DNA of 64,000 nt from an uncultured Anaerolineales bacterium (GTDB lineage Bacteria > Chloroflexota > Anaerolineae > B4-G1), in the NCBI GenBank assembly GCA_964450435.1, contig CAYVCX010000002.1, positions 43,760-107,759 of the forward strand. Direction: 5' to 3'. The position numbers were made by a program, and so were the translations under genes. The notes under the pieces are model-generated. The model searched no databases. It was given only the letters and a program-made list of their open reading frames with translations, and was not told the DNA's origin. Shown piece by piece: positions 1-64,000 of the stretch (position 1 is the stretch's first letter; each line of letters begins with the position of its first letter).

Positions 1-779
1 AGAGGCCTGACGATTGGTCGCCGCTGTTGCTGGAGGCCTGGGGTGACGCAATCGACGATCCCGCCCGATGGGCCAGAGCTGCTGAGGAGCATGGAGCCGA
101 TCTGATCGCCCTGCAGCTCAGCCTCGAGGATGCTGATGGGGAGCCAAATACCGCCGAAAAGGCCCGCAACACCGTACGCCGTGTCCTTGAGGGTACCGGG
201 CTGCCCCTGGTGGTGCTCGGCCCCGGGCAGGTAGAGGCCGATCACGAACTGCTCGTCGCTGTGGCCGAGGAGGCTTCGGGCGAGCGGGTTGCCCTTGGTC
301 TGTGCGAGGAGAAGAACTACCGTACCATCGTGGCTGGCGCCATGGCCCACGATCAGCTCGTCATCGCCAGCACCGCTATGGACGTGAATCTGGCCAAGCA
401 GCTTAACATCCTCGTCAGCGACATGGGCCTGTCCATGGACCGGATTCTGATGGACCCGACCTGCGCTGCCGTCGGCTATGGGTTCGAGTACGGCTACTCG
501 GTGATGGAGCGGCTCCGGCTGGCAGCTCTCCAGGGCGACGGCATGACGCAGCTTCCTATGATCGTCCTGGTCGGGCACGAGGCCTGGCGGCAGAAGGAGG
601 CCAAGGTCGGCGAGGACGTGCCCGAGACCTGGGGTAACTGGGAGGAGCGGGCCATCAACTGGGAGACGATGACAGCGGCCAGCCTGGTCGAATCCGCTGC
701 TGACATCCTCGTGCTGCGCCATCCGGAGTCGATGCGGCGCATCCACGCGATGATCGATGAACTGTGGGGCCGGGCGTAG
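1..779 (+). CDS. acsD: Corrinoid iron-sulfur protein small subunit (AcsD/CdhD-like), 5'-truncated at window edge
   Basis: The frame is open from the first base of the window, with no stop before the listed ATG at 27. It lies immediately upstream of acsC in a CFeSP operon. Codon usage is GC3-rich. Confidence 0.6.
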   Translation, partial: RPDDWSPLLLEAWGDAIDDPARWARAAEEHGADLIALQLSLEDADGEPNTAEKARNTVRRVLEGTGLPLVVLGPGQVEADHELLVAVAEEASGERVALGLCEEKNYRTIVAGAMAHDQLVIASTAMDVNLAKQLNILVSDMGLSMDRILMDPTCAAVGYGFEYGYSVMERLRLAALQGDGMTQLPMIVLVGHEAWRQKEAKVGEDVPETWGNWEERAINWETMTAASLVESAADILVLRHPESMRRIHAMIDELWGRA

Positions 780-797
780 GACGTGAAGAGCGATGCG

Positions 798-841
798 TGA
801 TGCACAGATGCGGCTCGCGCCGCCGTGAGACCTGTGCATCA
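798..841 (+). promoter_or_regulatory. Perfect 10-bp inverted repeat (TGATGCACAG ... CTGTGCATCA) with a 24-nt loop, between acsD and acsC
   Basis: Read directly from the sequence. It lies 19 nt after the acsD stop and about 45 nt before the acsC RBS (AAAGGAG at about 871). No T-tract follows. Confidence 0.3.
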
Positions 842-887
842 CGCGTCACCTCCCACGCGATCTGCTTAAAAGGAGAATAGGAACACG

Positions 888-2234
888 ATGGCACTTTCGG
901 GCATTCAGATTTACAAACTCTTACCTCAAACCAACTGCCAGGACTGCGACTATCCAACCTGCCTGGCTTTTGCCATGAAGTTGGCTTCTAAGCAGGCGGA
1001 TCTGGCCGACTGCCCTCACGTCTCAGACGAGGCGCGGGAAGAGCTGGCCGAGTCGGCCGCCCCGCCGGTTCGCCTGGTGAGCGTATCCTCCGATGGGCGT
1101 AAGGTCGAGGTCGGCAACGAATTGGTCCTCTTCCGACACGAGAAACGGTTCTTCAACCCGCCTGGGATCTTCGTTCGCGTCTACGATGATCAACCACTGG
1201 ATGAGATCAGGGAGCGCACGGACGAGGCTATGTCGTACCAGGTGGAATACGTCGGCATGGACTTGGAGCTTGACGGCATGGCCGTCCAGGGGACCGGCGA
1301 CGGGGACAGCTTTGCCGAGGCCGTGGGCGCGGTTCTGGAGACGGCTCAGGTGCCTCTCATACTGATCGCCGATGACGCTGCCGTGATGGCCAAGGGCGTC
1401 GAGGCTGCCCAGGAGGCGCGGCCGTTGGTCTGCGGCGCCACGGCAGAGAACTGGGAACCATTTGCCGATCTCGCCGGGGAGCACGAGCTCCCCATGGCGG
1501 TCCAGGCCGGGACGATGACTGCCCTGGCAGAGCTCACCCAGAACGTCCAGGATGCGGGGATCCAGGATATTGTGCTCGATCCCGCGGTGCGGGATATGCA
1601 TTCGTCGTTGGTGCTGAATACGCTGATTCGCCGCAAGGCGATTGACGAGACGTTCCGCCCGCTCGGTTTCCCCATCATCAATTTCCCGGGGGAGATGGCT
1701 GAGGATCCTGGGCTGGTCACCATTGCGGCGAGTCAGGCGGTTGCCAAGTATGGTGGTTTCGTCGTGCTCGATGACTTCAGCCCGGAGACAGCCTACCCTT
1801 TGTTGGTCCTCCGGACGAACGTCTATACCGACCCGCAGGAGCCCATCCAGGTCGAGCCCGGGGTCTATGAGCTCAACGACCCGGGCCCGGATTCGCCGTT
1901 GATGGTGACCACCAACTTCTCCATCACCTACTTCTCGGTGGCCAATGAGGTGGACGGAAGCGGGGTCCCGTCCTGGCTGCTGGTGGCTGCAGCAGAGGGT
2001 ATGAGCGTTCTCACCGCGTGGGCCGCGGGCGAGTTCGACGCCGAGCGTATCGCCAAGGCTGTCCAAACGACGAACATGGCGGACAAGGTCGAGCACCGCA
2101 AGCTCATCATCCCCGGCCACGTGGCTGTGCTCCTTGGCGAGCTGGAGGAGGAGCTTCCGGGCTGGGAGATCCTGGTCGGGCCCCGCGAGGCGGTGGACCT
2201 GCCTGGCTTCTTGAAGCTCTGGAGTCCCGAGTAG
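888..2234 (+). CDS. acsC: Corrinoid iron-sulfur protein large subunit (AcsC/CdhE): N-terminal 4Fe-4S domain, TIM barrel, C-terminal B12-binding region
   Basis: The N-terminal motif CQDCDYPTC is typical of CFeSP gamma / AcsC. The 448 aa length fits. A strong RBS (AAAGGAGAA) precedes it. The context is acsD-acsC-RACo-cooC-acsE. Confidence 0.85.
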   Translation: MALSGIQIYKLLPQTNCQDCDYPTCLAFAMKLASKQADLADCPHVSDEAREELAESAAPPVRLVSVSSDGRKVEVGNELVLFRHEKRFFNPPGIFVRVYDDQPLDEIRERTDEAMSYQVEYVGMDLELDGMAVQGTGDGDSFAEAVGAVLETAQVPLILIADDAAVMAKGVEAAQEARPLVCGATAENWEPFADLAGEHELPMAVQAGTMTALAELTQNVQDAGIQDIVLDPAVRDMHSSLVLNTLIRRKAIDETFRPLGFPIINFPGEMAEDPGLVTIAASQAVAKYGGFVVLDDFSPETAYPLLVLRTNVYTDPQEPIQVEPGVYELNDPGPDSPLMVTTNFSITYFSVANEVDGSGVPSWLLVAAAEGMSVLTAWAAGEFDAERIAKAVQTTNMADKVEHRKLIIPGHVAVLLGELEEELPGWEILVGPREAVDLPGFLKLWSPE

Positions 2235-2317
2235 CGTCATTTCGACAGATGCGGTGGTTGGCAGATTGGCGGGCCGCCGCCAGTCTGCCGGCCGGCCCCG
2301 TCCCCTGAGATCCTGAT

Positions 2318-4237
2318 ATGCCAGCTTGCCGGATCAAATTCCTCCCCACCGAGCGAGAGGTGGACGTCCCCAGCGGTACGCTGCTGAGCGAGGCGGCTCA
2401 GGCAGCCGGTGTGGACATCAATATGCCCTGCGGCGGGCAGGGCCGTTGCGGTCGCTGCGCCGTCATCATCGAATCAGGAGCCGTGCGGCGCCTCTCCACC
2501 GGCGGGCTGTCCCCTGATGACGTGGCCGCAGGCTACGCCCTCGCCTGTCAGACCGCTGTCGAGGAAGACCTGGTCGTCAGCGTGCCGCGTCAGGAGAAGA
2601 TCGAGCGGCGCCTGAAGACGAGTAAGCGCGCTGAGAAGGTCGAGCTGCCGTTTGCCTACAGCGTCGACGACCAGCCGCTGCACAAGTACGTCGTGACGCT
2701 GGATCCCCCCAGTCTTCAGGATCAGACCGACGACTGGTCCCGTCTTCAGCGCGAGCTGTCGCGGCGCTACGACCTGGATGATGTACGGGTCTCCTTGCCG
2801 GTGCTGCGCAAGCTGGGCCGGGCTCTGCGCGAGGGCGATTGGACCGTGACCGTGGTAGCGGAGTTGGATACCCGGCGGCGCCCTGATGGACCACCCCGGA
2901 TGATCGATGTGCTGCCCGGCGAACGCCTGGAGAGCCTCTGGGCGGTGGCCATGGACATTGGCACTACGAGCAACGTGGTGTGGCTGGTCGATCTGATCAG
3001 CGGCGAGGTGATGGCTCAGGCGGCCGACTACAACGGGCAGATCGCTCGCGGAGAGGATGTCATCTCGCGCATTATCTACGCTTCCAAGAACGAGAATGGT
3101 CTGGAGGAGCTGCAGCGGCTGGTTCTCGACACCTTCAACGGACTGCTCCGACAGGTGGCCGAGGAGCGCGGCATCAGCACCGACGAGATTTACAAGGCTG
3201 TCGTGGCCGGTAACAGCACCATGCTGCATCTCTTTGCCGGTATCCCTCCCGAGACCATTCGCCTGATGCCCTTCATCACCGTGGTCAATCAACTGCCTGC
3301 GTTCGAGGCCCGTGAGACCGGGCTAGGAATCAACCCGGCGGCGACCGTCGATTGCCTGCCTGGTGTGGCTTCCTACGTTGGGGCGGACATCACGGCCGGC
3401 GTGGTGAGCTCCGGGATGTGCGAGGAGGAGACCGATCTGACGCTGTTTGTGGACGTGGGGACCAATGGCGAGATGGTGCTGGGCGATTGCACCTGGCTCA
3501 TCGCCTGTGCTTGCTCGGCCGGGCCGGCCTTCGAGGGCGCCGGCGTCGTCGACGGCATGCGCGCCACGGCCGGGGCCATCGAGGAGGTCTGGGTGGACCG
3601 CACGAGCTACGAGGCTCAGTATCGCGTCATCGGCGATGAGCGGCCCCGGGGAATCTGTGGTTCCGGGCTGATATCGCTGATGGCGGAGATGTTTATGGCC
3701 GGCGTGATCGACAAGAGCGCCAACATCAGCCTTGAGTTGGGCACCAACAGGGTCCGGGAGGGCGAACACGGGGCTGAGTACGTCGTCGCCTGGAAGGATG
3801 AGACGGAGACTGATCGAGACATCGTGATTACCGACGTCGATCTCAATAACCTCCTGCGGGCCAAGGCGGCTATCTACGCCGGTTTCTCGATCCTGGCTCG
3901 CAGCGTCGGGCTGAGCCTGGATGCCGTCGAGCGCGTGCTCATCGGAGGGGCTTTTGGGCAGTACATCAACGTCGAAAAGGCGGTGCAGATTGGCCTGCTG
4001 CCCGATATGCCCTACGACAGCTTTCATTTCCTGGGCAATACGTCGGTGCGCGGGGCCTACATGACGCTCATCTCTCGAGAGAAGCGCGAGCAGGTGGCTC
4101 AAGTTGGCGAGATGATGACCTACCTCGAGCTGTCGGCTGACAACACGTTCTTCGACGAGTTCAATGCGGCCCTATTCCTGCCACATACGGATATCAGCAA
4201 GTTTCCATCTATGGCCGAGGCGTTGGAGGCAAAGTGA
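2318..4237 (+). CDS. Reductive activator of corrinoid enzymes (RACo): 2Fe-2S ferredoxin domain plus ASKHA ATPase domain
   Basis: The N-terminal plant-type 2Fe-2S motif (CGGQGRCGRC ... C) is followed by a long actin/ASKHA-like ATPase region of about 640 aa. It sits adjacent to acsC as in acetogens. Confidence 0.75.
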   Translation: MPACRIKFLPTEREVDVPSGTLLSEAAQAAGVDINMPCGGQGRCGRCAVIIESGAVRRLSTGGLSPDDVAAGYALACQTAVEEDLVVSVPRQEKIERRLKTSKRAEKVELPFAYSVDDQPLHKYVVTLDPPSLQDQTDDWSRLQRELSRRYDLDDVRVSLPVLRKLGRALREGDWTVTVVAELDTRRRPDGPPRMIDVLPGERLESLWAVAMDIGTTSNVVWLVDLISGEVMAQAADYNGQIARGEDVISRIIYASKNENGLEELQRLVLDTFNGLLRQVAEERGISTDEIYKAVVAGNSTMLHLFAGIPPETIRLMPFITVVNQLPAFEARETGLGINPAATVDCLPGVASYVGADITAGVVSSGMCEEETDLTLFVDVGTNGEMVLGDCTWLIACACSAGPAFEGAGVVDGMRATAGAIEEVWVDRTSYEAQYRVIGDERPRGICGSGLISLMAEMFMAGVIDKSANISLELGTNRVREGEHGAEYVVAWKDETETDRDIVITDVDLNNLLRAKAAIYAGFSILARSVGLSLDAVERVLIGGAFGQYINVEKAVQIGLLPDMPYDSFHFLGNTSVRGAYMTLISREKREQVAQVGEMMTYLELSADNTFFDEFNAALFLPHTDISKFPSMAEALEAK

Positions 4238-4404
4238 ATCCCAGACGCAGCGCGGAGAGGGCGAGAGAATGGGGGAATCAGACTGAGCTCGAGTCGGCGC
4301 GTCGCTGTGTTCGGACAGTGCCTGGTGGGCTCAGGGATTCGGTGTGACCCACCCGACCAGCGGTGGTCCGGGACACGTATAAGAAGATATTGGACAGAGA
4401 GAAC

Positions 4405-5214
4405 ATGACGACGACAATTGCCCTGGCTGGCAAGGGGGGAACTGGAAAGACCACCGTCGCCGCGCTTCTGGTGCGCTACCTGGTGGAGGAGCGAGACGGC
4501 GCTATCCTCGCCATCGACGCCGATCCTGCCAGCAATCTTCACTTCGTCCTGGGGATGGAGCTGCATCAAACCATCGGCGAGATTCGGGAGGACATGCTCG
4601 ATCAGGTCCAGACCAGCGGGGCGCTGGCCGGGGCGATGCCCGGCGGGATGAGCAAGCAGGAGTACCTGGACTATCAGGTCCAGATGTCCCTCGTCGAGGG
4701 TGACCGGGTTGACCTCCTGGCCATGGGGCGGCCCGAGGGCCAGGGGTGCTATTGCGCCGCGAATCAGATGCTTCGGCTGATCCTCGATCGGCTCAAGAGT
4801 CATTATGACTACGTGGTGATCGACAACGAGGCGGGCATGGAGCATCTGAGCCGTCGCACGACGCGCGATGTCGACGTGCTCCTGCTGGTGACCGACCCCA
4901 CCCAGCGGGGTCTCATCACGGCGAGGCGGATGCAGGAGATGGTGCCCGAGCTGGAGATCGGTGTTGGTCGCGTATACCTCATCGTCAATCGACTGCGGAG
5001 CGACGGGCGCGAACAGGCGGAGGCTGTACCCCGCCCCCTGGTCAGGGTCATTGAGGAGGCGGAGCTCGATCTCATCGGCACGGTGCCCGAGGAGCCGGCG
5101 ATGGCCGAGTTCGAGTTCACCGGACGGCCGCTGGTGGAGTTGCCCGCAGAGACCGGCCTCTATCAGGCCGTCCGGGAGATCGCTGGGGAGATCCTCGGCA
5201 ACGGGCGGCGCTGA
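4405..5214 (+). CDS. cooC: CooC/AcsF-type nickel-insertion ATPase (MinD/ParA family)
   Basis: Walker A motif GKGGTGKTT at the N-terminus. The listed ORF starts at 4363, but the ATG at 4405 (MTTTIALAGKGG) with an upstream GAGAG is the more likely start. Confidence 0.8.
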   Translation: MTTTIALAGKGGTGKTTVAALLVRYLVEERDGAILAIDADPASNLHFVLGMELHQTIGEIREDMLDQVQTSGALAGAMPGGMSKQEYLDYQVQMSLVEGDRVDLLAMGRPEGQGCYCAANQMLRLILDRLKSHYDYVVIDNEAGMEHLSRRTTRDVDVLLLVTDPTQRGLITARRMQEMVPELEIGVGRVYLIVNRLRSDGREQAEAVPRPLVRVIEEAELDLIGTVPEEPAMAEFEFTGRPLVELPAETGLYQAVREIAGEILGNGRR

Positions 5215-5282
5215 TCCTCGCCGCAAGGGTGTTGTGGCGCCGCTATTGATGAAACGCAATCCACGAAAGAGGAGGAATAGCG

Positions 5283-6206
5283 ATGTACATCATTGGTGAG
5301 AACATCCACATCGTCTCGCCCAGCGTGGCTCGAGCTGTCGAGGAGCGGGATGCAAAGTTCTTCCAGGACATGGCGGTGCGTCAGGTGGAGGCCGGCGCCA
5401 GCGCCGTGGACCTGAACATGGGCCCTCAGAAGAGAGAGGGCGAGGAAATCCTGCCCTGGTTGGTGGAGACCGTCGAGGAGGTCGTGGACGTGCCGTTGGT
5501 CTTCGATACCACGAACCTCGGCGCCATCGAGGCAGCCTGCAAAGTGGTTTCCAAGGCACAGCCCATCATCAACTCGGTCTCCGCGAAGGAGGAGTCCCTG
5601 GAGAAGGTGCCCCTGGTCGCCGCAGAGTACAACACGCGCCTGATCGGACTTACCATGGAATCGGGTATGATCCCCGTCAGTGCCGACGAGCGGGTCACCA
5701 TCGCCATCGAGAAGCTGATCCCCCGTATGCTGGAGGTCGGCCTCCCCATAGAGGACTTCATCATCGATCCCCTGGTCCTTACCGTCTCCGGGTGCCAGGA
5801 GTACTGCCCTGAGTTCCTCGATGCGGTCCATATGCTCAAGTTCGCCTGGGATCCAGCCCCCAAGACGAACGCGGGACTGTCCAACGTCTCTAACGCGGTG
5901 CCATCCGAGATGCGCCCCTTGCTCAACCGGGTCTATCAGGTGATGATTATGGGAGCTGGTGTCGACATGGTCATCGCTGACCCCTTTGATGAGGACCTGT
6001 TGGAGTTCATCCGCATCGTCGAGGAGCGGGATGACTCCACGCCTCTGAGTCAATCTCTCCTGAAGCTCCACGATCGCATCGCGGCGATGGAAGAACCGCA
6101 GGCGGATGACTTCGACCTCGACGACCCGGAGCAGGAGGCGGTCTGGAAGACGGTCCAGGTGCTGCAGAACGAGATCATCTACACCGATTCGTATCTGCGC
6201 GTGTAG
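5283..6206 (+). CDS. acsE: Methyltetrahydrofolate:corrinoid/iron-sulfur protein methyltransferase (AcsE, pterin-binding DHPS-like barrel)
   Basis: The N-terminus MYIIGENIH followed by a pterin-binding fold is characteristic of AcsE/MtrH-like methyltransferases. It is adjacent to the CFeSP genes. Confidence 0.8.
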   Translation: MYIIGENIHIVSPSVARAVEERDAKFFQDMAVRQVEAGASAVDLNMGPQKREGEEILPWLVETVEEVVDVPLVFDTTNLGAIEAACKVVSKAQPIINSVSAKEESLEKVPLVAAEYNTRLIGLTMESGMIPVSADERVTIAIEKLIPRMLEVGLPIEDFIIDPLVLTVSGCQEYCPEFLDAVHMLKFAWDPAPKTNAGLSNVSNAVPSEMRPLLNRVYQVMIMGAGVDMVIADPFDEDLLEFIRIVEERDDSTPLSQSLLKLHDRIAAMEEPQADDFDLDDPEQEAVWKTVQVLQNEIIYTDSYLRV

Positions 6207-6335
6207 CCTGGAAGTCGAGGAGGGCACTCTAGGAGGATTGACCGGACCTACTGATTCTGGATCCCACAGGATCGCCCGGTGGGTCCGCAGAGCCCTCTGG
6301 ACGTTGATTCAGCGACGTTTCACACGGGAGGACGT

Positions 6336-7223
6336 ATGACTGCACAATTGCTGGACGGCAGAGCGACATCGGCCAAAATCCGTGAGGAAGTCCAAGCCGC
6401 GGTCGAGCAGTTGAAGGCCGAGCACGACGTGGTGCCCGGCCTGGCCACGGTGCTCGTGGGGGAGAACCCGGCTTCACAGACGTATGTCAGCATGAAGGAG
6501 AGACAGTGCGAACGAGCCGGGATGCGTGCCTTTGGTCAGCACCTGCCCGACGACATCGACCAGGCAGGTCTGATGGCCGAGATAGCGAAACTAAACGCCG
6601 ACCCGCAGGTCCACGGCATCCTGGTGCAGCTCCCTCTGCCCGATCATCTCGATGAAGATGAGACGTTGGCCGCCGTCTCGTTGGAGAAAGACGTGGATGG
6701 CTTCCACCCCGTCAACATCGCGCGCCTGACGCTCCAGAACGTGGAGCCCACCTTCGCGCCGTGCATGCCGCTCGGCTGCCTTGAGCTCCTCCACAGATAC
6801 GGGGTGGACATCAGAGGTAAGGAAGCCGTGGTCCTCGGCCCGACCAACATCGTGGGGCTGCCCACCGCCATGCTGCTGCTGCACGAGGGGGCGATGGTCG
6901 ACATTTGCCATCCCCACACTCCGGATCTGCCAGGTATCAGCAGACGCGCGGACATCCTGGTCGCTGCCATCGACGATCCCGGGATGGTGAAGGGCGATTG
7001 GGTCAGGCCGGGGGCTGCCGTGATCGATGTCGGATGGAGCCGGGTGAAAGATGCGACGGCCGAGAAGGGCTATCGAGTGATTGGAAACGTAGATTTTGAC
7101 GAGGTCAAGGGCGTCGCCGGCTACGTCACGCCGGTGCCGGGAGGCACGGGACCTATGACCATCGCCATGCTGCTACAGAACACGTTGCTGGCGGCCAGGC
7201 GTGCCGCCGGCATCTCCGGCTGA
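6336..7223 (+). CDS. folD: Bifunctional 5,10-methylene-THF dehydrogenase / methenyl-THF cyclohydrolase (FolD)
   Basis: Conserved FolD motifs are present, including LVQLPLP and GFHP. A GGGAGGA RBS precedes the ATG at 6336; the listed ORF at 6279 has an unlikely 19-aa leader. Confidence 0.85.
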   Translation: MTAQLLDGRATSAKIREEVQAAVEQLKAEHDVVPGLATVLVGENPASQTYVSMKERQCERAGMRAFGQHLPDDIDQAGLMAEIAKLNADPQVHGILVQLPLPDHLDEDETLAAVSLEKDVDGFHPVNIARLTLQNVEPTFAPCMPLGCLELLHRYGVDIRGKEAVVLGPTNIVGLPTAMLLLHEGAMVDICHPHTPDLPGISRRADILVAAIDDPGMVKGDWVRPGAAVIDVGWSRVKDATAEKGYRVIGNVDFDEVKGVAGYVTPVPGGTGPMTIAMLLQNTLLAARRAAGISG

Positions 7224-7329
7224 GACGCGTGCCAGGCAAGGCCCGACGAGATTGGAGGGGCTTCTCGTCCCATCCACCCGGTTGATGCGGATGGGAAGGG
7301 CAGCAACGAGACCGGGCTGTGGAGGTTCT

Positions 7330-7734
7330 ATGAGAGCCGAGCTATCGGCAGAGAGAATACGTGGGCGTTTCGTGCAGCTGGTTGAGGAGATCAGCGGTCA
7401 GGATCTCCTGGCCTGCAACCAGTGCGGCAAGTGCAGCGCTGGATGCCCCATTGTAGGCACGATGGACATCCTGCCCAGCCAGGCCATCCGAATGGCGCAG
7501 TTGGGTATGGAGGACGTGCTGGAGACGACCACCATATGGATCTGCGCTTCCTGCCTGACGTGTGTCGCGCGCTGTCCCAAGGGGGTCGATCTGCCCCGAC
7601 TGATGGAGGCCCTGCGCCAGACTGCATTGCGCAAAGGGGTCGCGAAGTTGGATCTAAACGCTCTCCCTCAGGAGCTGTTGCGCGAGCTGCCTCAGCTGGC
7701 GATCATCGGGGGATGCAGGAAGTACATAAAGTAA
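7330..7734 (+). CDS. hdrC: Heterodisulfide reductase subunit C-like (2x[4Fe-4S] ferredoxin)
   Basis: Two CxxCxxCxxxCP motifs (CNQCGKCSAGCP and CASCLTCVARCP). A GGAGG RBS precedes the ATG at 7330. It is followed by hdrB. Confidence 0.75.
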   Translation: MRAELSAERIRGRFVQLVEEISGQDLLACNQCGKCSAGCPIVGTMDILPSQAIRMAQLGMEDVLETTTIWICASCLTCVARCPKGVDLPRLMEALRQTALRKGVAKLDLNALPQELLRELPQLAIIGGCRKYIK

Positions 7735-7795
7735 ACCTGTGTGTCTGGTGGTCAATCGGTAAACATATGTGGCCGCAAAATCTTGGAGCTAGTTA

Positions 7796-8662
7796 ATGGG
7801 CATTCCCTACTTTCCAGGCTGTACGCTTTCGACCAAGGCGAAGAACTACGACCGCTCGGGCAGAGCGGTAGCGAAAGCGCTGGGGTTGGAGCTTGAGGAG
7901 CTTCCCGAGTGGCAGTGCTGTGGAGCCACGTTCCCGCTTATGCTCGACGACTCGATGGCTCTCATCGCACCCACGCGCATCCTGTATCAGGCTCAGCAGG
8001 CCGGTGAGCGTGTGACCACTCTCTGCTCTGTGTGTTTCAACGTGCTGCGCCGCTCCCAGGCACTGCTGGGGCGCGACGAGGAGATGCTGGATCGCATCAA
8101 TTGGTTCACGGAGCAGGAGTATCACGGCGACGTAGTTGTGTCGCATTTTCTCGAGGTGCTTCGCGACGATCTGGGCTGGGACGAGGAGCCCGGTTCTCTG
8201 GCCGAACACGTGAGACGGCCCCTGACGGGGTTGAAGGCTGCTCCCTACTACGGCTGCCTTCTCCTGCGTCCATACGACGAGATCGGCCTCGACAATCCGG
8301 AGGACCCGCGCATTCTTCACGACCTCTTGCGGGCCCTCGGCGCCGAGCCGGTGGACTTCCCGTTCAACATCGAGTGTTGCGGCTCCTATCTGATGGTCAA
8401 GGATCCCGATGTCCCGGAGTCGCTCTCCACGGAAATCGTCGCTTCGGCCAGAGAACACGGCGCCGATGTGGTGGTCACTGCCTGTCCGCTCTGTCAGTTC
8501 AATCTCGACTACCCACAGCGGGAGACGGTGGGCAGTCGTGCGGGGAGCCGGATCCCCGTGGTCTACTTCACGCAGCTAATGGCAGTAGCTCTGGGGCTGC
8601 CGGAGGAGACGTGGGGGTTTGAAGACCATTACGTGGACCCGAAACCACTGTTTGACGAGTAG
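7796..8662 (+). CDS. hdrB: Heterodisulfide reductase subunit B-like (two CCG cysteine-rich domains)
   Basis: CCG domain signatures are present (CCG..., CPLCQ) and the N-terminus YFPGC is typical of HdrB. Confidence 0.8.
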   Translation: MGIPYFPGCTLSTKAKNYDRSGRAVAKALGLELEELPEWQCCGATFPLMLDDSMALIAPTRILYQAQQAGERVTTLCSVCFNVLRRSQALLGRDEEMLDRINWFTEQEYHGDVVVSHFLEVLRDDLGWDEEPGSLAEHVRRPLTGLKAAPYYGCLLLRPYDEIGLDNPEDPRILHDLLRALGAEPVDFPFNIECCGSYLMVKDPDVPESLSTEIVASAREHGADVVVTACPLCQFNLDYPQRETVGSRAGSRIPVVYFTQLMAVALGLPEETWGFEDHYVDPKPLFDE

Positions 8663-8719
8663 AGGGGGCCGGTAGAAGCGGGTGAGTTGGTGCGGTTGGC
8701 GGGTTCAGGGAGGAAGAAA

Positions 8720-9292
8720 ATGTCCGATGTTTGGAAGCGGTTGGAGAACTACCGAAAATTGAAGGTGTTGCCCTCTGGTGAGAGGCTCCTGTTGCGTCCC
8801 TTGACGAAGCAGGATAAGCAGGACCTCGTGGCCCTCTTTGGTCGCGCCGCCGAGCAAGACCTGCAGTACTTCCGGAGCGATGCCGGTGATCCGGAGGTGG
8901 TGAAGAGTTGGGTGGACAAACTGGATCTGCAGCGCGTCTTTCCTCTGGTGGCTGTCGTGGACGACACGATAGTGGGGGAGGCGATGCTGCACTTCGGGGA
9001 GCACTTCCATCGTCACCTGGCCTGGGTGCGCATCTTCCTGGACCGGGACTACCGGCGACAGGGTATCGGCACGCTCATGCTGCGCTGCTTGATCGAGGTC
9101 GCGCGCCGGGTCGGGCTGCAGCAGTTGTACGCCGAGGTTGTGCTGACCCAGCCCCAGGTGATCAAGGCCTTCGAGAACCTCGGTTTCCGCCACGAGGTGA
9201 CGTTGGAGGACTACTTCATCACCGATAGCGGGGAGACCCTCGACATGGCTATTCTGGTGTACTGGCTCGTCGACAGCTCCGGGGTGTTCTGA
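8720..9292 (+). CDS. GNAT family N-acetyltransferase
   Basis: Acetyl-CoA binding motif (RRQGIGTLML) within a GNAT fold of about 190 aa. A GGGAGGAAG RBS precedes the ATG at 8720. Confidence 0.7.
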   Translation: MSDVWKRLENYRKLKVLPSGERLLLRPLTKQDKQDLVALFGRAAEQDLQYFRSDAGDPEVVKSWVDKLDLQRVFPLVAVVDDTIVGEAMLHFGEHFHRHLAWVRIFLDRDYRRQGIGTLMLRCLIEVARRVGLQQLYAEVVLTQPQVIKAFENLGFRHEVTLEDYFITDSGETLDMAILVYWLVDSSGVF

Positions 9293-9401
9293 ATCCCATT
9301 GGTCGTCGGCAGTGGCTGTTCCCTGCCACCGCGGCTCTCGATCCTGAGGGGAGATCGCCCTTGCCTGGGATAGCGCCATTAGGATGATTATTATGGTTCA
9401 T

Positions 9402-9430
9402 TTGCTCCGTATGCAGGTGCTCGTTATAAT
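9402..9430 (+). promoter_or_regulatory. Sigma70-like promoter candidate (TTGCTC, 17 nt spacer, TATAAT) upstream of the hdrC/hdrB/hdrA block
   Basis: A perfect -10 hexamer TATAAT at 9425-9430 with a 17-nt spacer to TTGCTC, inside a locally AT-rich island within an otherwise GC-rich 226-bp intergenic region. Confidence 0.35.
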
Positions 9431-9518
9431 TCGTATAGGCTGGTGACTGTTCTGAGCCTCGAGGGGCGCCGCAACGCCCTCACGGCTCGCCAATCGTGAC
9501 ACAACCTATGGAGGAGCC

Positions 9519-10154
9519 ATGGCACTTGGCACTGGGCTCGGGACTCCGAGTCAGGCGCTGACGGTAATAACCGGACTCGCCTTCAGCGACCTTGTGAAGC
9601 AGCAGAGCGGCGAGAATCTCCACGCCTGTTACTACTGCCAGAAGTGTACTGCGGGCTGTCCAACAGCCTTCACGATGGACTACAAGCCCGCCCAACTCCT
9701 GCGCTTGATCCAGTTGGGGCAGAAGGACAGGGTCTTGGGGAGCCGGGCCATCTGGATGTGCATCGGGTGTGAGGCCTGCGGCACCCGCTGTCCCAACGAC
9801 ATACGCCTGGCACCGGTGATGGACGTGCTCCGCCATATGGCGCTCGATGAGGGATACAAGCCCGACACCGCTGTCTACTCCCTCCACCGGGCGTTCCTCG
9901 AAAGCATCCGCAGGTGGGGGCGCATGCACGAGGTCACCATGCTGGCCGAGTTCAAGACCCGCTGCCTCCTGTCCGAGTATTCCGTCTTCTTCGAGGGCCT
10001 GCTGGGGGATATGAAAATGGGCGGTGAGTTGATGTTGAAGGGGAAGCTTTCGTTTCTTCCGGACCGCATCAAGCGCATGGAGGAGATCAAGGCCCTGTAT
10101 GAGGAGGCCACCGATGCGTCGTCCCGTGAGGGTGAGTCGGAGGTGGGCGAGTGA
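9519..10154 (+). CDS. hdrC: Heterodisulfide reductase subunit C
   Basis: Motifs CYYCQKCTAGCP and CIGCEACGTRCP. A GGAGG RBS is present. It overlaps the following hdrB start by 4 nt. Confidence 0.8.
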   Translation: MALGTGLGTPSQALTVITGLAFSDLVKQQSGENLHACYYCQKCTAGCPTAFTMDYKPAQLLRLIQLGQKDRVLGSRAIWMCIGCEACGTRCPNDIRLAPVMDVLRHMALDEGYKPDTAVYSLHRAFLESIRRWGRMHEVTMLAEFKTRCLLSEYSVFFEGLLGDMKMGGELMLKGKLSFLPDRIKRMEEIKALYEEATDASSREGESEVGE

Positions 10155-10999
10155 GATACACGTACTATCCCGGGTGCACGGCTGAGACCACGGCTGTCGA
10201 GTTCGGCCTGTCCACCGAGGCGGTCTGTGAGGCTCTGGGCATGGAGTTGATCGAGATCGATGACTGGAACTGCTGCGGCGCCTCGTCGGCGCACAGCCTG
10301 GACCACGAGCTTGGTCTGTCCCTGCCCGGCCGTAATGTGGCCCTGGCTCAGAAGGCCGGGCTGGACATAGTGATTCCGTGCCCCGCCTGCTACCAGCACT
10401 GCCGCGACGCCGACATCAAGATGCGTGAGGACGAGGCCTGGCGCGCGAAGATGGAGAGGATCCTGGGGTTCCAATACGAGGGCGACGCGCTCCCGCGTCA
10501 CCTGCTGGAGGTCCTCAGCCGAGATTTCGACCGGGAGACCCTCAAAGAGAAAGTCAGCAGGCCCTTGAAAGGTCTCAAGGTAGCTTCCTACTACGGCTGC
10601 GTCCTGGTCCGCCCGCCGGAGCTAACCGGCTGGGACGATCCGGAGCATCCCACGACGATGGACCACCTGATGGCCGCTATCGGAGCCGAGATCGTCGACT
10701 GGTCCTACAAAGTAGATTGCTGCGGTGCGAGCATGACCCTCGCGCGCGGCGACATAGTCGTCGAGCTGTCCACCAAGGTCGTCGAAGGGGCCGTCGAAGC
10801 GGGCGCGGACTGTATTGTCTCCGCTTGCGGAATGTGCGAGATCAACCTTGATACGCGGCAGGCTGGCGAGAAGAAGATGCCTATTTTCTACTTCACCGAA
10901 CTGATGGGCCTCGCACTAGGGCTGCCCGGGATCGACAAGTGGTTGGGCAGACATAGCGTGGATCCCCGACCACTGCTTCGAGAACGAGGGCTTCTTTAG
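10151..10999 (+). CDS. hdrB: Heterodisulfide reductase subunit B
   Basis: N-terminal YYPGC and two CCG domains. It is translationally coupled to hdrC. Confidence 0.8.
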   Translation: MRYTYYPGCTAETTAVEFGLSTEAVCEALGMELIEIDDWNCCGASSAHSLDHELGLSLPGRNVALAQKAGLDIVIPCPACYQHCRDADIKMREDEAWRAKMERILGFQYEGDALPRHLLEVLSRDFDRETLKEKVSRPLKGLKVASYYGCVLVRPPELTGWDDPEHPTTMDHLMAAIGAEIVDWSYKVDCCGASMTLARGDIVVELSTKVVEGAVEAGADCIVSACGMCEINLDTRQAGEKKMPIFYFTELMGLALGLPGIDKWLGRHSVDPRPLLRERGLL

Positions 11000-11023
11000 A
11001 GAGGGCAACACGCGAGAGGACTT

Positions 11024-14000
11024 ATGAGCGACAACAACGGATCTCTCAGGACTGAAGCAAAGTCTGCCGGAAGCGACGCCGTCCTGGTTGTCGGTGCCGG
11101 CATTGGTGGTATGCAGTCAGCCTTGCTTCTCGCTGAAACCGGACACCAGGTCTACCTGCTGGATAGCTCTCCCGGCATCGGGGGCTCGATGCATCTGCTG
11201 GACCGCACGTTCCCCACCGATTCGTGCGGCATTTGCCTGATGCTGCCGGGACGGGCGGCGTATTGCCCCACCATCGAGTGTGATCTTCACGCAAACATCC
11301 AGATTCTTGCTTATGCCGAGGTAGAAGATGTGGCGGGCGAGGCCGGGAGTTTCACGGTCACGGTGCGCCGCAAACCGCGCTACGTGGACGTTGAGCTGTG
11401 TAACAACTGTGGTCTCTGTGCTGAGGTCTGTCCCGCGGACCTTCCCCACCAGTACGAAGGAACTGTGGCACCGCAGAAGGCGATCTACCAGCCGCCCATC
11501 CGCGCCATTCCGTCCACCTACGTCATCGACATGGATTACTGCACCCGCTGCGGCGAGTGCGTCGCGGTGTGCCCCATTGAGGCTGTCGACCTGGAGATGG
11601 CCGAGACCCAGGAGCAGATCCAGGTGGCGGCCGTGGTGATGAGCCCGGGCTACGAGCCCTTCGACGCGGGCGTCAAGGGGGAGTACGGTTTCGGGCACTA
11701 CGACAATGTTCTATCGAGCATCCAATTTGAGCGCATGATCAGCATCTCTGGCTCCACCGGGGCGGATATCGTGCGGCCATCCGATGGTGAGTCGCCGCAG
11801 CGGGTCGCTTTCATCCAGTGCGTCGGGTCCCGGGATTCCTCTATTGATCGCGGCTACTGTTCCTCAGTCTGCTGCATGTACACCGCCAAGCAGGTGCAGG
11901 TCGCCAAGAGGCTCGATCCCGACCTCGATGTGACGGTCTTCTTCATGGACATCCGTGCCCACGGCAAGGACTTCGACGAGTATTTTGATCAGGTGGAGGC
12001 GATGCCGGGCGTGAACTATCGCCGTGCGATGGTCTCCTCGGTCCACGAATACAAGCAGACGGGCGACCTGCAGCTCAACTTCGTCGGAGAGGACGGGACG
12101 GTCCGTGAGGAGGATTTCGACATGGTAGTGCTCTCGGTGGGCTTCGAGCCTCCCCAGGGCTTCCGGGATCTGGGCCAGGCCTTGAACGTCGATTTGAACC
12201 GCCACGGCTTTGGCCAGTCGGACACGTTCCATCCCGGTGAAAGCTCGCAGCCGGGCATCTTCGTCAGTGGCGCTTTCCGGGAGCCCAAGGACATCCCGGA
12301 GACCGTCGTCGAGGCCTCGGCCGTCGCAGCCAGCGCTGCTCGCCTCCTGGAGCAGGTCCGGGTTCCCTCTGGCGTGCCGGCGAAACCTGTGCCCAGCGTT
12401 GACACTCAGCCCGAGGAGCGGGACGTCAGCCGCGAATGGCCCCGCGTGGGCGTCTTCCTGTGCGACTGCCGGGGAGAGGTTGGCTCGGTGGTCGACCTGC
12501 AGGATGTCTCCGAGTACGCGGGGGGCCTCCAGGACGTGGCCCTGGTACAGGCCATGGATAATGCCTGCCTGTTGAGCGGCCGCGAGCAGATTCTCCAGGC
12601 GATCGAGGAGGCCGAGCTCAATCGTGTGGTGATCGCGGGTTGCCCTGCCCGGGAGTATCAATCGGTCTTCGAGGATCTGATGCGTGGTGCGGGTCTGAAT
12701 CCTGCCTTGATGGAGCGAGTCAATCTCCGCGGCGAGATAGCCTGGGTTCATCAGGGGAATGGGACGCACGCTACTGCCAAGGCCAAAGAGCTGGTCCACA
12801 TGGCCGTCGCCGGCGTCCGGATGGACCAGCCGATCTACTTCGAAGATCAGGAACTCTCGCAGCGAGCCTTGGTAGTCGGCGGGGGGCTGGCCGGAATGAC
12901 GGCTGCCCGTAGCTTGGCGCAGATGGGCCACGAGGTGGACCTGGTGGAGGCCTCAAGTGAGCTCGGCGGACAACTGAACGAGCTGCGCTATCTGCCCACC
13001 GGGGAGGATCCTGTGGCATTCACCACCTCGCTCATCGAGGCGGTGGAGAGCGCCAGCCAAATTCACATCTACCGCGACGCTCAGATCGACGGGGTCTCCG
13101 GCTGCGTCGGGCAGTATCAGACGAACCTGGCCCTGGCCGATGGAGACCGCGAGACGCTGCGCCACGGCGTGCTCATCGTGGCCACCGGCGGGCAAGAGGT
13201 TGTTCCGACCGAGTATTTGTACGGAGAGAGCCCCCAGGTGGTCACCCAGCGAGAGCTCGAGAAGCTGCTGGAGGCAGATGGGGATGTACCCTCCGATGTG
13301 GTGATGATTCAGTGTGTCGGCTCGCGAGAGCCTGAACGTCCCTACTGCAGCCGCATCTGTTGCACCAAAGCCGTCTCCAATGCGCTCCGCATCAAGGAGC
13401 GCAATCCGGATGCGCGGGTGTTCGTGCTCTACCGGGAGATGCGTACCTACGGTTTCCGCGAGGACTACTACCGGGAGGCGCGCGAGAAGGGCGTGATCTT
13501 CCTCCGCTATGAGCTGCCCGACAAACCCCGGGTCGCGGCGGGTGACGGGCAGTTGAGCGTCCGGCTTCGGGAGCCGGTCACCGGCGAACAGGTGGACCTG
13601 CAAGCCGACATGCTTGTGTTGAGCACGGGGATCGATCCCCATGACGTGGGCGACCTTGCTCGCATGCTCGATGTGTCGCTGGACAAGAACGGGTTCTTCC
13701 AGGAGGAATACCCCAAGATGCGGCCCCTCGATTTCACGAAGCGGGGTATCTTTATGTGCGGACTGGCGCACTCGCCGCGATTCCTGGACGAGACCATCGT
13801 GCAAGCGCAGGGCGCGGCCATGCGTGCCGCTGCGTTGCTCCAACAGCAGACGTTGCAGGCCCCGGTGCCTCCGGTCCTGGTGAATGAGCGCCTGTGCACC
13901 GCATGCGGCCAATGTGTCGAGATCTGTCCCTACGGGGCCCGCGTGCTCGAGGCCGGGGCCCATACGGCCGAGGTGATCGAGGTGCTGTGTCAGGGTTGCG

Positions 14001-14092
14001 GTGCCTGTGTTGTTGCCTGCCCGAACAAGGCCACGCGGCGGCAGGGCGCCGAGATTTCCAGCGTGTATCGCATGCTGGAGTCAGTCGCATAG
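11024..14092 (+). CDS. hdrA: Tandem HdrA-like flavoprotein (1022 aa). N-terminal half is an FAD domain with the Cys-rich motif; C-terminal half has an N-terminal Cys-rich Fe-S domain, an FAD-like domain with a degenerate motif, and a C-terminal 2x[4Fe-4S]
   Basis: GxGxxG motifs at residues about 23 and about 616. Motif DRTFPTDSCGICLMLP in the first half versus LNELRYLPTGED in the second. Motif VFLCDCRGEVG marks the N-terminal Fe-S domain, and ferredoxin motifs lie at the C-terminus. Confidence 0.8.
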   Translation: MSDNNGSLRTEAKSAGSDAVLVVGAGIGGMQSALLLAETGHQVYLLDSSPGIGGSMHLLDRTFPTDSCGICLMLPGRAAYCPTIECDLHANIQILAYAEVEDVAGEAGSFTVTVRRKPRYVDVELCNNCGLCAEVCPADLPHQYEGTVAPQKAIYQPPIRAIPSTYVIDMDYCTRCGECVAVCPIEAVDLEMAETQEQIQVAAVVMSPGYEPFDAGVKGEYGFGHYDNVLSSIQFERMISISGSTGADIVRPSDGESPQRVAFIQCVGSRDSSIDRGYCSSVCCMYTAKQVQVAKRLDPDLDVTVFFMDIRAHGKDFDEYFDQVEAMPGVNYRRAMVSSVHEYKQTGDLQLNFVGEDGTVREEDFDMVVLSVGFEPPQGFRDLGQALNVDLNRHGFGQSDTFHPGESSQPGIFVSGAFREPKDIPETVVEASAVAASAARLLEQVRVPSGVPAKPVPSVDTQPEERDVSREWPRVGVFLCDCRGEVGSVVDLQDVSEYAGGLQDVALVQAMDNACLLSGREQILQAIEEAELNRVVIAGCPAREYQSVFEDLMRGAGLNPALMERVNLRGEIAWVHQGNGTHATAKAKELVHMAVAGVRMDQPIYFEDQELSQRALVVGGGLAGMTAARSLAQMGHEVDLVEASSELGGQLNELRYLPTGEDPVAFTTSLIEAVESASQIHIYRDAQIDGVSGCVGQYQTNLALADGDRETLRHGVLIVATGGQEVVPTEYLYGESPQVVTQRELEKLLEADGDVPSDVVMIQCVGSREPERPYCSRICCTKAVSNALRIKERNPDARVFVLYREMRTYGFREDYYREAREKGVIFLRYELPDKPRVAAGDGQLSVRLREPVTGEQVDLQADMLVLSTGIDPHDVGDLARMLDVSLDKNGFFQEEYPKMRPLDFTKRGIFMCGLAHSPRFLDETIVQAQGAAMRAAALLQQQTLQAPVPPVLVNERLCTACGQCVEICPYGARVLEAGAHTAEVIEVLCQGCGACVVACPNKATRRQGAEISSVYRMLESVA

Positions 14093-14139
14093 AGATTGAC
14101 CAATAGAGCTGGTCGAGGTTTTCTTGGAGGAGGACGAAC

Positions 14140-15465
14140 GTGGGCAAAGGTGAACCAGGGGCGGTGGTGATTGGTGCTGGCATTGCTGGCATCCAGGCTG
14201 CGCTCGACATCGCGGATGCGGGCTTTCACGTGTATCTCGTGGAGCGCGAACCATCTGTCGGCGGGCGCATGGCTCAGCTAGACAAGACGTTTCCGACCCT
14301 GGACTGCTCTTCGTGCATCCTGACGCCCAAGATGGTCGACGTGGGCCAGCATCCCAACATCGAGCTGATGACCTATTCGGAGGTGGCGTCGGTCGAGAAG
14401 GATGATGGGGTCTTCCACGTGCGAGTGCGCAAGAAGCCCCGGTACGTGGACGTCGATCTGTGCCGTGGGTGTGGTGACTGCGCTGAAGCCTGTCGTCTCA
14501 AAGGGCGCGTTTCGAGCAACTTCGATGCGGGTATCGCCAACAGGTCGGCTATTTACGTACCTTTCCCTCAAGCAGTCCCGCTGAAGTACACCATCGACCC
14601 GGAGGCGTGCCTCTATCTGACCCGCGGGGTCTGTGGACGTACGTTCAAGTGCAAGGACGCCTGTCCAGCCGAGGCCATCGATTTCGAGCAGGAAGAGGAG
14701 TTCGTGGACGTCGATGTGAGGACCATCGTTGTGGCCACGGGGTTCGATATCATCGAGCCGGAGACCAAGCCGGAATACGCCTACGGTGTCTATCCCCAGG
14801 TGATGACGGGCATCGAGTTTGAGCGGCTTTCTGATGCCTCGGGGCCCACAAGAGGACAGATTCTGATCGATGGAAAGAAGCCGAAAGATGTCGTGTTCAT
14901 CAAGTGCGTCGGCTCCCGAGACCCGCATACGGGAGTCCCCTACTGCTCTCGAGTCTGCTGTATGTATACGGCGAAACACGCTCATCTGGTGCGAGAAAAG
15001 GTGCCCGAAGCGAACATCACCGTCTTCTATATGGACGTGCGCGCTTTCGGTAAGGGATACGAGGAGTTCTACGATCGTGTGAAGCACGAACGAGTCAACT
15101 ACCGGCGCGGAGAACCCTCCGAGGTCTATCGACGCGGCGACAAGCTGGTTGTGCTGGCCGAGGATACCAGTCTGGGAGAGGTCGTTGAGGTCGAGGCCGA
15201 TCTGGTGGTCCTGGCAACGGCCATTGTGCCACGAACGGACATACAGGATGTCGCCGAGGTGTTGGGCTTGGAGCGGTCTGCGGATGGGTTCTTCCAGGAG
15301 TCGGACACGAAGCTGCGTCCGGTCGACACGAATGTGGAGAACGTCTTTGTGGCCGGCTGTTGCCAGAGCCCCAAGGATATCCCGGATACAGTCGCACAGG
15401 CGAAAGCCGCGGCTTCTTGCGCGTTGAGGGTGTTGGTCCGAGCCAGGGAAGCCGTGCCCGCTTAG
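14140..15465 (+). CDS. hdrA: HdrA-like FAD protein, short form (N-half type, 441 aa) with intact DKTFPTLDCSSCIL motif
   Basis: The GAGIAGIQAA FAD fold, the FPTLDCSSCIL motif and an internal ferredoxin motif are all present. Confidence 0.8.
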   Translation: MGKGEPGAVVIGAGIAGIQAALDIADAGFHVYLVEREPSVGGRMAQLDKTFPTLDCSSCILTPKMVDVGQHPNIELMTYSEVASVEKDDGVFHVRVRKKPRYVDVDLCRGCGDCAEACRLKGRVSSNFDAGIANRSAIYVPFPQAVPLKYTIDPEACLYLTRGVCGRTFKCKDACPAEAIDFEQEEEFVDVDVRTIVVATGFDIIEPETKPEYAYGVYPQVMTGIEFERLSDASGPTRGQILIDGKKPKDVVFIKCVGSRDPHTGVPYCSRVCCMYTAKHAHLVREKVPEANITVFYMDVRAFGKGYEEFYDRVKHERVNYRRGEPSEVYRRGDKLVVLAEDTSLGEVVEVEADLVVLATAIVPRTDIQDVAEVLGLERSADGFFQESDTKLRPVDTNVENVFVAGCCQSPKDIPDTVAQAKAAASCALRVLVRAREAVPA

Positions 15466-15598
15466 CCCTCCAACCGCGCTTGTCATTCTAGGGAGTGTGG
15501 CAGGTGCAGCGGGGTGACGGCGAAGAATCTCCCTGATGTTGGATTGACTTTTCCAGCGATGCGGGGCTGTGAGCGGTAGGGTGGTAGAGGAGAACGAG

Positions 15599-16774
15599 AT
15601 GGCATTGAAGACAGCAAGCATGGCCGAGAAGTTGGAGCTCTTCGGCTGCATTCAGTGTGGGAAGTGCACGGGCGGATGTCCCGTGGCGCGTAAGACGACG
15701 CTCAACATTCGTACGTTGATCTACCACATGCTGGTTGACCCGGATATGGATGTGGATGCCCATCAGGAGTTGTGGGATTGCACCTCGTGCTTTACCTGCG
15801 TCGAGCGCTGTCCCAAGGACGTGGAGCCAGCCGAGTTGATCATCTCCTTGCGCGGCGAGCTGGTGGAGAGCGGCCGCGTCCCCGAGACCGTCGGTACTGC
15901 GCTGATGGGCATCTTCCGGCAGGGCAATCCGAGCGGTATGGCCCGCCAGGATCGTGAGTTGTGGGCAGAAGGCGTCGAGGACAGCCTGCAGCGGGCCAAG
16001 CAGGCGGTGCAGGAGGGGTGCGACCTGCTCTATTTCGTGGGCTGTATTCCTTCCTACGACCAGCGGATACACCCTGTCGCTCGCGCGCTCTTGAAGATCT
16101 TTGAGAGCGCGGGGCTGACCGTGGGCACCCTGGGCACACAGGAATCGTGCTGCGGGAATGAGGTCCGGCGGATGGGCGAGGTGGGGCTGTTTGAGATGCT
16201 CGCCGAGGAGAACGGTGAGCTTCTCCGCAGTGTCGGGGCCCGGCGGATAGTCACCACCTCACCTCACTGCTTTAACACCTTCGTGAATGAGTACGGTCTC
16301 GATGAGATGGAGGTGCTGCATTACACGCAGCTTCTGGCGAACCTCATCGAGAACGGCGAAGTGGCCTTCCCGGGGAGCCTGGCCGCAGAGGACGGCAGCG
16401 AGAAGGTGGTAACCTATCACGACCCCTGCTTCCTGGGCAAGCAGAATCATATCTATGACGAACCCCGCGCGATCCTGGATGCCATTCCTGGCGTCAAGCT
16501 GGTGGAGATGGACCGCAGTCGCGAGCGTAGCCTCTGCTGCGAGGGCGGCGGCGGACGCATGTGGGTCGAGGGGACGAATCTGGAGGAGCGGCTCGCCTTT
16601 CAGCGCGTTCAGGAAGCGGCGGAGACGGGGGCGGAGGTCCTGGCTGTGGCCTGCCCGTTCTGTCTGCTGACCCTCGAGGACGCGGTGAAGGTGGAAGGCC
16701 TGGACGAGCAGTTGCGGGTGATGGACATCATGGAGCTGGTCGAGCTGGCCTCAGAGGAGACGGACGAGGAGTGA
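15599..16774 (+). CDS. hdrD: HdrD-like fused HdrC-HdrB Fe-S oxidoreductase (GlcF/LutA family)
   Basis: N-terminal 2x[4Fe-4S] (CIQCGKCTGGCP, CTSCFTCVERCP) followed by two CCG domains. A GAGGAG RBS precedes the ATG at 15599. Confidence 0.75.
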   Translation: MALKTASMAEKLELFGCIQCGKCTGGCPVARKTTLNIRTLIYHMLVDPDMDVDAHQELWDCTSCFTCVERCPKDVEPAELIISLRGELVESGRVPETVGTALMGIFRQGNPSGMARQDRELWAEGVEDSLQRAKQAVQEGCDLLYFVGCIPSYDQRIHPVARALLKIFESAGLTVGTLGTQESCCGNEVRRMGEVGLFEMLAEENGELLRSVGARRIVTTSPHCFNTFVNEYGLDEMEVLHYTQLLANLIENGEVAFPGSLAAEDGSEKVVTYHDPCFLGKQNHIYDEPRAILDAIPGVKLVEMDRSRERSLCCEGGGGRMWVEGTNLEERLAFQRVQEAAETGAEVLAVACPFCLLTLEDAVKVEGLDEQLRVMDIMELVELASEETDEE

Positions 16775-16847
16775 GCGGCGAGGCGCCCGGGCGACTACCC
16801 GCCCAGGGGCCCGCGCGCTCGTGCTCCTGGCTTGAGTGGGTGACATT

Positions 16848-18602
16848 ATGAAACAAGAACCCCGTATCGGTGTGTACGTTTGCCATTGCGGCGTGAACAT
16901 CGCTTCCGTGGTTGACGTGGAGGCGGTGGCCGAGGCTGCGGCCGACCTGCCGGGTGTGGTGGTCGCCAGGCACTACACCTATATGTGCTCTGACCCGGGG
17001 CAGGCGCTGATCAAGGAGGATATTCGTGAACGTGGACTGAACCGGGTTGTTGTGGCGTCCTGTTCGCCCCGCATGCACGAGCCCACTTTCCGGGCGGCCG
17101 CTCAGCAGGAAGGGGTGAATCCGTACCAGGTGGACATGGCCAACATCCGCGAGCAGTGCTCGTGGGTCCATAAGGACCACGAGAAGGCCACACAGAAAGC
17201 CATCTCGCTCGTGGCTTCGTCAGTGGCCAGAGCAGCCTGCCTCGAGTCTCTCGAGGAGCGTGAGGTCGACGTTACGCCCGGCGCGGTTGTCATCGGTGGC
17301 GGAATCGCGGGTATGACCGCTGCCCTTGACATTGCCGACACCGGCTTGCCCGCCTACCTGATAGAGAAGGAGGATCACCTCGGCGGGCGCGTCTCGGCGC
17401 TCAACCGCACGTTTCCAACCTTGGAATCGGTGTCGGATTTGCTGGAGCCCTTCGTTGCGCGGGTTCACCAGCATCCGAATATCACTGTCTTTCTTCGTTC
17501 CCGTGTGTCCAACGTTGACGGGTACGTGGGCAATTTCCACGTGGAGATCTCCCGGGATGAGCGAGCCGGGGCCGAGGCGAGGGACGGTGAAGCTGCGGAG
17601 CACGCGTCCCTCCGCTCCGAGGTGAAAGCCGGCTCGATCATCGTGGCCACAGGGTATGACGTCTTCAACCCGGACCGGACTCCTGAGCTCGGCTACAGCG
17701 ACTACCCCAATGTGATTACCTCCCTGGAGATGGAGGAGCGTCTGCTGGAGGGCGATCTGACGGTGGACGGGCGCACTCCGGAACGCGTGGCATTCATCCA
17801 GTGTGTGGGATCGCGGGACAAACAGCTGGGCAATCCGCACTGTTCGCGGGTCTGCTGCATGTACACTGCCAAGCAGTCCCGCCTGGTGCGCGAGATGGTT
17901 CCCGAGGCGGAGGTGACCGTCTTCTACATCGACGTGCGAACCTTTGGCAAGGGAGCAGAGGAGTTCTACGACGAGGCCCGTAACAAAGGGGTCCGCTACC
18001 GCCGGGGGAACGTCTCGGAGATCTATCGGCGCAGGCGGAGCGAGGGTGGCGATCGCGTCGTCTTGATAGCGGAGGACACATTGCTCGGCCAGCCCATTGA
18101 GTTTGAGGCGGATCTCGTGGTCCTTGCCGTCGGCATGGAGCCCCGAGATAGTGCCGGCACGGTCTCGCAACTCCTGAAACTGCCGCGCTCCTCCGACGGG
18201 TTCTTCCTGGAGGCCCACCCCAAGTTGAGGCCTGTGGATACGGCGATGGCGGGTGTCTTCCTCGCTGGCTGTTGCCAGGGCCCCAAAGACATTCCCGACA
18301 CCGTTGCCCAGGCCAAGGCGGCGGCCTCCTCGGCGCTGATACCCTTGATTCGCGGGTCCGTGCCCGTTGAATCGGCAACGGCCGTGGTGAGCGAGGAGCT
18401 TTGTGCCGGGTGTGGCATGTGCGCCGATGTCTGTCCCTATGATGCGCCGGCCCTGGACACGCTGTGGGGCGTCTCGCGCATCAACCCCGTCCTCTGTGAG
18501 GGCTGCGGGGCGTGTGCCGTTACCTGCCCCTCCAGGGCCATTCGACTCCAGCACTTCACTGTCGAGCAGGTGCTGGCGCAGGTGGACGCCCTGGTCGGGT
18601 AG
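16848..18602 (+). CDS. hdrA: HdrA (classical domain order: N-terminal Cys-rich domain, FAD domain, C-terminal ferredoxins), but with a degenerate FAD-site Cys motif
   Basis: N-terminus IGVYVCHCGVNIASV is typical of HdrA. The expected DKTFPTxDCxxCIL is replaced by NRTFPTLESVSDLLEP, which has no cysteines. Confidence 0.8.
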   Translation: MKQEPRIGVYVCHCGVNIASVVDVEAVAEAAADLPGVVVARHYTYMCSDPGQALIKEDIRERGLNRVVVASCSPRMHEPTFRAAAQQEGVNPYQVDMANIREQCSWVHKDHEKATQKAISLVASSVARAACLESLEEREVDVTPGAVVIGGGIAGMTAALDIADTGLPAYLIEKEDHLGGRVSALNRTFPTLESVSDLLEPFVARVHQHPNITVFLRSRVSNVDGYVGNFHVEISRDERAGAEARDGEAAEHASLRSEVKAGSIIVATGYDVFNPDRTPELGYSDYPNVITSLEMEERLLEGDLTVDGRTPERVAFIQCVGSRDKQLGNPHCSRVCCMYTAKQSRLVREMVPEAEVTVFYIDVRTFGKGAEEFYDEARNKGVRYRRGNVSEIYRRRRSEGGDRVVLIAEDTLLGQPIEFEADLVVLAVGMEPRDSAGTVSQLLKLPRSSDGFFLEAHPKLRPVDTAMAGVFLAGCCQGPKDIPDTVAQAKAAASSALIPLIRGSVPVESATAVVSEELCAGCGMCADVCPYDAPALDTLWGVSRINPVLCEGCGACAVTCPSRAIRLQHFTVEQVLAQVDALVG

Positions 18603-18659
18603 GGAGACTGTCGTGATTCTGAGAGCGTACGCTTAACGGGATATTGAGGAGAGAAACTA

Positions 18660-19088
18660 ATGAGTGAGGAGCAGTTCGAGCCCAAGATAGTAGGTTTCCT
18701 CTGCAACTGGTGCACGTACACCGGTGCTGATCTGGCTGGAACGTCGCGGATCCAGTATCCGCCCAACGTGCGGATCATCCGCCTGATGTGCTCCGGGTCG
18801 GTGGACCCTACCTACGTGCTCAAGCCGCTGCTTGATGGCGCCGACGGTGTCCTGGTCGGTGGCTGTCATCCCGGCGACTGTCACTACCAGTCGGGGAATT
18901 ATAAAGCCCGTCGCCGCATCATAGCCCTGAAAGAGATCCTGAAGAACGCTGGCCTGGATGAGGAGCGCGTGTGGTTGCGCTGGATCTCCGCGTCGGAAGG
19001 ACAGCGATTTGCGGACACCGTCACGGAGATGACCGAATTCCTCCGCGAGAAAGGGCCGAACCCGATGCGCAGGGAATGGGCTGTCTAG
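18660..19088 (+). CDS. mvhD: MvhD (methyl-viologen-reducing hydrogenase delta subunit family; 2Fe-2S electron-transfer protein for HdrA)
   Basis: Motifs FLCNWCTYTGADLAG, CSG and GGCHPGDCHY. A GAGGAGAG RBS is present. Confidence 0.85.
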   Translation: MSEEQFEPKIVGFLCNWCTYTGADLAGTSRIQYPPNVRIIRLMCSGSVDPTYVLKPLLDGADGVLVGGCHPGDCHYQSGNYKARRRIIALKEILKNAGLDEERVWLRWISASEGQRFADTVTEMTEFLREKGPNPMRREWAV

Positions 19089-19134
19089 GAAGCCGGGCTT
19101 GTCCAAGAGCCCCGGTCTGTAGAGGGAGAGTGCA

Positions 19135-20247
19135 ATGCGAACTTTGATTCCGGTTGAGAATGGGGATACGCTCGTGGCGGTGCAGAGCTTTCTTAAGCAG
19201 CTTCTGGAAGCTGACGTGGTGGACGCCCTCCTCGTGCCTATGCAGACCCCCAGCGGTGCTGTCACGCCTGCTCTGGTGTCGGATCCCGAGCTGTTGGACG
19301 CAGCCAATCCACTTGCCCCGGTGATGGGGCTCAATGCGGCCCCTCTGGCTGGTCGAGTCTCCGTCCGCGAGCCTCGGGAGCGTGTGGGGGTGGTGTTGCG
19401 CTCGTGCGAGCTGCGCGCGTTAACCGAGCTGGTCAAGCTGCAGCAGGCCAGCCTGGATGATCTGATCACCATCGGCGTGGATTGTCTGGGCACCTATGAC
19501 GTAAGCGTGTACACTGAAATGCGGAACGATGGCGGCGTCGATATGGGGGCCTACCTGGCGACGGCTCGAAGCGGTGATCTGGCCGCTCAAGACGGAGTTG
19601 CGTTTCGTGATGGGTGTGAGATGTGCGAGAAACCCCACGCTGCAGCCGCCGACATCATAGTGGAGCTGTTCGGCGCCGATGCGAGCACCGCCGTCCCTGT
19701 CTCGTTGCCCGATGAGATGGCCGAGACACTGGGATTGAGCCCTGGGGAGGGCGTGGAGCAGCGCCAGCAGGTGATCGAGAAGGTCGTCGCAGCACGCACC
19801 GAGGTCCGCGATCAGCGCTTTGCCGAGATTCGTGAGCGGCTTGAAGAGGAGGGCGTGGAAGGGGTCTTCGCCTCCTGCGTCCGCTGTCACAACTGCATGA
19901 CCGTCTGCCCCATCTGCTACTGCAAGACCTGTCTGTTCAGAAGCCAGGTCTTCGACCACGAGCCGATGCAGTACGCGAACTGGGCCAGGCGCAAGGGAGC
20001 CTATCGTCTGCCCGCTGACACAATGCTCTTCCACCTGACCCGCCTGAACCATATGGTGCTCTCCTGCATTGGGTGTGGCATGTGCACCAGCGACTGTCCC
20101 GCCGAACTGCCCGTCGGTGCCGTCTTTCGGGCCATTGGGCAGGCGACCCAGGAGGTCTTTGACTACGAGCCCGGTCGCGACGTCGAGGAGCCGCTGCCGC
20201 TGATCACCTTCAAGGAGGAAGAGTGGATGGATGTTGGAGAGGAGTAG
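19135..20247 (+). CDS. FrhB/FdhB-family protein (F420-hydrogenase/dehydrogenase beta-like flavo-iron-sulfur protein)
   Basis: Motif LRSCELRAL resembles the FrhB core, and there are two 4Fe-4S motifs (CVRCHNCMTVCP, CIGCGMCTSDCP). The family assignment is by eye only. Confidence 0.45.
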   Translation: MRTLIPVENGDTLVAVQSFLKQLLEADVVDALLVPMQTPSGAVTPALVSDPELLDAANPLAPVMGLNAAPLAGRVSVREPRERVGVVLRSCELRALTELVKLQQASLDDLITIGVDCLGTYDVSVYTEMRNDGGVDMGAYLATARSGDLAAQDGVAFRDGCEMCEKPHAAAADIIVELFGADASTAVPVSLPDEMAETLGLSPGEGVEQRQQVIEKVVAARTEVRDQRFAEIRERLEEEGVEGVFASCVRCHNCMTVCPICYCKTCLFRSQVFDHEPMQYANWARRKGAYRLPADTMLFHLTRLNHMVLSCIGCGMCTSDCPAELPVGAVFRAIGQATQEVFDYEPGRDVEEPLPLITFKEEEWMDVGEE

Positions 20248-20252
20248 AGACC

Positions 20253-20951
20253 ATGGAAGAGAAGCAAGAAAGCCTGATCCCTGTTTACATCATAGGCAAG
20301 CGCTACATGGTGCCGCCGACGCTGACCATCATGAAAGCTATGGAGTACGCGGGCTACCAGCTCATTCGCGGTGTGGGCTGTCGCGGCGGGTTCTGCGGGG
20401 CCTGTGGGACCACTTATCGCATCAAGGGCGACCCCAAGCTCTACTTCGATCTCGCCTGCCAGACGGTGGTGCAGCCGGACATGTACCTGGCCCAGATACC
20501 ATTTTTCCCTGCGCAGCGAGCGACCTACGACCTCACTCAGATGGAGGCCACGCCTGCTACCCTGTTCTCTACCTACCCGGAGCTGCTCCGCTGCCTCGGG
20601 TGCGGCGCTTGCACCAAAGCCTGCCCTCAAGATCTCGACGTGAGGGCCTACATGGCAACGGGCATGAAGGGTGATATCGCCGAGATGGCCGATCTATCCT
20701 TCGACTGCATCATGTGCGGCCTCTGCGCGGCGCGCTGTCCTGCCGAGGAGGCTCAGTACAATATTGCCATCCTGGCGCGACGGCTCTACGGTCGGTATCT
20801 GGCGCCGCGGTCGCAGCACCTGGAGGAGCGCCTCGAGGAGATCGAGGCGGGCGCGTTCGACGCGAAACTGGAGGAGCTGAAGGAGCTCAACCGTGATGGG
20901 CTCGTAGAGCGATACGAGGCCCGCGATATCGAGCCAGAGGAACGCGAGTAG
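20253..20951 (+). CDS. SdhB/FrdB-like iron-sulfur subunit (2Fe-2S plus 4Fe-4S plus a third cluster)
   Basis: Motifs CRGGFCGACG (2Fe-2S), CLGCGACTKACP and CIMCGLCAARCP. The ATG at 20253 is taken as the start; the listed ORF at 20223 overlaps the upstream gene. Confidence 0.6.
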   Translation: MEEKQESLIPVYIIGKRYMVPPTLTIMKAMEYAGYQLIRGVGCRGGFCGACGTTYRIKGDPKLYFDLACQTVVQPDMYLAQIPFFPAQRATYDLTQMEATPATLFSTYPELLRCLGCGACTKACPQDLDVRAYMATGMKGDIAEMADLSFDCIMCGLCAARCPAEEAQYNIAILARRLYGRYLAPRSQHLEERLEEIEAGAFDAKLEELKELNRDGLVERYEARDIEPEERE

Positions 20952-20968
20952 AGGAGGATTAGGAACCC

Positions 20969-22576
20969 ATGAACGGCTATCCTGCCGAGATGCAGGAATC
21001 GATCAGACAGGTCGAGGCGACCCGTATGCGCCGCATCGACGAGACGCATCCCCGGATGTCCATCGAGGAGCGCGAGCGTGTGCTAGATCAGTTTCATCCC
21101 GATTACATCGAGGAGAGAATGCGCTCTGTACGCGTCGGCGTCAGCAAAGGCCAGCGTATGCCCCTCGAGTTGGCCAACGTAGTTGAGGGACGCCCGCACG
21201 TCAGTCCCGATTTCGACCTCAGCGAGCCCGTGGCCGAGACCGACGTGCTCGTCATCGGCGGCGGCGGCGCGGGTGCATCGGCCGCACTCCTCGCTCAGGA
21301 GGACGGTGCCCGAGTGATCGTGGTGACCAAGCTCCGCTTCGGCGACGCCAACACCATGATGGCCCAGGGCGGCATCCAGGCTGCCGATCGTCCCAACGAC
21401 AGCCCCGCCATTCACTACCTGGACGTCATCGGCGGCGGTCACTTCACCAACGACCCCGATCTGGTAGAGGCCCTGGTGATGGACGGTCCGGTGGTCATTG
21501 ACTGGCTCGAGCGTCTGGGAGTGATGTTCGACAAAGAGCCGGACGGGACGATGGTGGAGCGCCACGGCGGTGGAACCAGCCGTATGCGCATGCACTCCGC
21601 CCGCGACTACTCTGGTGCCGAGATCATGCGCACCCTGCGGGATGAGGTGCGTAACCGCGAGGACGATATCCGAGTGATTGAGTTCGCCCCCGCCGTGGAG
21701 CTGGTGCTTGACGATAATGGGTGTGTCGCCGGTGCCATCATGATGAACCTGGAGACGAAGGCCTATTCCTACATTAAAGCCAAAGCAGTCGTCGTGGCCG
21801 CCGGCGGGGGAGGACGGCTCCATTACCAGGGCTTCCCTACCACCAACCACTACGGCGCGACGGCGGATGGCGTGGTGATGGCCTACCGCGCCGGCGTCTC
21901 ACTTGGATACTTGGAGTCTATGCAGTATCATCCCACTGGGGCGGCTTTCCCGGAGCAGATTGTGGGTCAGTTGGTGACGGAGAAGGTCCGCGGGCTGGGT
22001 GCCCAGCCTGTCAACAAGCACGGTGAGCAGTTTGTCTTCCCCCTTGAGCCGCGCGATGTGGAGGCGGCCGCCTTCATCCGCGAGTGTCGGGAGCGCGGCA
22101 ACGGGCTCGTCACGCCCACAGGACAGCCCGGCGTCTGGCTTGACTCACCCATGATTGAGATCATCCATGGGCCTGGCACGATTCGCGAGAACTTGCCGGC
22201 GATGGTGCGTCAGTTCAAACGCTTCGACATAGATATGACCAAGGAGCCGATGCTCGTCTATCCGACACTCCATTACCAGAACGGCGGTGTGCGCCTGGAG
22301 CCTGATGGATCGACCGCGGTCCCGGGCCTGTTCATCGCCGGCGAGGTGAGCGGCGGGGTGCACGGTCATAACCGGCTGATGGGCAACTCGCTCTTGGAGG
22401 TCAGCGTCTACGGGCGGCGCGCCGGCTGGTCGGCCGCGGACTATGCCCGCGACGCCGTAGTGGGGCAGGCCAATCTGGCCCACGTGAAGACCTGGAATCA
22501 GGAGCTGGAAGAGACCGGTGTGGACACGGGCGTCATCTCGCCCATTCTCCTGCCGGATTACACGCGGCGGACGTAG
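20969..22576 (+). CDS. Succinate dehydrogenase / fumarate reductase flavoprotein-like FAD oxidoreductase
   Basis: FAD fold DVLVIGGGGAGASAA, an HPTG motif, and the 535 aa length. An AGGAGGA RBS is present. Confidence 0.7.
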   Translation: MNGYPAEMQESIRQVEATRMRRIDETHPRMSIEERERVLDQFHPDYIEERMRSVRVGVSKGQRMPLELANVVEGRPHVSPDFDLSEPVAETDVLVIGGGGAGASAALLAQEDGARVIVVTKLRFGDANTMMAQGGIQAADRPNDSPAIHYLDVIGGGHFTNDPDLVEALVMDGPVVIDWLERLGVMFDKEPDGTMVERHGGGTSRMRMHSARDYSGAEIMRTLRDEVRNREDDIRVIEFAPAVELVLDDNGCVAGAIMMNLETKAYSYIKAKAVVVAAGGGGRLHYQGFPTTNHYGATADGVVMAYRAGVSLGYLESMQYHPTGAAFPEQIVGQLVTEKVRGLGAQPVNKHGEQFVFPLEPRDVEAAAFIRECRERGNGLVTPTGQPGVWLDSPMIEIIHGPGTIRENLPAMVRQFKRFDIDMTKEPMLVYPTLHYQNGGVRLEPDGSTAVPGLFIAGEVSGGVHGHNRLMGNSLLEVSVYGRRAGWSAADYARDAVVGQANLAHVKTWNQELEETGVDTGVISPILLPDYTRRT

Positions 22577-22654
22577 CTGGGCAGGGGAGCAGTGGATCAC
22601 CGACTGGATGCGCGAACGGACAATGAACAGACATATCAGGAAACGAGAGGGAAA

Positions 22655-25600
22655 ATGCCTTTGAAGACGGAACATGGAACTGCTGGGGCGGTACTGGTAG
22701 TGGGCGGCGGCGTTGGGGGCATGCGGGCGGCAATTGATGCAGCCGAGGCCGGGCTGAAGGTCTATCTCCTGGAGAGGCTGCCGTGGATAGGAGGCCGCGT
22801 GGCACAGCTGGGCTATATGTTCCCCACCCACGACTGTGTGCTTTGCCGGGGGACTGCTGACCACGGCTATGGCTGCACAAAGCCAACTATCTCACCGGCC
22901 CTCCTCGATTTCAACCTGCATCCCAACATCGAAATATTGAACAACTCGGACCTGATCAGCGTCGGCGGTCGAGCGGGTGACTTCACCGTGACCGTGCGCC
23001 GTCGCCCTACGTACGTGGACGCCGATCATTGCATCAACTGCGGGATATGCAGTGCCGTGTGCCCGGTTAGCCTTCCCAGCCCTTTTGAAGAAGCACTGAA
23101 GCCCCGCAAGGCGATCTACAAGATGGCCCCGCGGGCGGTGCCCAACACCTATATTGTGGACAAAGTTCCGCGTTGCGAGACCTGTCGCCGCTGCGAGGCC
23201 GTGTGCCCGACTGAGGCGGTCCATCTCGATGAGAGGGAATTCGAGCAAGAACTGGATGTCGGGGCCATTATCCTGTCGGTGGGGTTCTCATTGCCCGACC
23301 CCGGGGAGTACGAGGAGCTGGGCCATGGCCGCTATCCCAACGTCATCCACTCGATGGAGTACGAACGGCTGGCCAGCCGTTCTGGCCCCACGGAGGGGGT
23401 GGTTATGCGCCCGTCCGACGGGGCAGAGCCCGATCGCATCGCCTGGCTGCAGTGCATTGGGTCCCGCGATCAGAAATATCCCTTTTGCTCCTCAATCTGC
23501 TGCATGTACGCTACCAAGGAGGCAATGGTAGCGAAAGAGCGGATCGACGATGTTCGGTGCCAGATCTTTATGATGGATGAGCGCGCCTTCAACAAGGAGT
23601 TCAACGCCTACTATGAACAGGCGCGTGAGGAGTATCAGATAGAGTACACCCGCTGCCGCATCTCCGAGGTCAAGGAGGATCCGGACACCCACGACTTGAT
23701 CCTCCGCTACCCCGACGACGAAGGGCGTATGCATGAGGAGCAATTCGACATGGTGGTTCTCTCCGTCGGCGCGCACCCGCCGAACGGGTCGAAGGACCTG
23801 GCCAACGTGCTGCAAATTGAATTGAACCCCTACGGCTTCTGTGAGACGGACAAGTTCGCGCCGTTGGAGACCAGCCGGCCGGGCATCTACGTTTGCGGGG
23901 CCTTTGCCTCCCCGAAGGAGATCGCCGAGACGATCCTGGATGCTGCTGGAGCGGTAGGGGATGTCACTCGTCTGATGCGAGAGCAGGTTGGCCGACTGCC
24001 TGCCAGCCGTGAGTTTCCATTCCTCTGGAGGCCGGACAGACTGCCCGCCGAGCGGGACGTGAGCGGCGAAGAGCCCCGCGTGGGCGTCTTCCTCTGCCGC
24101 TGCACGCCCACGCTCGACGGTGTGGTGGACGTGGACGAGGTGGCTGGCTTCGCTGAGGCGATGCCGAACGTGGTTCACGTCCGACCGGTGGAGTACGGCT
24201 GCTTCGAGCCAGGCCTGGACGCCATCCGATCTGATATCAAGGAGCACGGGCTGAATCGCGTGATCGTCGCAGCTTGCAGCCATCGCACTCACGAGCCACT
24301 GTTCCAGCGTACGGTGCGGGAGGCAGGGCTGAATCCCTACCTCCTGGAGATGGTGAATGTGCGGGAGCACTGTGCCTGGGCCCATATCGATGATCCGCCC
24401 GGGGCCACTCGCAAGGCGAAGGAGCTGATGCGCATGGCGCTGGGTCGCGTCCTGGCGGCCGAGCCGGTCCACAAACTGGAGCTCAGGCCTGTGCCTCGGA
24501 CCTTGGTCATCGGCGGCGGGGTGGCGGGGATGACCGCTGCACTGAACGTCGCCGATGCCGGCTACGACGTGACGCTGGTGGAACGCGAATCGGAGTTGGG
24601 AGGGAATCTGCGCAACGTCTACTACGTGGCCGAGCCCGAGAATCCCCAGCGGCTGCTGCGTGATCTGATCAACCGCATCATCGGTCACGAGCGCATCGAT
24701 CTTCTGACCGAGACCGAGCTTGTGTCGCACAGGGGACGCGTCGGTGACTTCACATCTGTGCTTCGCAACCTGCGCGACGGGCGCATTGTGGAGACCGAAG
24801 TAACTCACGGTGCTACGATCGTCGCCACCGGAGGGCGCGAATGGCGGGGTGACGTCTACATGCTGGGACGTGATCCTCGAGTAGTCACCTCAGAGGACTT
24901 GGAGGATATCATCGCCCATCGCCCGGAGGAGATCACCGACCTGGAGCAGGTGGTCTTCATCCAGTGCGTGCGCCCACCCGGTGGAGTGGAGTACTGCAGT
25001 CGTATTTGCTGCACCAACACGATGAAGAATGCGAATCGCATCAAGATGCTCAATCCCAGCTGCCAGGTTGTTGTACTGTATCAGGACATCATCACCTACG
25101 GTTTCCGGGAGGCATTCTACACCGAGGCGCGCGAGCGCGGTGTCATCTTTATGCGATACGATGAGGAGCATCTCCCGGATCTACGCAAGGTGAACGGTGA
25201 TCTGGAACTCACGGCGTGGGACCCAACTCTGGATAGAGAGACAACTCTCAGGCCCGACATGCTGGCCTTGAGTATGGCGATCGAGCCTTCTCCCGGCACG
25301 GAGAAGTTGGCGCGGATACTGGGAGTGGATCTCTCCAGCGAGGGCTTCTTCATGGAGGCCCACCTGAAGATGAGGCCCATGGACTTCGCGTCGGAGGGCA
25401 TCTTCTTCTGCGGCATGGCGCATTACCCCAAGTTCATTGAGGACGCCATTGCCAACGCCCAGGCTGCCGCGGGACGGGCGCTTACCATCCTCTCGAAGGA
25501 TCGCCTCTATATCGGCGGCGTGATCGCCGAGGTGGATCAAGATAGTTGTGTGGGTTGCTTGACTTGCGTGCGGACCTGCCCCTTCGAGGTCCCGGAGATA

Positions 25601-25801
25601 CGCGGCGAGGATATGGGAGTCGGCAAGATCAAGGGAGCGGCATACATCGAACCGGGCCTCTGTCAGGGGTGCGGCACGTGCGTCGGTGAATGTCCGGCCA
25701 AAGCTATTCAGCTGATCAACTATCGAGACGAACAGATCATGGCCCATTCCCTGGGGAGCTGGATGCCGGAGGTCGTGGGTCAGGGAGAGTACAATGGATA
25801 A
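22655..25801 (+). CDS. hdrA: Tandem HdrA-like flavoprotein (about 1048 aa), same architecture as 11024-14092
   Basis: Motifs VLVVGGGVGGMRAA and FPTHDCVLC in the first half. Motif VFLCRCTPTLDG and a second GGGVAGMTAA in the second half. Ferredoxins at the C-terminus. Confidence 0.8.
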   Translation: MPLKTEHGTAGAVLVVGGGVGGMRAAIDAAEAGLKVYLLERLPWIGGRVAQLGYMFPTHDCVLCRGTADHGYGCTKPTISPALLDFNLHPNIEILNNSDLISVGGRAGDFTVTVRRRPTYVDADHCINCGICSAVCPVSLPSPFEEALKPRKAIYKMAPRAVPNTYIVDKVPRCETCRRCEAVCPTEAVHLDEREFEQELDVGAIILSVGFSLPDPGEYEELGHGRYPNVIHSMEYERLASRSGPTEGVVMRPSDGAEPDRIAWLQCIGSRDQKYPFCSSICCMYATKEAMVAKERIDDVRCQIFMMDERAFNKEFNAYYEQAREEYQIEYTRCRISEVKEDPDTHDLILRYPDDEGRMHEEQFDMVVLSVGAHPPNGSKDLANVLQIELNPYGFCETDKFAPLETSRPGIYVCGAFASPKEIAETILDAAGAVGDVTRLMREQVGRLPASREFPFLWRPDRLPAERDVSGEEPRVGVFLCRCTPTLDGVVDVDEVAGFAEAMPNVVHVRPVEYGCFEPGLDAIRSDIKEHGLNRVIVAACSHRTHEPLFQRTVREAGLNPYLLEMVNVREHCAWAHIDDPPGATRKAKELMRMALGRVLAAEPVHKLELRPVPRTLVIGGGVAGMTAALNVADAGYDVTLVERESELGGNLRNVYYVAEPENPQRLLRDLINRIIGHERIDLLTETELVSHRGRVGDFTSVLRNLRDGRIVETEVTHGATIVATGGREWRGDVYMLGRDPRVVTSEDLEDIIAHRPEEITDLEQVVFIQCVRPPGGVEYCSRICCTNTMKNANRIKMLNPSCQVVVLYQDIITYGFREAFYTEARERGVIFMRYDEEHLPDLRKVNGDLELTAWDPTLDRETTLRPDMLALSMAIEPSPGTEKLARILGVDLSSEGFFMEAHLKMRPMDFASEGIFFCGMAHYPKFIEDAIANAQAAAGRALTILSKDRLYIGGVIAEVDQDSCVGCLTCVRTCPFEVPEIRGEDMGVGKIKGAAYIEPGLCQGCGTCVGECPAKAIQLINYRDEQIMAHSLGSWMPEVVGQGEYNG

Positions 25802-26252
25802 CGAAGGAACCGGACACGAAGGATTCGTACCGGAAATCACCGCCTTTACCTGCATCTACTGCGGCTACATGTCTGCCGACACCGCCGGGACGCTGCGGCT
25901 CACCTATCCGTCGAATGTCAAGTTGGTTCGATTGCCGTGTACCGGCAAGGTAGACGTACGCCATCTCTTGAACGCCTTTGAGGAAGGGGCAGATGGCGCC
26001 TACGTGGTCGCCTGTCCCATTGGCAACTGCCATCACGTCCACGGCAACGAACGGGCGGTGAAGAGAATCGAGTACACCAAGAAACTGCTGGATGAGGTGG
26101 GCATCGGCGGCGAGCGCCTGGACATCGTCTTCACCACCGGGGGGATGGGAGCTTCCTTCGCCAATGCCGCCAGGCGCATGACAGAGCGTATCAGAGAGCT
26201 GGGTCCGAACCCGCTGAACGGACACGGGGCTGAAGGGCTGGGGAGTCGGTAG
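25794..26252 (+). CDS. mvhD: MvhD paralog (variant motif ACPIGNCHHVHG)
   Basis: Motif FTCIYCGYMSADTAG. It overlaps the stop of the upstream hdrA by 8 nt. Confidence 0.8.
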   Translation: MDNEGTGHEGFVPEITAFTCIYCGYMSADTAGTLRLTYPSNVKLVRLPCTGKVDVRHLLNAFEEGADGAYVVACPIGNCHHVHGNERAVKRIEYTKKLLDEVGIGGERLDIVFTTGGMGASFANAARRMTERIRELGPNPLNGHGAEGLGSR

Positions 26253-26339
26253 GACGACGATTGGGTCCGGTCTGCAGATCTGATCCTGCCCGGCTCCAAG
26301 TCGTATTCTGCCGCGCACGGACACGAAAGAGGACCGAAG

Positions 26340-29300
26340 ATGCAGCAAGTTGTCAAGCAGAGGAGTCCTATTGGTGCCGCGATGGTGGTCGGCGGCGGAG
26401 TCGCTGGCATTCAAGCGTCACTGGATATGGCGGAGGCCGGCTACAAGGTCTATCTGGTGGAGGCCAAGTCGGCCATCGGTGGGCACATGGCACAGCTGGA
26501 TAAGACCTTTCCCACCAATGACTGCGCCATGTGCATCATCAGCCCCAAGCTCGTGGATGCCGGTCGCCATCGCAACATCGAGCTGTTGGTCGATAGCGAG
26601 GTCATCGGGGTTCAGGGCGAGGCTGGGGATTTCGCCGTTCGTCTGCGCCAGAGGCCCCGTTACATCGACCTCGACAAGTGTACCGGCTGCGGCGACTGCG
26701 CCGATGTCTGTCCGGTCGTCATCCCCAGTCAATTCGACGAAGGATTGGCGGAGCAGCGGGCGGCTTACAAACTCTATCCGCAGGCTGTGCCCAACGCCTT
26801 TGCTATCGAGAAGCGGGGAGTCGCACCCTGTCGTGACGCCTGCCCGTCCGGGCAGCGTGCTCAGGGCTACATCGCCCTTATCCGGGAGGGGCGCTACGAA
26901 GACGCCCTGCGGGTCATTAAGGAGGACAACCCTTTTCCCGGCATCTGCGGCCGCATCTGCAATCACCGCTGTGAGGATGCCTGCAACCGGGGCAAGTTGG
27001 ATGAGCCGATCAACATTCGGGCGCTGAAGCGTGTCGTCACAGACAGGGTCTACGCCGAAACGCGAGCGCCTGTCCAGCCAGCGGAGCGGATCTACGACGA
27101 GCGCGTCGCCATCATCGGGGCTGGACCATGTGGGCTCACCGCAGCCCAGGATCTCTGTAAGGAGGGTTATGCGGTCACTGTCTTCGAGGCTCTCCCTGTG
27201 GCCGGCGGAATGCTCCGTGTTGGCGTTCCTGAATACCGCTTGCCCTCCGAGATCGTGGATCGGGAAGTCCGCGACATTGTCGATCTTGGTGTGGATCTGC
27301 GGCTGAATCGTCGGGTGGACAACCTGGATGAGGTTTTCGACAAGGGTTTCGACGCTGTGCTCGTTGCTGTGGGCGCTCACGAGGGCGTCCGGCCCCCCGT
27401 TCCCGGCGCCGACCAGGAGGGAGTGCTGGTTAGCACCGTGTTCCTGCGCGACGTGCGAATCGGCGAGCCACCGGAGCTGGGAGAGCGCGTCGCAGTCGTC
27501 GGGGCTGGTGATGTGGCGATGGACGTGGCCCGTACTGCCGTGCGGTTGGGGTCGGAGGTCCACGTCTTTTACCGCCGCCGGCGTCAAGACGCTACCGCTG
27601 CCGAGCAGGAGATCCGGCACGCCGCGGAGGAGGGAGTATCCTTTCACTTCCAGACCAATCCCACGGAGATCATCGGCGATGGTGACGGCAGGCTGAAAGG
27701 GATGATGTGCGTCGACACCGAGCCGGGAATGCCGGACCGGTCTGGCCGACCGCGCCCGGTTCCCATCCCCGAATCCGAGCACTTCGTCCCGTGCGACGAC
27801 GTCATCTTCGCCGTGGGCCAGCGCGCCGGCCTGGCTTTCATCCCGGAGAGCTCCGGCGTGGGCATCACGGATCAATCTACCATCGCGGTGAATCCCAACA
27901 CCATGGCTGCCACCCGCGAAGGCGTCTTCGCTGCGGGCGACGCTACAACTGGCACGGCCTTCGTCATCGAGGCGGTCGCTCACGGTCATAGAGCCGCCCG
28001 CTCGATCCACCGCTACTTGCGCGGCGAGGAGCTGGAGCCGCCACCCGAGCCGGACCTCCCCGTCGTGGAGCTGACCCAGGCGGAAATTGAGGAGCGTGTG
28101 ACCCGGGGCGAGGTCCAGGTTCAGCCCCGGGTGCCGATGGACGAGCTCTCGGTCGACGAACGGGTCTCCACCTTCCAGGAGGTGACGACGGGCTACACCG
28201 ATGAGCAGGCCCAGGCCGAAGCGGCCCGCTGCCTGGCCTGTGGGATCTGCTCCGAGTGTCTCAGTTGTGTCTATGAGTGTGAGGCCGATGCCGTCGTCCA
28301 CGACATGGTGGAGCAGGTGTATGATATCGACGTCGGCGCTATCCTTATGGCCCCCGGCTTTGAAGCTTATCACGCCGAGGGTTCGGCGGAGTACGGTTGG
28401 GGACGCTATCCTAATGTGATCACCTCCGTTCAACTCGAGCGGCTGCTCAATGCTTCTGGACCCACGCACGGTCACGCGCGGCGACCATCGGACGGGAGGA
28501 CGCCGAAGCGCATCGCCTTCCTCCAATGCGTCGGCTCGCGCGATCAGGAGCACGACTACTGTTCCTCTGTTTGCTGTATGTATGCCACCAAGGAGGCCAT
28601 TCTGGCCATCGAGCACGAGCCAGATACCGAGGTCACCATCTTCATGATGGACATGCGGGCCTTCAGCAAGGGCTACGAAGAGTACTATCAGAGGGCCCAG
28701 GACCGTTACGGCATCGAGTACGTCCGCTGTCGCATTTCCGAGATCAAAGAGGACCCAGACACCCACGATCTGCTGGTGCGCTACGTTGAGGGCGAAGGCT
28801 CGCAATTCGCCGTTCGCCACGCCCGGTTCGACATGGTGGTGCTTTCGGTGGGGATGGAGGTGCCTGAGAGTGTCCGTGATCTGGGCCAGCGGTTAGGCAT
28901 TGCGCTGGATGAGTATGGCTTCGCCCGGACGAACCCCTTCGCCCCCCTGGAGTCCAGCAAGGCGGGCATTTTCGCGCTCGGTCCGTTCCAGGAGCCGAAG
29001 GATATCCCTGAATCAGTGGTTCAGGCCAGCGGGGCGGCTGGCCTGGCCGGTGCGCTGCTGGCTCCCGCTCGTTGGACGCTGACGGAGGAGGAACCGTATC
29101 CTCCGGAACGAGACATCTCCCAGGAGGAACCTCGTGTCGGTGTCTTTATCTGCCATTGCGGCTCGAACATCGCTGGCTTCTTGGATGTGCCTGCCGTGGC
29201 CGAGCACGCCGGTATGCTGCCCGGGGTCGTCCATGCTGAACATAACCTCTACTCCTGCTCCCAGGATGCCATTCAACACATCACGGAGGTGACGAAAGAA

Positions 29301-30845
29301 CAGGATCTGAATCGCGTCGTGGTGGCCTCCTGCACTCCGTTGACTCATGAACCCCTTTTCCAGGATGCCATCCGGCAGGCGGGGCTCAACCCGGGCCTCT
29401 TCGAGATGGCCAATATCCGGAATCAATGCTCCTGGGTCCATCCAGATAGCTGGGAGGCCGCCACTGAGAAGGCCAGAGACCTTGTGCGCATGGCTGTGGC
29501 CAAGGCAGCTCGGCTGGAACCACTGCACAGGACGGAGATCGAGGTGGAGAAAGCAGCTCTGGTAATCGGCGGCGGAGCGGCTGGCATGAACGCAGCGCTG
29601 ACGCTGGCCCGGCAAGGCTTTCCTGTTCACCTGGTGGAGAGGGAGGACTGCTTGGGAGGCAATCTGCTCCACCTGCGCCGATCTCTGGAGATGGATCCGG
29701 GATCTGGGGAGCAGAGATGGCTTGATCCTCAGGAATATGCTGAGGATCTGGTGCGTGAGGTGATCGCGGAGCCGCTGATTACCGCTCATCGGAACACCCA
29801 ATACGTGGAGACGGATGGCTTCCTGGGCAATTTCACCTCCCGCCTGGAGGGAGGAGACGGGGAGTTCGAAATTCGTCACGGAGTCACAGTTGTTGCCACG
29901 GGGGGCGAGGAGTATCGTGGGCCGGAGTATGGCTATGGACGCGACCCTCGTATTATCACCCAGCAGGAGTTCGAGCAACGGCTGGATGAGGATGACGGTC
30001 TTCCCCACTCCGTGGTGATGATCCAGTGTATCGGTCCGGCTGAGCGATATTGCTCCCGCATTTGCTGCACCACCGCCCTGAAGAACGCGCTGCTGCTCAA
30101 GAAGCGCGACCCGCAGGCTGATGTGACAGTGCTCTACCGGGACATTCGCACTTATGGTTTCAGAGAGCGCATCTACGAGGAGGCCCGTCGGGCCGGGGTG
30201 ATGTTCGTACGCTACGACCTCGAAAACAAGCCAGACGTACAAGGTGAAAACTCGAATCTGCGGGTTGCGGTGCGTGAACCTGCACTGGCGCGGGACATCA
30301 TCCTTGAACCCGACCTGGTTGTGCTCAGTATGCCGGTGGTACCCTCCAGGGGAGCGAAGGAACTCGCGATGCGGCTCAAGACGCCCGTCGACCTCGATGG
30401 CTTCTTTATGGAGGCACACGTCAAGCTGCGCCCGGTGGATTTCGCCACCGATGGCTTCTTCCTGGCGGGGATGGCCCACTATCCTAAGTTCCTAGACGAG
30501 TCCATTGCCCAGGCGCAAGCTGCTGCCGCTCGGGCAGCAACCGTCCTGAGCCGCGACACGCTGGAGGTGGGTGGCATCGTCGCCCAGGTGGACGATGAGG
30601 AGTGCGTCGGTTGCCTGACCTGCGTCCGCATCTGCCCGTACGACGTGCCGCGGATCCGGACGGACCTAACCGGGGTGGGGGCCATCAGGGGCGCGGCCTA
30701 CATTGAACCGGCTCAATGCCACGGCTGCGGTATCTGTGCTGGAGAATGTCCTGCTGGAGCCATCGAATTGCTCCACTATCGACGCCAGCAGATGGAGGCC
30801 AAGGTCGCCGCGCTTCTGGAACCGGTTCCAGAAGCTGCCGCGTAG
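26340..30845 (+). CDS. Giant HdrA / GltD-like NAD(P)H oxidoreductase / HdrA fusion (1501 aa; HdrL-like)
   Basis: Residues 1 to about 150 are an HdrA FAD N-terminus with FPTNDCAMCIIS. Residues about 170-560 resemble the glutamate-synthase small subunit (motifs NPFPGICGRICNHRCEDAC, VAIIGAGPCGLTAA, GAGDVAMDVARTA, VFAAGDA). Residues about 870-1501 are a complete classical HdrA (VFICHCGSNIAG, GGGAAGMNAA, C-terminal ferredoxins). Confidence 0.8.
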   Translation: MQQVVKQRSPIGAAMVVGGGVAGIQASLDMAEAGYKVYLVEAKSAIGGHMAQLDKTFPTNDCAMCIISPKLVDAGRHRNIELLVDSEVIGVQGEAGDFAVRLRQRPRYIDLDKCTGCGDCADVCPVVIPSQFDEGLAEQRAAYKLYPQAVPNAFAIEKRGVAPCRDACPSGQRAQGYIALIREGRYEDALRVIKEDNPFPGICGRICNHRCEDACNRGKLDEPINIRALKRVVTDRVYAETRAPVQPAERIYDERVAIIGAGPCGLTAAQDLCKEGYAVTVFEALPVAGGMLRVGVPEYRLPSEIVDREVRDIVDLGVDLRLNRRVDNLDEVFDKGFDAVLVAVGAHEGVRPPVPGADQEGVLVSTVFLRDVRIGEPPELGERVAVVGAGDVAMDVARTAVRLGSEVHVFYRRRRQDATAAEQEIRHAAEEGVSFHFQTNPTEIIGDGDGRLKGMMCVDTEPGMPDRSGRPRPVPIPESEHFVPCDDVIFAVGQRAGLAFIPESSGVGITDQSTIAVNPNTMAATREGVFAAGDATTGTAFVIEAVAHGHRAARSIHRYLRGEELEPPPEPDLPVVELTQAEIEERVTRGEVQVQPRVPMDELSVDERVSTFQEVTTGYTDEQAQAEAARCLACGICSECLSCVYECEADAVVHDMVEQVYDIDVGAILMAPGFEAYHAEGSAEYGWGRYPNVITSVQLERLLNASGPTHGHARRPSDGRTPKRIAFLQCVGSRDQEHDYCSSVCCMYATKEAILAIEHEPDTEVTIFMMDMRAFSKGYEEYYQRAQDRYGIEYVRCRISEIKEDPDTHDLLVRYVEGEGSQFAVRHARFDMVVLSVGMEVPESVRDLGQRLGIALDEYGFARTNPFAPLESSKAGIFALGPFQEPKDIPESVVQASGAAGLAGALLAPARWTLTEEEPYPPERDISQEEPRVGVFICHCGSNIAGFLDVPAVAEHAGMLPGVVHAEHNLYSCSQDAIQHITEVTKEQDLNRVVVASCTPLTHEPLFQDAIRQAGLNPGLFEMANIRNQCSWVHPDSWEAATEKARDLVRMAVAKAARLEPLHRTEIEVEKAALVIGGGAAGMNAALTLARQGFPVHLVEREDCLGGNLLHLRRSLEMDPGSGEQRWLDPQEYAEDLVREVIAEPLITAHRNTQYVETDGFLGNFTSRLEGGDGEFEIRHGVTVVATGGEEYRGPEYGYGRDPRIITQQEFEQRLDEDDGLPHSVVMIQCIGPAERYCSRICCTTALKNALLLKKRDPQADVTVLYRDIRTYGFRERIYEEARRAGVMFVRYDLENKPDVQGENSNLRVAVREPALARDIILEPDLVVLSMPVVPSRGAKELAMRLKTPVDLDGFFMEAHVKLRPVDFATDGFFLAGMAHYPKFLDESIAQAQAAAARAATVLSRDTLEVGGIVAQVDDEECVGCLTCVRICPYDVPRIRTDLTGVGAIRGAAYIEPAQCHGCGICAGECPAGAIELLHYRRQQMEAKVAALLEPVPEAAA

Positions 30846-30893
30846 CGCAGCCGCAAACGTGGGAGGCAAGACAGACTTGGACAACGAGGCGCA

Positions 30894-31370
30894 ATGATGA
30901 ACAAACGACCTTTCGATCCGAAGATCCTGGCTCTCTGCTGCCGTCACTGTGCCTACGCTGCTGCTGACCTGGCGGGAGCGATGCGGCTTCGTTATCCCCC
31001 CAGCGTTCGTATCGTCGAAGTGCCATGCTCTGGTCGCGTGGAGCCGCTGGAGATGCTTCACGCATTCGAGCGAGGAATTGATGGTCTGATGGTGGCTGGC
31101 TGACTGGAGGGCGAGTGTCATTACCTGGAAGGTAATGTAAGTGCCAGGCGAAGAGTGGCGTACGTGTCCGATCTGCTGGAGGACGTTGGCCTGGGGGCGG
31201 GGCGAATACGGATGCTGAACGTGTCCTCGGCGATGGCCGTCCAGTTCGCCGAGGCGGTGGAGAATCTGACAGAGGAAATACGGCAGTTGGGGCCCAACCC
31301 GTTGGCCGATGAGCAACGACCAACGACCAATGACCAACGCGCAGTGAACAATGAGCCGCCAGACGACTGA
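30894..31370 (+). CDS. mvhD: MvhD paralog with an in-frame TGA (31101-31103) at the conserved Cys of the GCHxGDCHY motif; putative selenoprotein (158 aa if read through)
   Basis: Listed ORFs 30894-31103 and 31155-31370 are in the same frame, with no other stop between them. The alignment to paralogs places the codon at VAG-[TGA]-LEGECHY versus GGCHPGDCHY. A 7-bp hairpin lies 15 nt downstream. Confidence 0.6.
31119..31137 (+). promoter_or_regulatory. SECIS-like hairpin (CATTACC-TGGAA-GGTAATG) 15 nt downstream of the in-frame TGA
   Basis: A perfect 7-bp stem with a 5-nt loop, read directly from the sequence. Its position is consistent with a bacterial SECIS. Confidence 0.35.
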
Positions 31371-31373
31371 ACG

Positions 31374-31715
31374 GTGAGGACCAGGAAGAAGTTTGATATT
31401 CAGGAACAGACGCTCGAATTCGCCGTGCGGGTGGTGAGGCTGGTCAAGCGGTTGCCCCGTACCAGTGCCGGCTTCGAGTTTGGCAGACAGGTTGTCCGGT
31501 CGGCAGCGCCTGCTGGATCTGACGTGGAAGAGGCTGACGCAGGCGGGCCCGGGCACGACTTCATTCATAAGATGAATGTTGCTCACAAGGACGGGCGGGC
31601 GACCGGTTACTGGTTACTTGTTGTTCAGGAAGCATTGCTCGATCATGGGAATGGTGAGGTCCGGGCTCGGATTCGCCAGGGCGACGAGCTTGGCGCATTC
31701 TGTATACCATCGTGA
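31374..31715 (+). CDS. Four-helix-bundle protein (family related to the 23S rRNA intervening-sequence protein)
   Basis: The pattern LEFAVRVVRLVKRLP ... RSAAPAGSDVEEA ... DFIHKMNVAHKDGRATGYWL matches the four-helix-bundle family consensus by eye. GTG start. Confidence 0.45.
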   Translation: MRTRKKFDIQEQTLEFAVRVVRLVKRLPRTSAGFEFGRQVVRSAAPAGSDVEEADAGGPGHDFIHKMNVAHKDGRATGYWLLVVQEALLDHGNGEVRARIRQGDELGAFCIPS

Positions 31716-31847
31716 ACAATGCGCGTCAGAGCCCCATGGCAGGAGTACTTGTTGAGGGAGAACCGTGCACCGTGAGGTCAGCTAGCATTGGTCAGCGATG
31801 GGGCCCGGTTGTCCATCGTTGACTGTCTAATCCCGAATTGAAAGGAG

Positions 31848-32531
31848 ATGACGATGATCGTAGGGGAACAGAAACCGCTTAGCGAGATCATGGAACTGCT
31901 GGGCGATGCTCGCAAGGTGTTGGTGGCAGGCTGCGGCACGTGTGTGACCGTTTGCTTCGCTGGCGGCGAGAAGGAGGTTGGCATCCTGGCGTCGGAGCTG
32001 CGGATGAAGAGCAAGCTGGATGGTCATCCGATGGAAGTGGACGAGGTCACGGTGCAGCGCCAGTGTGAATGGGAGTACGTCGACCCGCTGGGGGAACGAC
32101 TGGACGAGTACGACGTCGTCCTGAGCCTGGCCTGCGGCATCGGGGTGCAGGCGATGAACGAGCGCTTCCCTCAGGCCATAACCCTTCCGGGCATCAACAC
32201 GACATCTTTGAGCCTGCCGGTGGAGCAAGGCATATGGGAGGAGCGCTGTCAGGCCTGCGGTGACTGCATCTTGGGGCTGACCTTCGGCATCTGTCCCATC
32301 GCCCGCTGCTCGAAGCAGCTGCTCAACGGGCCGTGTGGAGGTTCCCAGGAGGGCGTGTGCGAGGTCGACTCCGATATTTCCTGTGCCTGGCAGTTGATCT
32401 GGGATCGGGCGGTTGAGTTTGATCAGGTGGAGCGGCTGCTGCAGATCCAGCTCCCCAAGGACTGGTCACACAGTCGTGACGGCGGTCCGCGCAAGATCGT
32501 GCGCGAGGATCTGCAGCTGGAGACGGAGTGA
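31848..32531 (+). CDS. metV: MetV (methylene-THF reductase C-terminal-domain protein; zinc-ribbon / Fe-S small subunit)
   Basis: Motifs CGTCVTVC, CQACGDC, CPIARCSKQLLNGPCGG. It is immediately upstream of metF. An AAAGGAG RBS is present. Confidence 0.75.
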   Translation: MTMIVGEQKPLSEIMELLGDARKVLVAGCGTCVTVCFAGGEKEVGILASELRMKSKLDGHPMEVDEVTVQRQCEWEYVDPLGERLDEYDVVLSLACGIGVQAMNERFPQAITLPGINTTSLSLPVEQGIWEERCQACGDCILGLTFGICPIARCSKQLLNGPCGGSQEGVCEVDSDISCAWQLIWDRAVEFDQVERLLQIQLPKDWSHSRDGGPRKIVREDLQLETE

Positions 32532-32540
32532 GGTAGAACA

Positions 32541-33527
32541 ATGGCAGAAGAACGAACCAACGGCTACAAGTCAGGCAGCAATCTGGAGAAGGTCTTGAAG
32601 GCAGGTCACTTCGCGGTGACGGGAGAGCTGGGGCCACCTCAGAGCGCTGATAAGGAGGAAGTTGTTCACAAGGCGCGGCTGCTTCAAGGCGCAGCGGATG
32701 CGTTCAATATCACCGACAATCAGACTGCCGTCGTCCGCCTGTCCAGCATCGGCTCCGCCGTGCTGATGATGAAAGAAGGGCTGGAACCAACGGTGCAGAT
32801 GACCTGCCGGGACAGAAACCGGCTGGCGATTCAGTCCGATCTCCTGGCGGCCTATGCCCTGGGAGCACGCAACTTGCTGTGCCTGACTGGGGACCACCAG
32901 TGCTTCGGCAACCATCCGACGGCCAAGAACGTGCACGACCTGGACTCGATCCAGCTGATCAAGATGATGAAGGATATGCGGGACGAGGGCATCTTCGAGT
33001 GTGGTGATGAGATCAAGGGACAGGAGCCACGCTTCTTCATCGGGGCGGCGATCAATCCCTTTGCCGATCCGTTCGAGTTCCGCGCCTATCGCCTGGCCAA
33101 GAAGGTGGAGGCTGGCGTTGACTTCGTCCAGACCCAGTTGATCTACGACATGCCTCGCTTCCGCAGGTTTATGGAGCAGGTTGTGGACATGGGGCTTCAC
33201 GAGAAGGTCCATATCCTGGCCGGCGTCGGCCCCATCAAGTCTATCGGGGCGGCCAAGTACATGAAGAACTACGTCCCCGGAATGATTGTGCGCGATGAGT
33301 GGATCGATGGGTTGAGAGCTGCCGTCGCCGACATTCCCAAGGAGGACAAGGAAGCTCGCCGGGAGGCGCTCAGAGAGCAGGGAATCCGGGCCTGCAGTGA
33401 GCAGATCGAAGAGCTGCGCGAGATAGAGGGGGTGGCCGGGGTGCACATTATGGCCATCGAGTGGGAGGAAGCCGTGCGCCCCATCGTCGAGGGTGCAGGA
33501 CTCCTACCCCGCCCGCAGGTGGAGTAG
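32541..33527 (+). CDS. metF: 5,10-methylenetetrahydrofolate reductase (MetF)
   Basis: TIM-barrel MTHFR motifs (NITDN, CRDRNR, LCLTGD). The metV-metF-hdrCB order matches the acetogen metVF-hdr cluster. Confidence 0.85.
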   Translation: MAEERTNGYKSGSNLEKVLKAGHFAVTGELGPPQSADKEEVVHKARLLQGAADAFNITDNQTAVVRLSSIGSAVLMMKEGLEPTVQMTCRDRNRLAIQSDLLAAYALGARNLLCLTGDHQCFGNHPTAKNVHDLDSIQLIKMMKDMRDEGIFECGDEIKGQEPRFFIGAAINPFADPFEFRAYRLAKKVEAGVDFVQTQLIYDMPRFRRFMEQVVDMGLHEKVHILAGVGPIKSIGAAKYMKNYVPGMIVRDEWIDGLRAAVADIPKEDKEARREALREQGIRACSEQIEELREIEGVAGVHIMAIEWEEAVRPIVEGAGLLPRPQVE

Positions 33528-33536
33528 GGCAGGGAG

Positions 33537-34958
33537 ATGATGATGGCGATAAGAGAGCGCGTAGAGACGAGGACGCTGGCGGAGGAGGTCAAGCATCACA
33601 CCGGCTCGAACCCCTATCTGTGCTATCAGTGTGTGAAGTGCTCCAGCGGATGCCCGGTCGCGGAGCATATGGATCTGCAGCCTCACCAGGTGATGCGGTC
33701 CATCCAGTTCGACGACGAGAAGGTCCTGGAAGCCAGGACGCCCTGGGTATGCGCCGCGTGTGTCACCTGCACCACCCGCTGCCCACAGGGGATCGACGTG
33801 GCTGGCGTGATGGACGTGCTGCGTATCGAGGCGCGCAAGCACGGGATTGAACCTCCGCTGCGCGAGGTAGAGCTGTTCACCCAGGTCTTCCTGCGCATCA
33901 TTGGCGCCACGGGGCGCCTGTATGAGGCCGGCCTCATGGCAGCGATGAATATGCTGACACTGCAACCGCTGAAGGACATGGATCTCGGTGTGCAGATGAT
34001 CCTCAAGCGCAAGATCGGCTTCCTGCCCGACTTCGCTCGTCCTCCCAAGAACGTCCGGCCGGCAGAAGTGGATGACAAGACCATCGCCTATTACCCGGGG
34101 TGCTCCCTGGAATCCACGGCTACCGAGTTCGATCATACCTTCAAGGCTGTGTGCGAGGCACTAGATCTGAAGTTGGTCGAGCCCCCGGGTTGGATCTGCT
34201 GCGGCTCCACCCCGGCTCACACCACCGACTCCGTGCTGGCCGCCTACTACGCCATTCAGAATCTCTCCATTGTCGAGAGGATGGGACTGGACCAGATGGT
34301 GGCACCCTGCCTGGGCTGCTATCAGCGCTTTCTGGCCGCCGCTCGCGAGATAGAACGCGACCCGGAGATAGCCGAAAAGGTGGCGGAGAGGATAGGATAT
34401 GAGTATCAGGGTAGCGTCAAGACGCTCCACTCCGTCGATGCTCTGTTGAAGCGCGTCGGCCTGGAGAAGATTCGCGAGCAGGTGAAGAGACCGCTGGAAG
34501 GGATGAAAGTGGCCTCCTACTATGGGTGTGCGACGACCCGTCCTGCCACGCTGACCGGCGCGGAACACGTGGAGTACCCCATGTGTATGGATGACATTGT
34601 CCGCGCCTTGGGGGGCGAGCCCGTAGACTGGTCTTACAAAACCGACTGTTGCGGAGGGAGCCTGGGAATTACCCAGACCGACGTGGCACTGGAGCTTTCC
34701 GCCAAGATCCTCGAGAACGCCGAGGCCTGCGGAGCCGACCTCATGATCACTGCGTGCCCCTTGTGTCAGGTCAACGTCGAGAGCCGCCAGATGCAGATGG
34801 ACCTGGGCTTCGACCTGCCGGTGCTCTACATCACCCAGTTGATGACCCTGGCTTTTGGCATGGGCGAGAAGAAGGCGGAGCTGAGCAAGCAGATTATCGA
34901 TGCCCGTCCGGTGTTGCGAGAATACGGATTACTGACGTCGGTTGAGGCATCTTCATAG
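33537..34958 (+). CDS. hdrD: Fused HdrC-HdrB (HdrD-like) heterodisulfide reductase subunit
   Basis: N-terminal motifs CYQCVKCSSGCP and CAACVTCTTRCP, then YYPGC followed by two CCG domains. Confidence 0.8.
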   Translation: MMMAIRERVETRTLAEEVKHHTGSNPYLCYQCVKCSSGCPVAEHMDLQPHQVMRSIQFDDEKVLEARTPWVCAACVTCTTRCPQGIDVAGVMDVLRIEARKHGIEPPLREVELFTQVFLRIIGATGRLYEAGLMAAMNMLTLQPLKDMDLGVQMILKRKIGFLPDFARPPKNVRPAEVDDKTIAYYPGCSLESTATEFDHTFKAVCEALDLKLVEPPGWICCGSTPAHTTDSVLAAYYAIQNLSIVERMGLDQMVAPCLGCYQRFLAAAREIERDPEIAEKVAERIGYEYQGSVKTLHSVDALLKRVGLEKIREQVKRPLEGMKVASYYGCATTRPATLTGAEHVEYPMCMDDIVRALGGEPVDWSYKTDCCGGSLGITQTDVALELSAKILENAEACGADLMITACPLCQVNVESRQMQMDLGFDLPVLYITQLMTLAFGMGEKKAELSKQIIDARPVLREYGLLTSVEASS

Positions 34959-35619
34959 GAGGGCGAACGTGCTAGTCAAAGACTTGATGACACCTGATCC
35001 GATATGTGGACGGCCGGACATGGTGGTCACCGAGATCCAGAAGCTGATGAGCCATAACAACATACGCCACGTGCCCGTCGTGGACGAGGCCGAGCAGCTG
35101 ATTGGCCTGGTCACCCAGCGTTCTCTCTTCAGTGCGCTGCGCACAGAAGAGAGTGACCTCAGCCAGTTCGAGGTCAGTTACATCCTCGCGAAGATCCAGG
35201 CTCAACACGTGATGGTCGAGGACGTCATCACCATCGAGCAGGATGTGCCGGTGGAGGAGGCGGCTCGCGTGATGGCGGACCGGCGGATTGGCTGCTTGCC
35301 GGTGATGGGAGAGGGTGAGTTGGTCGGCATCATCACCGACAACGACCTGTTCAATGCGATGTTGAACTTGCTGGGGGCGCGGCGCTCCGGTGTTCGCCTG
35401 GTCGTCCTCCAGCCGGATCGCACGGGCGAGGTGGCTCGCTTGACCAACGTGATTGCCGAACAGGGAGGCTATCTGTCGGTCTGCGCTGGCTATTTTCCCG
35501 AGGACGCACCCGGTTCCTGGGCTTCTGTCGTGAAGGTTACTAACCTGTCAGAAGACGAGTTGGTGAGCCTCATCAATCGTCAGGATGAGATGCAAATCGT
35601 GGACGTGCGAGAGGTGTGA
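34942..35619 (+). CDS. CBS-domain pair plus ACT-domain protein
   Basis: Tandem CBS motifs (VKDLMTPDP ..., GCLPVMGEGELVGIITDNDL) and a C-terminal ACT-like region. The start may be the GTG at 34969, which follows an AGGAGGG RBS. Confidence 0.6.
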   Translation: MRHLHRRANVLVKDLMTPDPICGRPDMVVTEIQKLMSHNNIRHVPVVDEAEQLIGLVTQRSLFSALRTEESDLSQFEVSYILAKIQAQHVMVEDVITIEQDVPVEEAARVMADRRIGCLPVMGEGELVGIITDNDLFNAMLNLLGARRSGVRLVVLQPDRTGEVARLTNVIAEQGGYLSVCAGYFPEDAPGSWASVVKVTNLSEDELVSLINRQDEMQIVDVREV

Positions 35620-35667
35620 TCGCCTGCTTGAAGGCGGGCACGGCCTGAACCAGGGGAGGCACGGCGT

Positions 35668-36201
35668 ATGCCCGAAGCCATCTATATGAGAGAAGCGCGG
35701 AGGCTCCCGGGCAGCGAGTGGATCAAGGACCACCCGAAGCCCCTGGAAGCGTTCTACAGGCTTACCAAAAAGGTAGTCGTTCGGGTGTACCCGCTGATGA
35801 GGCGGGTTAGCCCGACGCTCTCCGAGCGCACGCTGGCGTGGGGGGAGAAGATCGTGAAGGGATGGATCTTCAACTGCCAGATGTGCGGTCAGTGCGTTCT
35901 ACATAGCACGGGCATGACGTGTCCTATGACCTGTCCCAAGAAGCTGCGCAATGGTCCCTGTGGCGGCGTTCGCCACAATAACCACTGCGAGGTCATCCCC
36001 GATAGGCTTTGTGTCTGGGTCCAGGCCCGGGAGCGCAGCCAGGCCATGCGATACTATGCTGACGACATGCGCATCGTCCAGCCGCCGGTCAACCATGCGC
36101 TGGAGTCCATGTCCGCCTGGGCCAATATGGTCGAGGGTCGCGACACGGATGTACCGCCTGGATGGGCCGTGGCTGCGCGTGCTGAAGAGGCTGACGGATG
36201 A
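35668..36201 (+). CDS. metV: Second MetV-like protein (MTHFR C-terminal-domain family)
   Basis: Motifs CQMCGQC and CPMTCPKKLRNGPCGG parallel the first MetV. It overlaps the following metF-like gene by 4 nt (ATGA). Confidence 0.65.
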   Translation: MPEAIYMREARRLPGSEWIKDHPKPLEAFYRLTKKVVVRVYPLMRRVSPTLSERTLAWGEKIVKGWIFNCQMCGQCVLHSTGMTCPMTCPKKLRNGPCGGVRHNNHCEVIPDRLCVWVQARERSQAMRYYADDMRIVQPPVNHALESMSAWANMVEGRDTDVPPGWAVAARAEEADG

Positions 36202-37184
36202 GCAACACCTTGTCGTCTTGCCAGCGGTCAATGCGTTCGAGTAGCCGGTTGGAGCGGGCGCTGCGGTCTGGTCGTTTCGCTGTCACCGCTGAGTTGAATG
36301 CACCTGACAGCGCCGACCCCCAGGATGTCTACCGGAACGCGCTGGTGCTCTCCAAGTGCTGCCACGCCATTAACGCCACCGATGGCGCTGGCGCCAATTG
36401 CCACATGAGCAGCATCAGCTGTTGCGCGCTCCTTACCCGTGCGGGCTATGAGACGGTGCTTCAGGTCAATTGTCGCGACCGGAATCGCATTGCTATCCAA
36501 GGCAACTTGCTCGGCGCCGCCGCTATGGGGGTCAAGAACGTGCTCTGCATCACAGGCGATGACGTCTCCGTGGGTGATCAACCCGGTGCCAAGCGCGTCT
36601 TCGATATGGATTCAATCCACCTGCTTCGCACCGCCCGCATGATGCGCGATCATGGCGTCTTCCTCAGCGGACGTCGCATCACGACGCCACCGCGCCTCTT
36701 CCTCGGAGCGGTTGCCAGTCCTTGCGCGCCGCCCTATGATTGGCGTCCAGAGCGATTGGCCAAGAAGGTGGAGGCCGGGGCCGATTTCATTCAGACGCAG
36801 TTTTGCTTCAACGTGGAGCGCTTCAGAGAGTACATGCAGCGGGTGCGCGACCTGGGGCTCCACGAGCGCGCCTTTATCCTGATTGGTGTCGGCCCATTGC
36901 GTTCAGAGAAAGCTGCTGAGTATATGCGCACCAAGGTCCCGGGTGTGTGGATCCCCGATCAGGTCGTGGATCGAATGGCTCGAGCGTCCGAATCGCAGAA
37001 GCGGGAGGAAGGCATCCGCATTTGCGTGGAGATCATCCAGCAGGTCCGAGAGATCGAGGGGGTTCACGGCGTGCACGTGATGGCATATCGCCAGGAAGAG
37101 GCTGTGGCAGAGATCATCGAGCGTGCCGGTATTCTGCCAACCGGGGAATTCGAGGCGGGCGTCTGTGGACCGGATGAGTCTTAG
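36198..37184 (+). CDS. metF: Second MetF-like methylenetetrahydrofolate reductase paralog
   Basis: Motifs INATDG, CRDRNR, LCITGD. The 328 aa length is identical to MetF at 32541. Confidence 0.75.
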   Translation: MSNTLSSCQRSMRSSSRLERALRSGRFAVTAELNAPDSADPQDVYRNALVLSKCCHAINATDGAGANCHMSSISCCALLTRAGYETVLQVNCRDRNRIAIQGNLLGAAAMGVKNVLCITGDDVSVGDQPGAKRVFDMDSIHLLRTARMMRDHGVFLSGRRITTPPRLFLGAVASPCAPPYDWRPERLAKKVEAGADFIQTQFCFNVERFREYMQRVRDLGLHERAFILIGVGPLRSEKAAEYMRTKVPGVWIPDQVVDRMARASESQKREEGIRICVEIIQQVREIEGVHGVHVMAYRQEEAVAEIIERAGILPTGEFEAGVCGPDES

Positions 37185-37220
37185 GTTATGTATGCCTGAG
37201 CGTGCCTGGGAGGTGACTCT

Positions 37221-38000
37221 GTGACTCCACTGTCAAAAATCGCCATCAGCGGCAAGGGTGGGGTGGGGAAGACCACCCTGGCCGCCCTGCTCGCGCACAT
37301 CTACGCTGAGCGAGGCCGGGAGGTCACCGTCATCGACGCCGATCCGGTCGGGGGCCTGGCCCAGGCGCTGGGTCTTCCTGAAGAGCTCCTTGAGAAAGTG
37401 ACCCCGGTCGCGCAGATGGACGACCTGATCTACGAGCGCACCGGCGCCAAGCCGGGCACCTCCGGTGGCTTCTTCACTATGAATCCACGCGTGGACGACA
37501 TCCCGGAACGGTTTAGCGTGTCCCATCGCGGTATTCGTTTCCTCCGCCTTGGCACCATCGAAGCCGGAGGCAGCGGTTGCATCTGTCCCGAGAGCGCCTT
37601 GCTCAAGGCGCTGGTCACCCACCTGCTGCTCTATCGCGACGAGATGCTGATCCTCGACATGGAGGCTGGCGTGGAGCACCTGGGTCGTGCCACGGCTCAG
37701 GCGGTCGATGCCTTCCTCGTTGTCCTGGAACCGGGGCGGCGCAGCCTGACTACGGCCGAGCGCGTGCGCGAACTCGCGGCCGATATCGGCATTGCCCACG
37801 TCTATGCCGTGGGCAACAACGTCCGTGGGGAACAGGACCGGGCATTCCTGGCTGAGAGGAGCCCCGTGCCCATGCTCGGCTACCTCTCGCGGAACCCCCA
37901 GTTGACCGACGCTGATATGCGCGGGGAGGGGATCTACGATGCCGCTCCAAGATCCGTTGAGGAAGCGAGGCAGCTTGTAGCCGTGCTGGAGGACCTGTGA
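37221..38000 (+). CDS. cooC: Second CooC/AcsF-type Ni-insertion ATPase
   Basis: Walker A motif SGKGGVGKTT and the CxC metal-binding motif (GCICPE). GTG start after a GGAGGTG RBS. Confidence 0.75.
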   Translation: MTPLSKIAISGKGGVGKTTLAALLAHIYAERGREVTVIDADPVGGLAQALGLPEELLEKVTPVAQMDDLIYERTGAKPGTSGGFFTMNPRVDDIPERFSVSHRGIRFLRLGTIEAGGSGCICPESALLKALVTHLLLYRDEMLILDMEAGVEHLGRATAQAVDAFLVVLEPGRRSLTTAERVRELAADIGIAHVYAVGNNVRGEQDRAFLAERSPVPMLGYLSRNPQLTDADMRGEGIYDAAPRSVEEARQLVAVLEDL

Positions 38001-38755
38001 GACGAGGGGTCTCTCTCCTTGTCCTCTGCCTGGCGGCGACGTCCCTCACATCGCTGGATGCTTCGCCTGTCCGCGCGGAAGATCCACCGATCCTGCCTCC
38101 ATCGGCGACGGTGGAGGGGGTCCCGGCCCGTCCGCAACAGCGCAATCTGAGCTGCGAATCGCGTTCCGCCGCCGACCTGGCCGCCTACTGGGGAGCCGAG
38201 GTCGCGGAGGACGCCTTCTTCCGACGGCTGCCGAAATCGGACAACCCGCAGCGCGGGTTCGTCGGTGATGTGGACATGCCGCCCGGAAGCATGCCGCCCG
38301 ACGGGTATGGTGTCTATGCTCCCCCTGTCGCGGCTACGCTGCGTAGCTTCGGCCTCGATGCCCGGGCTCATCGTCACTTCGAGCTGGATGCGTTGAAGCG
38401 GGAACTGGCCGCGCAGCGGCCGGTTATCGTCTGGGCCACCTACGATATGCAGCTGCCGGGGGTGGAGACGTGGGTTTCGTGGGATGGAGAAGCGTCGACC
38501 GTCGTCCGCTGGCAGCATACCTTCATCGCCGTCGGCTACGATGACCAGGGCATCAGTTTGATCGACGCCTACGACGCCCGGACGAAGCGCTTCGCCTACG
38601 ATGCTTTTGTCGCCGCCTGGGATCAGCTCGACCGCATGGCTGTCACCGTCTCCGGGCCGTTGACGCGGCCGTCGCCCCGAAAGTGGACGATCACCACGGT
38701 CCAGGGGCTGCCCCAGTTCCTGATCGACGGCCGCTGGAGAGTGGGCCCGGAGTGA
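37997..38755 (+). CDS. Secreted papain-like (peptidase C39-like domain) protein
   Basis: Signal peptide (LLVLCLAATSLTSLDASP). A candidate nucleophile in NLSCESRSAADLAAYWG and a candidate His in QHTFIAVGYDD. The family call is by eye. Confidence 0.45.
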   Translation: MRRGVSLLVLCLAATSLTSLDASPVRAEDPPILPPSATVEGVPARPQQRNLSCESRSAADLAAYWGAEVAEDAFFRRLPKSDNPQRGFVGDVDMPPGSMPPDGYGVYAPPVAATLRSFGLDARAHRHFELDALKRELAAQRPVIVWATYDMQLPGVETWVSWDGEASTVVRWQHTFIAVGYDDQGISLIDAYDARTKRFAYDAFVAAWDQLDRMAVTVSGPLTRPSPRKWTITTVQGLPQFLIDGRWRVGPE

Positions 38756-38963
38756 GTTTAGATGCAGCGGCAGGCTCGTGGGCTGGATGCTTTCCACGCG
38801 CTGCCTGCCGCCACGGACCTATCCACTGGAAGCAGTAGATCCAGTGTTGCTCGGCCCGGATCCCTGGATTCGGGGCGGGAGCCGGGAGCTGCCGGCGTGC
38901 TGAGCGCAATGCTGGGTCTGCTGGGAATAAGGATCTGCTGGCTAAATCCTAGGAGGAGGAACG

Positions 38964-39917
38964 ATGCGTGACCTGCACGACGTTCAAGTGATGTTGGAGA
39001 AGGTTGGCATTCCGGGACAGGATGCCTATGATCTGTCTGACAGTCCCAAACGCTTTCCTGACGGGGCCCATTACCGCATGGAGATCTCCGGCGTCGAGCG
39101 CCCTCAGGTGCTGGAGGCGCTCATCGACGAGATGAACAAGCGGGATATCGCCATTCATCGTCTCATCTCCACCGTGATGGGGTCCACCCTGCTGGATGAC
39201 GCTGAGCTCAAGGACTTCGCCCAGATGGCGGCCGATGCCGATCTGGAGGTCATTATCACCCCCGGGCCGCGCTCGGGCTGGGACGTGGGCCGCCAGCTTG
39301 TGACGCCGGAGGGCGGACTCTCTGGCCTGCGTTACCGGGGGTCGGATCAGCTCACCTACGTCATCGCCGAGTACCTCCGCTGCATTGACCTCGGCTTCCG
39401 CGGCTTCCTCTGCATCGACGAGGGGCTTCTCTGGCTGGTCAACGAGCTGAAGGCGACCGGGGATATCCCTGAGGACGTGGTCTTCAAGGTCAGTATCTAC
39501 GCCGGCCACGCCAGTGCTGCTGGCGGCAAGGTGCTGGAGATGCTGGGTGCCTCGACCTTCAACCCCCTCGGCGACCTCACGCTGCCGGAGTTGGCTTCCA
39601 TCCGTCAGGCCATCGACATCCCTCTGGACCTCCACATCATGCTGTCCGACTCCTTCGGTGGCTTCAACCGCTTCTACGAGGGGGCGGAGATGGCTCGCGT
39701 CTGCTCGCCCTGTTACTTCAAGATCGAGCCGGGAACGGCCCTGGCGACCGGCCCCGGGGCCTGGTACAAGCCGTGGACCAGCCCGGACATGCTCGCCTGG
39801 CAGGCCCGCGAGAAGGTCAAGTACGCCCAGATCATCCACGAGTTGATCCAGGCCACCAACCCGCAGTTGACCCTCTCGGCCCTCGGCCCGGACGACCTGG
39901 CCATACCGGCGGTGTAG
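38964..39917 (+). CDS. Hypothetical protein (317 aa), family not recognised
   Basis: Long GC3-rich ORF preceded by an AGGAGGAGG RBS. Confidence 0.35.
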   Translation: MRDLHDVQVMLEKVGIPGQDAYDLSDSPKRFPDGAHYRMEISGVERPQVLEALIDEMNKRDIAIHRLISTVMGSTLLDDAELKDFAQMAADADLEVIITPGPRSGWDVGRQLVTPEGGLSGLRYRGSDQLTYVIAEYLRCIDLGFRGFLCIDEGLLWLVNELKATGDIPEDVVFKVSIYAGHASAAGGKVLEMLGASTFNPLGDLTLPELASIRQAIDIPLDLHIMLSDSFGGFNRFYEGAEMARVCSPCYFKIEPGTALATGPGAWYKPWTSPDMLAWQAREKVKYAQIIHELIQATNPQLTLSALGPDDLAIPAV

Positions 39918-39987
39918 CGTCGTCGGTTGGGGTTCCATCTTCCGTCTGACGAACCGATACTGAACACGGGGAGAACGAGCGAGAGCT

Positions 39988-40872
39988 ATGGACAATCTGA
40001 CTGAGTCGTTTGTTGAGTTGATCCGTCGAGCGGCCACAGATCTCCCGTCCGACGTCGAGGGCGCCCTGCGCGAGGCCCGGGAACGTGAGGCGTCCGGGTC
40101 GGCCGCGCAGGGCGCGCTGAACACGATCCTGGAGAACGTGGTTATCGCGCGGGAGAACAGCACGCCTATCTGTCAGGACACCGGTGTTCCCATCTTCTAT
40201 GCCTACGTGCCCGCGGCAGATCATCCGGCGTCCATCAGCACCCGCCACCTCCAGGAGCAAATCGAAGCCGCCGTCGCGGAGGCCACCGGGCGCGCCTACC
40301 TACGCCCCAACGCCGTCGATCCCGTCACCGGACGCAACAGCGGCAACAACCTGGGAAACGGCTTTCCTGCTTTCCACTTCCAGGAGTGGGGCGAGGACTA
40401 TCTCAAGGTCGACCTGCTCCTCAAGGGTGGCGGCAGCGAGAACGTCAGCACGCAGCTCAAGCTGCCGCATGCGCCACTGGACGCCGGCCGGGATTTGGAC
40501 GGCGTCCGCAAGGTCGTGCTGGATGCCATCTACCGGGCCCAGGGCAAGGGGTGCGCCCCGGCAGTGCTCGGCATCGCCATCGGCGCCGACCGCGGTAGCG
40601 GCTACGTCCACGCCAAGGAGCAGTTGTTCCGTCCCCTGGACGACGCCAATCCGCAGCCCCAGCTGGCTGAGTTGGAGGAACGGCTGCTGCAGGAGTGCAA
40701 TGAGCTGGGTATCGGCTCCATGGGCTTCGGCGGGAAGACCACCGTCTTCGGCGTCAAGATCGGCGCCTATCACCGCCTTCCGGCCTGTTATTTCGTCAGC
40801 ATCGCCTACATGTGCTGGGCCTGCCGGCGGGCAAGAATGACCGTGCGCGGGGGGGAGGTGAGGTTCCAATGA
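39988..40872 (+). CDS. fumA: Class I (Fe-S) fumarate hydratase / L(+)-tartrate dehydratase alpha subunit
   Basis: Motif PICQDTGVPIF, typical of Fe-S hydro-lyase alpha subunits. Confidence 0.8.
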   Translation: MDNLTESFVELIRRAATDLPSDVEGALREAREREASGSAAQGALNTILENVVIARENSTPICQDTGVPIFYAYVPAADHPASISTRHLQEQIEAAVAEATGRAYLRPNAVDPVTGRNSGNNLGNGFPAFHFQEWGEDYLKVDLLLKGGGSENVSTQLKLPHAPLDAGRDLDGVRKVVLDAIYRAQGKGCAPAVLGIAIGADRGSGYVHAKEQLFRPLDDANPQPQLAELEERLLQECNELGIGSMGFGGKTTVFGVKIGAYHRLPACYFVSIAYMCWACRRARMTVRGGEVRFQ

Positions 40873-41522
40873 GCGCGTTCGAGTTGACCGTCCCGATCTC
40901 CGAGGAGGACGTGCGCTCGCTTCACGTCGGCGACACGGTCCGTCTGTCCGGCGTCATCGTGACCGGGCGGGACGCGGCGCACAAGTATGTGACCGAAACC
41001 TTTATGCGTCCGTCGAAAGGCTCAGAGCAAGGTCCTCTGACCGTCCCCGAGAGCGAGCGCGAGCTGTACCAGGAGTTGAAGCGCCTGCTCCAGGGGAGTG
41101 TGATCTACCACTGCGGCCCCGTGGTCCGCCAGCGCGAGGATGGACGCTGGGAGTTCGTCGCCGCAGGGCCGACCACGTCCATCCGTGAGGAGGTCTACGA
41201 GCCCGGTGTCATCAAGCACTTCGGGCTCCGGGGTGTCATCGGCAAGGGCGGCATGGGACCCGACACACTGCGCGCCTGCCGTGACTACGGTGCGGCCTAC
41301 TTCCACGCCGTCGGCGGGGCGGCCTCTCTCATTGCTGATGCTGTCAAAGAGGTCCTCGCCGTGCACAAGAAAGAGGAGTTCGGCGTGCCCGAGGCCTTCT
41401 GGGTCATCCGCGTGGAGGACTTCCCCCTGGTAGTCACCATGGACACCCACGGGGAGAGCATCCACGACCAGGTCGAGGCGACGTCGAAAGCCGCTTTGGA
41501 TCGACTGGTAGCCGGCCCTTGA
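40869..41522 (+). CDS. fumB: Class I fumarate hydratase beta subunit (C-terminal catalytic domain)
   Basis: Follows the alpha subunit with a 4-nt overlap. A GGGAGGTG RBS precedes the ATG at 40869. Fe-S hydro-lyase beta family features. Confidence 0.7.
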   Translation: MSAFELTVPISEEDVRSLHVGDTVRLSGVIVTGRDAAHKYVTETFMRPSKGSEQGPLTVPESERELYQELKRLLQGSVIYHCGPVVRQREDGRWEFVAAGPTTSIREEVYEPGVIKHFGLRGVIGKGGMGPDTLRACRDYGAAYFHAVGGAASLIADAVKEVLAVHKKEEFGVPEAFWVIRVEDFPLVVTMDTHGESIHDQVEATSKAALDRLVAGP

Positions 41523-41545
41523 CCACGATCGAGGTGACAGGCAGG

Positions 41546-41610
41546 GCATGCTTCCGGGAAGCTATGCTGATCATCAACGCCAGGTGCTCCGGATCCGCCT
41601 CGCTGGCGTT
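41546..41610 (+). promoter_or_regulatory. Palindrome GCATGCTTCC-G-GGAAGCTATGC followed by an 8-bp-stem hairpin (AACGCCAG ... CTGGCGTT) at the start of a 413-bp non-coding gap
   Basis: Read directly from the sequence. This is the largest intergenic gap in the metabolic block, between fumB and korD. Confidence 0.3.
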
Positions 41611-41935
41611 CATCGCCAGAAGCAGCCGTCGGGCTTGCACGAGAATGCTGAGCAGAGCATCGACACAGGGCAGGAGGTAGGCCTGGCCGCACCAGCCGGA
41701 ACACGCAGACGGGGAGCCAGATTGTCCCCAGGCTGTGTGGGACGCAGTTGCCCCGGTGTCGGTTCTGTGGCAGAATGTCTGTGGCGGTTGTCGCTCCCGG
41801 TATGCTCCTTTGCTGAATAGGGTCAGCCAGAGCATATCGCGAGCCACCTGTCTCGAGAAGTGCGCGGCGGTGAACGCTGGTTTCCTGGCTTGGCACAGTG
41901 CTAACCCATCGTCCGACCTACGTACCAAGAGCCAA

Positions 41936-42211
41936 ATGAAATACTGGAGAGAACCACTTGACCTGAAAGACATCCGCGTCCCTCATGGCGAGATCCACGT
42001 GCTGGTGGAGCGCTGCAAGGGCTGCGGCTGGTGCGTTGAGTTCTGCCCCCGCGATGTATTAGAGGTCTCGGATGAGATCAACAGCAAGGGCTATCACCCA
42101 CCGAGGACGGTACGCCCGGAGGTCTGCGTCAGTTGCGGCCTGTGCGAGTTGCTCTGTCCTGAGTTTGCTATCTACGTCGTGGAGGAGGAAGGCGAGGTGG
42201 TGATACTGTGA
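41936..42211 (+). CDS. korD: 2-oxoacid:ferredoxin oxidoreductase delta subunit (2x[4Fe-4S] ferredoxin)
   Basis: Motifs CKGCGWCVEFCP and CVSCGLCELLCP. It is immediately upstream of korA, with a 4-nt overlap. Confidence 0.7.
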   Translation: MKYWREPLDLKDIRVPHGEIHVLVERCKGCGWCVEFCPRDVLEVSDEINSKGYHPPRTVRPEVCVSCGLCELLCPEFAIYVVEEEGEVVIL

Positions 42212-43410
42212 GCAAGGAGAACCAGGACCAGAACGGCGTGCTGTCAGGCGAGTTCTTCATGCAGGGGGACATTGCCTGCGCCGAGGGGGCTATCTGCGCT
42301 GGTTGTCGGTTCTTCGGTGGCTATCCGATTACGCCGGCCACCGAGGTGGCGCAGCGCATGAGCGAGCGCCTGCCGCTGGTGGATGGGATGTACATCCAGA
42401 TGGAGGATGAGCTGGCCTCGATCGGCGCGGTATTGGGGGCCTCCTGGGCCGGCGCGAAGGCTATGACGGCGACCAGCGGGCCAGGTTTCTCGCTGATGAT
42501 GGAGAACCTGGGCCTGGGCATCATGCTCGAGACGCCCTGCGTACTGATCAACGTTCAGCGCGGTGGTCCCTCCACTGGCCTGCCGACGCTTGCCGGTCAG
42601 GGGGACATGATGCAGGCCCGCTGGGGATCGCACGGGGACTATTCCATCATCGCGTTGGCGCCGTCCTCCCCGCAGGAGCTGTTCGACCTGACCATTCATG
42701 CCTTCAATCTCTCCGAAATCTACCGCACACCGGTGCTGGTGATGACTGACGCTGAGGTGGGGCATATGACCGAGAAGGTGGTCATTCCGCCGGCCGAGGA
42801 GATCGAGATTGTGGAGCGGCGGAAGCCCACGGTGGGGCCGGACGAGTACCGACCCTACTACGTAGAGTCGGGTGAGTGGGTGCCACCCATGGCTTCGGCC
42901 GGCGATGGGTATCACATCCACGTTACCGGTCTTACTCACGACGAGCGAGGCTATCCTGTCACGAGCGACGACAGCGCCCAGTGGCCGCTGGTGCAGCGGC
43001 TCATCGGAAAGATCGAGGAAAATAAGGATGACATCATAATCTTGGAGGAGGAGGGATTGGATGATGCCGAGGTGATCCTGGTATCCTACGGCATAGCCGC
43101 CCGCACATCTCTCTGGCCGATCCAGATGGCTCGCGAAGAGGGTATCCGGGTGGGGTTTCTGCGATTGGTGACAGTCTGGCCTTTCCCGGACAGGCACATC
43201 CGCACGCTGGCCGCACAGGTGAACGGGCTTGTCGTGCCGGAGATCAACATGGGACAGATCGTCCGCGAGGTCGAGCGCTGCGCTGCGGGCCAGGCAGAGG
43301 TGTTCCCGGTCTCCCACCCGGGCGGAGGCATCCACGACCCCCAGCAGGTGTTGAGCACCATTCGCGAGGCTGCGCGGTCTGGTGAGGAGACGCGACCGGC
43401 GTCCCAGTAG
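42208..43410 (+). CDS. korA: 2-oxoacid:ferredoxin oxidoreductase alpha subunit
   Basis: N-terminal motifs of Por/Kor alpha domain I (GNEA-like ACAEGAICAG, YPITPATE). Confidence 0.8.
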   Translation: MSKENQDQNGVLSGEFFMQGDIACAEGAICAGCRFFGGYPITPATEVAQRMSERLPLVDGMYIQMEDELASIGAVLGASWAGAKAMTATSGPGFSLMMENLGLGIMLETPCVLINVQRGGPSTGLPTLAGQGDMMQARWGSHGDYSIIALAPSSPQELFDLTIHAFNLSEIYRTPVLVMTDAEVGHMTEKVVIPPAEEIEIVERRKPTVGPDEYRPYYVESGEWVPPMASAGDGYHIHVTGLTHDERGYPVTSDDSAQWPLVQRLIGKIEENKDDIIILEEEGLDDAEVILVSYGIAARTSLWPIQMAREEGIRVGFLRLVTVWPFPDRHIRTLAAQVNGLVVPEINMGQIVREVERCAAGQAEVFPVSHPGGGIHDPQQVLSTIREAARSGEETRPASQ

Positions 43411-43424
43411 ATGGAGGCATAGCG

Positions 43425-44324
43425 ATGGTCTCGGAGACGAAGCACGATCCGCTGCCCAGCACGTTGGAGACAGACGGAAGGTCCCAGGGGTTGGACGAGG
43501 AGATTCACGGACGCCATCCGCTGGATGATCTGCTGCGCACCGAGCGTCTGCCGCACATCTGGTGTCCTGGCTGTGGGTTGGGGACGTCCTTGACCTGCTT
43601 CCTGAGTGCGCTGCGCAAATCGGAGCTGGATCTGGAGAAGACGGCTGTGGTCTCGGGAATCGGGTGCACCGGGCGGGTGGCGGGTTACGTCAAGTTGGAT
43701 TCCTTCCACACCACCCACGGGCGGGCCATACCCTTCGCCACCGGCCTGAAGCTGGGTAACCCGGAGTTGAAGGTGATCGTATTCTCCGGCGATGGCGATC
43801 TGGTGACCATTGGCGGCAATCACTTCATCCACGCTGCACGGCGCAACGTCGACTTGACCGTCATCTGCATCAACAACTTCAACTACGGGATGACGGGCGG
43901 CCAGGTCGGGGCGACGACACCCGTCGGCAGCATCACTACCACCTCACCGTACGGCAACTATGAGTACCCATTCAACGTTTCGGCCCTGGCGGCCTCGAGC
44001 GGCGCTGTGTATGTGGCGCGCTGGACGGTGCTCCACGCCCGGCGCCTGGAGCGCGCGATGACTGAGGCGTTGCTCAAACCGGGGTTCAGCCTGGTGGAGG
44101 TGATCTCGCCCTGCCCCACCGGGTTTGGTCGCCGTCACAGGCAGCGTGAGGGCCTGGACACGCTGCGGTACTATCGCGAGCACGGCGTGATCGATCACGA
44201 TGCTGACCTGCGCAGCGCGGACATCGGGCTGGGCAGCTCCTTCGTCGAGGGCAATTTTGTGAACATCGATAAGCCCACGTTCTTGGAGCAGCGGTCGGAG
44301 TGTTTGGCGCAGGCGCTGAAGTAA
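43425..44324 (+). CDS. korB: 2-oxoacid:ferredoxin oxidoreductase beta subunit (TPP-binding)
   Basis: Motifs WCPGCG and GDGD of the TPP-binding domain. Confidence 0.85.
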   Translation: MVSETKHDPLPSTLETDGRSQGLDEEIHGRHPLDDLLRTERLPHIWCPGCGLGTSLTCFLSALRKSELDLEKTAVVSGIGCTGRVAGYVKLDSFHTTHGRAIPFATGLKLGNPELKVIVFSGDGDLVTIGGNHFIHAARRNVDLTVICINNFNYGMTGGQVGATTPVGSITTTSPYGNYEYPFNVSALAASSGAVYVARWTVLHARRLERAMTEALLKPGFSLVEVISPCPTGFGRRHRQREGLDTLRYYREHGVIDHDADLRSADIGLGSSFVEGNFVNIDKPTFLEQRSECLAQALK

Positions 44325-44416
44325 CTCCGGTTCCGGGTCGGGCATGGCAGCTCGACCCGGGCTGGGTGAACATGCCTGAGTCGGCGTAGGGGGAGCTTGC
44401 AGGCAGGAGGCAAAAG

Positions 44417-45022
44417 TTGAATCGTCTGGAGATACGGCTGTCTGGTTTCGGTGGACAGGGGATTATCCGCAGCGGAGAGATCGTGGGCAGAGCGGCGACT
44501 CTCTACGACGGAAGGTATGCCACTTTCACGCAGAGCTACGGGCCGGAGTCCCGGGGCGGCGCTTGTGCGGCCCAGGTAATCATTGCCGATGATCCGGTGG
44601 AATTGAGCTATCCACACCTTGTGGATCCCGCGATTCTAATCATCATGTCGCAGGGGGCATATAATAAGTACGTCCCGGGCTTCCGGCGAGATGGGCTGCT
44701 CATCGTGGACGAGGAGCTGGTGGACCTGGACGAGGCGGCCGAGCACCTGCGCGTGATTGGCATCCCGGCCACGCGCCTGGCCGAGAGTCTGGGACGCCGC
44801 ATCGTGGCAAACGTGGTGATGCTGGGTTTCGTGGCCGCGATGACCGATATCGTCTCGGCGGAGGCTATGAAGAAGGCCGTGCTTGATTCGGTTCCGGAGG
44901 GGACGGAGGAGCTGAACACGCGCGCGTTTGAGGCGGGATTCGAGTATGCGCGGAAGCAGGGCTCGATAGACGACGTCGGGCGCAAAGACGATACCGAACG
45001 TAGCGCGCAAGGCGCGAAATGA
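44417..45022 (+). CDS. korC: 2-oxoacid:ferredoxin oxidoreductase gamma subunit
   Basis: Motif FGGQG at the N-terminus. TTG start after a GCAGGAGG RBS. Confidence 0.75.
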   Translation: MNRLEIRLSGFGGQGIIRSGEIVGRAATLYDGRYATFTQSYGPESRGGACAAQVIIADDPVELSYPHLVDPAILIIMSQGAYNKYVPGFRRDGLLIVDEELVDLDEAAEHLRVIGIPATRLAESLGRRIVANVVMLGFVAAMTDIVSAEAMKKAVLDSVPEGTEELNTRAFEAGFEYARKQGSIDDVGRKDDTERSAQGAK

Positions 45023-45061
45023 GGGCTACCACTCTGGAGGCGTGTTTCGTCGGCATATCAC

Positions 45062-46405
45062 ATGACCGGTGAAGAGGCTGATATGGTGGACACGGGACAT
45101 CTGGAGGATGAGCAACGGCCGACGGATGTCCTCGTCATCGGTGGGGGCATCGCCGGCATCCAGGCGTCGCTTGATCTGGCTGAGATGGGCGTGCGTGTGC
45201 ATCTGGTGGAGAAGAGCCCCACTATCGGCGGGCGCATGGCTCAACTGGACAAGACCTTTCCCACGAACGACTGCTCCACCTGCATCCTCTCGCCGAAGAT
45301 GGTCGAGTGCGACCGGCATCTCTATATTACGATCCATACCCTCTCGGAGGTCCAGGCCGTGACGGGTGAGGCGGGCGATTTCACGGTCCGGGTGTTGAAG
45401 AGAGCCCGCTTCGTGGATGAGCACGCCTGCACGTCCTGCGGCGACTGTGCCAAGGTGTGCCCCGTCGTCAGGCGGGATGAGTTCCAGATGGGTCTCTCAA
45501 CGCGGCGGGCAATCTACATCCCCTTCCCGCAGGCCGTACCCCAGGCGTACGTCAGAAATCCTGATGACTGCCTGGGCGACGAACCGATGGTGTGTGGGCG
45601 CTGCATCGAGGCGTGCAGCAAGGGCTGTGTCGACTTCGACATGCAGGACGAGATAATTGAGCTTTCGGTTGGTGCGATCGTAGTGGCGGTCGGTATGGAG
45701 ACATTCGATCCGGAGGCACTGACCGAGTACGGTTACACGCGCTATGATAATGTTATCACCGGCCTGGAGTTCGAGCGCTTGATCTGTGCCAGCGGACCCT
45801 CCGGTGGGCGTCTCATCCGCCTCACCGATCGCCAGGAGCCGAAGGTGATCGGTTTCATCCAGTGCGTTGGCTCCCGCAATCTCAAGTATCAGAGGTTCTG
45901 CTCCTCAGTCTGCTGCATGCACGCCACCAAGGAGGCCGTTCTCGCCCGCGAGCACATCCCGGATGTCCAGTCGCACATCTTCTACACCGACCTGCGCGCT
46001 TCTGGCAAGGGCTTCCGCCAGTACATTGACCGCGCCAGGGAGGAGTACGGCGTCGAATACATCCGCAGCCGCGTGGCGCAGATCGAGGAAGACGAGGACG
46101 GTCAGCTGGTCTTCCACTACGAGGACACGGCGACGTCCCGTCCTCAGGAGATGAGGGTCGATCTGGCTGTGCTGGCCACCAGTGTCATGCCGGGCCCGGG
46201 TGTGGCAACCCTGGCTGAGGTTCTCGGCCTCGAGTTGGACGAGTATGGTTTCTTCGAGACGAATCCCTTTTCGCCAGTGGACACCACGCGGGACGGAGTG
46301 TATGCCTGTGGGTGTTGTCGTGCTCCGGTTGACATTCCACAGGCGGTGGCTCAGGCCAGCGGTGCGGCGGCACGGGCGGCACAGGTGGTAGGCGCCAGGC
46401 GATGA
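45062..46405 (+). CDS. hdrA: HdrA-like FAD protein, short N-half type, with intact FPTNDCSTCILSPK motif
   Basis: Motifs VLVIGGGIAGIQAS and DKTFPTNDCSTCIL. Its stop overlaps the next start (ATGA). Confidence 0.8.
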   Translation: MTGEEADMVDTGHLEDEQRPTDVLVIGGGIAGIQASLDLAEMGVRVHLVEKSPTIGGRMAQLDKTFPTNDCSTCILSPKMVECDRHLYITIHTLSEVQAVTGEAGDFTVRVLKRARFVDEHACTSCGDCAKVCPVVRRDEFQMGLSTRRAIYIPFPQAVPQAYVRNPDDCLGDEPMVCGRCIEACSKGCVDFDMQDEIIELSVGAIVVAVGMETFDPEALTEYGYTRYDNVITGLEFERLICASGPSGGRLIRLTDRQEPKVIGFIQCVGSRNLKYQRFCSSVCCMHATKEAVLAREHIPDVQSHIFYTDLRASGKGFRQYIDRAREEYGVEYIRSRVAQIEEDEDGQLVFHYEDTATSRPQEMRVDLAVLATSVMPGPGVATLAEVLGLELDEYGFFETNPFSPVDTTRDGVYACGCCRAPVDIPQAVAQASGAAARAAQVVGARR

Positions 46406-48168
46406 TCGATACACCCCGTGTCGGCCTCTTCGTCTGCCACTGCGGCACCAACATCGCGGGCCACGTGGATGTGGAGGCTGTGGCCGACTACGGACGTACG
46501 TTGCCGGGCGTAGTCTTCGTCCAACGCAACCTGTACACCTGCTCCGACGCCGGCCTGCGGGAGATCAAGGAGGCCATCGCCAATGAGAGGTTGGATCGTG
46601 TGGTGGTCGCCGCGTGCACGCCTCGTACCCACGAGCCGCTGTTTCAGGAGGCGTGTCGTGAGGCGGACTTGAATCCCTACCTGCTCGAGTTCGTCAACAT
46701 CCGCGATCAGTGCTCCTGGGTCCATATGCAGGAGCCGGAGGCGGCTACCCAGAAGGCCCGGGATCTGGTGCGTATGGGAGTGGCTAAAGCGCATCTCCTG
46801 GAGCCACTGGAGGAGCACGAGGTGCCGGTGGAACCGGCGGCGCTGGTAATAGGTGGAGGAATGATCGGTATGACGGCAGCGCTCAGCCTGGCCAACCGCG
46901 GCTTCGCGGTCATGCTGGTGGAGCGCGAGCCAGAGCTGGGCGGTATGATGCTGCACCTGCACAAGCTCTACCCCACGCAGGAGGACGCACGGAAGGTGGT
47001 CCAGGAGCGCATCAGCCAGGTGCGGCGGCACGGCGGCATCGAAATCTTCACCTCTTCGGTTGTGAGCAGCGTAAAGGGCTTCGTGGGCAACTACGAAGTG
47101 ATGATCGAGGGAGTGGGGCCCGGGAAGGCTGGTGCTGCCGAGAGGACGGACGATCCTGGCCCGCCTGCCGACGCACCGGTCCATCGCTCCGCCACAGCCG
47201 GAGCCATCATCGTCGCCACCGGGACGAGCGTCCTTCAACCGGAAGGGATGTACGGCTACGACGGGAAGCGCGTCGTCACGCAGTTGGAGCTCGAGGAGCG
47301 CTTCAGGTCGGATGAGCTCGACGTGGACCGCGTCGTGATGATCCAGTGCGTGGGGGCCCGCTGTGCGGAGCGCCCTTACTGCTCCCGGATCTGTTGCACG
47401 ACGGCGATCAAGAATGCGCTGGAGATCAAGGACCGCTGTTCCGATGCGGAGGTCTACATCCTGTACCGGGATGCTGAGACGCAGGGCACGCGCTACGAGG
47501 CCTACTACGGCCAGGCCCGCGAGGCCGGCATCCAGTTCATCCGCTATGACACCGAGCGCCCGCCAGAGGTCCTGGAGGAGCGCGTATTGGTGTACGACGA
47601 GATGCTGGGGGCCAGGCTGAGCATTCCCTGCGATATGGTCGTGCTCTCCACGCCGTTGGTGGCCCCAGAGGGCGCGCATGAGCTGGCCCAGACGCTGAAG
47701 GTGCCCGTGGACGAGCACGGCTTCTTTCTGGAGGCCCACGTCAAGCTCCGGCCGCTGGATTTCGCCACCGACGGCATCTATGTGGCCGGCACCGCCCGTT
47801 GGCCCTCTCACCTGGAGGAGACGATCACCCAGGCCTATGGCGCGGCGGCGCGAGCGTCTACCATCCTCTCCAAGGAGCACGTCACATCATCGGGCATTGT
47901 GGCGCAGGTGGACGAGCATCTGTGCCGGGGCTGTGGCCGCTGTGTGGAAATCTGCGAGTTCGGTGCGCCGTCTCTGAAGGAGAGTTTGTCCGGGGGGAAC
48001 GTGGCTCACGTCAGTGCAGTGATGTGCAAAGGATGCGGAGCCTGTGCCTCGGTCTGTCCCACCGGCGCGATGCATGCCCGGCACTTCACGGATGAACAGG
48101 TCACCGCGATGGTCCGGGCGGCGCTCGAGCCGGCGCCGTCGTTTTTCGCCCTGGAGGCTGGTTCATGA
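46402..48168 (+). CDS. hdrA: HdrA (classical order) with a degenerate FAD-site motif (LHKLYPTQEDARKV)
   Basis: N-terminus VGLFVCHCGTNIAGHVDV, then GGGMIGMTAA, and C-terminal ferredoxin motifs (CRGCGRCVEICE, CKGCGACASVCP). Confidence 0.8.
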   Translation: MIDTPRVGLFVCHCGTNIAGHVDVEAVADYGRTLPGVVFVQRNLYTCSDAGLREIKEAIANERLDRVVVAACTPRTHEPLFQEACREADLNPYLLEFVNIRDQCSWVHMQEPEAATQKARDLVRMGVAKAHLLEPLEEHEVPVEPAALVIGGGMIGMTAALSLANRGFAVMLVEREPELGGMMLHLHKLYPTQEDARKVVQERISQVRRHGGIEIFTSSVVSSVKGFVGNYEVMIEGVGPGKAGAAERTDDPGPPADAPVHRSATAGAIIVATGTSVLQPEGMYGYDGKRVVTQLELEERFRSDELDVDRVVMIQCVGARCAERPYCSRICCTTAIKNALEIKDRCSDAEVYILYRDAETQGTRYEAYYGQAREAGIQFIRYDTERPPEVLEERVLVYDEMLGARLSIPCDMVVLSTPLVAPEGAHELAQTLKVPVDEHGFFLEAHVKLRPLDFATDGIYVAGTARWPSHLEETITQAYGAAARASTILSKEHVTSSGIVAQVDEHLCRGCGRCVEICEFGAPSLKESLSGGNVAHVSAVMCKGCGACASVCPTGAMHARHFTDEQVTAMVRAALEPAPSFFALEAGS

Positions 48169-48201
48169 TGCCCGTTGGATACCGGGCGTCGCGCATTCTC
48201 G

Positions 48202-48633
48202 ATGGGTGAGTTCCAGCCGCGCATCGTCGTCTTTGCCTGCAACTGGTGCTCCTACGCCGGGGCCGACCTGGCCGGCTCCAGCCGGATGCAGTACCCGGCT
48301 GCTACACGTGTCATCCGCGTGATGTGCTCCGGCCGCGTGACGCCCGGCTTCATTCTGGAGGCGTTTCGACTGGGGGCCGACGGCGTGCTGGTCACCGGCT
48401 GCCACCCCGGCGATTGCCATTACATCTCTGGGAACGAGAACGCCGTTGTCACCGTGGAGAAGACAGCGCGGCTGCTGGAGCTCCTGGGCCTCGAGGTCGA
48501 GCGGCTGCGCCTGGAGTGGATCTCGGCCGCCGAGGGGGCGCGCTTCGCGCGTCTGATGACGGAGTTCACCGGGCAGGTTCGCGAGTTGGGGCCGAGCTTG
48601 CTGGGAAATGGTGGCGCAGGACGTGAAGCCTGA
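48202..48633 (+). CDS. mvhD: MvhD paralog
   Basis: Motifs FACNWCSYAGADLAG and TGCHPGDCHY. Confidence 0.8.
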   Translation: MGEFQPRIVVFACNWCSYAGADLAGSSRMQYPAATRVIRVMCSGRVTPGFILEAFRLGADGVLVTGCHPGDCHYISGNENAVVTVEKTARLLELLGLEVERLRLEWISAAEGARFARLMTEFTGQVRELGPSLLGNGGAGREA

Positions 48634-48641
48634 AGCGCGAC

Positions 48642-49799
48642 ATGGACTTTGAGCACATCCTTCATCGAACTGGTGCCATCCTGTGCCTGGATTGCGGCAA
48701 GTGCACCGGGAGCTGCCCGGTGTCGCGGGTGGACGTGGCGTACTCGCCGCGCAGGACGATCGAACGTGTCCTGGCGGGTCAGCCGGAGGACTTGATCAAC
48801 GACCGCTATCTCTGGTCGTGTCTGACCTGCGGCCTCTGCACAACCCGCTGTCCTTCGGACGTCGACTACCCGGCCTTCGTCATCGCCGCCCGCATAGCGG
48901 CGCGCCGGGCGAGCGTGGAGGGACCTGCTGCTCACAACGCTGTCATGCAGCATTTGATGGGCATCATGACGCGGTCGATCAACCAGAACCGCACCAATTG
49001 GCTGACAGATGAACTGCAGACGGTGAGGCAGGGGGAAGACTTCTATTTCGTGGGATGTCTGCCGTATTTTGATGTTCTTTTTGAGGATCTGGGCGTCGTC
49101 TCGACCGACAGCGCCCGGAACGCGATACGCCTGATGAACGCTGTGGGCATCACGCCGGTGGTCAGCGACGACGAACGGTGCTGCGGTGCCGATCTCCTGC
49201 TCAACGGTGACGAGAGCGGTTTCCGCGAGCTGGCCAGACGCAACGTCGAGGTCATCGCGGAGAGCGGGGCCGCACGGGTAATCTTCACCTGCCCGGAGTG
49301 TTACAACGCCTTTCGAGAGAACTATCCGCGCTACGTCGGCTCGCTTCCTTTCCAGCCGGTCCACATTGCCGAGCTCCTGGCCGGTCATCTCGACGAGCTG
49401 GCGCTGGACGGGCTGGACGAGACGGTCACCTACCAGGATCCCTGTCGTCTGGGGCGCTACCAGGGGATTTATGAGGAACCGCGCGCGCTCATCGAAGCCA
49501 CCGGCGCGAATCTGGTCGAGATGCGCAAGAGCCGGGCCAATGCCGTCTGCTGCGGCTCTGTGGGCTGGGTAAGCTGCGGTCAGTGTGCCAAGGGTATTCA
49601 AGTGGCGCGGCTGCGTGAGGCGCAGGCCGCCGGCGCGGCCGCGCTGATCACAGCCTGTCCCAAGTGCCGCATCCATCTCAGTTGCGCTCTGAAGGACGCC
49701 GGCGATGAGGAGGATGAGCAGCAACCCATCGACGTTGTTCTGGAGGATCTGGCCCTGCTGCTCGTGCGTGCGATGCCCCCGGGTGAAATCGATGGCTAG
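48642..49799 (+). CDS. hdrD: HdrD-like fused HdrC-HdrB Fe-S protein
   Basis: Motifs CLDCGKCTGSCP and CLTCGLCTTRCP, followed by CCG domains. Confidence 0.75.
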   Translation: MDFEHILHRTGAILCLDCGKCTGSCPVSRVDVAYSPRRTIERVLAGQPEDLINDRYLWSCLTCGLCTTRCPSDVDYPAFVIAARIAARRASVEGPAAHNAVMQHLMGIMTRSINQNRTNWLTDELQTVRQGEDFYFVGCLPYFDVLFEDLGVVSTDSARNAIRLMNAVGITPVVSDDERCCGADLLLNGDESGFRELARRNVEVIAESGAARVIFTCPECYNAFRENYPRYVGSLPFQPVHIAELLAGHLDELALDGLDETVTYQDPCRLGRYQGIYEEPRALIEATGANLVEMRKSRANAVCCGSVGWVSCGQCAKGIQVARLREAQAAGAAALITACPKCRIHLSCALKDAGDEEDEQQPIDVVLEDLALLLVRAMPPGEIDG

Positions 49800-49863
49800 G
49801 ATGAGAATCAGTTGAAACGGGCTGGCGGTGTCACCTGCTTGAGCAGGTTAGAGATACCAGCCT

Positions 49864-50406
49864 GTGAACGCTTCGCAGAAGGCGGGAATGACCGACGCTA
49901 CGGAATCAGTCTTCGACGTTAGCACCTTCGCCCCCGGCTTCCGCGACGAAATCGCGGCCGAGCGGGGCGGGGGGCACATCCGGCGCTGCTTCTCGTGCAG
50001 CACGTGCACTGCCGGCTGTCCGGTGGCCAGCGTCACCGACAAGTACAATCCCCGCCGCATCGTCCACATGGCGCTGCTGGGGATGCGCGACCAGGTGTTG
50101 ACCAGCGATTTCATCTGGCTCTGCTCGGTCTGCTACACGTGCTACGAGCGCTGCCCGCAGGACGTGCGCGTCCCGGAGCTGATGAACGCCATCCGCAACA
50201 TCGCCGTGCGGGAGGGGTGTGTCCCTCCGACCTTCACAAGACAGATAGAACAACTGCGGGACCACGGTCGGCTCTTGGAGATTGGCGACTACGAGAACGA
50301 GCGGCGGGCGCGCTACGGGCTGCCTCCCATTGAAGAAGCGGCGCTGGAGGTGCGCGAGATCTTGAACAGAACGCGCCCCCAGAAGCGTTCGGAGGACGGG
50401 CCGTGA
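49864..50406 (+). CDS. hdrC: Heterodisulfide reductase subunit C
   Basis: Motifs CFSCSTCTAGCP and CSVCYTCYERCP. It overlaps the hdrB start by 4 nt. Confidence 0.8.
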   Translation: MNASQKAGMTDATESVFDVSTFAPGFRDEIAAERGGGHIRRCFSCSTCTAGCPVASVTDKYNPRRIVHMALLGMRDQVLTSDFIWLCSVCYTCYERCPQDVRVPELMNAIRNIAVREGCVPPTFTRQIEQLRDHGRLLEIGDYENERRARYGLPPIEEAALEVREILNRTRPQKRSEDGP

Positions 50407-51335
50407 GCGGGCGATACGCGCTGTACCTGGGCTGTTCCGTCCCGGTGCGCGGGATGAACTACGAGATGTCGGCGCGCCGGGTAGCCGGGCAGCTCGACAT
50501 CGAGTTGAAGGACATTGATGGCTTCACCTGCTGCGGCTTTCCGGCCAGGCCCCTGGACTGGGAGGCAGGGCTGCTTATGGCCGCCCGCAACCTGGCCCTG
50601 GCCGAGGCGCAGGGGCTGGACATCCTGACGCTCTGCAGCGCCTGCACAGGGACGCTCACCGAGGCCAACCATGGACTCCGCGATGACGCTGAGCTTCTTG
50701 CGTGGGCCAATGAGGAGTTGGCCGATATGGGCCATCGGAACTCGGCGCCCCCACCAGAGGCTTATCGGGGAACGGTGCGCGTGCGTCACTTCGCCCGGGT
50801 GTTGTACGAGGAGGTCGGGGTCGAGACTCTGCGCAAAGAGGTCGCGGCAAGCGCAGGCGGCGAGCAGCTACTGCAGGGTTTCCGATTTGCACCGCACTAC
50901 GGATGCCACTACTTGAAGCCCTCTCATATCTACGACGGGTTCGATGATCCAGAGAATCCGCAGAGCCTGGATCGGCTCATTGAAGCCACCGGCGCGGGTG
51001 TGGTGCGCTACGAGGACGAGGGACAGTGCTGCGGGGGCGGCCTCCTCGGATTCGACGAGGCGACGGCGCTGCTGATGACGGGTCAGAAGCTGGAGCACGT
51101 GACTGAGGCCGGGGCTGACGCGATGGTGCTCGTCTGTCCGTTCTGCGCTATTATGTACGAGGCGAACCAGCGGCGGGTGGAGAAGCTCCACGGGGCCAGT
51201 TACGGACTGCCGGTGCTCTATTACCCGCAGATCCTCGGCCTGGCGATGGGCTTCTCCATGGAGGAAATGGGGATCAAGCTGAACCGGGTGAAGCCCCGCA
51301 AGTTGATCGAAACGTTGCGTGCAAGGGAAGGATGA
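50403..51335 (+). CDS. hdrB: Heterodisulfide reductase subunit B
   Basis: Motif YLGCS followed by CCG domains (CCGFP, CCGGGL, CPFC). Confidence 0.8.
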   Translation: MSGRYALYLGCSVPVRGMNYEMSARRVAGQLDIELKDIDGFTCCGFPARPLDWEAGLLMAARNLALAEAQGLDILTLCSACTGTLTEANHGLRDDAELLAWANEELADMGHRNSAPPPEAYRGTVRVRHFARVLYEEVGVETLRKEVAASAGGEQLLQGFRFAPHYGCHYLKPSHIYDGFDDPENPQSLDRLIEATGAGVVRYEDEGQCCGGGLLGFDEATALLMTGQKLEHVTEAGADAMVLVCPFCAIMYEANQRRVEKLHGASYGLPVLYYPQILGLAMGFSMEEMGIKLNRVKPRKLIETLRAREG

Positions 51336-51405
51336 AGGGCAGGAATCACGCGAGGGGATATGGCTGGTCCGTAGGCAGTCCCTCTCGTGTTGAGGAGGTG
51401 CGACA

Positions 51406-54015
51406 TTGGGCGATAACGAGCTAGAGAGAGGCGACGCTGTCCGCATCGGCGTCTTCGTCTGCGACTGCGGCCTGAACATCGCTGGCAGCGTGGACACCGC
51501 CGCCGTGCGAGAGTATGCTGAGTCTCTGCCGGACGTGACGGTGGCGGTGCGCAATCGCTACACCTGCGCCGATCCCGGGCAGCAAGAGATCAAGCAGACG
51601 ATCGTGGAGCACAACCTCAACCGGGTGGTGGTCGCTTCCTGCTCGCCCCGGCTCCACGAGCCCACCTTCCGGCACTGCGTGAGTGAGGCAGGCCTCAATC
51701 CCTACCTGTTTGAGATGGCCAACATCCGCGAGCACTGCGCCTGGGTCCACCTCCAGGATCGCGAGGCGGCCACGCGCAAGGCCAAGGATATCGTCCGGGT
51801 GGCCGTGGCTCGCGCCCGCTGGCTGCACGCTCAGGACGAGGAGCGGTTTCCAGTCACCGACGCAGCGCTGGTCATTGGCGGAGGCGTCGCCGGCATCCAG
51901 GCTGCCCTCGACCTGGCCGATGCCGGTCACCAGGTCTACCTGGTGGAAAAAGAACCGTCCATCGGGGGGATCATGGCGCGACTGGACAAGACGTATCCCA
52001 CAATGGACTGTAGCATATGAATCCTCGGCCCCAAAATGATGGATGTCGGTCGACATCCAAAGATCGAATTGATGGCCTACAGCGAGGTCGAGGACGTCTC
52101 CGGCTACGTCGGTGATTTCAGGGTGCGGGTACGGCGAAAAGCCCGCTATGTCGATGAGGCCGAATGCACCGCCTGCGGGGACTGCTCCGACGTCTGCCCC
52201 GTCGTCATGCCGGATGGGTTTCAGGCCGGCCTCTCCACCCGCCGGGCGATCTACATCCCCTTCCCCCAGGCCGTCCCCTCGTCCTACATCGTCAACGCGG
52301 ACGAGTGTCTGGGCAGCAACCCGATCGCCTGCGGTAAGTGCGTCGAAGCGTGCGACAAGCAGTGCATCGATTTCGATATGCAGGATGAGATCGTGGAGCT
52401 GCAGGTGGGCGCTGTCATCGTTGCCACCGGCATGGAGACCTACGATCCCACGCCCCTGGACGAGTACGGCTACACCAGCTACGAGAATGTGGTCACCAGC
52501 CTGGAGTTTGAACGACTGATCTCGGCGGAGGGGCCGACCGAGGGGCATTTCGTTCGGCCTTTGGATCGAGAGCAGCCCCGGCGCGTCGGCTTCGTGCAGT
52601 GCGTCGGCTCGCGAACCTTGCCCTCGCAATCGAACCCCGAGGGACAGCGCGGCAACCCGTACTGTTCCAACATCTGCTGCATGAACACTGTCAAGGACAG
52701 CCTGCTGCTCAAGGATCATTACCCGGACACGGACATCACGGTCTTCTACATGGACATCCGCGCCTTTGGCAAGGGCTTTGAAGATCTCTATCGGCGCTCG
52801 AAAGCTCAGGGCGTCCGCTACATCCGCGGCCTGCCGGGCGAGGTGGAGGAGGATCCGGGGACGGGGAATCTCACCGCGTACGTAGAGAACACCACCACCA
52901 GCCTCCTGGAGGAGCACGAGCTGGACATGCTGGTGCTTTCTATAGGCGCTGTTCCCCGAACGGAGACCGATCCGGTGCGCCAGCTTCTGACTCTGTCCGT
53001 CAGTGAGGATGGCTTTCTGATGGAGGCTCATCCCAAGCTGAAGCCGGTAGACACCCCGACTAAGGGGGTCTACATTGCCGGCTGCGCAGAGGCGCCCAAG
53101 GACATCAAGGACTCGGTCACCCAGGCGAGCGCGGCCGCCGCGCGCGCCGAGGTGCTGCTCAACGCGCCGCAGATCGCGGTGGAGGCGATCACGGCTGTGG
53201 TGGACGAGGATCTGTGCAAGCAGTGCGGGCAGTGTGCCGAGGTGTGCCCCTTCTCGGCCATCGTCTGGGAGAAGAAGCAGACAGCCCGCGTCATCAGTGC
53301 AGCGTGCGCTGGCTGCGGCACCTGCGCCGCGGAGTGCCGCTTCGATGCCATTACGATGCGGCACTTCACCGATCAGCAGATCTACGCTATGGTCGACGCC
53401 ATTCTGGATGACGACCCGGTGGACAAAGTGGTCGCCTTCGCCTGCAACTGGTGCTCGTACGCCGGCGCCGACACAGCCGGTACGTCGCGCCTGCAGTATC
53501 CTCCCAACGGCTATGTCATCCGCACCATGTGCTCCGGGCGTGTCAAGCCAGACTTCGTGTGGCATGCCTTCCAGAAAGGAGCGCCCGTCGTGCTGGTATC
53601 AGGTTGTCATTACGCTGATTGTCACTACATCGACGCCAACCGCAACGCGGTGCGCCGCGTGGACGCACTGTGGGAAGGACTGGAGAAGCATGGCGTCGAC
53701 CCACGGCGGCTCCAGCTTGATTGGTGCAGCGCGGCCGAGGGGCAGAAATGGGCCAGGATCATGCGGGAGCTTGAGGGTCTGCGGGCCGGCGTGACAGATG
53801 AAGAAGTTGAGGAGGCCAGGGATGCGCTGAAGGGCCAGCGAGTGCCCCGCCGCAGCGAAGTCTGGCGGCTGAAGGGGCCAACCGCGGCCAGTATGATCTG
53901 CTATCGCTGCGGCAACGAGTGGGAGGACACGTTCGACCCGTCCGCCGACCGGGAGCGGATGTGCCCGTCCTGCCGCAGCAACAGCGTGCGGGTGCTGCCG
54001 GACGGGAGGGAATAG
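51406..54015 (+). CDS. hdrA: HdrA-MvhD fusion with an in-frame TGA (52018-52020) at the second Cys of the DKTFPTxDCxxCIL motif; putative selenoprotein (869 aa if read through). Also carries a C-terminal zinc ribbon
   Basis: Listed ORFs 51406-52020 and 52036-54015 share a frame with no other stop. The local sequence is DKTYPTMDCSI-[TGA]-ILGPKMMDVG. A SECIS-like hairpin with a GGTC apical loop lies 20 nt downstream. The C-terminal 200 aa is an MvhD domain (FACNWCSYAGADTAG, GCHYADCHY). TTG start after a GAGGAGGTG RBS. Confidence 0.65.
52041..52058 (+). promoter_or_regulatory. SECIS-like hairpin GGATGTC-GGTC-GACATCC downstream of the in-frame TGA
   Basis: A perfect 7-bp stem with a GGTC apical loop, the same loop sequence as the E. 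coli fdhF SECIS. Read directly from the sequence. Confidence 0.45.
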
Positions 54016-54205
54016 GAGGGTTCGCACCTCTCTTGCGCTCGCGGCGCGGCGCACGGCGCGCCCATCGAGCCGACCCCGATCGAGGCGCTGTCCGCCCTCC
54101 TGGCCGACTGTTCTTGGGTTGGGCCTGATCGTCGCCGTCTTCGCCGGCTGTACCGTCCGTAAGTTCACCCGATAGACCAGACCATCTCACTGGAGGATTG
54201 GAACC

Positions 54206-55510
54206 GTGAACCAAGAACCGACCTTTGACCAGCTCTACGCCCGCCTGGACGACCTTCTGGCGCCCTGCCTGGCTCAGGACTGGCCCAATATGCCCGGGGC
54301 ATGGGCCGAGGGCGTCTACATGTACGACCGCGACGGCAAGCGCTATCTCGACTTCCTTGCCGGCTTCGGCGCATGCAACGCCGGGCACAACCATCCGCGC
54401 ATCATGGCCGCGGCCATGGAACAGATGAAGCACATGGTCCATGCTCCGGTCGGGGTGATAGCCCACGAACCCCTGCTGAGGCTCGCCCACGAGCTCGCGA
54501 AAGTCGTCCCGGGCGGGGCCGACATGTTCTTCTTCGGGAACAGCGGCTCCGAGGCCGTTGATGGCGCCATCAAGCTCGCTCGCTACGTGACCGGACGGCC
54601 GGGCCTGATCGCCTTCCTGGGCAGCTTCCACGGGCGCACCATAGGTGCCTCCAGTGTCACTGCCTCCAAGGTGAAGTACCGCCAGGGCCATGGCCCCTTC
54701 CTCCCGGACACCTACTTCGCCCGCTTCCCCTACCCCTTCCGCTCCCTCGCCCCCGACGATGAGGCCTGCGTTCAGGAGGCCCTGGGGGACATCCATCGCC
54801 TCTTCGAGTACGTCGTCCCGCCGCAGGACGTGGCTGCCGTCCTCGTCGAGCCCATCCAGGGGGAGGGGGGCTACATCTTCCCGCCCCGAAGCTGGCTGGA
54901 GGCGCTGCGTGCCATCTGTGACGAGCACGGGATCTTCCTGGTCTTCGATGAGGTCCAGACCGGCTTCGGACGTACCGGGGAGTGGTTCGCGGCCGATGTC
55001 TACGACGTCCAGCCTGACGTCGTCTGCCTGGCCAAGGGCATCGCCAACGGCTTCCAGCTCGGCGCCGTGGCGGCTCCCGGCGACGTCATGGCCCGCTGGG
55101 GCCCTGCATCCCACGGCACCACCTACGGCGGCAATCCCGTCGCCTGCGCCGCCGCCCTCGCCACCCTGGACGTCATCCGCGAGGAGGGCCTCCTGGAGAA
55201 TGCCCGGGAGCAGGGGGAGTACATGCTCGAAGCCCTCCGCGACCTGCAGGCCCGGTCGCCCATCGTCGGTGACGTGCGCGGCATCGGCCTGATGCTCGCC
55301 GTCGAGTTCATCGAACCCGGGACCGCTAGAGAGCCGCATACAGAGGCCGTGCGCCGCATCCTGGACCGCTGTCTTCAGGATGGGCTGCTCATGTACCCCT
55401 GCGGCCACTGGACCCAGACCATCCGCCTCATCCCGCCGCTCACCATCACCCGCAGGCAGGTCGACGAAGGCCTCGACATCTTCCGCCGCGCCGTCCTGGC
55501 CGAGAGCTAG
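54206..55510 (+). CDS. Class III pyridoxal-phosphate aminotransferase (acetylornithine / 4-aminobutyrate aminotransferase family)
   Basis: Motifs DFLAGFGACNAGH and GSEAVDGAIKLAR, plus PLP-lysine region features. GTG start after a GGAGGA RBS. Confidence 0.75.
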   Translation: MNQEPTFDQLYARLDDLLAPCLAQDWPNMPGAWAEGVYMYDRDGKRYLDFLAGFGACNAGHNHPRIMAAAMEQMKHMVHAPVGVIAHEPLLRLAHELAKVVPGGADMFFFGNSGSEAVDGAIKLARYVTGRPGLIAFLGSFHGRTIGASSVTASKVKYRQGHGPFLPDTYFARFPYPFRSLAPDDEACVQEALGDIHRLFEYVVPPQDVAAVLVEPIQGEGGYIFPPRSWLEALRAICDEHGIFLVFDEVQTGFGRTGEWFAADVYDVQPDVVCLAKGIANGFQLGAVAAPGDVMARWGPASHGTTYGGNPVACAAALATLDVIREEGLLENAREQGEYMLEALRDLQARSPIVGDVRGIGLMLAVEFIEPGTAREPHTEAVRRILDRCLQDGLLMYPCGHWTQTIRLIPPLTITRRQVDEGLDIFRRAVLAES

Positions 55511-55644
55511 CTGGATGACTACGACCCTTGGGGTTTCGTGATGCCCTGCGCTGGGCCAGCTCCCCTGCTGGCCCGCAGCGACACACCTGTCCGGGGCTTG
55601 CTCGAAACCCTGAGGGTCTTTTGTCCGGGCTGCCGCCCATTCCT

Positions 55645-55672
55645 TGTCCCCCATCCCTGCCTGTGCTACAAT
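55645..55672 (+). promoter_or_regulatory. Weak sigma70-like promoter candidate (TTGTCC, 16 nt spacer, TGcTACAAT) upstream of the hydrogenase genes
   Basis: An extended -10-like element in the 277-bp gap before the hydrogenase small subunit. Confidence 0.2.
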
Positions 55673-55787
55673 TCAGGACGTGCTCCTGCTGGATGACAAT
55701 CCAGCAGCTTCGCTGATAGCAGACTCGCCCGAAGACGACCACTCACCGTGGTTGCCGCCGCTGTTGCACGCATCGACCGAGGAGATT

Positions 55788-56636
55788 ATGGAGCGATTTG
55801 CCGTACTCCAGCTTTCCGGCTGCGCTGGATGCGAGGTCGCGCTCCTCAACGCCGGGGACTGGGTGGAGAAGCACCAGCTCACCTACATGCCCCTCATCAT
55901 CTCGGCCTACGATGTGCCGGAGGTCGAGACGCTGCTGGTGAGCGGCGGCGTGCGCACCGAGGAGGACCACTACAACCTGCGCCAGGCGGTCCGCTGTGCG
56001 GATCGGGTCGTGGCTGTCGGCACCTGCGCCATCTCGGGCGGCGTGGCCAGCCTGGGCAACCGGGATGAGGTGCGCGAGATTTTCCTCGCCGAGGAGGAGC
56101 GGCGCCACGTCCCGCGCCTGCTCCCCCGCTGCCGTCCCATCGACGCCGTCGTCGAGGTCGATCTCTACGTGCCCGGCTGCCCTCCCACGCCAGAGCTCTT
56201 CATGGCCATGCTCTCCGACGATCCCGACTTCCAGCCCGGCAGAAACGTCTGCCGGGAGTGCGGGCGCAAGAAACTCCGCGATATGCGCCCTCAGCACCTG
56301 ACCGGGTTTCAGAAAGGCGAGGTACTGCCCGACATCTGCCTCATCAACCAGGGCTATCTCTGTGTCGGCTCCTCGGTACGCGGCGGCTGCCGCGCCCTCT
56401 GTACCCGTCCCGGACATCAGTGCGTTGGCTGCCGCGGGCCGTCCGATGCCTTCATAGAGAAGGAGGCCGAGGCCTGGTTGACCAGCATCAAGCGCGTCTT
56501 CGAGTCAATGACCGACATTCCGGAGGAGGAGCTCGATCGAGAGCTGCGCTCGCCCCAGCTGGCGCTCTTCCTCTTTCAGTTCTCCGACTATGCCGCGCCG
56601 GAGCGCCCGCCCAGACCCAAGGAGAAGATGCTCTGA
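55788..56636 (+). CDS. mvhG: NiFe hydrogenase small subunit (MvhG-like, group 3 type)
   Basis: Motifs LSGCAGCEVALL and VGTCAISGG, and distal Cys clusters at the C-terminus. A GAGGAG RBS precedes the ATG at 55788. Confidence 0.75.
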   Translation: MERFAVLQLSGCAGCEVALLNAGDWVEKHQLTYMPLIISAYDVPEVETLLVSGGVRTEEDHYNLRQAVRCADRVVAVGTCAISGGVASLGNRDEVREIFLAEEERRHVPRLLPRCRPIDAVVEVDLYVPGCPPTPELFMAMLSDDPDFQPGRNVCRECGRKKLRDMRPQHLTGFQKGEVLPDICLINQGYLCVGSSVRGGCRALCTRPGHQCVGCRGPSDAFIEKEAEAWLTSIKRVFESMTDIPEEELDRELRSPQLALFLFQFSDYAAPERPPRPKEKML

Positions 56637-56637
56637 C

Positions 56638-57963
56638 ATGGCCACCCTCACCTTTCCCCTGAGCCGCATCGAAGGGCATGCCCGGGTGGTCATCGAAGTG
56701 CACGGCGGGGAGATCGTCTCCGCCCATTTCGAGGCCATGGAGATTCGCGGTTTCCGCTACTTCGTCCTCGGCGTCCCCGCCGAGCAGATGCCCACCATCG
56801 TGCCGCGCATCTGCGGCGTCTGCTCCACCGCCCACCACGTGGCCGCCGTCGAGGCCCTGGAGGACGCCTTCGACGTCACGCCGCCGAACCTGGCCCGCAC
56901 GATCCGCGAGCTCCTCCTCCTGGGCCAGATCATCCAGAATCAGGCCACCTCGGTCTTCCTCTTCACCATGCCGGATCGGCTCGGCCTTTCCAGCATGTTC
57001 CTGCCCGGCGACGAGGCCGGCCGCGAGCGCGACCGGGCTGTGCTGGCCACCCGGGCTCTGCGGGTGCGCCAGGCCGGCACCGACCTGATCTCCCTGGCTG
57101 GCGGTCAGTTCATCCATCCCATCAAGGCTGTCGTCGGTGGGGTGACCAGCGGCATCGAGCCCCAGGCCGCGTCCGACCTGCGGGACCAGCTGATCGAGAC
57201 CATCCCGGTGGCCTGCGAGCTGTTCGACTACTACTGGGAGCAGTCGTACGCCCTCCGGGATCGCATCGGCACCTGGGGCGACGACGCCCCTGCCCATTAC
57301 ATCACCGCCACCGCCGATCACTGCCCCAACTATGACGGTGTCGGTGCCGAGCCCATCATCCGTGTGCTGGATCCCAACAGTATGGCGTGTGAGACCTTCT
57401 CCGTTCGTTCCTTTCGTGAGGTCCTCACCTTCGAGGAGACCGATTACAGCTATGCCGGCCGCACCAGCTACCAGGGCCACGTGATGCGGGCCAACAGCCT
57501 GGCGCGCGTCAACATGACCGACCATTTCGGCACCCCGTGCGCGGACCGCTACCTGAAGCGCTTCCGAGAGGCCTTCGGTCATCCGGCTCACGCCATTCTG
57601 CTCTACGACCTGGGGCGCGGCATCGAGTTGGCCTACGCTCTGGAGCGGGCCGTCGAGATCCTGCAGCAGCCCCTTGACCGGGGGGAGTCCGCTGTCCCTC
57701 ATACCCCCCGCGACGGGGAGGGATACGGCCTGGTGGAGGCACCCCGCGGCCCTCTCATCCACCGCTACCGCATCCGGGACGGCCTCATCGACGATGCCGA
57801 CTTCATCATCCCCACCGTGCACAACGCCCTGGCTATCGAGCGCGCGCTCCGTGTGGCGGCCCGGCGCTACATCACCCCGGAGCGCGTCGATATGGAGCTG
57901 GAGCGCGCCGTGGGACGCGTGGTCCGCGCCTTCGATCCCTGCATCGCCTGCGCCACCCATTGA
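56638..57963 (+). CDS. mvhA: NiFe hydrogenase large subunit (MvhA-like). It ends at the His of the C-terminal DPCxxCxxH motif
   Basis: Motifs RIEGH and RICGVCS near the N-terminus. C-terminal DPCIACATH is followed directly by the stop. The start lies 1 nt after the small-subunit stop. Confidence 0.85.
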   Translation: MATLTFPLSRIEGHARVVIEVHGGEIVSAHFEAMEIRGFRYFVLGVPAEQMPTIVPRICGVCSTAHHVAAVEALEDAFDVTPPNLARTIRELLLLGQIIQNQATSVFLFTMPDRLGLSSMFLPGDEAGRERDRAVLATRALRVRQAGTDLISLAGGQFIHPIKAVVGGVTSGIEPQAASDLRDQLIETIPVACELFDYYWEQSYALRDRIGTWGDDAPAHYITATADHCPNYDGVGAEPIIRVLDPNSMACETFSVRSFREVLTFEETDYSYAGRTSYQGHVMRANSLARVNMTDHFGTPCADRYLKRFREAFGHPAHAILLYDLGRGIELAYALERAVEILQQPLDRGESAVPHTPRDGEGYGLVEAPRGPLIHRYRIRDGLIDDADFIIPTVHNALAIERALRVAARRYITPERVDMELERAVGRVVRAFDPCIACATH

Positions 57964-58169
57964 TCGGCGCAGCTTTGGCTCGCCAGCGCCGGCCCCGGAC
58001 GGCGGCTCTGCCGCCCGCCGGGTTCACAACGTAGGGCGGATTCGTCATCCGCCGGGATCATTGACAGAGCCGTGTGGGACCAGCTTCCTGCCTGCGCTGG
58101 CCCGGGCCCGCCCGCGGCGGGCTTGCGGCTGGGCCCCACCCGCCATCGGCCGCCCAGGAGCACATCACC

Positions 58170-59000
58170 ATGAGAGACGCCACCCTCACCACCGTCGGCC
58201 GTCCCATCGACCTCAGCTACCCAACCAACCGGGCCATCGCCATCATAACCCTCCTCGTTATGCTTGGCGCCGTCCTTCTCCAGCGCATCGCCGGATCCGC
58301 CTGGCCTCAGAGCGTCCTCTGGGGCGCCCAGGCTGCCCTCTCCACCTTCCTGGCCTGGGCCCTCTGCCGCGAGCTCGACCCCGACCACCAGCTCTCCGCC
58401 TTCGTCGCCGTCCCTTTCACCCTGGCCGGCCTGCTCCTCTGGGGCCTGCCGCGCCTCGGCGTCATCTTCTGGCTGATCTTGACCGTGCGCGTCGTGAACC
58501 GCACCATGGGGCCGCCCGCCAGTCTCCTCGACTCCCTGGCCGTCCTCGCCCTCGGCATCTGGCTCTCCCTCCCGGGCAACTGGGGCTACGGCCTCACCAC
58601 CGCCCTCGCCTTCTTCCTCGATGGCCGACTCCCCACCCGGGTTCCTCGCCAGCTCATCTTTGCTCTCCTTGGCGTGCTGGCCACGGCGGCCGCGGCAGTC
58701 TTCGGCGCGGACCCTCCCTGGGAGCGTGCGCCTTCCCCCCTCGGCGTCCTCATCGCCGTCGGCATCTCCGTCCTCTTCGTCCCCGTGATCGCCGAAGCCG
58801 GAACAGTCTCCAGCGTGGGCGATCGGACCGGCCAACCCCTGGAGCCAACCCGCGTCCGTGCCGCCCAGCTCATCGCCCTCCTGGTCGGTGTGCACACCGC
58901 CTTCCTGGGTGGGCTCGCGGCCCCTGGAGCGCTTACGCCCCTCTGGTCCGCCGCCCTCGGCGCCTCGCTCTACCGCCTCTACCGGGCCCTCAACCCATGA
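58170..59000 (+). CDS. Integral membrane protein (multiple predicted TM helices), function unknown
   Basis: A GC3-rich frame with hydrophobic segments. An AGGAGC RBS is present. The overlapping alternative-frame ORFs were judged spurious. Confidence 0.4.
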   Translation: MRDATLTTVGRPIDLSYPTNRAIAIITLLVMLGAVLLQRIAGSAWPQSVLWGAQAALSTFLAWALCRELDPDHQLSAFVAVPFTLAGLLLWGLPRLGVIFWLILTVRVVNRTMGPPASLLDSLAVLALGIWLSLPGNWGYGLTTALAFFLDGRLPTRVPRQLIFALLGVLATAAAAVFGADPPWERAPSPLGVLIAVGISVLFVPVIAEAGTVSSVGDRTGQPLEPTRVRAAQLIALLVGVHTAFLGGLAAPGALTPLWSAALGASLYRLYRALNP

Positions 59001-59286
59001 CCCCCGGGTGAGCTTGCTGGAGCACAGACTGCCGCTTCCCGCCGGCGCCCCCACTCAATCTGCCCGCACAACCGTGTGGCCGCCCTCCCGCAGGGCCCTT
59101 CGCGCCCCAAGAACCCCACCTGGCCTCCGGTACACATATCTCCCAACTGTGGTATAGTCCACCTGGAACCCGGCCAGCGGGCCAGAACCGGCCGCCGAGA
59201 ACCCCTGGACACTGCCCGGGCGGCCGTGAGGCATCGTCCAGACACTCGCTGGGACAGGTAAGCAGTCCATTGAGAAGGAGAACAGA

Positions 59287-59571
59287 ATGCTTCGCAGAAG
59301 AAACGTGAAAAACGCCAACCAGGTCAAGGTCTCATTTGCCCTGCCCGAGCAGCACCCCCATGCGACCGACGCCTACGTCGCGGGTTCATTCAACGATTGG
59401 GATCCGCGGGGCCACCCTCTGATCCACCGCAGCAACCAGACCTACAGCGCGGTCGTGACCCTGGCTAAAGGCCAGCGCTACGCCTACCGCTACGTCTCCG
59501 GTGACGGCCAGTGGTTCAACGCCGGCGACGCCGACCACTACGAGGGACAGAACGGTATCCTCGTCGCCTGA
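59287..59571 (+). CDS. Small CBM48 / AMPK-beta glycogen-binding-domain-like protein (94 aa)
   Basis: Motif VSFALPEQHPHATDAYVAGSFNDWD ... YRYVSGDGQWFN resembles the carbohydrate-binding E-set domain at the N-terminus of GH13 enzymes. An AAGGAGAA RBS is present. Confidence 0.45.
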   Translation: MLRRRNVKNANQVKVSFALPEQHPHATDAYVAGSFNDWDPRGHPLIHRSNQTYSAVVTLAKGQRYAYRYVSGDGQWFNAGDADHYEGQNGILVA

Positions 59572-59735
59572 CCCTGACCTGGCGCAGGGTGCCAGCCCTC
59601 GCCCACCCTGCGAAGGCCATGGGTGCACCTGGCCGGGAAGGCCGGCCCGGTGTCCGCGAAAGCCTCTGAAGGCGGCACAGGCCTGTCCCGCCTTCGCAAG
59701 GGTACAGTGCAGGACCTCATCTGCAGGAGACCCTC

Positions 59736-60956
59736 ATGCCCGATAACCACGCCCCATCTCCGCGCCCCGCTTCCGCGCTCCGAGACACCGGCCTGGGCGT
59801 GATCCTCATCGCGCGGACCGTTCTCAACGTATCGGTCCGCCTGGGCCACTTCTTCCTGCCCGCCATCTCCCGCGGCCTGGGCGTTCCCCTCTCCGCCGGC
59901 GGCAACCTGGTGGGCGTGGCCAGCCTGGCCGGACTGATGGCGCCCCTCTTCGGGGTGCTGAGCGACCGCTGGGGGTTGCGCCGTGTGATGGTCTTTGGCA
60001 CCGCGCTTTTCGCCGTCGCCGCCCTTCTCACCGCCGGGCTCCCCTGGTACGGCACAGCCCTCGTCACCTTCGGGCTCATGGGCCTGGCCAAGGTAGCTTT
60101 TGACCCCGCCATGCAGGCCTACCTCGGGGCGCGGGTGCCCTACGAGCGGCGCGGCTGGGCTATCGGACTGTCCGAGCTGGCCTGGTCCCTGGCCCTCCTC
60201 GCCTTGCCCCTTTTCGGATGGCTCATCGAAGCCGTCAGCTGGCGCGCTCCTTTCCTGGTCCTTGGCGTTGTGGGTGTGCCCGTGTGGTGGGTGACCCGGC
60301 GCGCGCTGCCGCCCGATGCGGCGCCGGAGCGGGAGCCGCTCCCCCGGGCGCAGAACCTTAGACAGGACATAGGATCTCTCGCCCTCCACCTGCGGAGCGT
60401 GTTGGCTGACCATCAGTCCAGGCTGGCCCTGGTCGCCACCGCCCTGATAGGCTTCGCCCAGATCAACGTCCTGGTGGTCTACGGAGCCTGGATGGAGGAC
60501 CGCTTCGGCTTGGGCGTGGCCAGCCTCGGCATGGTGACGCTGGCCATCGGCGCCGCCGAGCTCCTGGGCGAGCTGGCCGTGGCCTTCATCTCCGATCGTC
60601 TCGGCAAGCGTCGCTCGCTGTTCGTCTCTGTCATCTTCACCGGCCTGGCCTACCTGGTGCTCCCCCGCCTGACCGGAAGCCTTGACGCCGCCGTGGCGGG
60701 CACTGTGGTGATGATCTTCTTCTTCGAGTTCACCGTCGTCGGGCTGGTGCCGCTGGTCTCCGGGATGAATGCCGACGCGCGGGGAACCTTGATGTCCCTC
60801 AACTACGCCGTCGCCTCGGCCAGCCGGGCCCTCGCCGCCCCCGTTGGCGTTGCCCTCTACGCCGCCGGCGACATCGGCATCAATGGACCCGTCTCCGCCG
60901 CGGCCTGCCTCCTGCTCCTGCTCGTCCTCCTCCGCCTCCACGAGCGGGGCCGATAG
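59736..60956 (+). CDS. MFS transporter
   Basis: About 12 hydrophobic segments in 406 aa. A motif resembling the GxLaDrxGrR (MFS) loop is present as VLSDRWGLRRV. Confidence 0.65.
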   Translation: MPDNHAPSPRPASALRDTGLGVILIARTVLNVSVRLGHFFLPAISRGLGVPLSAGGNLVGVASLAGLMAPLFGVLSDRWGLRRVMVFGTALFAVAALLTAGLPWYGTALVTFGLMGLAKVAFDPAMQAYLGARVPYERRGWAIGLSELAWSLALLALPLFGWLIEAVSWRAPFLVLGVVGVPVWWVTRRALPPDAAPEREPLPRAQNLRQDIGSLALHLRSVLADHQSRLALVATALIGFAQINVLVVYGAWMEDRFGLGVASLGMVTLAIGAAELLGELAVAFISDRLGKRRSLFVSVIFTGLAYLVLPRLTGSLDAAVAGTVVMIFFFEFTVVGLVPLVSGMNADARGTLMSLNYAVASASRALAAPVGVALYAAGDIGINGPVSAAACLLLLLVLLRLHERGR

Positions 60957-60988
60957 GTACTGGCGTCTTACGTTTTACGCTTCACGCC

Positions 60989-61936
60989 TTACACCTTGCG
61001 TTTCATGCTTCCCGGGTCGCGGCCCCTGTTTCGCCCGCGGACGGGAGCAGCCCAGGCCAGATACTCACGCCGGAACTCGATGCTCGATGGGTCGCAGCGG
61101 CCGTCCGGCGGATCGCGGATGGCGCCTCTGCACCACGTGCCGTCGGGCAGACGGTGGGAGTACCATGCATCCCCATCCTTGTGCCGCAGCGACATCGGCA
61201 CGTGGTGGATTGAGCAGAGGATGTCGGATGAGCCCCCAGTACCAGCAGCACCAACAGCCCTAGCCGCCGCTGCCGTCTTCTCTGGCCCCTCCTGCTTGCT
61301 GTGCTCTCTGGTAGTCTCTGCATGCTGGCCGGAATCCCGCCGACTTGCGTGCGGAAATCCTGCCGGCTGGTGTGCAGTATTCCTGCCTGCTTGATGGCGG
61401 GATTCCTGCCAGGCGGATGGCGGCTTTTCCTCCTGCTTGTCTGCGGCAACTCCGCCTGCTTGACGGCGCGAATCCGGCACCCCCGCTCCGCCCATCTCCT
61501 CCTGCCCGTCGGAGTCCTCGCCGACGGCGGCGCTCCCCTCTCGCACCTGGGCCTGGGACGCCCACGCGCCCCCTGCCGCGTGCTCCGTCAGCAGCTCGAT
61601 CACCCGGGCCGTGTCGAGCCGGTAGTACAGGCGGGCCGGCAGCCCCCCGATCCGCTCCTCCAGGATCCCGCGCTCTCGCAGCTGCCTCCGTGCCGTCTCC
61701 TGCTGCGATCGGCTCAACCCCGTCTCCCGCTTCCACTCCGCCCGGGTCTTGTAGATCCAGCCAGCAGGGTCGCGACCTCGATCGTGCCAGTAGAAGAGCT
61801 GCGAGAGAAGCACACCGGCGCAGACCCCGCCGCCGATGGCGGCGAAATCCGGATGGTAGGCGATCACGCCCTTACCCAGCAAGTCGCGAATAGCGGCGCG
61901 GGGCGCGGCAGAGGCGTCGGTACGGGGTTTGGACAT
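60989..61936 (-). CDS. Replication-initiator / DNA-binding winged-helix protein-like (N-terminal about 130 aa), then a repetitive low-complexity linker and a Cys/His-rich C-terminus
   Basis: The ATG at 61934-61936 (reverse strand) has a GGAGAAG RBS. The N-terminal pattern (IAYHPDFAAIGGGVCAGVLLSQLFYWHDRG ... WIYKTRAEWKRETGLSRSQQETARRQLRERGILEE) resembles phage/plasmid replication organiser wHTH domains. It is the only minus-strand gene in the window. Confidence 0.4.
   Translation of the reverse strand: MSKPRTDASAAPRAAIRDLLGKGVIAYHPDFAAIGGGVCAGVLLSQLFYWHDRGRDPAGWIYKTRAEWKRETGLSRSQQETARRQLRERGILEERIGGLPARLYYRLDTARVIELLTEHAAGGAWASQAQVREGSAAVGEDSDGQEEMGGAGVPDSRRQAGGVAADKQEEKPPSAWQESRHQAGRNTAHQPAGFPHASRRDSGQHAETTREHSKQEGPEKTAAAARAVGAAGTGGSSDILCSIHHVPMSLRHKDGDAWYSHRLPDGTWCRGAIRDPPDGRCDPSSIEFRREYLAWAAPVRGRNRGRDPGSMKRKV
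61290..61480. repeat. Degenerate interleaved direct repeats (CCTGCTTG-like, four copies; GGAATCC(C/T)GCC-like, four copies), iteron-like, inside or adjacent to the replication-like gene
   Basis: Read directly from the sequence: CCTGCTTG-family copies at about 61290, 61386, 61431 and 61454; GGAATCCCGCC-like copies at about 61330, 61352, 61399 and 61468. Confidence 0.3.
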
Positions 61937-62445
61937 GGGGCTTCTCCGGAGATGAGACGTACGGGACACGGCGTTGACGACGAGACGTGGTGAGGCACCG
62001 ATCATCATAGCACAGACGGGGAGGAGAGTCAATGGGGAGGCGTTGCTGACGTTACGCCGGCCAGCAAGAAGCGTTGCAGAATATCCCAAATCCGGGGCGC
62101 TCCGATGAGGGACGGTGCAGCCCAGCACCGCCTCTTCAGGGCGGTGCCCGCGCCCGGCGGCGGAGAGCCTGGGGGCAGGTCTCCGTACCCATCGACGGCG
62201 CCGTGCCATGGCTCTCAGCGGGTCTGTGACCCGCGCCGACAGCAGAGACGCCTGCAAGCCAGGTATGACCGCGGCCGAGGCGGCAGCCCTTCGGAGTCTG
62301 GCCCTCCAGCCGGGCCGGGCTACAATGGCGGACCATCGCGAAGCCTCACGGCGTGACGTAGCGTAACCTCGAGAGGCCAGGATCTGTCGCATGCTTCGCA
62401 TACGGCAGCCGAGAACTGGACATATGCTATATTTCGTGTTATCGT

Positions 62446-62464
62446 CCTTACCTGAGAGGTAAGG
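62446..62464 (+). promoter_or_regulatory. Inverted repeat CCTTACC-TGAGA-GGTAAGG abutting the abiEi start codon, within an AT-rich promoter island
   Basis: A perfect 7-bp inverted repeat ending 1 nt before the ATG at 62465. Local GC content falls sharply across 62410-62500. Confidence 0.35.
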
Positions 62465-63298
62465 ATGATAACAAATAATATAGAAATCGCCCTGGGCCTG
62501 GGCCCCAAGGCCGCTTCCCTGCTCGCCACGCTTGCCGGGCAAGGGAAGCGCATTTTCACTACCCAGGAGGCCCAAGAAATCCTGGGCGGCTCGCGCGCGT
62601 CGACCTATAAGCTGCTCCACGATCTGGTGGAGAAGCGCTGGCTTCAGTCGTTAAGCAAGGGGCAGTACCTTATCGTTCCCCTCGGGGCAGGCCCAGACCG
62701 CCGGTATACCGTGCACGAGTTTCTCATCGCCCACCATCTCGCTCCCGACGGGTACATCGCCTACTGGACGGCTCTGCACCGTCACGGATTGACAGAGCAG
62801 ATTCCGCGCACGGTTTGGGTTGCCACACCCAGGCGTCGGAAGACCAGGGTCGTATCCGGCGTCACGTATGAGTTTGTCACCCTCCGGCCCTACAAGATCT
62901 TCGGTCAAGAATCGGAGTGGATTGAGGCAGAAGCCGTTCCCGTGGCTGACCTGGAAAAGAGCTTGGTAGACGGGCTCGACCATCCCGGGTACTGTGGAGG
63001 AATCCCCGAGGTGGCGAAGGCCATTCACACGGCGTGGGCCGAACAAGAGATCGGCCTGCAGCGGCTGACTGACTATGCCAATCGAATGCGCAACCGGGCC
63101 ATCTTCAAGCGCCTCGGGTACCTGGTCGAGCTGATGTCGCTTCCGGCGGATGGGTTTCGAGAGATCTGGCAGGGAGCGCTTTCCAAGGGATATGCCCAAC
63201 TGGATCCTACACGCCCGGAGGAAGGACGGTTCGATGGGCGGTGGCAGGTACAGGTCAATGTGCCCGAAGCCGAACTTGTCGGATGGATGGAGGGGTGA
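62465..63298 (+). CDS. abiEi: AbiEi-family antitoxin / transcriptional regulator (type IV TA system, COG5340-like)
   Basis: An N-terminal wHTH followed by the characteristic C-terminal domain, 277 aa. It is immediately followed by an AbiEii-like nucleotidyltransferase. Confidence 0.7.
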   Translation: MITNNIEIALGLGPKAASLLATLAGQGKRIFTTQEAQEILGGSRASTYKLLHDLVEKRWLQSLSKGQYLIVPLGAGPDRRYTVHEFLIAHHLAPDGYIAYWTALHRHGLTEQIPRTVWVATPRRRKTRVVSGVTYEFVTLRPYKIFGQESEWIEAEAVPVADLEKSLVDGLDHPGYCGGIPEVAKAIHTAWAEQEIGLQRLTDYANRMRNRAIFKRLGYLVELMSLPADGFREIWQGALSKGYAQLDPTRPEEGRFDGRWQVQVNVPEAELVGWMEG

Positions 63299-63301
63299 CG
63301 C

Positions 63302-64000
63302 GTGATCACCAGGGATGAGCTCCAGCGTAGAGCAGCTAGGGCGGGTGTCAGGGTTCAGATCCAGGAACGCGACTACGCCCTGGGCTGGTTCTTGCTGGGA
63401 CTCACCCGGGCACCAATCGTGCGGCCGATCCTGGCCTTCAAGGGTGGAACGGCTCTGCGCAAGATGTACTTCCCCGACTTTCGCTTCTCTGAGGAATTGG
63501 ATTTCACGCTTGTGGCGTCGACAGATGAAGATGATCTGCGAGCCGGCATTGCCCTTGTGACGCGACAGGTTGAGCGAATGTCAGGTTTGCAGATGCGGAT
63601 CGCCAGGTGGTCAGTGAAGCGGGATATCGCTGATGAAGAAGCCTATCAAGCGCGGGTGGCCTACCTCGGGCCTTATGGCCAAACCACATCTCCGCTTCGC
63701 ATCCGATTGGATCTGACGCGCTATGAGCGGCTGGTGCTCCCAACCAAACCCATGGCGGTGACACACCCGTATTCCGATGCGCCAGCCGACGCTTGCTGTG
63801 TGTCGACCTATCCTCTGGAGGAGATGCTGGCGGAGAAGCTCCGTGCTCTGCTCAGGCGGGCCTATCCGCGCGATGTCTTTGACGTCTGGTATCTGCTCAA
63901 GCACCATCGAGAACAACTGAATCACGGTGACCTTCTACGGGAGCTGGAGGAGAAATGCCGCTACAAGGGATATGCTATCTCCTCACCTGACGACTTCCTG
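63302..64000 (+). CDS. abiEii: AbiEii/AbiGii-family nucleotidyltransferase toxin (DUF1814), 3'-truncated at window end
   Basis: A frame-2 ORF from the GTG at 63302 that is open to the window end and not in the supplied ORF list. The translation contains ILAFKGGTALRKMYFPDFRFSEELDF, typical of DUF1814 toxins. It starts 4 nt after the abiEi stop. Confidence 0.7.
   Translation, partial: MITRDELQRRAARAGVRVQIQERDYALGWFLLGLTRAPIVRPILAFKGGTALRKMYFPDFRFSEELDFTLVASTDEDDLRAGIALVTRQVERMSGLQMRIARWSVKRDIADEEAYQARVAYLGPYGQTTSPLRIRLDLTRYERLVLPTKPMAVTHPYSDAPADACCVSTYPLEEMLAEKLRALLRRAYPRDVFDVWYLLKHHREQLNHGDLLRELEEKCRYKGYAISSPDDFL

Follow-up and report, generated by a model that had tools for sequence, protein, structure and literature searches.

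The locus examined here encodes a NiFe hydrogenase whose large subunit appears to end exactly where the corresponding subunit of its relatives is cleaved during maturation. This raises the questions of whether this end is genuine, whether it is peculiar to one genome, and what it would mean for the maturation and the role of the enzyme. In what follows, the window is the whole stretch of 64,000 nucleotides that was analysed.

The hydS and hydL genes encode an Mvh-like hydrogenase

The hydrogenase genes and the features that define the large subunit are the following.

55788-56636, + strand: hydS, small subunit of 282 aa, MvhG/VhuG-like, no Tat signal (Oxidored_q6)
56638-57963, + strand: hydL, large subunit of 441 aa, no C-terminal extension (NiFeSe_Hases)
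56806-56835, + strand: L1 metal-binding motif RICGVCSTAH (R[IV]CGVCS[TS]AH in 120/120 homologues)
57934-57960, + strand: L2 motif DPCIACATH, the C-terminal end of HydL (from the translation and homologue comparison)
57961-57963, + strand: TGA stop directly after the motif His (mixed stops in relatives, no conserved downstream frame)

The hydS stop and the ATG start of hydL are 1 nt apart. AAGGAG is found 12 nt upstream of hydL, and GAGGAG 4 nt upstream of hydS. The exact 282-aa HydS sequence is recorded in a protein collection, in agreement with the called hydS start, and the HydS N-terminus aligns with residue 3 of MvhG.

HydL belongs to the Pfam family NiFeSe_Hases and HydS to Oxidored_q6, and their best NCBIfam models are VhuA and VhuG, respectively. 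These are best matches only, far below the equivalog level (199.8 bits against a cut-off of 800 for VhuA, and 136.5 against 450 for VhuG). The best matches in the PDB were MvhA for HydL (5odc_F, E 2e-59; residues 6-441 aligned to 7-448 of 473) and MvhG for HydS (5odc_E, E 1e-39; alignment over residues 3-228), and the leading matches of HydL also included 7t2r_D, a NiFe hydrogenase large subunit, and 5xf9_D, a chain of an NAD-reducing hydrogenase. The assignment to the MvhGA type, made in the initial annotation, is thereby borne out for both subunits, the closest known system being the heterodisulfide-reductase-linked MvhAG/VhuAG enzymes of methanogens (group 3c, PDB 5odc). Indeed, the alignment of HydL with mature MvhA runs from end to end, and HydL contains both types of NiFe-binding motif, L1 (RxCGxCxxxH) and L2 (DPCxxCxxH), as well as the RIEGH and APRG motifs. 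HydS shares with MvhG the cysteine layout of the proximal, medial and distal clusters: four proximal-cluster cysteines (in GCAGC, GTCA and GCPP) and eight C-terminal ones were read from the translation, all twelve in the expected motifs, so that HydS is predicted to be an MvhG-type small subunit with three Fe-S clusters. Like MvhAG/VhuAG, HydSL is predicted to be cytoplasmic. A structure of HydL predicted by AlphaFold from 12 aligned sequences had a pLDDT of 49.9, too low to be usable.

The large subunit ends at the same residue in all related loci

The HydL sequence ends in ...RAFDPCIACATH, and TGA follows directly after DPCIACATH. The view that the large subunit terminates at the His of DPCxxCxxH, with no C-terminal maturation peptide, is thus correct, as is the statement that Mvh relatives do carry such an extension. 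MvhA is made as a preprotein with a C-terminal extension (PMC3087415); solved MvhA chains are 472-473 residues long and have the motif His at position 448, which leaves the 24-25 propeptide residues that HydL lacks. The Mvh-like relatives that we sampled have extensions of 17-34 residues. When the C-termini of the closest homologues were compared, as the initial annotation had proposed, 120 out of 120 database homologues of HydL ended at the same position. The same is true for all 115 non-duplicate related loci, 107 of them with His and 8 with Gln as the last residue. This common stop residue is far beyond chance. The mean column identity over 12 aligned clade members was 81%.

We considered that the stop might be a sequencing error, or that TGA might be read as selenocysteine and conceal an extension. 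The organism evidently decodes selenocysteine, as in-frame TGAs occur at conserved Cys positions of HdrA and of one MvhD in the window; moreover, the hydL stop is itself a TGA and a GC-rich hairpin lies 3' of it. However, the stop codons across the 115 loci are mixed (TGA in 68, TAA in 25 and TAG in 22), which means that 47 loci terminate with a codon other than TGA and nevertheless at the same residue. In addition, none of the three frames 3' of the stop is conserved among relatives, and the close relatives meet further stops within a few codons. Given the universal stop position, the mixture of codons and the lack of a conserved frame downstream, the hydL stop is neither an error nor a site of selenocysteine read-through. 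We therefore rejected both possibilities, which we regard as extremely improbable.

The extension-less enzymes form a single clade in the Anaerolineae

In a neighbour-joining tree of about 110 representatives, constructed without HydDB reference labels, the HydL clade was monophyletic with a bootstrap of 100/100. It is nested among group 3 enzymes that are Mvh-like and bear the 17-34-residue extensions, and its sister, P0124, has a 19-residue tail (bootstrap 100/100). Because the clade nests among tailed enzymes and its sister keeps the tail, we conclude that the tail was lost once, on the stem of the clade. The bit scores drop from 604 to 335 between the clade and the next proteins. By this gap, the PDB matches and the tree, HydSL belongs to a divergent clade that lies close to groups 3c and 3d. 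The initial annotation had allowed that the missing extension would be less unusual in a subgroup where this is the norm, and HydL does fall into such a discrete subgroup, extension-less in 115 of 115 loci. By their titles, all 36 species-representative loci come from MAGs of Anaerolineae, Anaerolineales, Pelolinea, Ornatilinea or Chloroflexota; unlike MvhAG/VhuAG, the HydSL clade is bacterial and found in Anaerolineae only. The extension-less large subunit is a lineage-wide trait of this Anaerolineae clade and no peculiarity of the present genome.

A preprint from 2021 describes a 'group 3e' as an Anaerolinea-only clade that is proximal to groups 3c and 3d and has a small subunit, but no accessory or electron-transfer genes; it makes no mention of a missing C-terminal extension (10.1101/2021.08.23.457424). 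The HydSL clade is likewise restricted to Anaerolineae, close to 3c/3d and accompanied by a small subunit only, and it is very probably identical with 'group 3e', as judged from matching descriptions rather than shared sequences. The present window is atypical in this respect, as hdr genes are located just upstream of hydSL.

Natural extension-less [NiFe] hydrogenases are listed in reviews for groups 2b, 2d, 4c, 4e and 4g only, that is, for H2 sensors (2b, 2d), CO-dehydrogenase-linked enzymes (4c), Ech (4e) and group 4g (PMC7294309). Their large subunits are likewise translated to end at the His or Arg of DPCxxCxx[H/R]. They belong, however, to group 2 or to the membrane-bound group 4, whereas HydSL is a soluble, Mvh-like member of group 3, a group that is not listed. 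The α-subunit of the Pyrococcus/Thermococcus sulfhydrogenases (group 3b; 9nez, 5yxy) comes near to HydL in being soluble, of group 3, about 428 aa long and very short-tailed. Unlike HydL, it still carries a 4-residue extension (His424 of 428) and is part of a four-subunit, NADPH-linked enzyme, and its match to HydL is weaker (E about 1e-38 to 1e-39). Our survey, in addition, points to several losses of the extension within group 3.

Proposed maturation of HydSL

We consider it likely that HydSL is a stand-alone cytoplasmic two-subunit hydrogenase of an Anaerolineae lineage of Mvh-like (3c/3d-proximal) descent, which has lost its propeptide and matures without a protease. An ancestor of the lineage would have lost the C-terminal propeptide, with the consequence that HydL would be translated in an already processed form, ending at the His where other enzymes are cleaved. 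Natural extension-less enzymes mature via the Hyp machinery, and their endopeptidase-free maturation has been presumed or shown (PMC7294309). HydL would mature in the manner of the extension-less H2 sensors, Ech and CooH: HypABCDEF would insert NiFe(CN)2CO, and neither a HycI/HybD-type endopeptidase nor a proteolytic checkpoint would be needed. We infer this protease-free route by analogy; it is not automatic, since removal of the extension by engineering from several enzymes (SH HoxH, E. coli Hyd-2) resulted in Ni-free protein (PMC7294309). A tblastn search of the flanks, a weak test that used only the endopeptidase domains of the two fusion proteins P0222 and P0263 as queries, revealed no endopeptidase, and the ORF of 172 aa next to the gene of the sister does not encode one. 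No Hyp or HycI family was detected among the window ORFs scanned, which were mainly those of the + strand.

In the mature enzyme, H2 would be split or formed at the NiFe site of HydL, and electrons would travel via three [4Fe-4S] clusters in HydS, the MvhG-like subunit, to a partner outside any fixed operon. In this organism the likeliest partner may, on tentative grounds, be the low-potential pool of the Wood-Ljungdahl cluster, the candidates being ferredoxin or an MvhD domain of HdrA, the selenocysteine-containing protein encoded 1.8 kb upstream.

Genomic context and possible electron partners

The surroundings of hydSL in the window include the following features.

53425-53778, + strand: MvhD (FlpD) domain nearest to hydS, forming the C-terminal part of HdrA, candidate docking site (family searches)
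54206-55510, + strand: class-III aminotransferase (Aminotran_3), conserved as a neighbour only within the closest sub-clade
55644-55672, + strand: promoter-like site TTGTCC-17-TACAAT with TG, between the aminotransferase gene and hydS (consensus match only)
58074-59000, + strand: conserved hypothetical protein with multiple membrane passes, encoded downstream of hydL (in the closest sub-clade only)

The five mvhD copies mentioned in the initial annotation were all located (18648-19088, 25824-26231, 30879-31310, 48169-48633 and 53425-53778), one of them as the C-terminal domain of HdrA. As had also been noted, the pair is not arranged as mvhDGA, because the aminotransferase gene sits between the nearest mvhD copy and hydS. 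This gene is found upstream of hydS in about 10 loci, and the membrane protein ORF, which has no family match, directly downstream of hydL in about 13-14. Two promoter-like sites were found in positions 54000-59400 against 0.3 expected; the consensus match ahead of hydS suggests that hydSL may be a transcription unit of its own.

In every related locus whose sequence extends at least 900 nt upstream, hydL is preceded by hydS. When 1183 neighbouring ORFs were clustered, no other universal partner gene emerged, each neighbour family besides hydS being present in at most 14 of 120 loci. In contrast to MvhADG, the HydSL operon lacks mvhD, and linkage to hdr is rare.

The present window invites the view that HydSL has the classical role of Mvh, i.e. 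that of an H2-oxidising module of Hdr-type electron-bifurcating complexes which docks on an MvhD domain, be it the one fused to HdrA or one of the four other copies, and powers the reduction of ferredoxin for the Wood-Ljungdahl pathway. Both subunits are nearest to MvhA/MvhG, HdrCBA-MvhD is encoded 1.8 kb upstream on the same strand, and the ORFs scanned in this 64-kb Wood-Ljungdahl/Hdr cluster, which has five MvhD domains, include no second hydrogenase. The arrangement recurs in the locus L014. However, MvhD or Hdr genes occur within 8 kb in only 3 of the 115 loci, and the promoter-like site ahead of hydS also speaks against this role. Moreover, the hdr genes of the window form a block of about 9 kb within an otherwise conserved OFOR-aminotransferase-hydSL arrangement, where OFOR denotes 2-oxoacid:ferredoxin oxidoreductase. 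The block looks inserted, because L001 and L005 have the same syntenic arrangement without hdr genes. The hdr/mvhD linkage is therefore exceptional in the clade and looks like a local insertion. Bacterial MvhD-HdrA modules, in turn, often work without any hydrogenase. Taken together, we regard the classical role as possible but rather doubtful.

Another possibility is that HydSL is a ferredoxin-linked hydrogenase coupled to OFOR, either evolving H2 from 2-oxoacid or amino-acid oxidation or using H2 for reductive carboxylation or the supply of antioxidant reductant. Among the 53 informative loci, defined as those whose sequence reaches at least 3 kb upstream, 10 have OFOR genes upstream, immediately adjacent in 5; these genes have either the four-subunit Kor-type or the two-subunit alpha-gamma/beta architecture. 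In the window, a Kor-type OFOR and fumarase are encoded upstream of the hdr block. Some loci also carry a flavodiiron protein, rubrerythrin or a ferredoxin-thioredoxin-reductase/rubredoxin fusion. Yet about 80% of the informative loci have no OFOR nearby, a ferredoxin-binding subunit is not evident, and soluble Mvh-like enzymes are not known to couple directly to ferredoxin. Such coupling therefore seems rather unlikely.

Since the extension-less soluble enzymes known best are regulatory hydrogenases (PMC6769069, PMC7294309), HydSL might also signal H2 availability like group 2b, without metabolic flux. A few loci do have GAF or histidine-kinase genes within several kb, but no kinase consistently adjoins hydSL among the related loci, for which reason we rejected this idea. 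HydSL is most similar to Mvh, the 60 PDB matches listed do not name any group 2 sensor chain, and the three-cluster layout of MvhG is complete in HydS. A role as H2 sensor is accordingly very unlikely.

A bolder proposal is that the HydSL clade represents a new physiological class of soluble [NiFe] hydrogenase, a minimal heterodimer with protease-free maturation and direct electron exchange with ferredoxin-level partners. We regard this as speculative and improbable. If true, the candidate partners would be OFORs, flavodiiron/rubrerythrin systems or MvhD-fused Hdr; no dedicated third subunit would be needed, and HydSL would thus be a plug-in H2 module for the low-potential pool.

Implications of the extension-less clade

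The extension-less HydSL clade is real and lineage-wide, and only moderately surprising. C-terminal proteolysis is regarded as a near-universal last checkpoint of [NiFe] hydrogenase maturation, the listed exceptions being sensors and the membrane-bound enzymes of group 4. Soluble Mvh-like enzymes that form a large, conserved family and would do without this proteolysis, next to a sister that keeps its tail, offer a natural comparison for studying the purpose of the extension. HydSL should also be simpler to express heterologously, since it would need the Hyp proteins only and no cognate protease. Finally, 'Mvh-type' denotes the ancestry of HydSL rather than a demonstrated function. The label 'F420-non-reducing (Mvh) hydrogenase' should be used with caution, because it implies a partnership with Hdr that is unsupported by the genomic context in 112 of the 115 loci.

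The HydSL hydrogenase and its Mvh-like character

The large hydrogenase subunit in the window (HydL) is encoded in a 'processed' form with all catalytic hallmarks, beside an MvhG-like, three-cluster small subunit (HydS). The corresponding features are as follows.

55788-56636, + strand: hydS, small subunit, 282 aa
56638-57963, + strand: hydL, large subunit, 441 aa, starting one nucleotide past the end of hydS
57961-57963, + strand: TGA stop codon of hydL, directly past the motif His
115 nt 5' of hydS: promoter-like site, consensus match only

Shine-Dalgarno-like sequences precede both genes. HydS belongs to the Pfam family Oxidored_q6, with VhuG as its top NCBIfam match (136.5 bits; cut-off 450), and HydL to NiFeSe_Hases, with VhuA as its top match (199.8 bits; cut-off 800). 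The Mvh-type affinity noted in the initial annotation is borne out by solved structures: the alignment of HydL with its nearest match, the MvhA chain 5odc_F of the Mvh-Hdr complex, runs end to end (E 2e-59; query 6-441, chain 7-448 of 473), and HydS aligns with the MvhG chain 5odc_E (E 1e-39) in an alignment that takes in the C-terminal cysteine-rich region for the medial and distal clusters. The motifs of HydL are RIEGH, RICGVCSTAH (L1), APRG and DPCIACATH (L2). A Tat signal is absent from HydS, and the enzyme is therefore cytoplasmic. Two GC-rich hairpins without a T-tract lie right after the hydL stop (57964-58025; -36.8 kcal/mol, z -1.75); these hairpins lack conservation among relatives.

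The C-terminal extension is genuinely absent

As initially annotated, HydL ends at DPCIACATH, with the stop codon following the His. In solved structures, 24-25 residues lie past this His in MvhA chains, 25 in the NiFe hydrogenase large subunit 7t2r_D and 4 in Pyrococcus-type sulfhydrogenase alpha subunits, whereas HydL has none. When the C-termini of the closest homologues were compared, as had been proposed, all 120 best database homologues (62-100% identity to HydL; the named ones from Chloroflexota or Anaerolineae MAGs) were found to stop exactly at the end position of HydL, 115 of them with His and 5 with Gln. The same end was seen in all 115 non-duplicate loci obtained from 36 loci of species-representative genomes and 80 of metagenomes. 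A sequencing error at the stop codon, which had been named as a possible refutation, is thereby excluded. The metal-binding cysteines are kept in all 120 homologues, and mean column identity among 12 aligned clade members is 81%; this conservation fits a functional enzyme kept by purifying selection.

Among the 115 loci, the C-terminal residue is His in 107 and Gln in 8. The replacement of the terminal His of DPCxxCxxH by Gln (…CATQ-stop) is found in the large subunits P0022, P0026, P0029, P0030, P0054 and P0121, and such clade members fall in at least two sub-clades.

Selenocysteine read-through of the hydL TGA had to be considered, because the organism evidently decodes selenocysteine. The gene for HdrA, a heterodisulfide-reductase-like (Hdr) protein with a C-terminal MvhD domain (51406-54015), contains an in-frame TGA (52018-52020, within DCSI[TGA]ILGPKM) with an 8-bp hairpin 22 nt 3' of it. 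Likewise, the MvhD copy at 30846-31370 has an in-frame TGA (31101-31103), also followed by a hairpin, at a site that is Cys in the other four MvhD copies of the window (VAG[TGA]LEGECHY versus GCHPGDCHY in the copy at 48169-48633). Judged from these sequence features, both are probably selenoproteins. Simple ORF finders break the MvhD gene at 30846-31370 in two. For hydL, read-through is excluded by the mixed stop codons of the 115 loci (68 TGA, 25 TAA and 22 TAG) and by the unconserved downstream peptide: no conserved peptide was found in any of the three frames over 120 nt past the stop, and close relatives reach new stops within a few codons.

Loss of the extension within group 3

When 1.84 billion representatives, clustered at 50% identity, were scanned in full with HMMER, one full-length member of the clade was returned, P0121 (61% identity, 604 bits); P0124 was the next full-length match (43% identity, 335 bits), ahead of Mvh-like proteins of at most 37% identity. 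The statement that most Mvh-like large subunits are extended holds, since full-length Mvh-like representatives (about 460-480 aa) carry 17-34 residues past the motif; the shorter 3b-like ones carry 4-10. In a neighbour-joining tree of 111 sequences, the clade was monophyletic (100/100 bootstraps), with P0124 as its sister (100/100). P0124 ends in DLCVSCATH, with DLC in place of DPC, and keeps a 19-residue tail that HydL lacks; its gene also forms an isolated hydSL pair. Together, the clade and P0124 nest within a long-extension superclade alongside MvhA (5odc) and 7t2r_D. The tailed sister and this nesting place the loss of the extension on the stem of the Anaerolineae clade. The 36 genome loci all belong to MAGs of the class Anaerolineae, Pelolinea and Ornatilinea among them. 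The missing tail characterizes the whole lineage, an Anaerolineae-specific two-subunit clade derived from Mvh, and is no oddity of one genome.

Nine more full-length group 3 representatives end at the motif His (P0195, P0210, P0230, P0238, P0249, P0257, P0259, P0265 and P0266). As these are scattered across the tree outside the clade, several independent losses appear to have occurred within group 3, which lowers the surprise. In P0222 (616 aa) and P0263 (583 aa), the extension runs into a fused domain with an (N)RSDDG(T/A)G motif, which we take to be HycI-like; if so, these would be natural hydrogenase-protease fusions.

MvhA is synthesized as a precursor, from which the C-terminal sequence past DPCxxCxxH is cleaved (PMC3087415). 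Reviews name sensory and Ech hydrogenases as the only ones without this cleavage (PMC6769069); a fuller list of naturally extension-less groups comprises 2b, 2d, 4c, 4e and 4g, which still use the Hyp machinery (PMC7294309). Group 3 is absent from both lists. A 2021 preprint on Chloroflexi proposed a 'group 3e' that occurs only in Anaerolinea, lies close to 3c and 3d, and has a small subunit alongside but no accessory or electron-transfer genes, possibly interacting with unknown partners (10.1101/2021.08.23.457424). All these descriptors match the HydSL clade, which by description is very probably 'group 3e'. The preprint text does not mention the C-terminus; the present analysis adds that the entire clade is extension-less.

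By analogy with regulatory, Ech and CooH enzymes, we infer a protease-free maturation in which Hyp proteins would load the HydL cofactor and no endopeptidase would act. Hyp or HycI families were not found among the window ORFs scanned (mainly + strand), and two endopeptidase-domain queries had no match in the locus flanks. When the extension is deleted artificially from SH HoxH or E. coli Hyd-2, the resulting protein is Ni-free (PMC7294309), so the HydSL lineage must have adapted to its loss.

Gene neighbourhood and possible electron partners

The surroundings of hydSL in the window include the following features (OFOR, 2-oxoacid:ferredoxin oxidoreductase).

39964-41522: fumarase, part of a syntenic block
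41891-45022: Kor-type OFOR, part of the syntenic block
45023-54015: hdr-like genes, about 9 kb (two HdrA-like, MvhD, HdrD-like, HdrC, HdrB, HdrA-MvhD)
53425-53778: nearest MvhD domain, C-terminal in HdrA
54206-55510: class-III aminotransferase gene, between the nearest MvhD and hydS
58074-59000: multi-pass membrane protein without family match, immediately 3' of hydL

The window does contain five MvhD (FlpD) domains, the nearest being separated from hydS by the aminotransferase gene, as reported initially. The closest relatives with long contigs, loci L001 and L005 (77-79% identity), share a block of fumarase, four-subunit Kor-type OFOR, aminotransferase, hydS, hydL, membrane protein, CBM48 protein and MFS transporter. 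The window carries the same block, resuming at 54206, but split by the hdr-like genes; OFOR and aminotransferase adjoin in L001 and L005 and are parted by hdr-like genes in the window and L014. Within the closest sub-clade, about 13-14 loci have the membrane protein at this position, with the CBM48 protein and the MFS transporter coming after it.

A classical Mvh role of HydSL is plausible in this genome, since HdrA with its fused MvhD domain lies close upstream and positions 1-38800 form a Wood-Ljungdahl/Hdr supercluster. The supercluster encodes CdhD/AcsCD, RACo, a CooC-like ATPase, a pterin-binding methyltransferase, FolD, two MetV-MetF pairs and several giant HdrA-like flavoproteins of up to 1530 aa. 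The clade at large speaks against Hdr as an obligatory partner: MvhD or Hdr genes occur within 8 kb of hydSL in 3 of 115 loci, and the sole constant neighbour of hydL is hydS. The recurrent but minority OFOR linkage, together with occasional flavodiiron or rubrerythrin genes, points to a partner at the level of the ferredoxin pool. OFOR genes of two architectures lie upstream of hydSL in 10 of the 53 loci whose upstream sequence spans 3 kb or more, directly adjoining hydS in 5 of these; other neighbour families recur in at most 14 of 120 loci. A role as H2 sensor lacks support.

In a more distant sub-clade (L002/L019, L029, L030, L049, L121; also L015), a two-subunit OFOR abuts hydS, with 13-151 nt between the two in L002/L019, L029 and L030. 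Glutaredoxin, ferredoxin-thioredoxin-reductase/rubredoxin fusion, nitroreductase, OsmC, rubrerythrin or flavodiiron genes occur nearby, which hints at a link to reductant supply under oxidative stress.

HydSL is a variation on known biology and no new type of system. As an extension-less soluble group 3 enzyme outside the standard lists, it is of use to maturation studies as a natural experiment.
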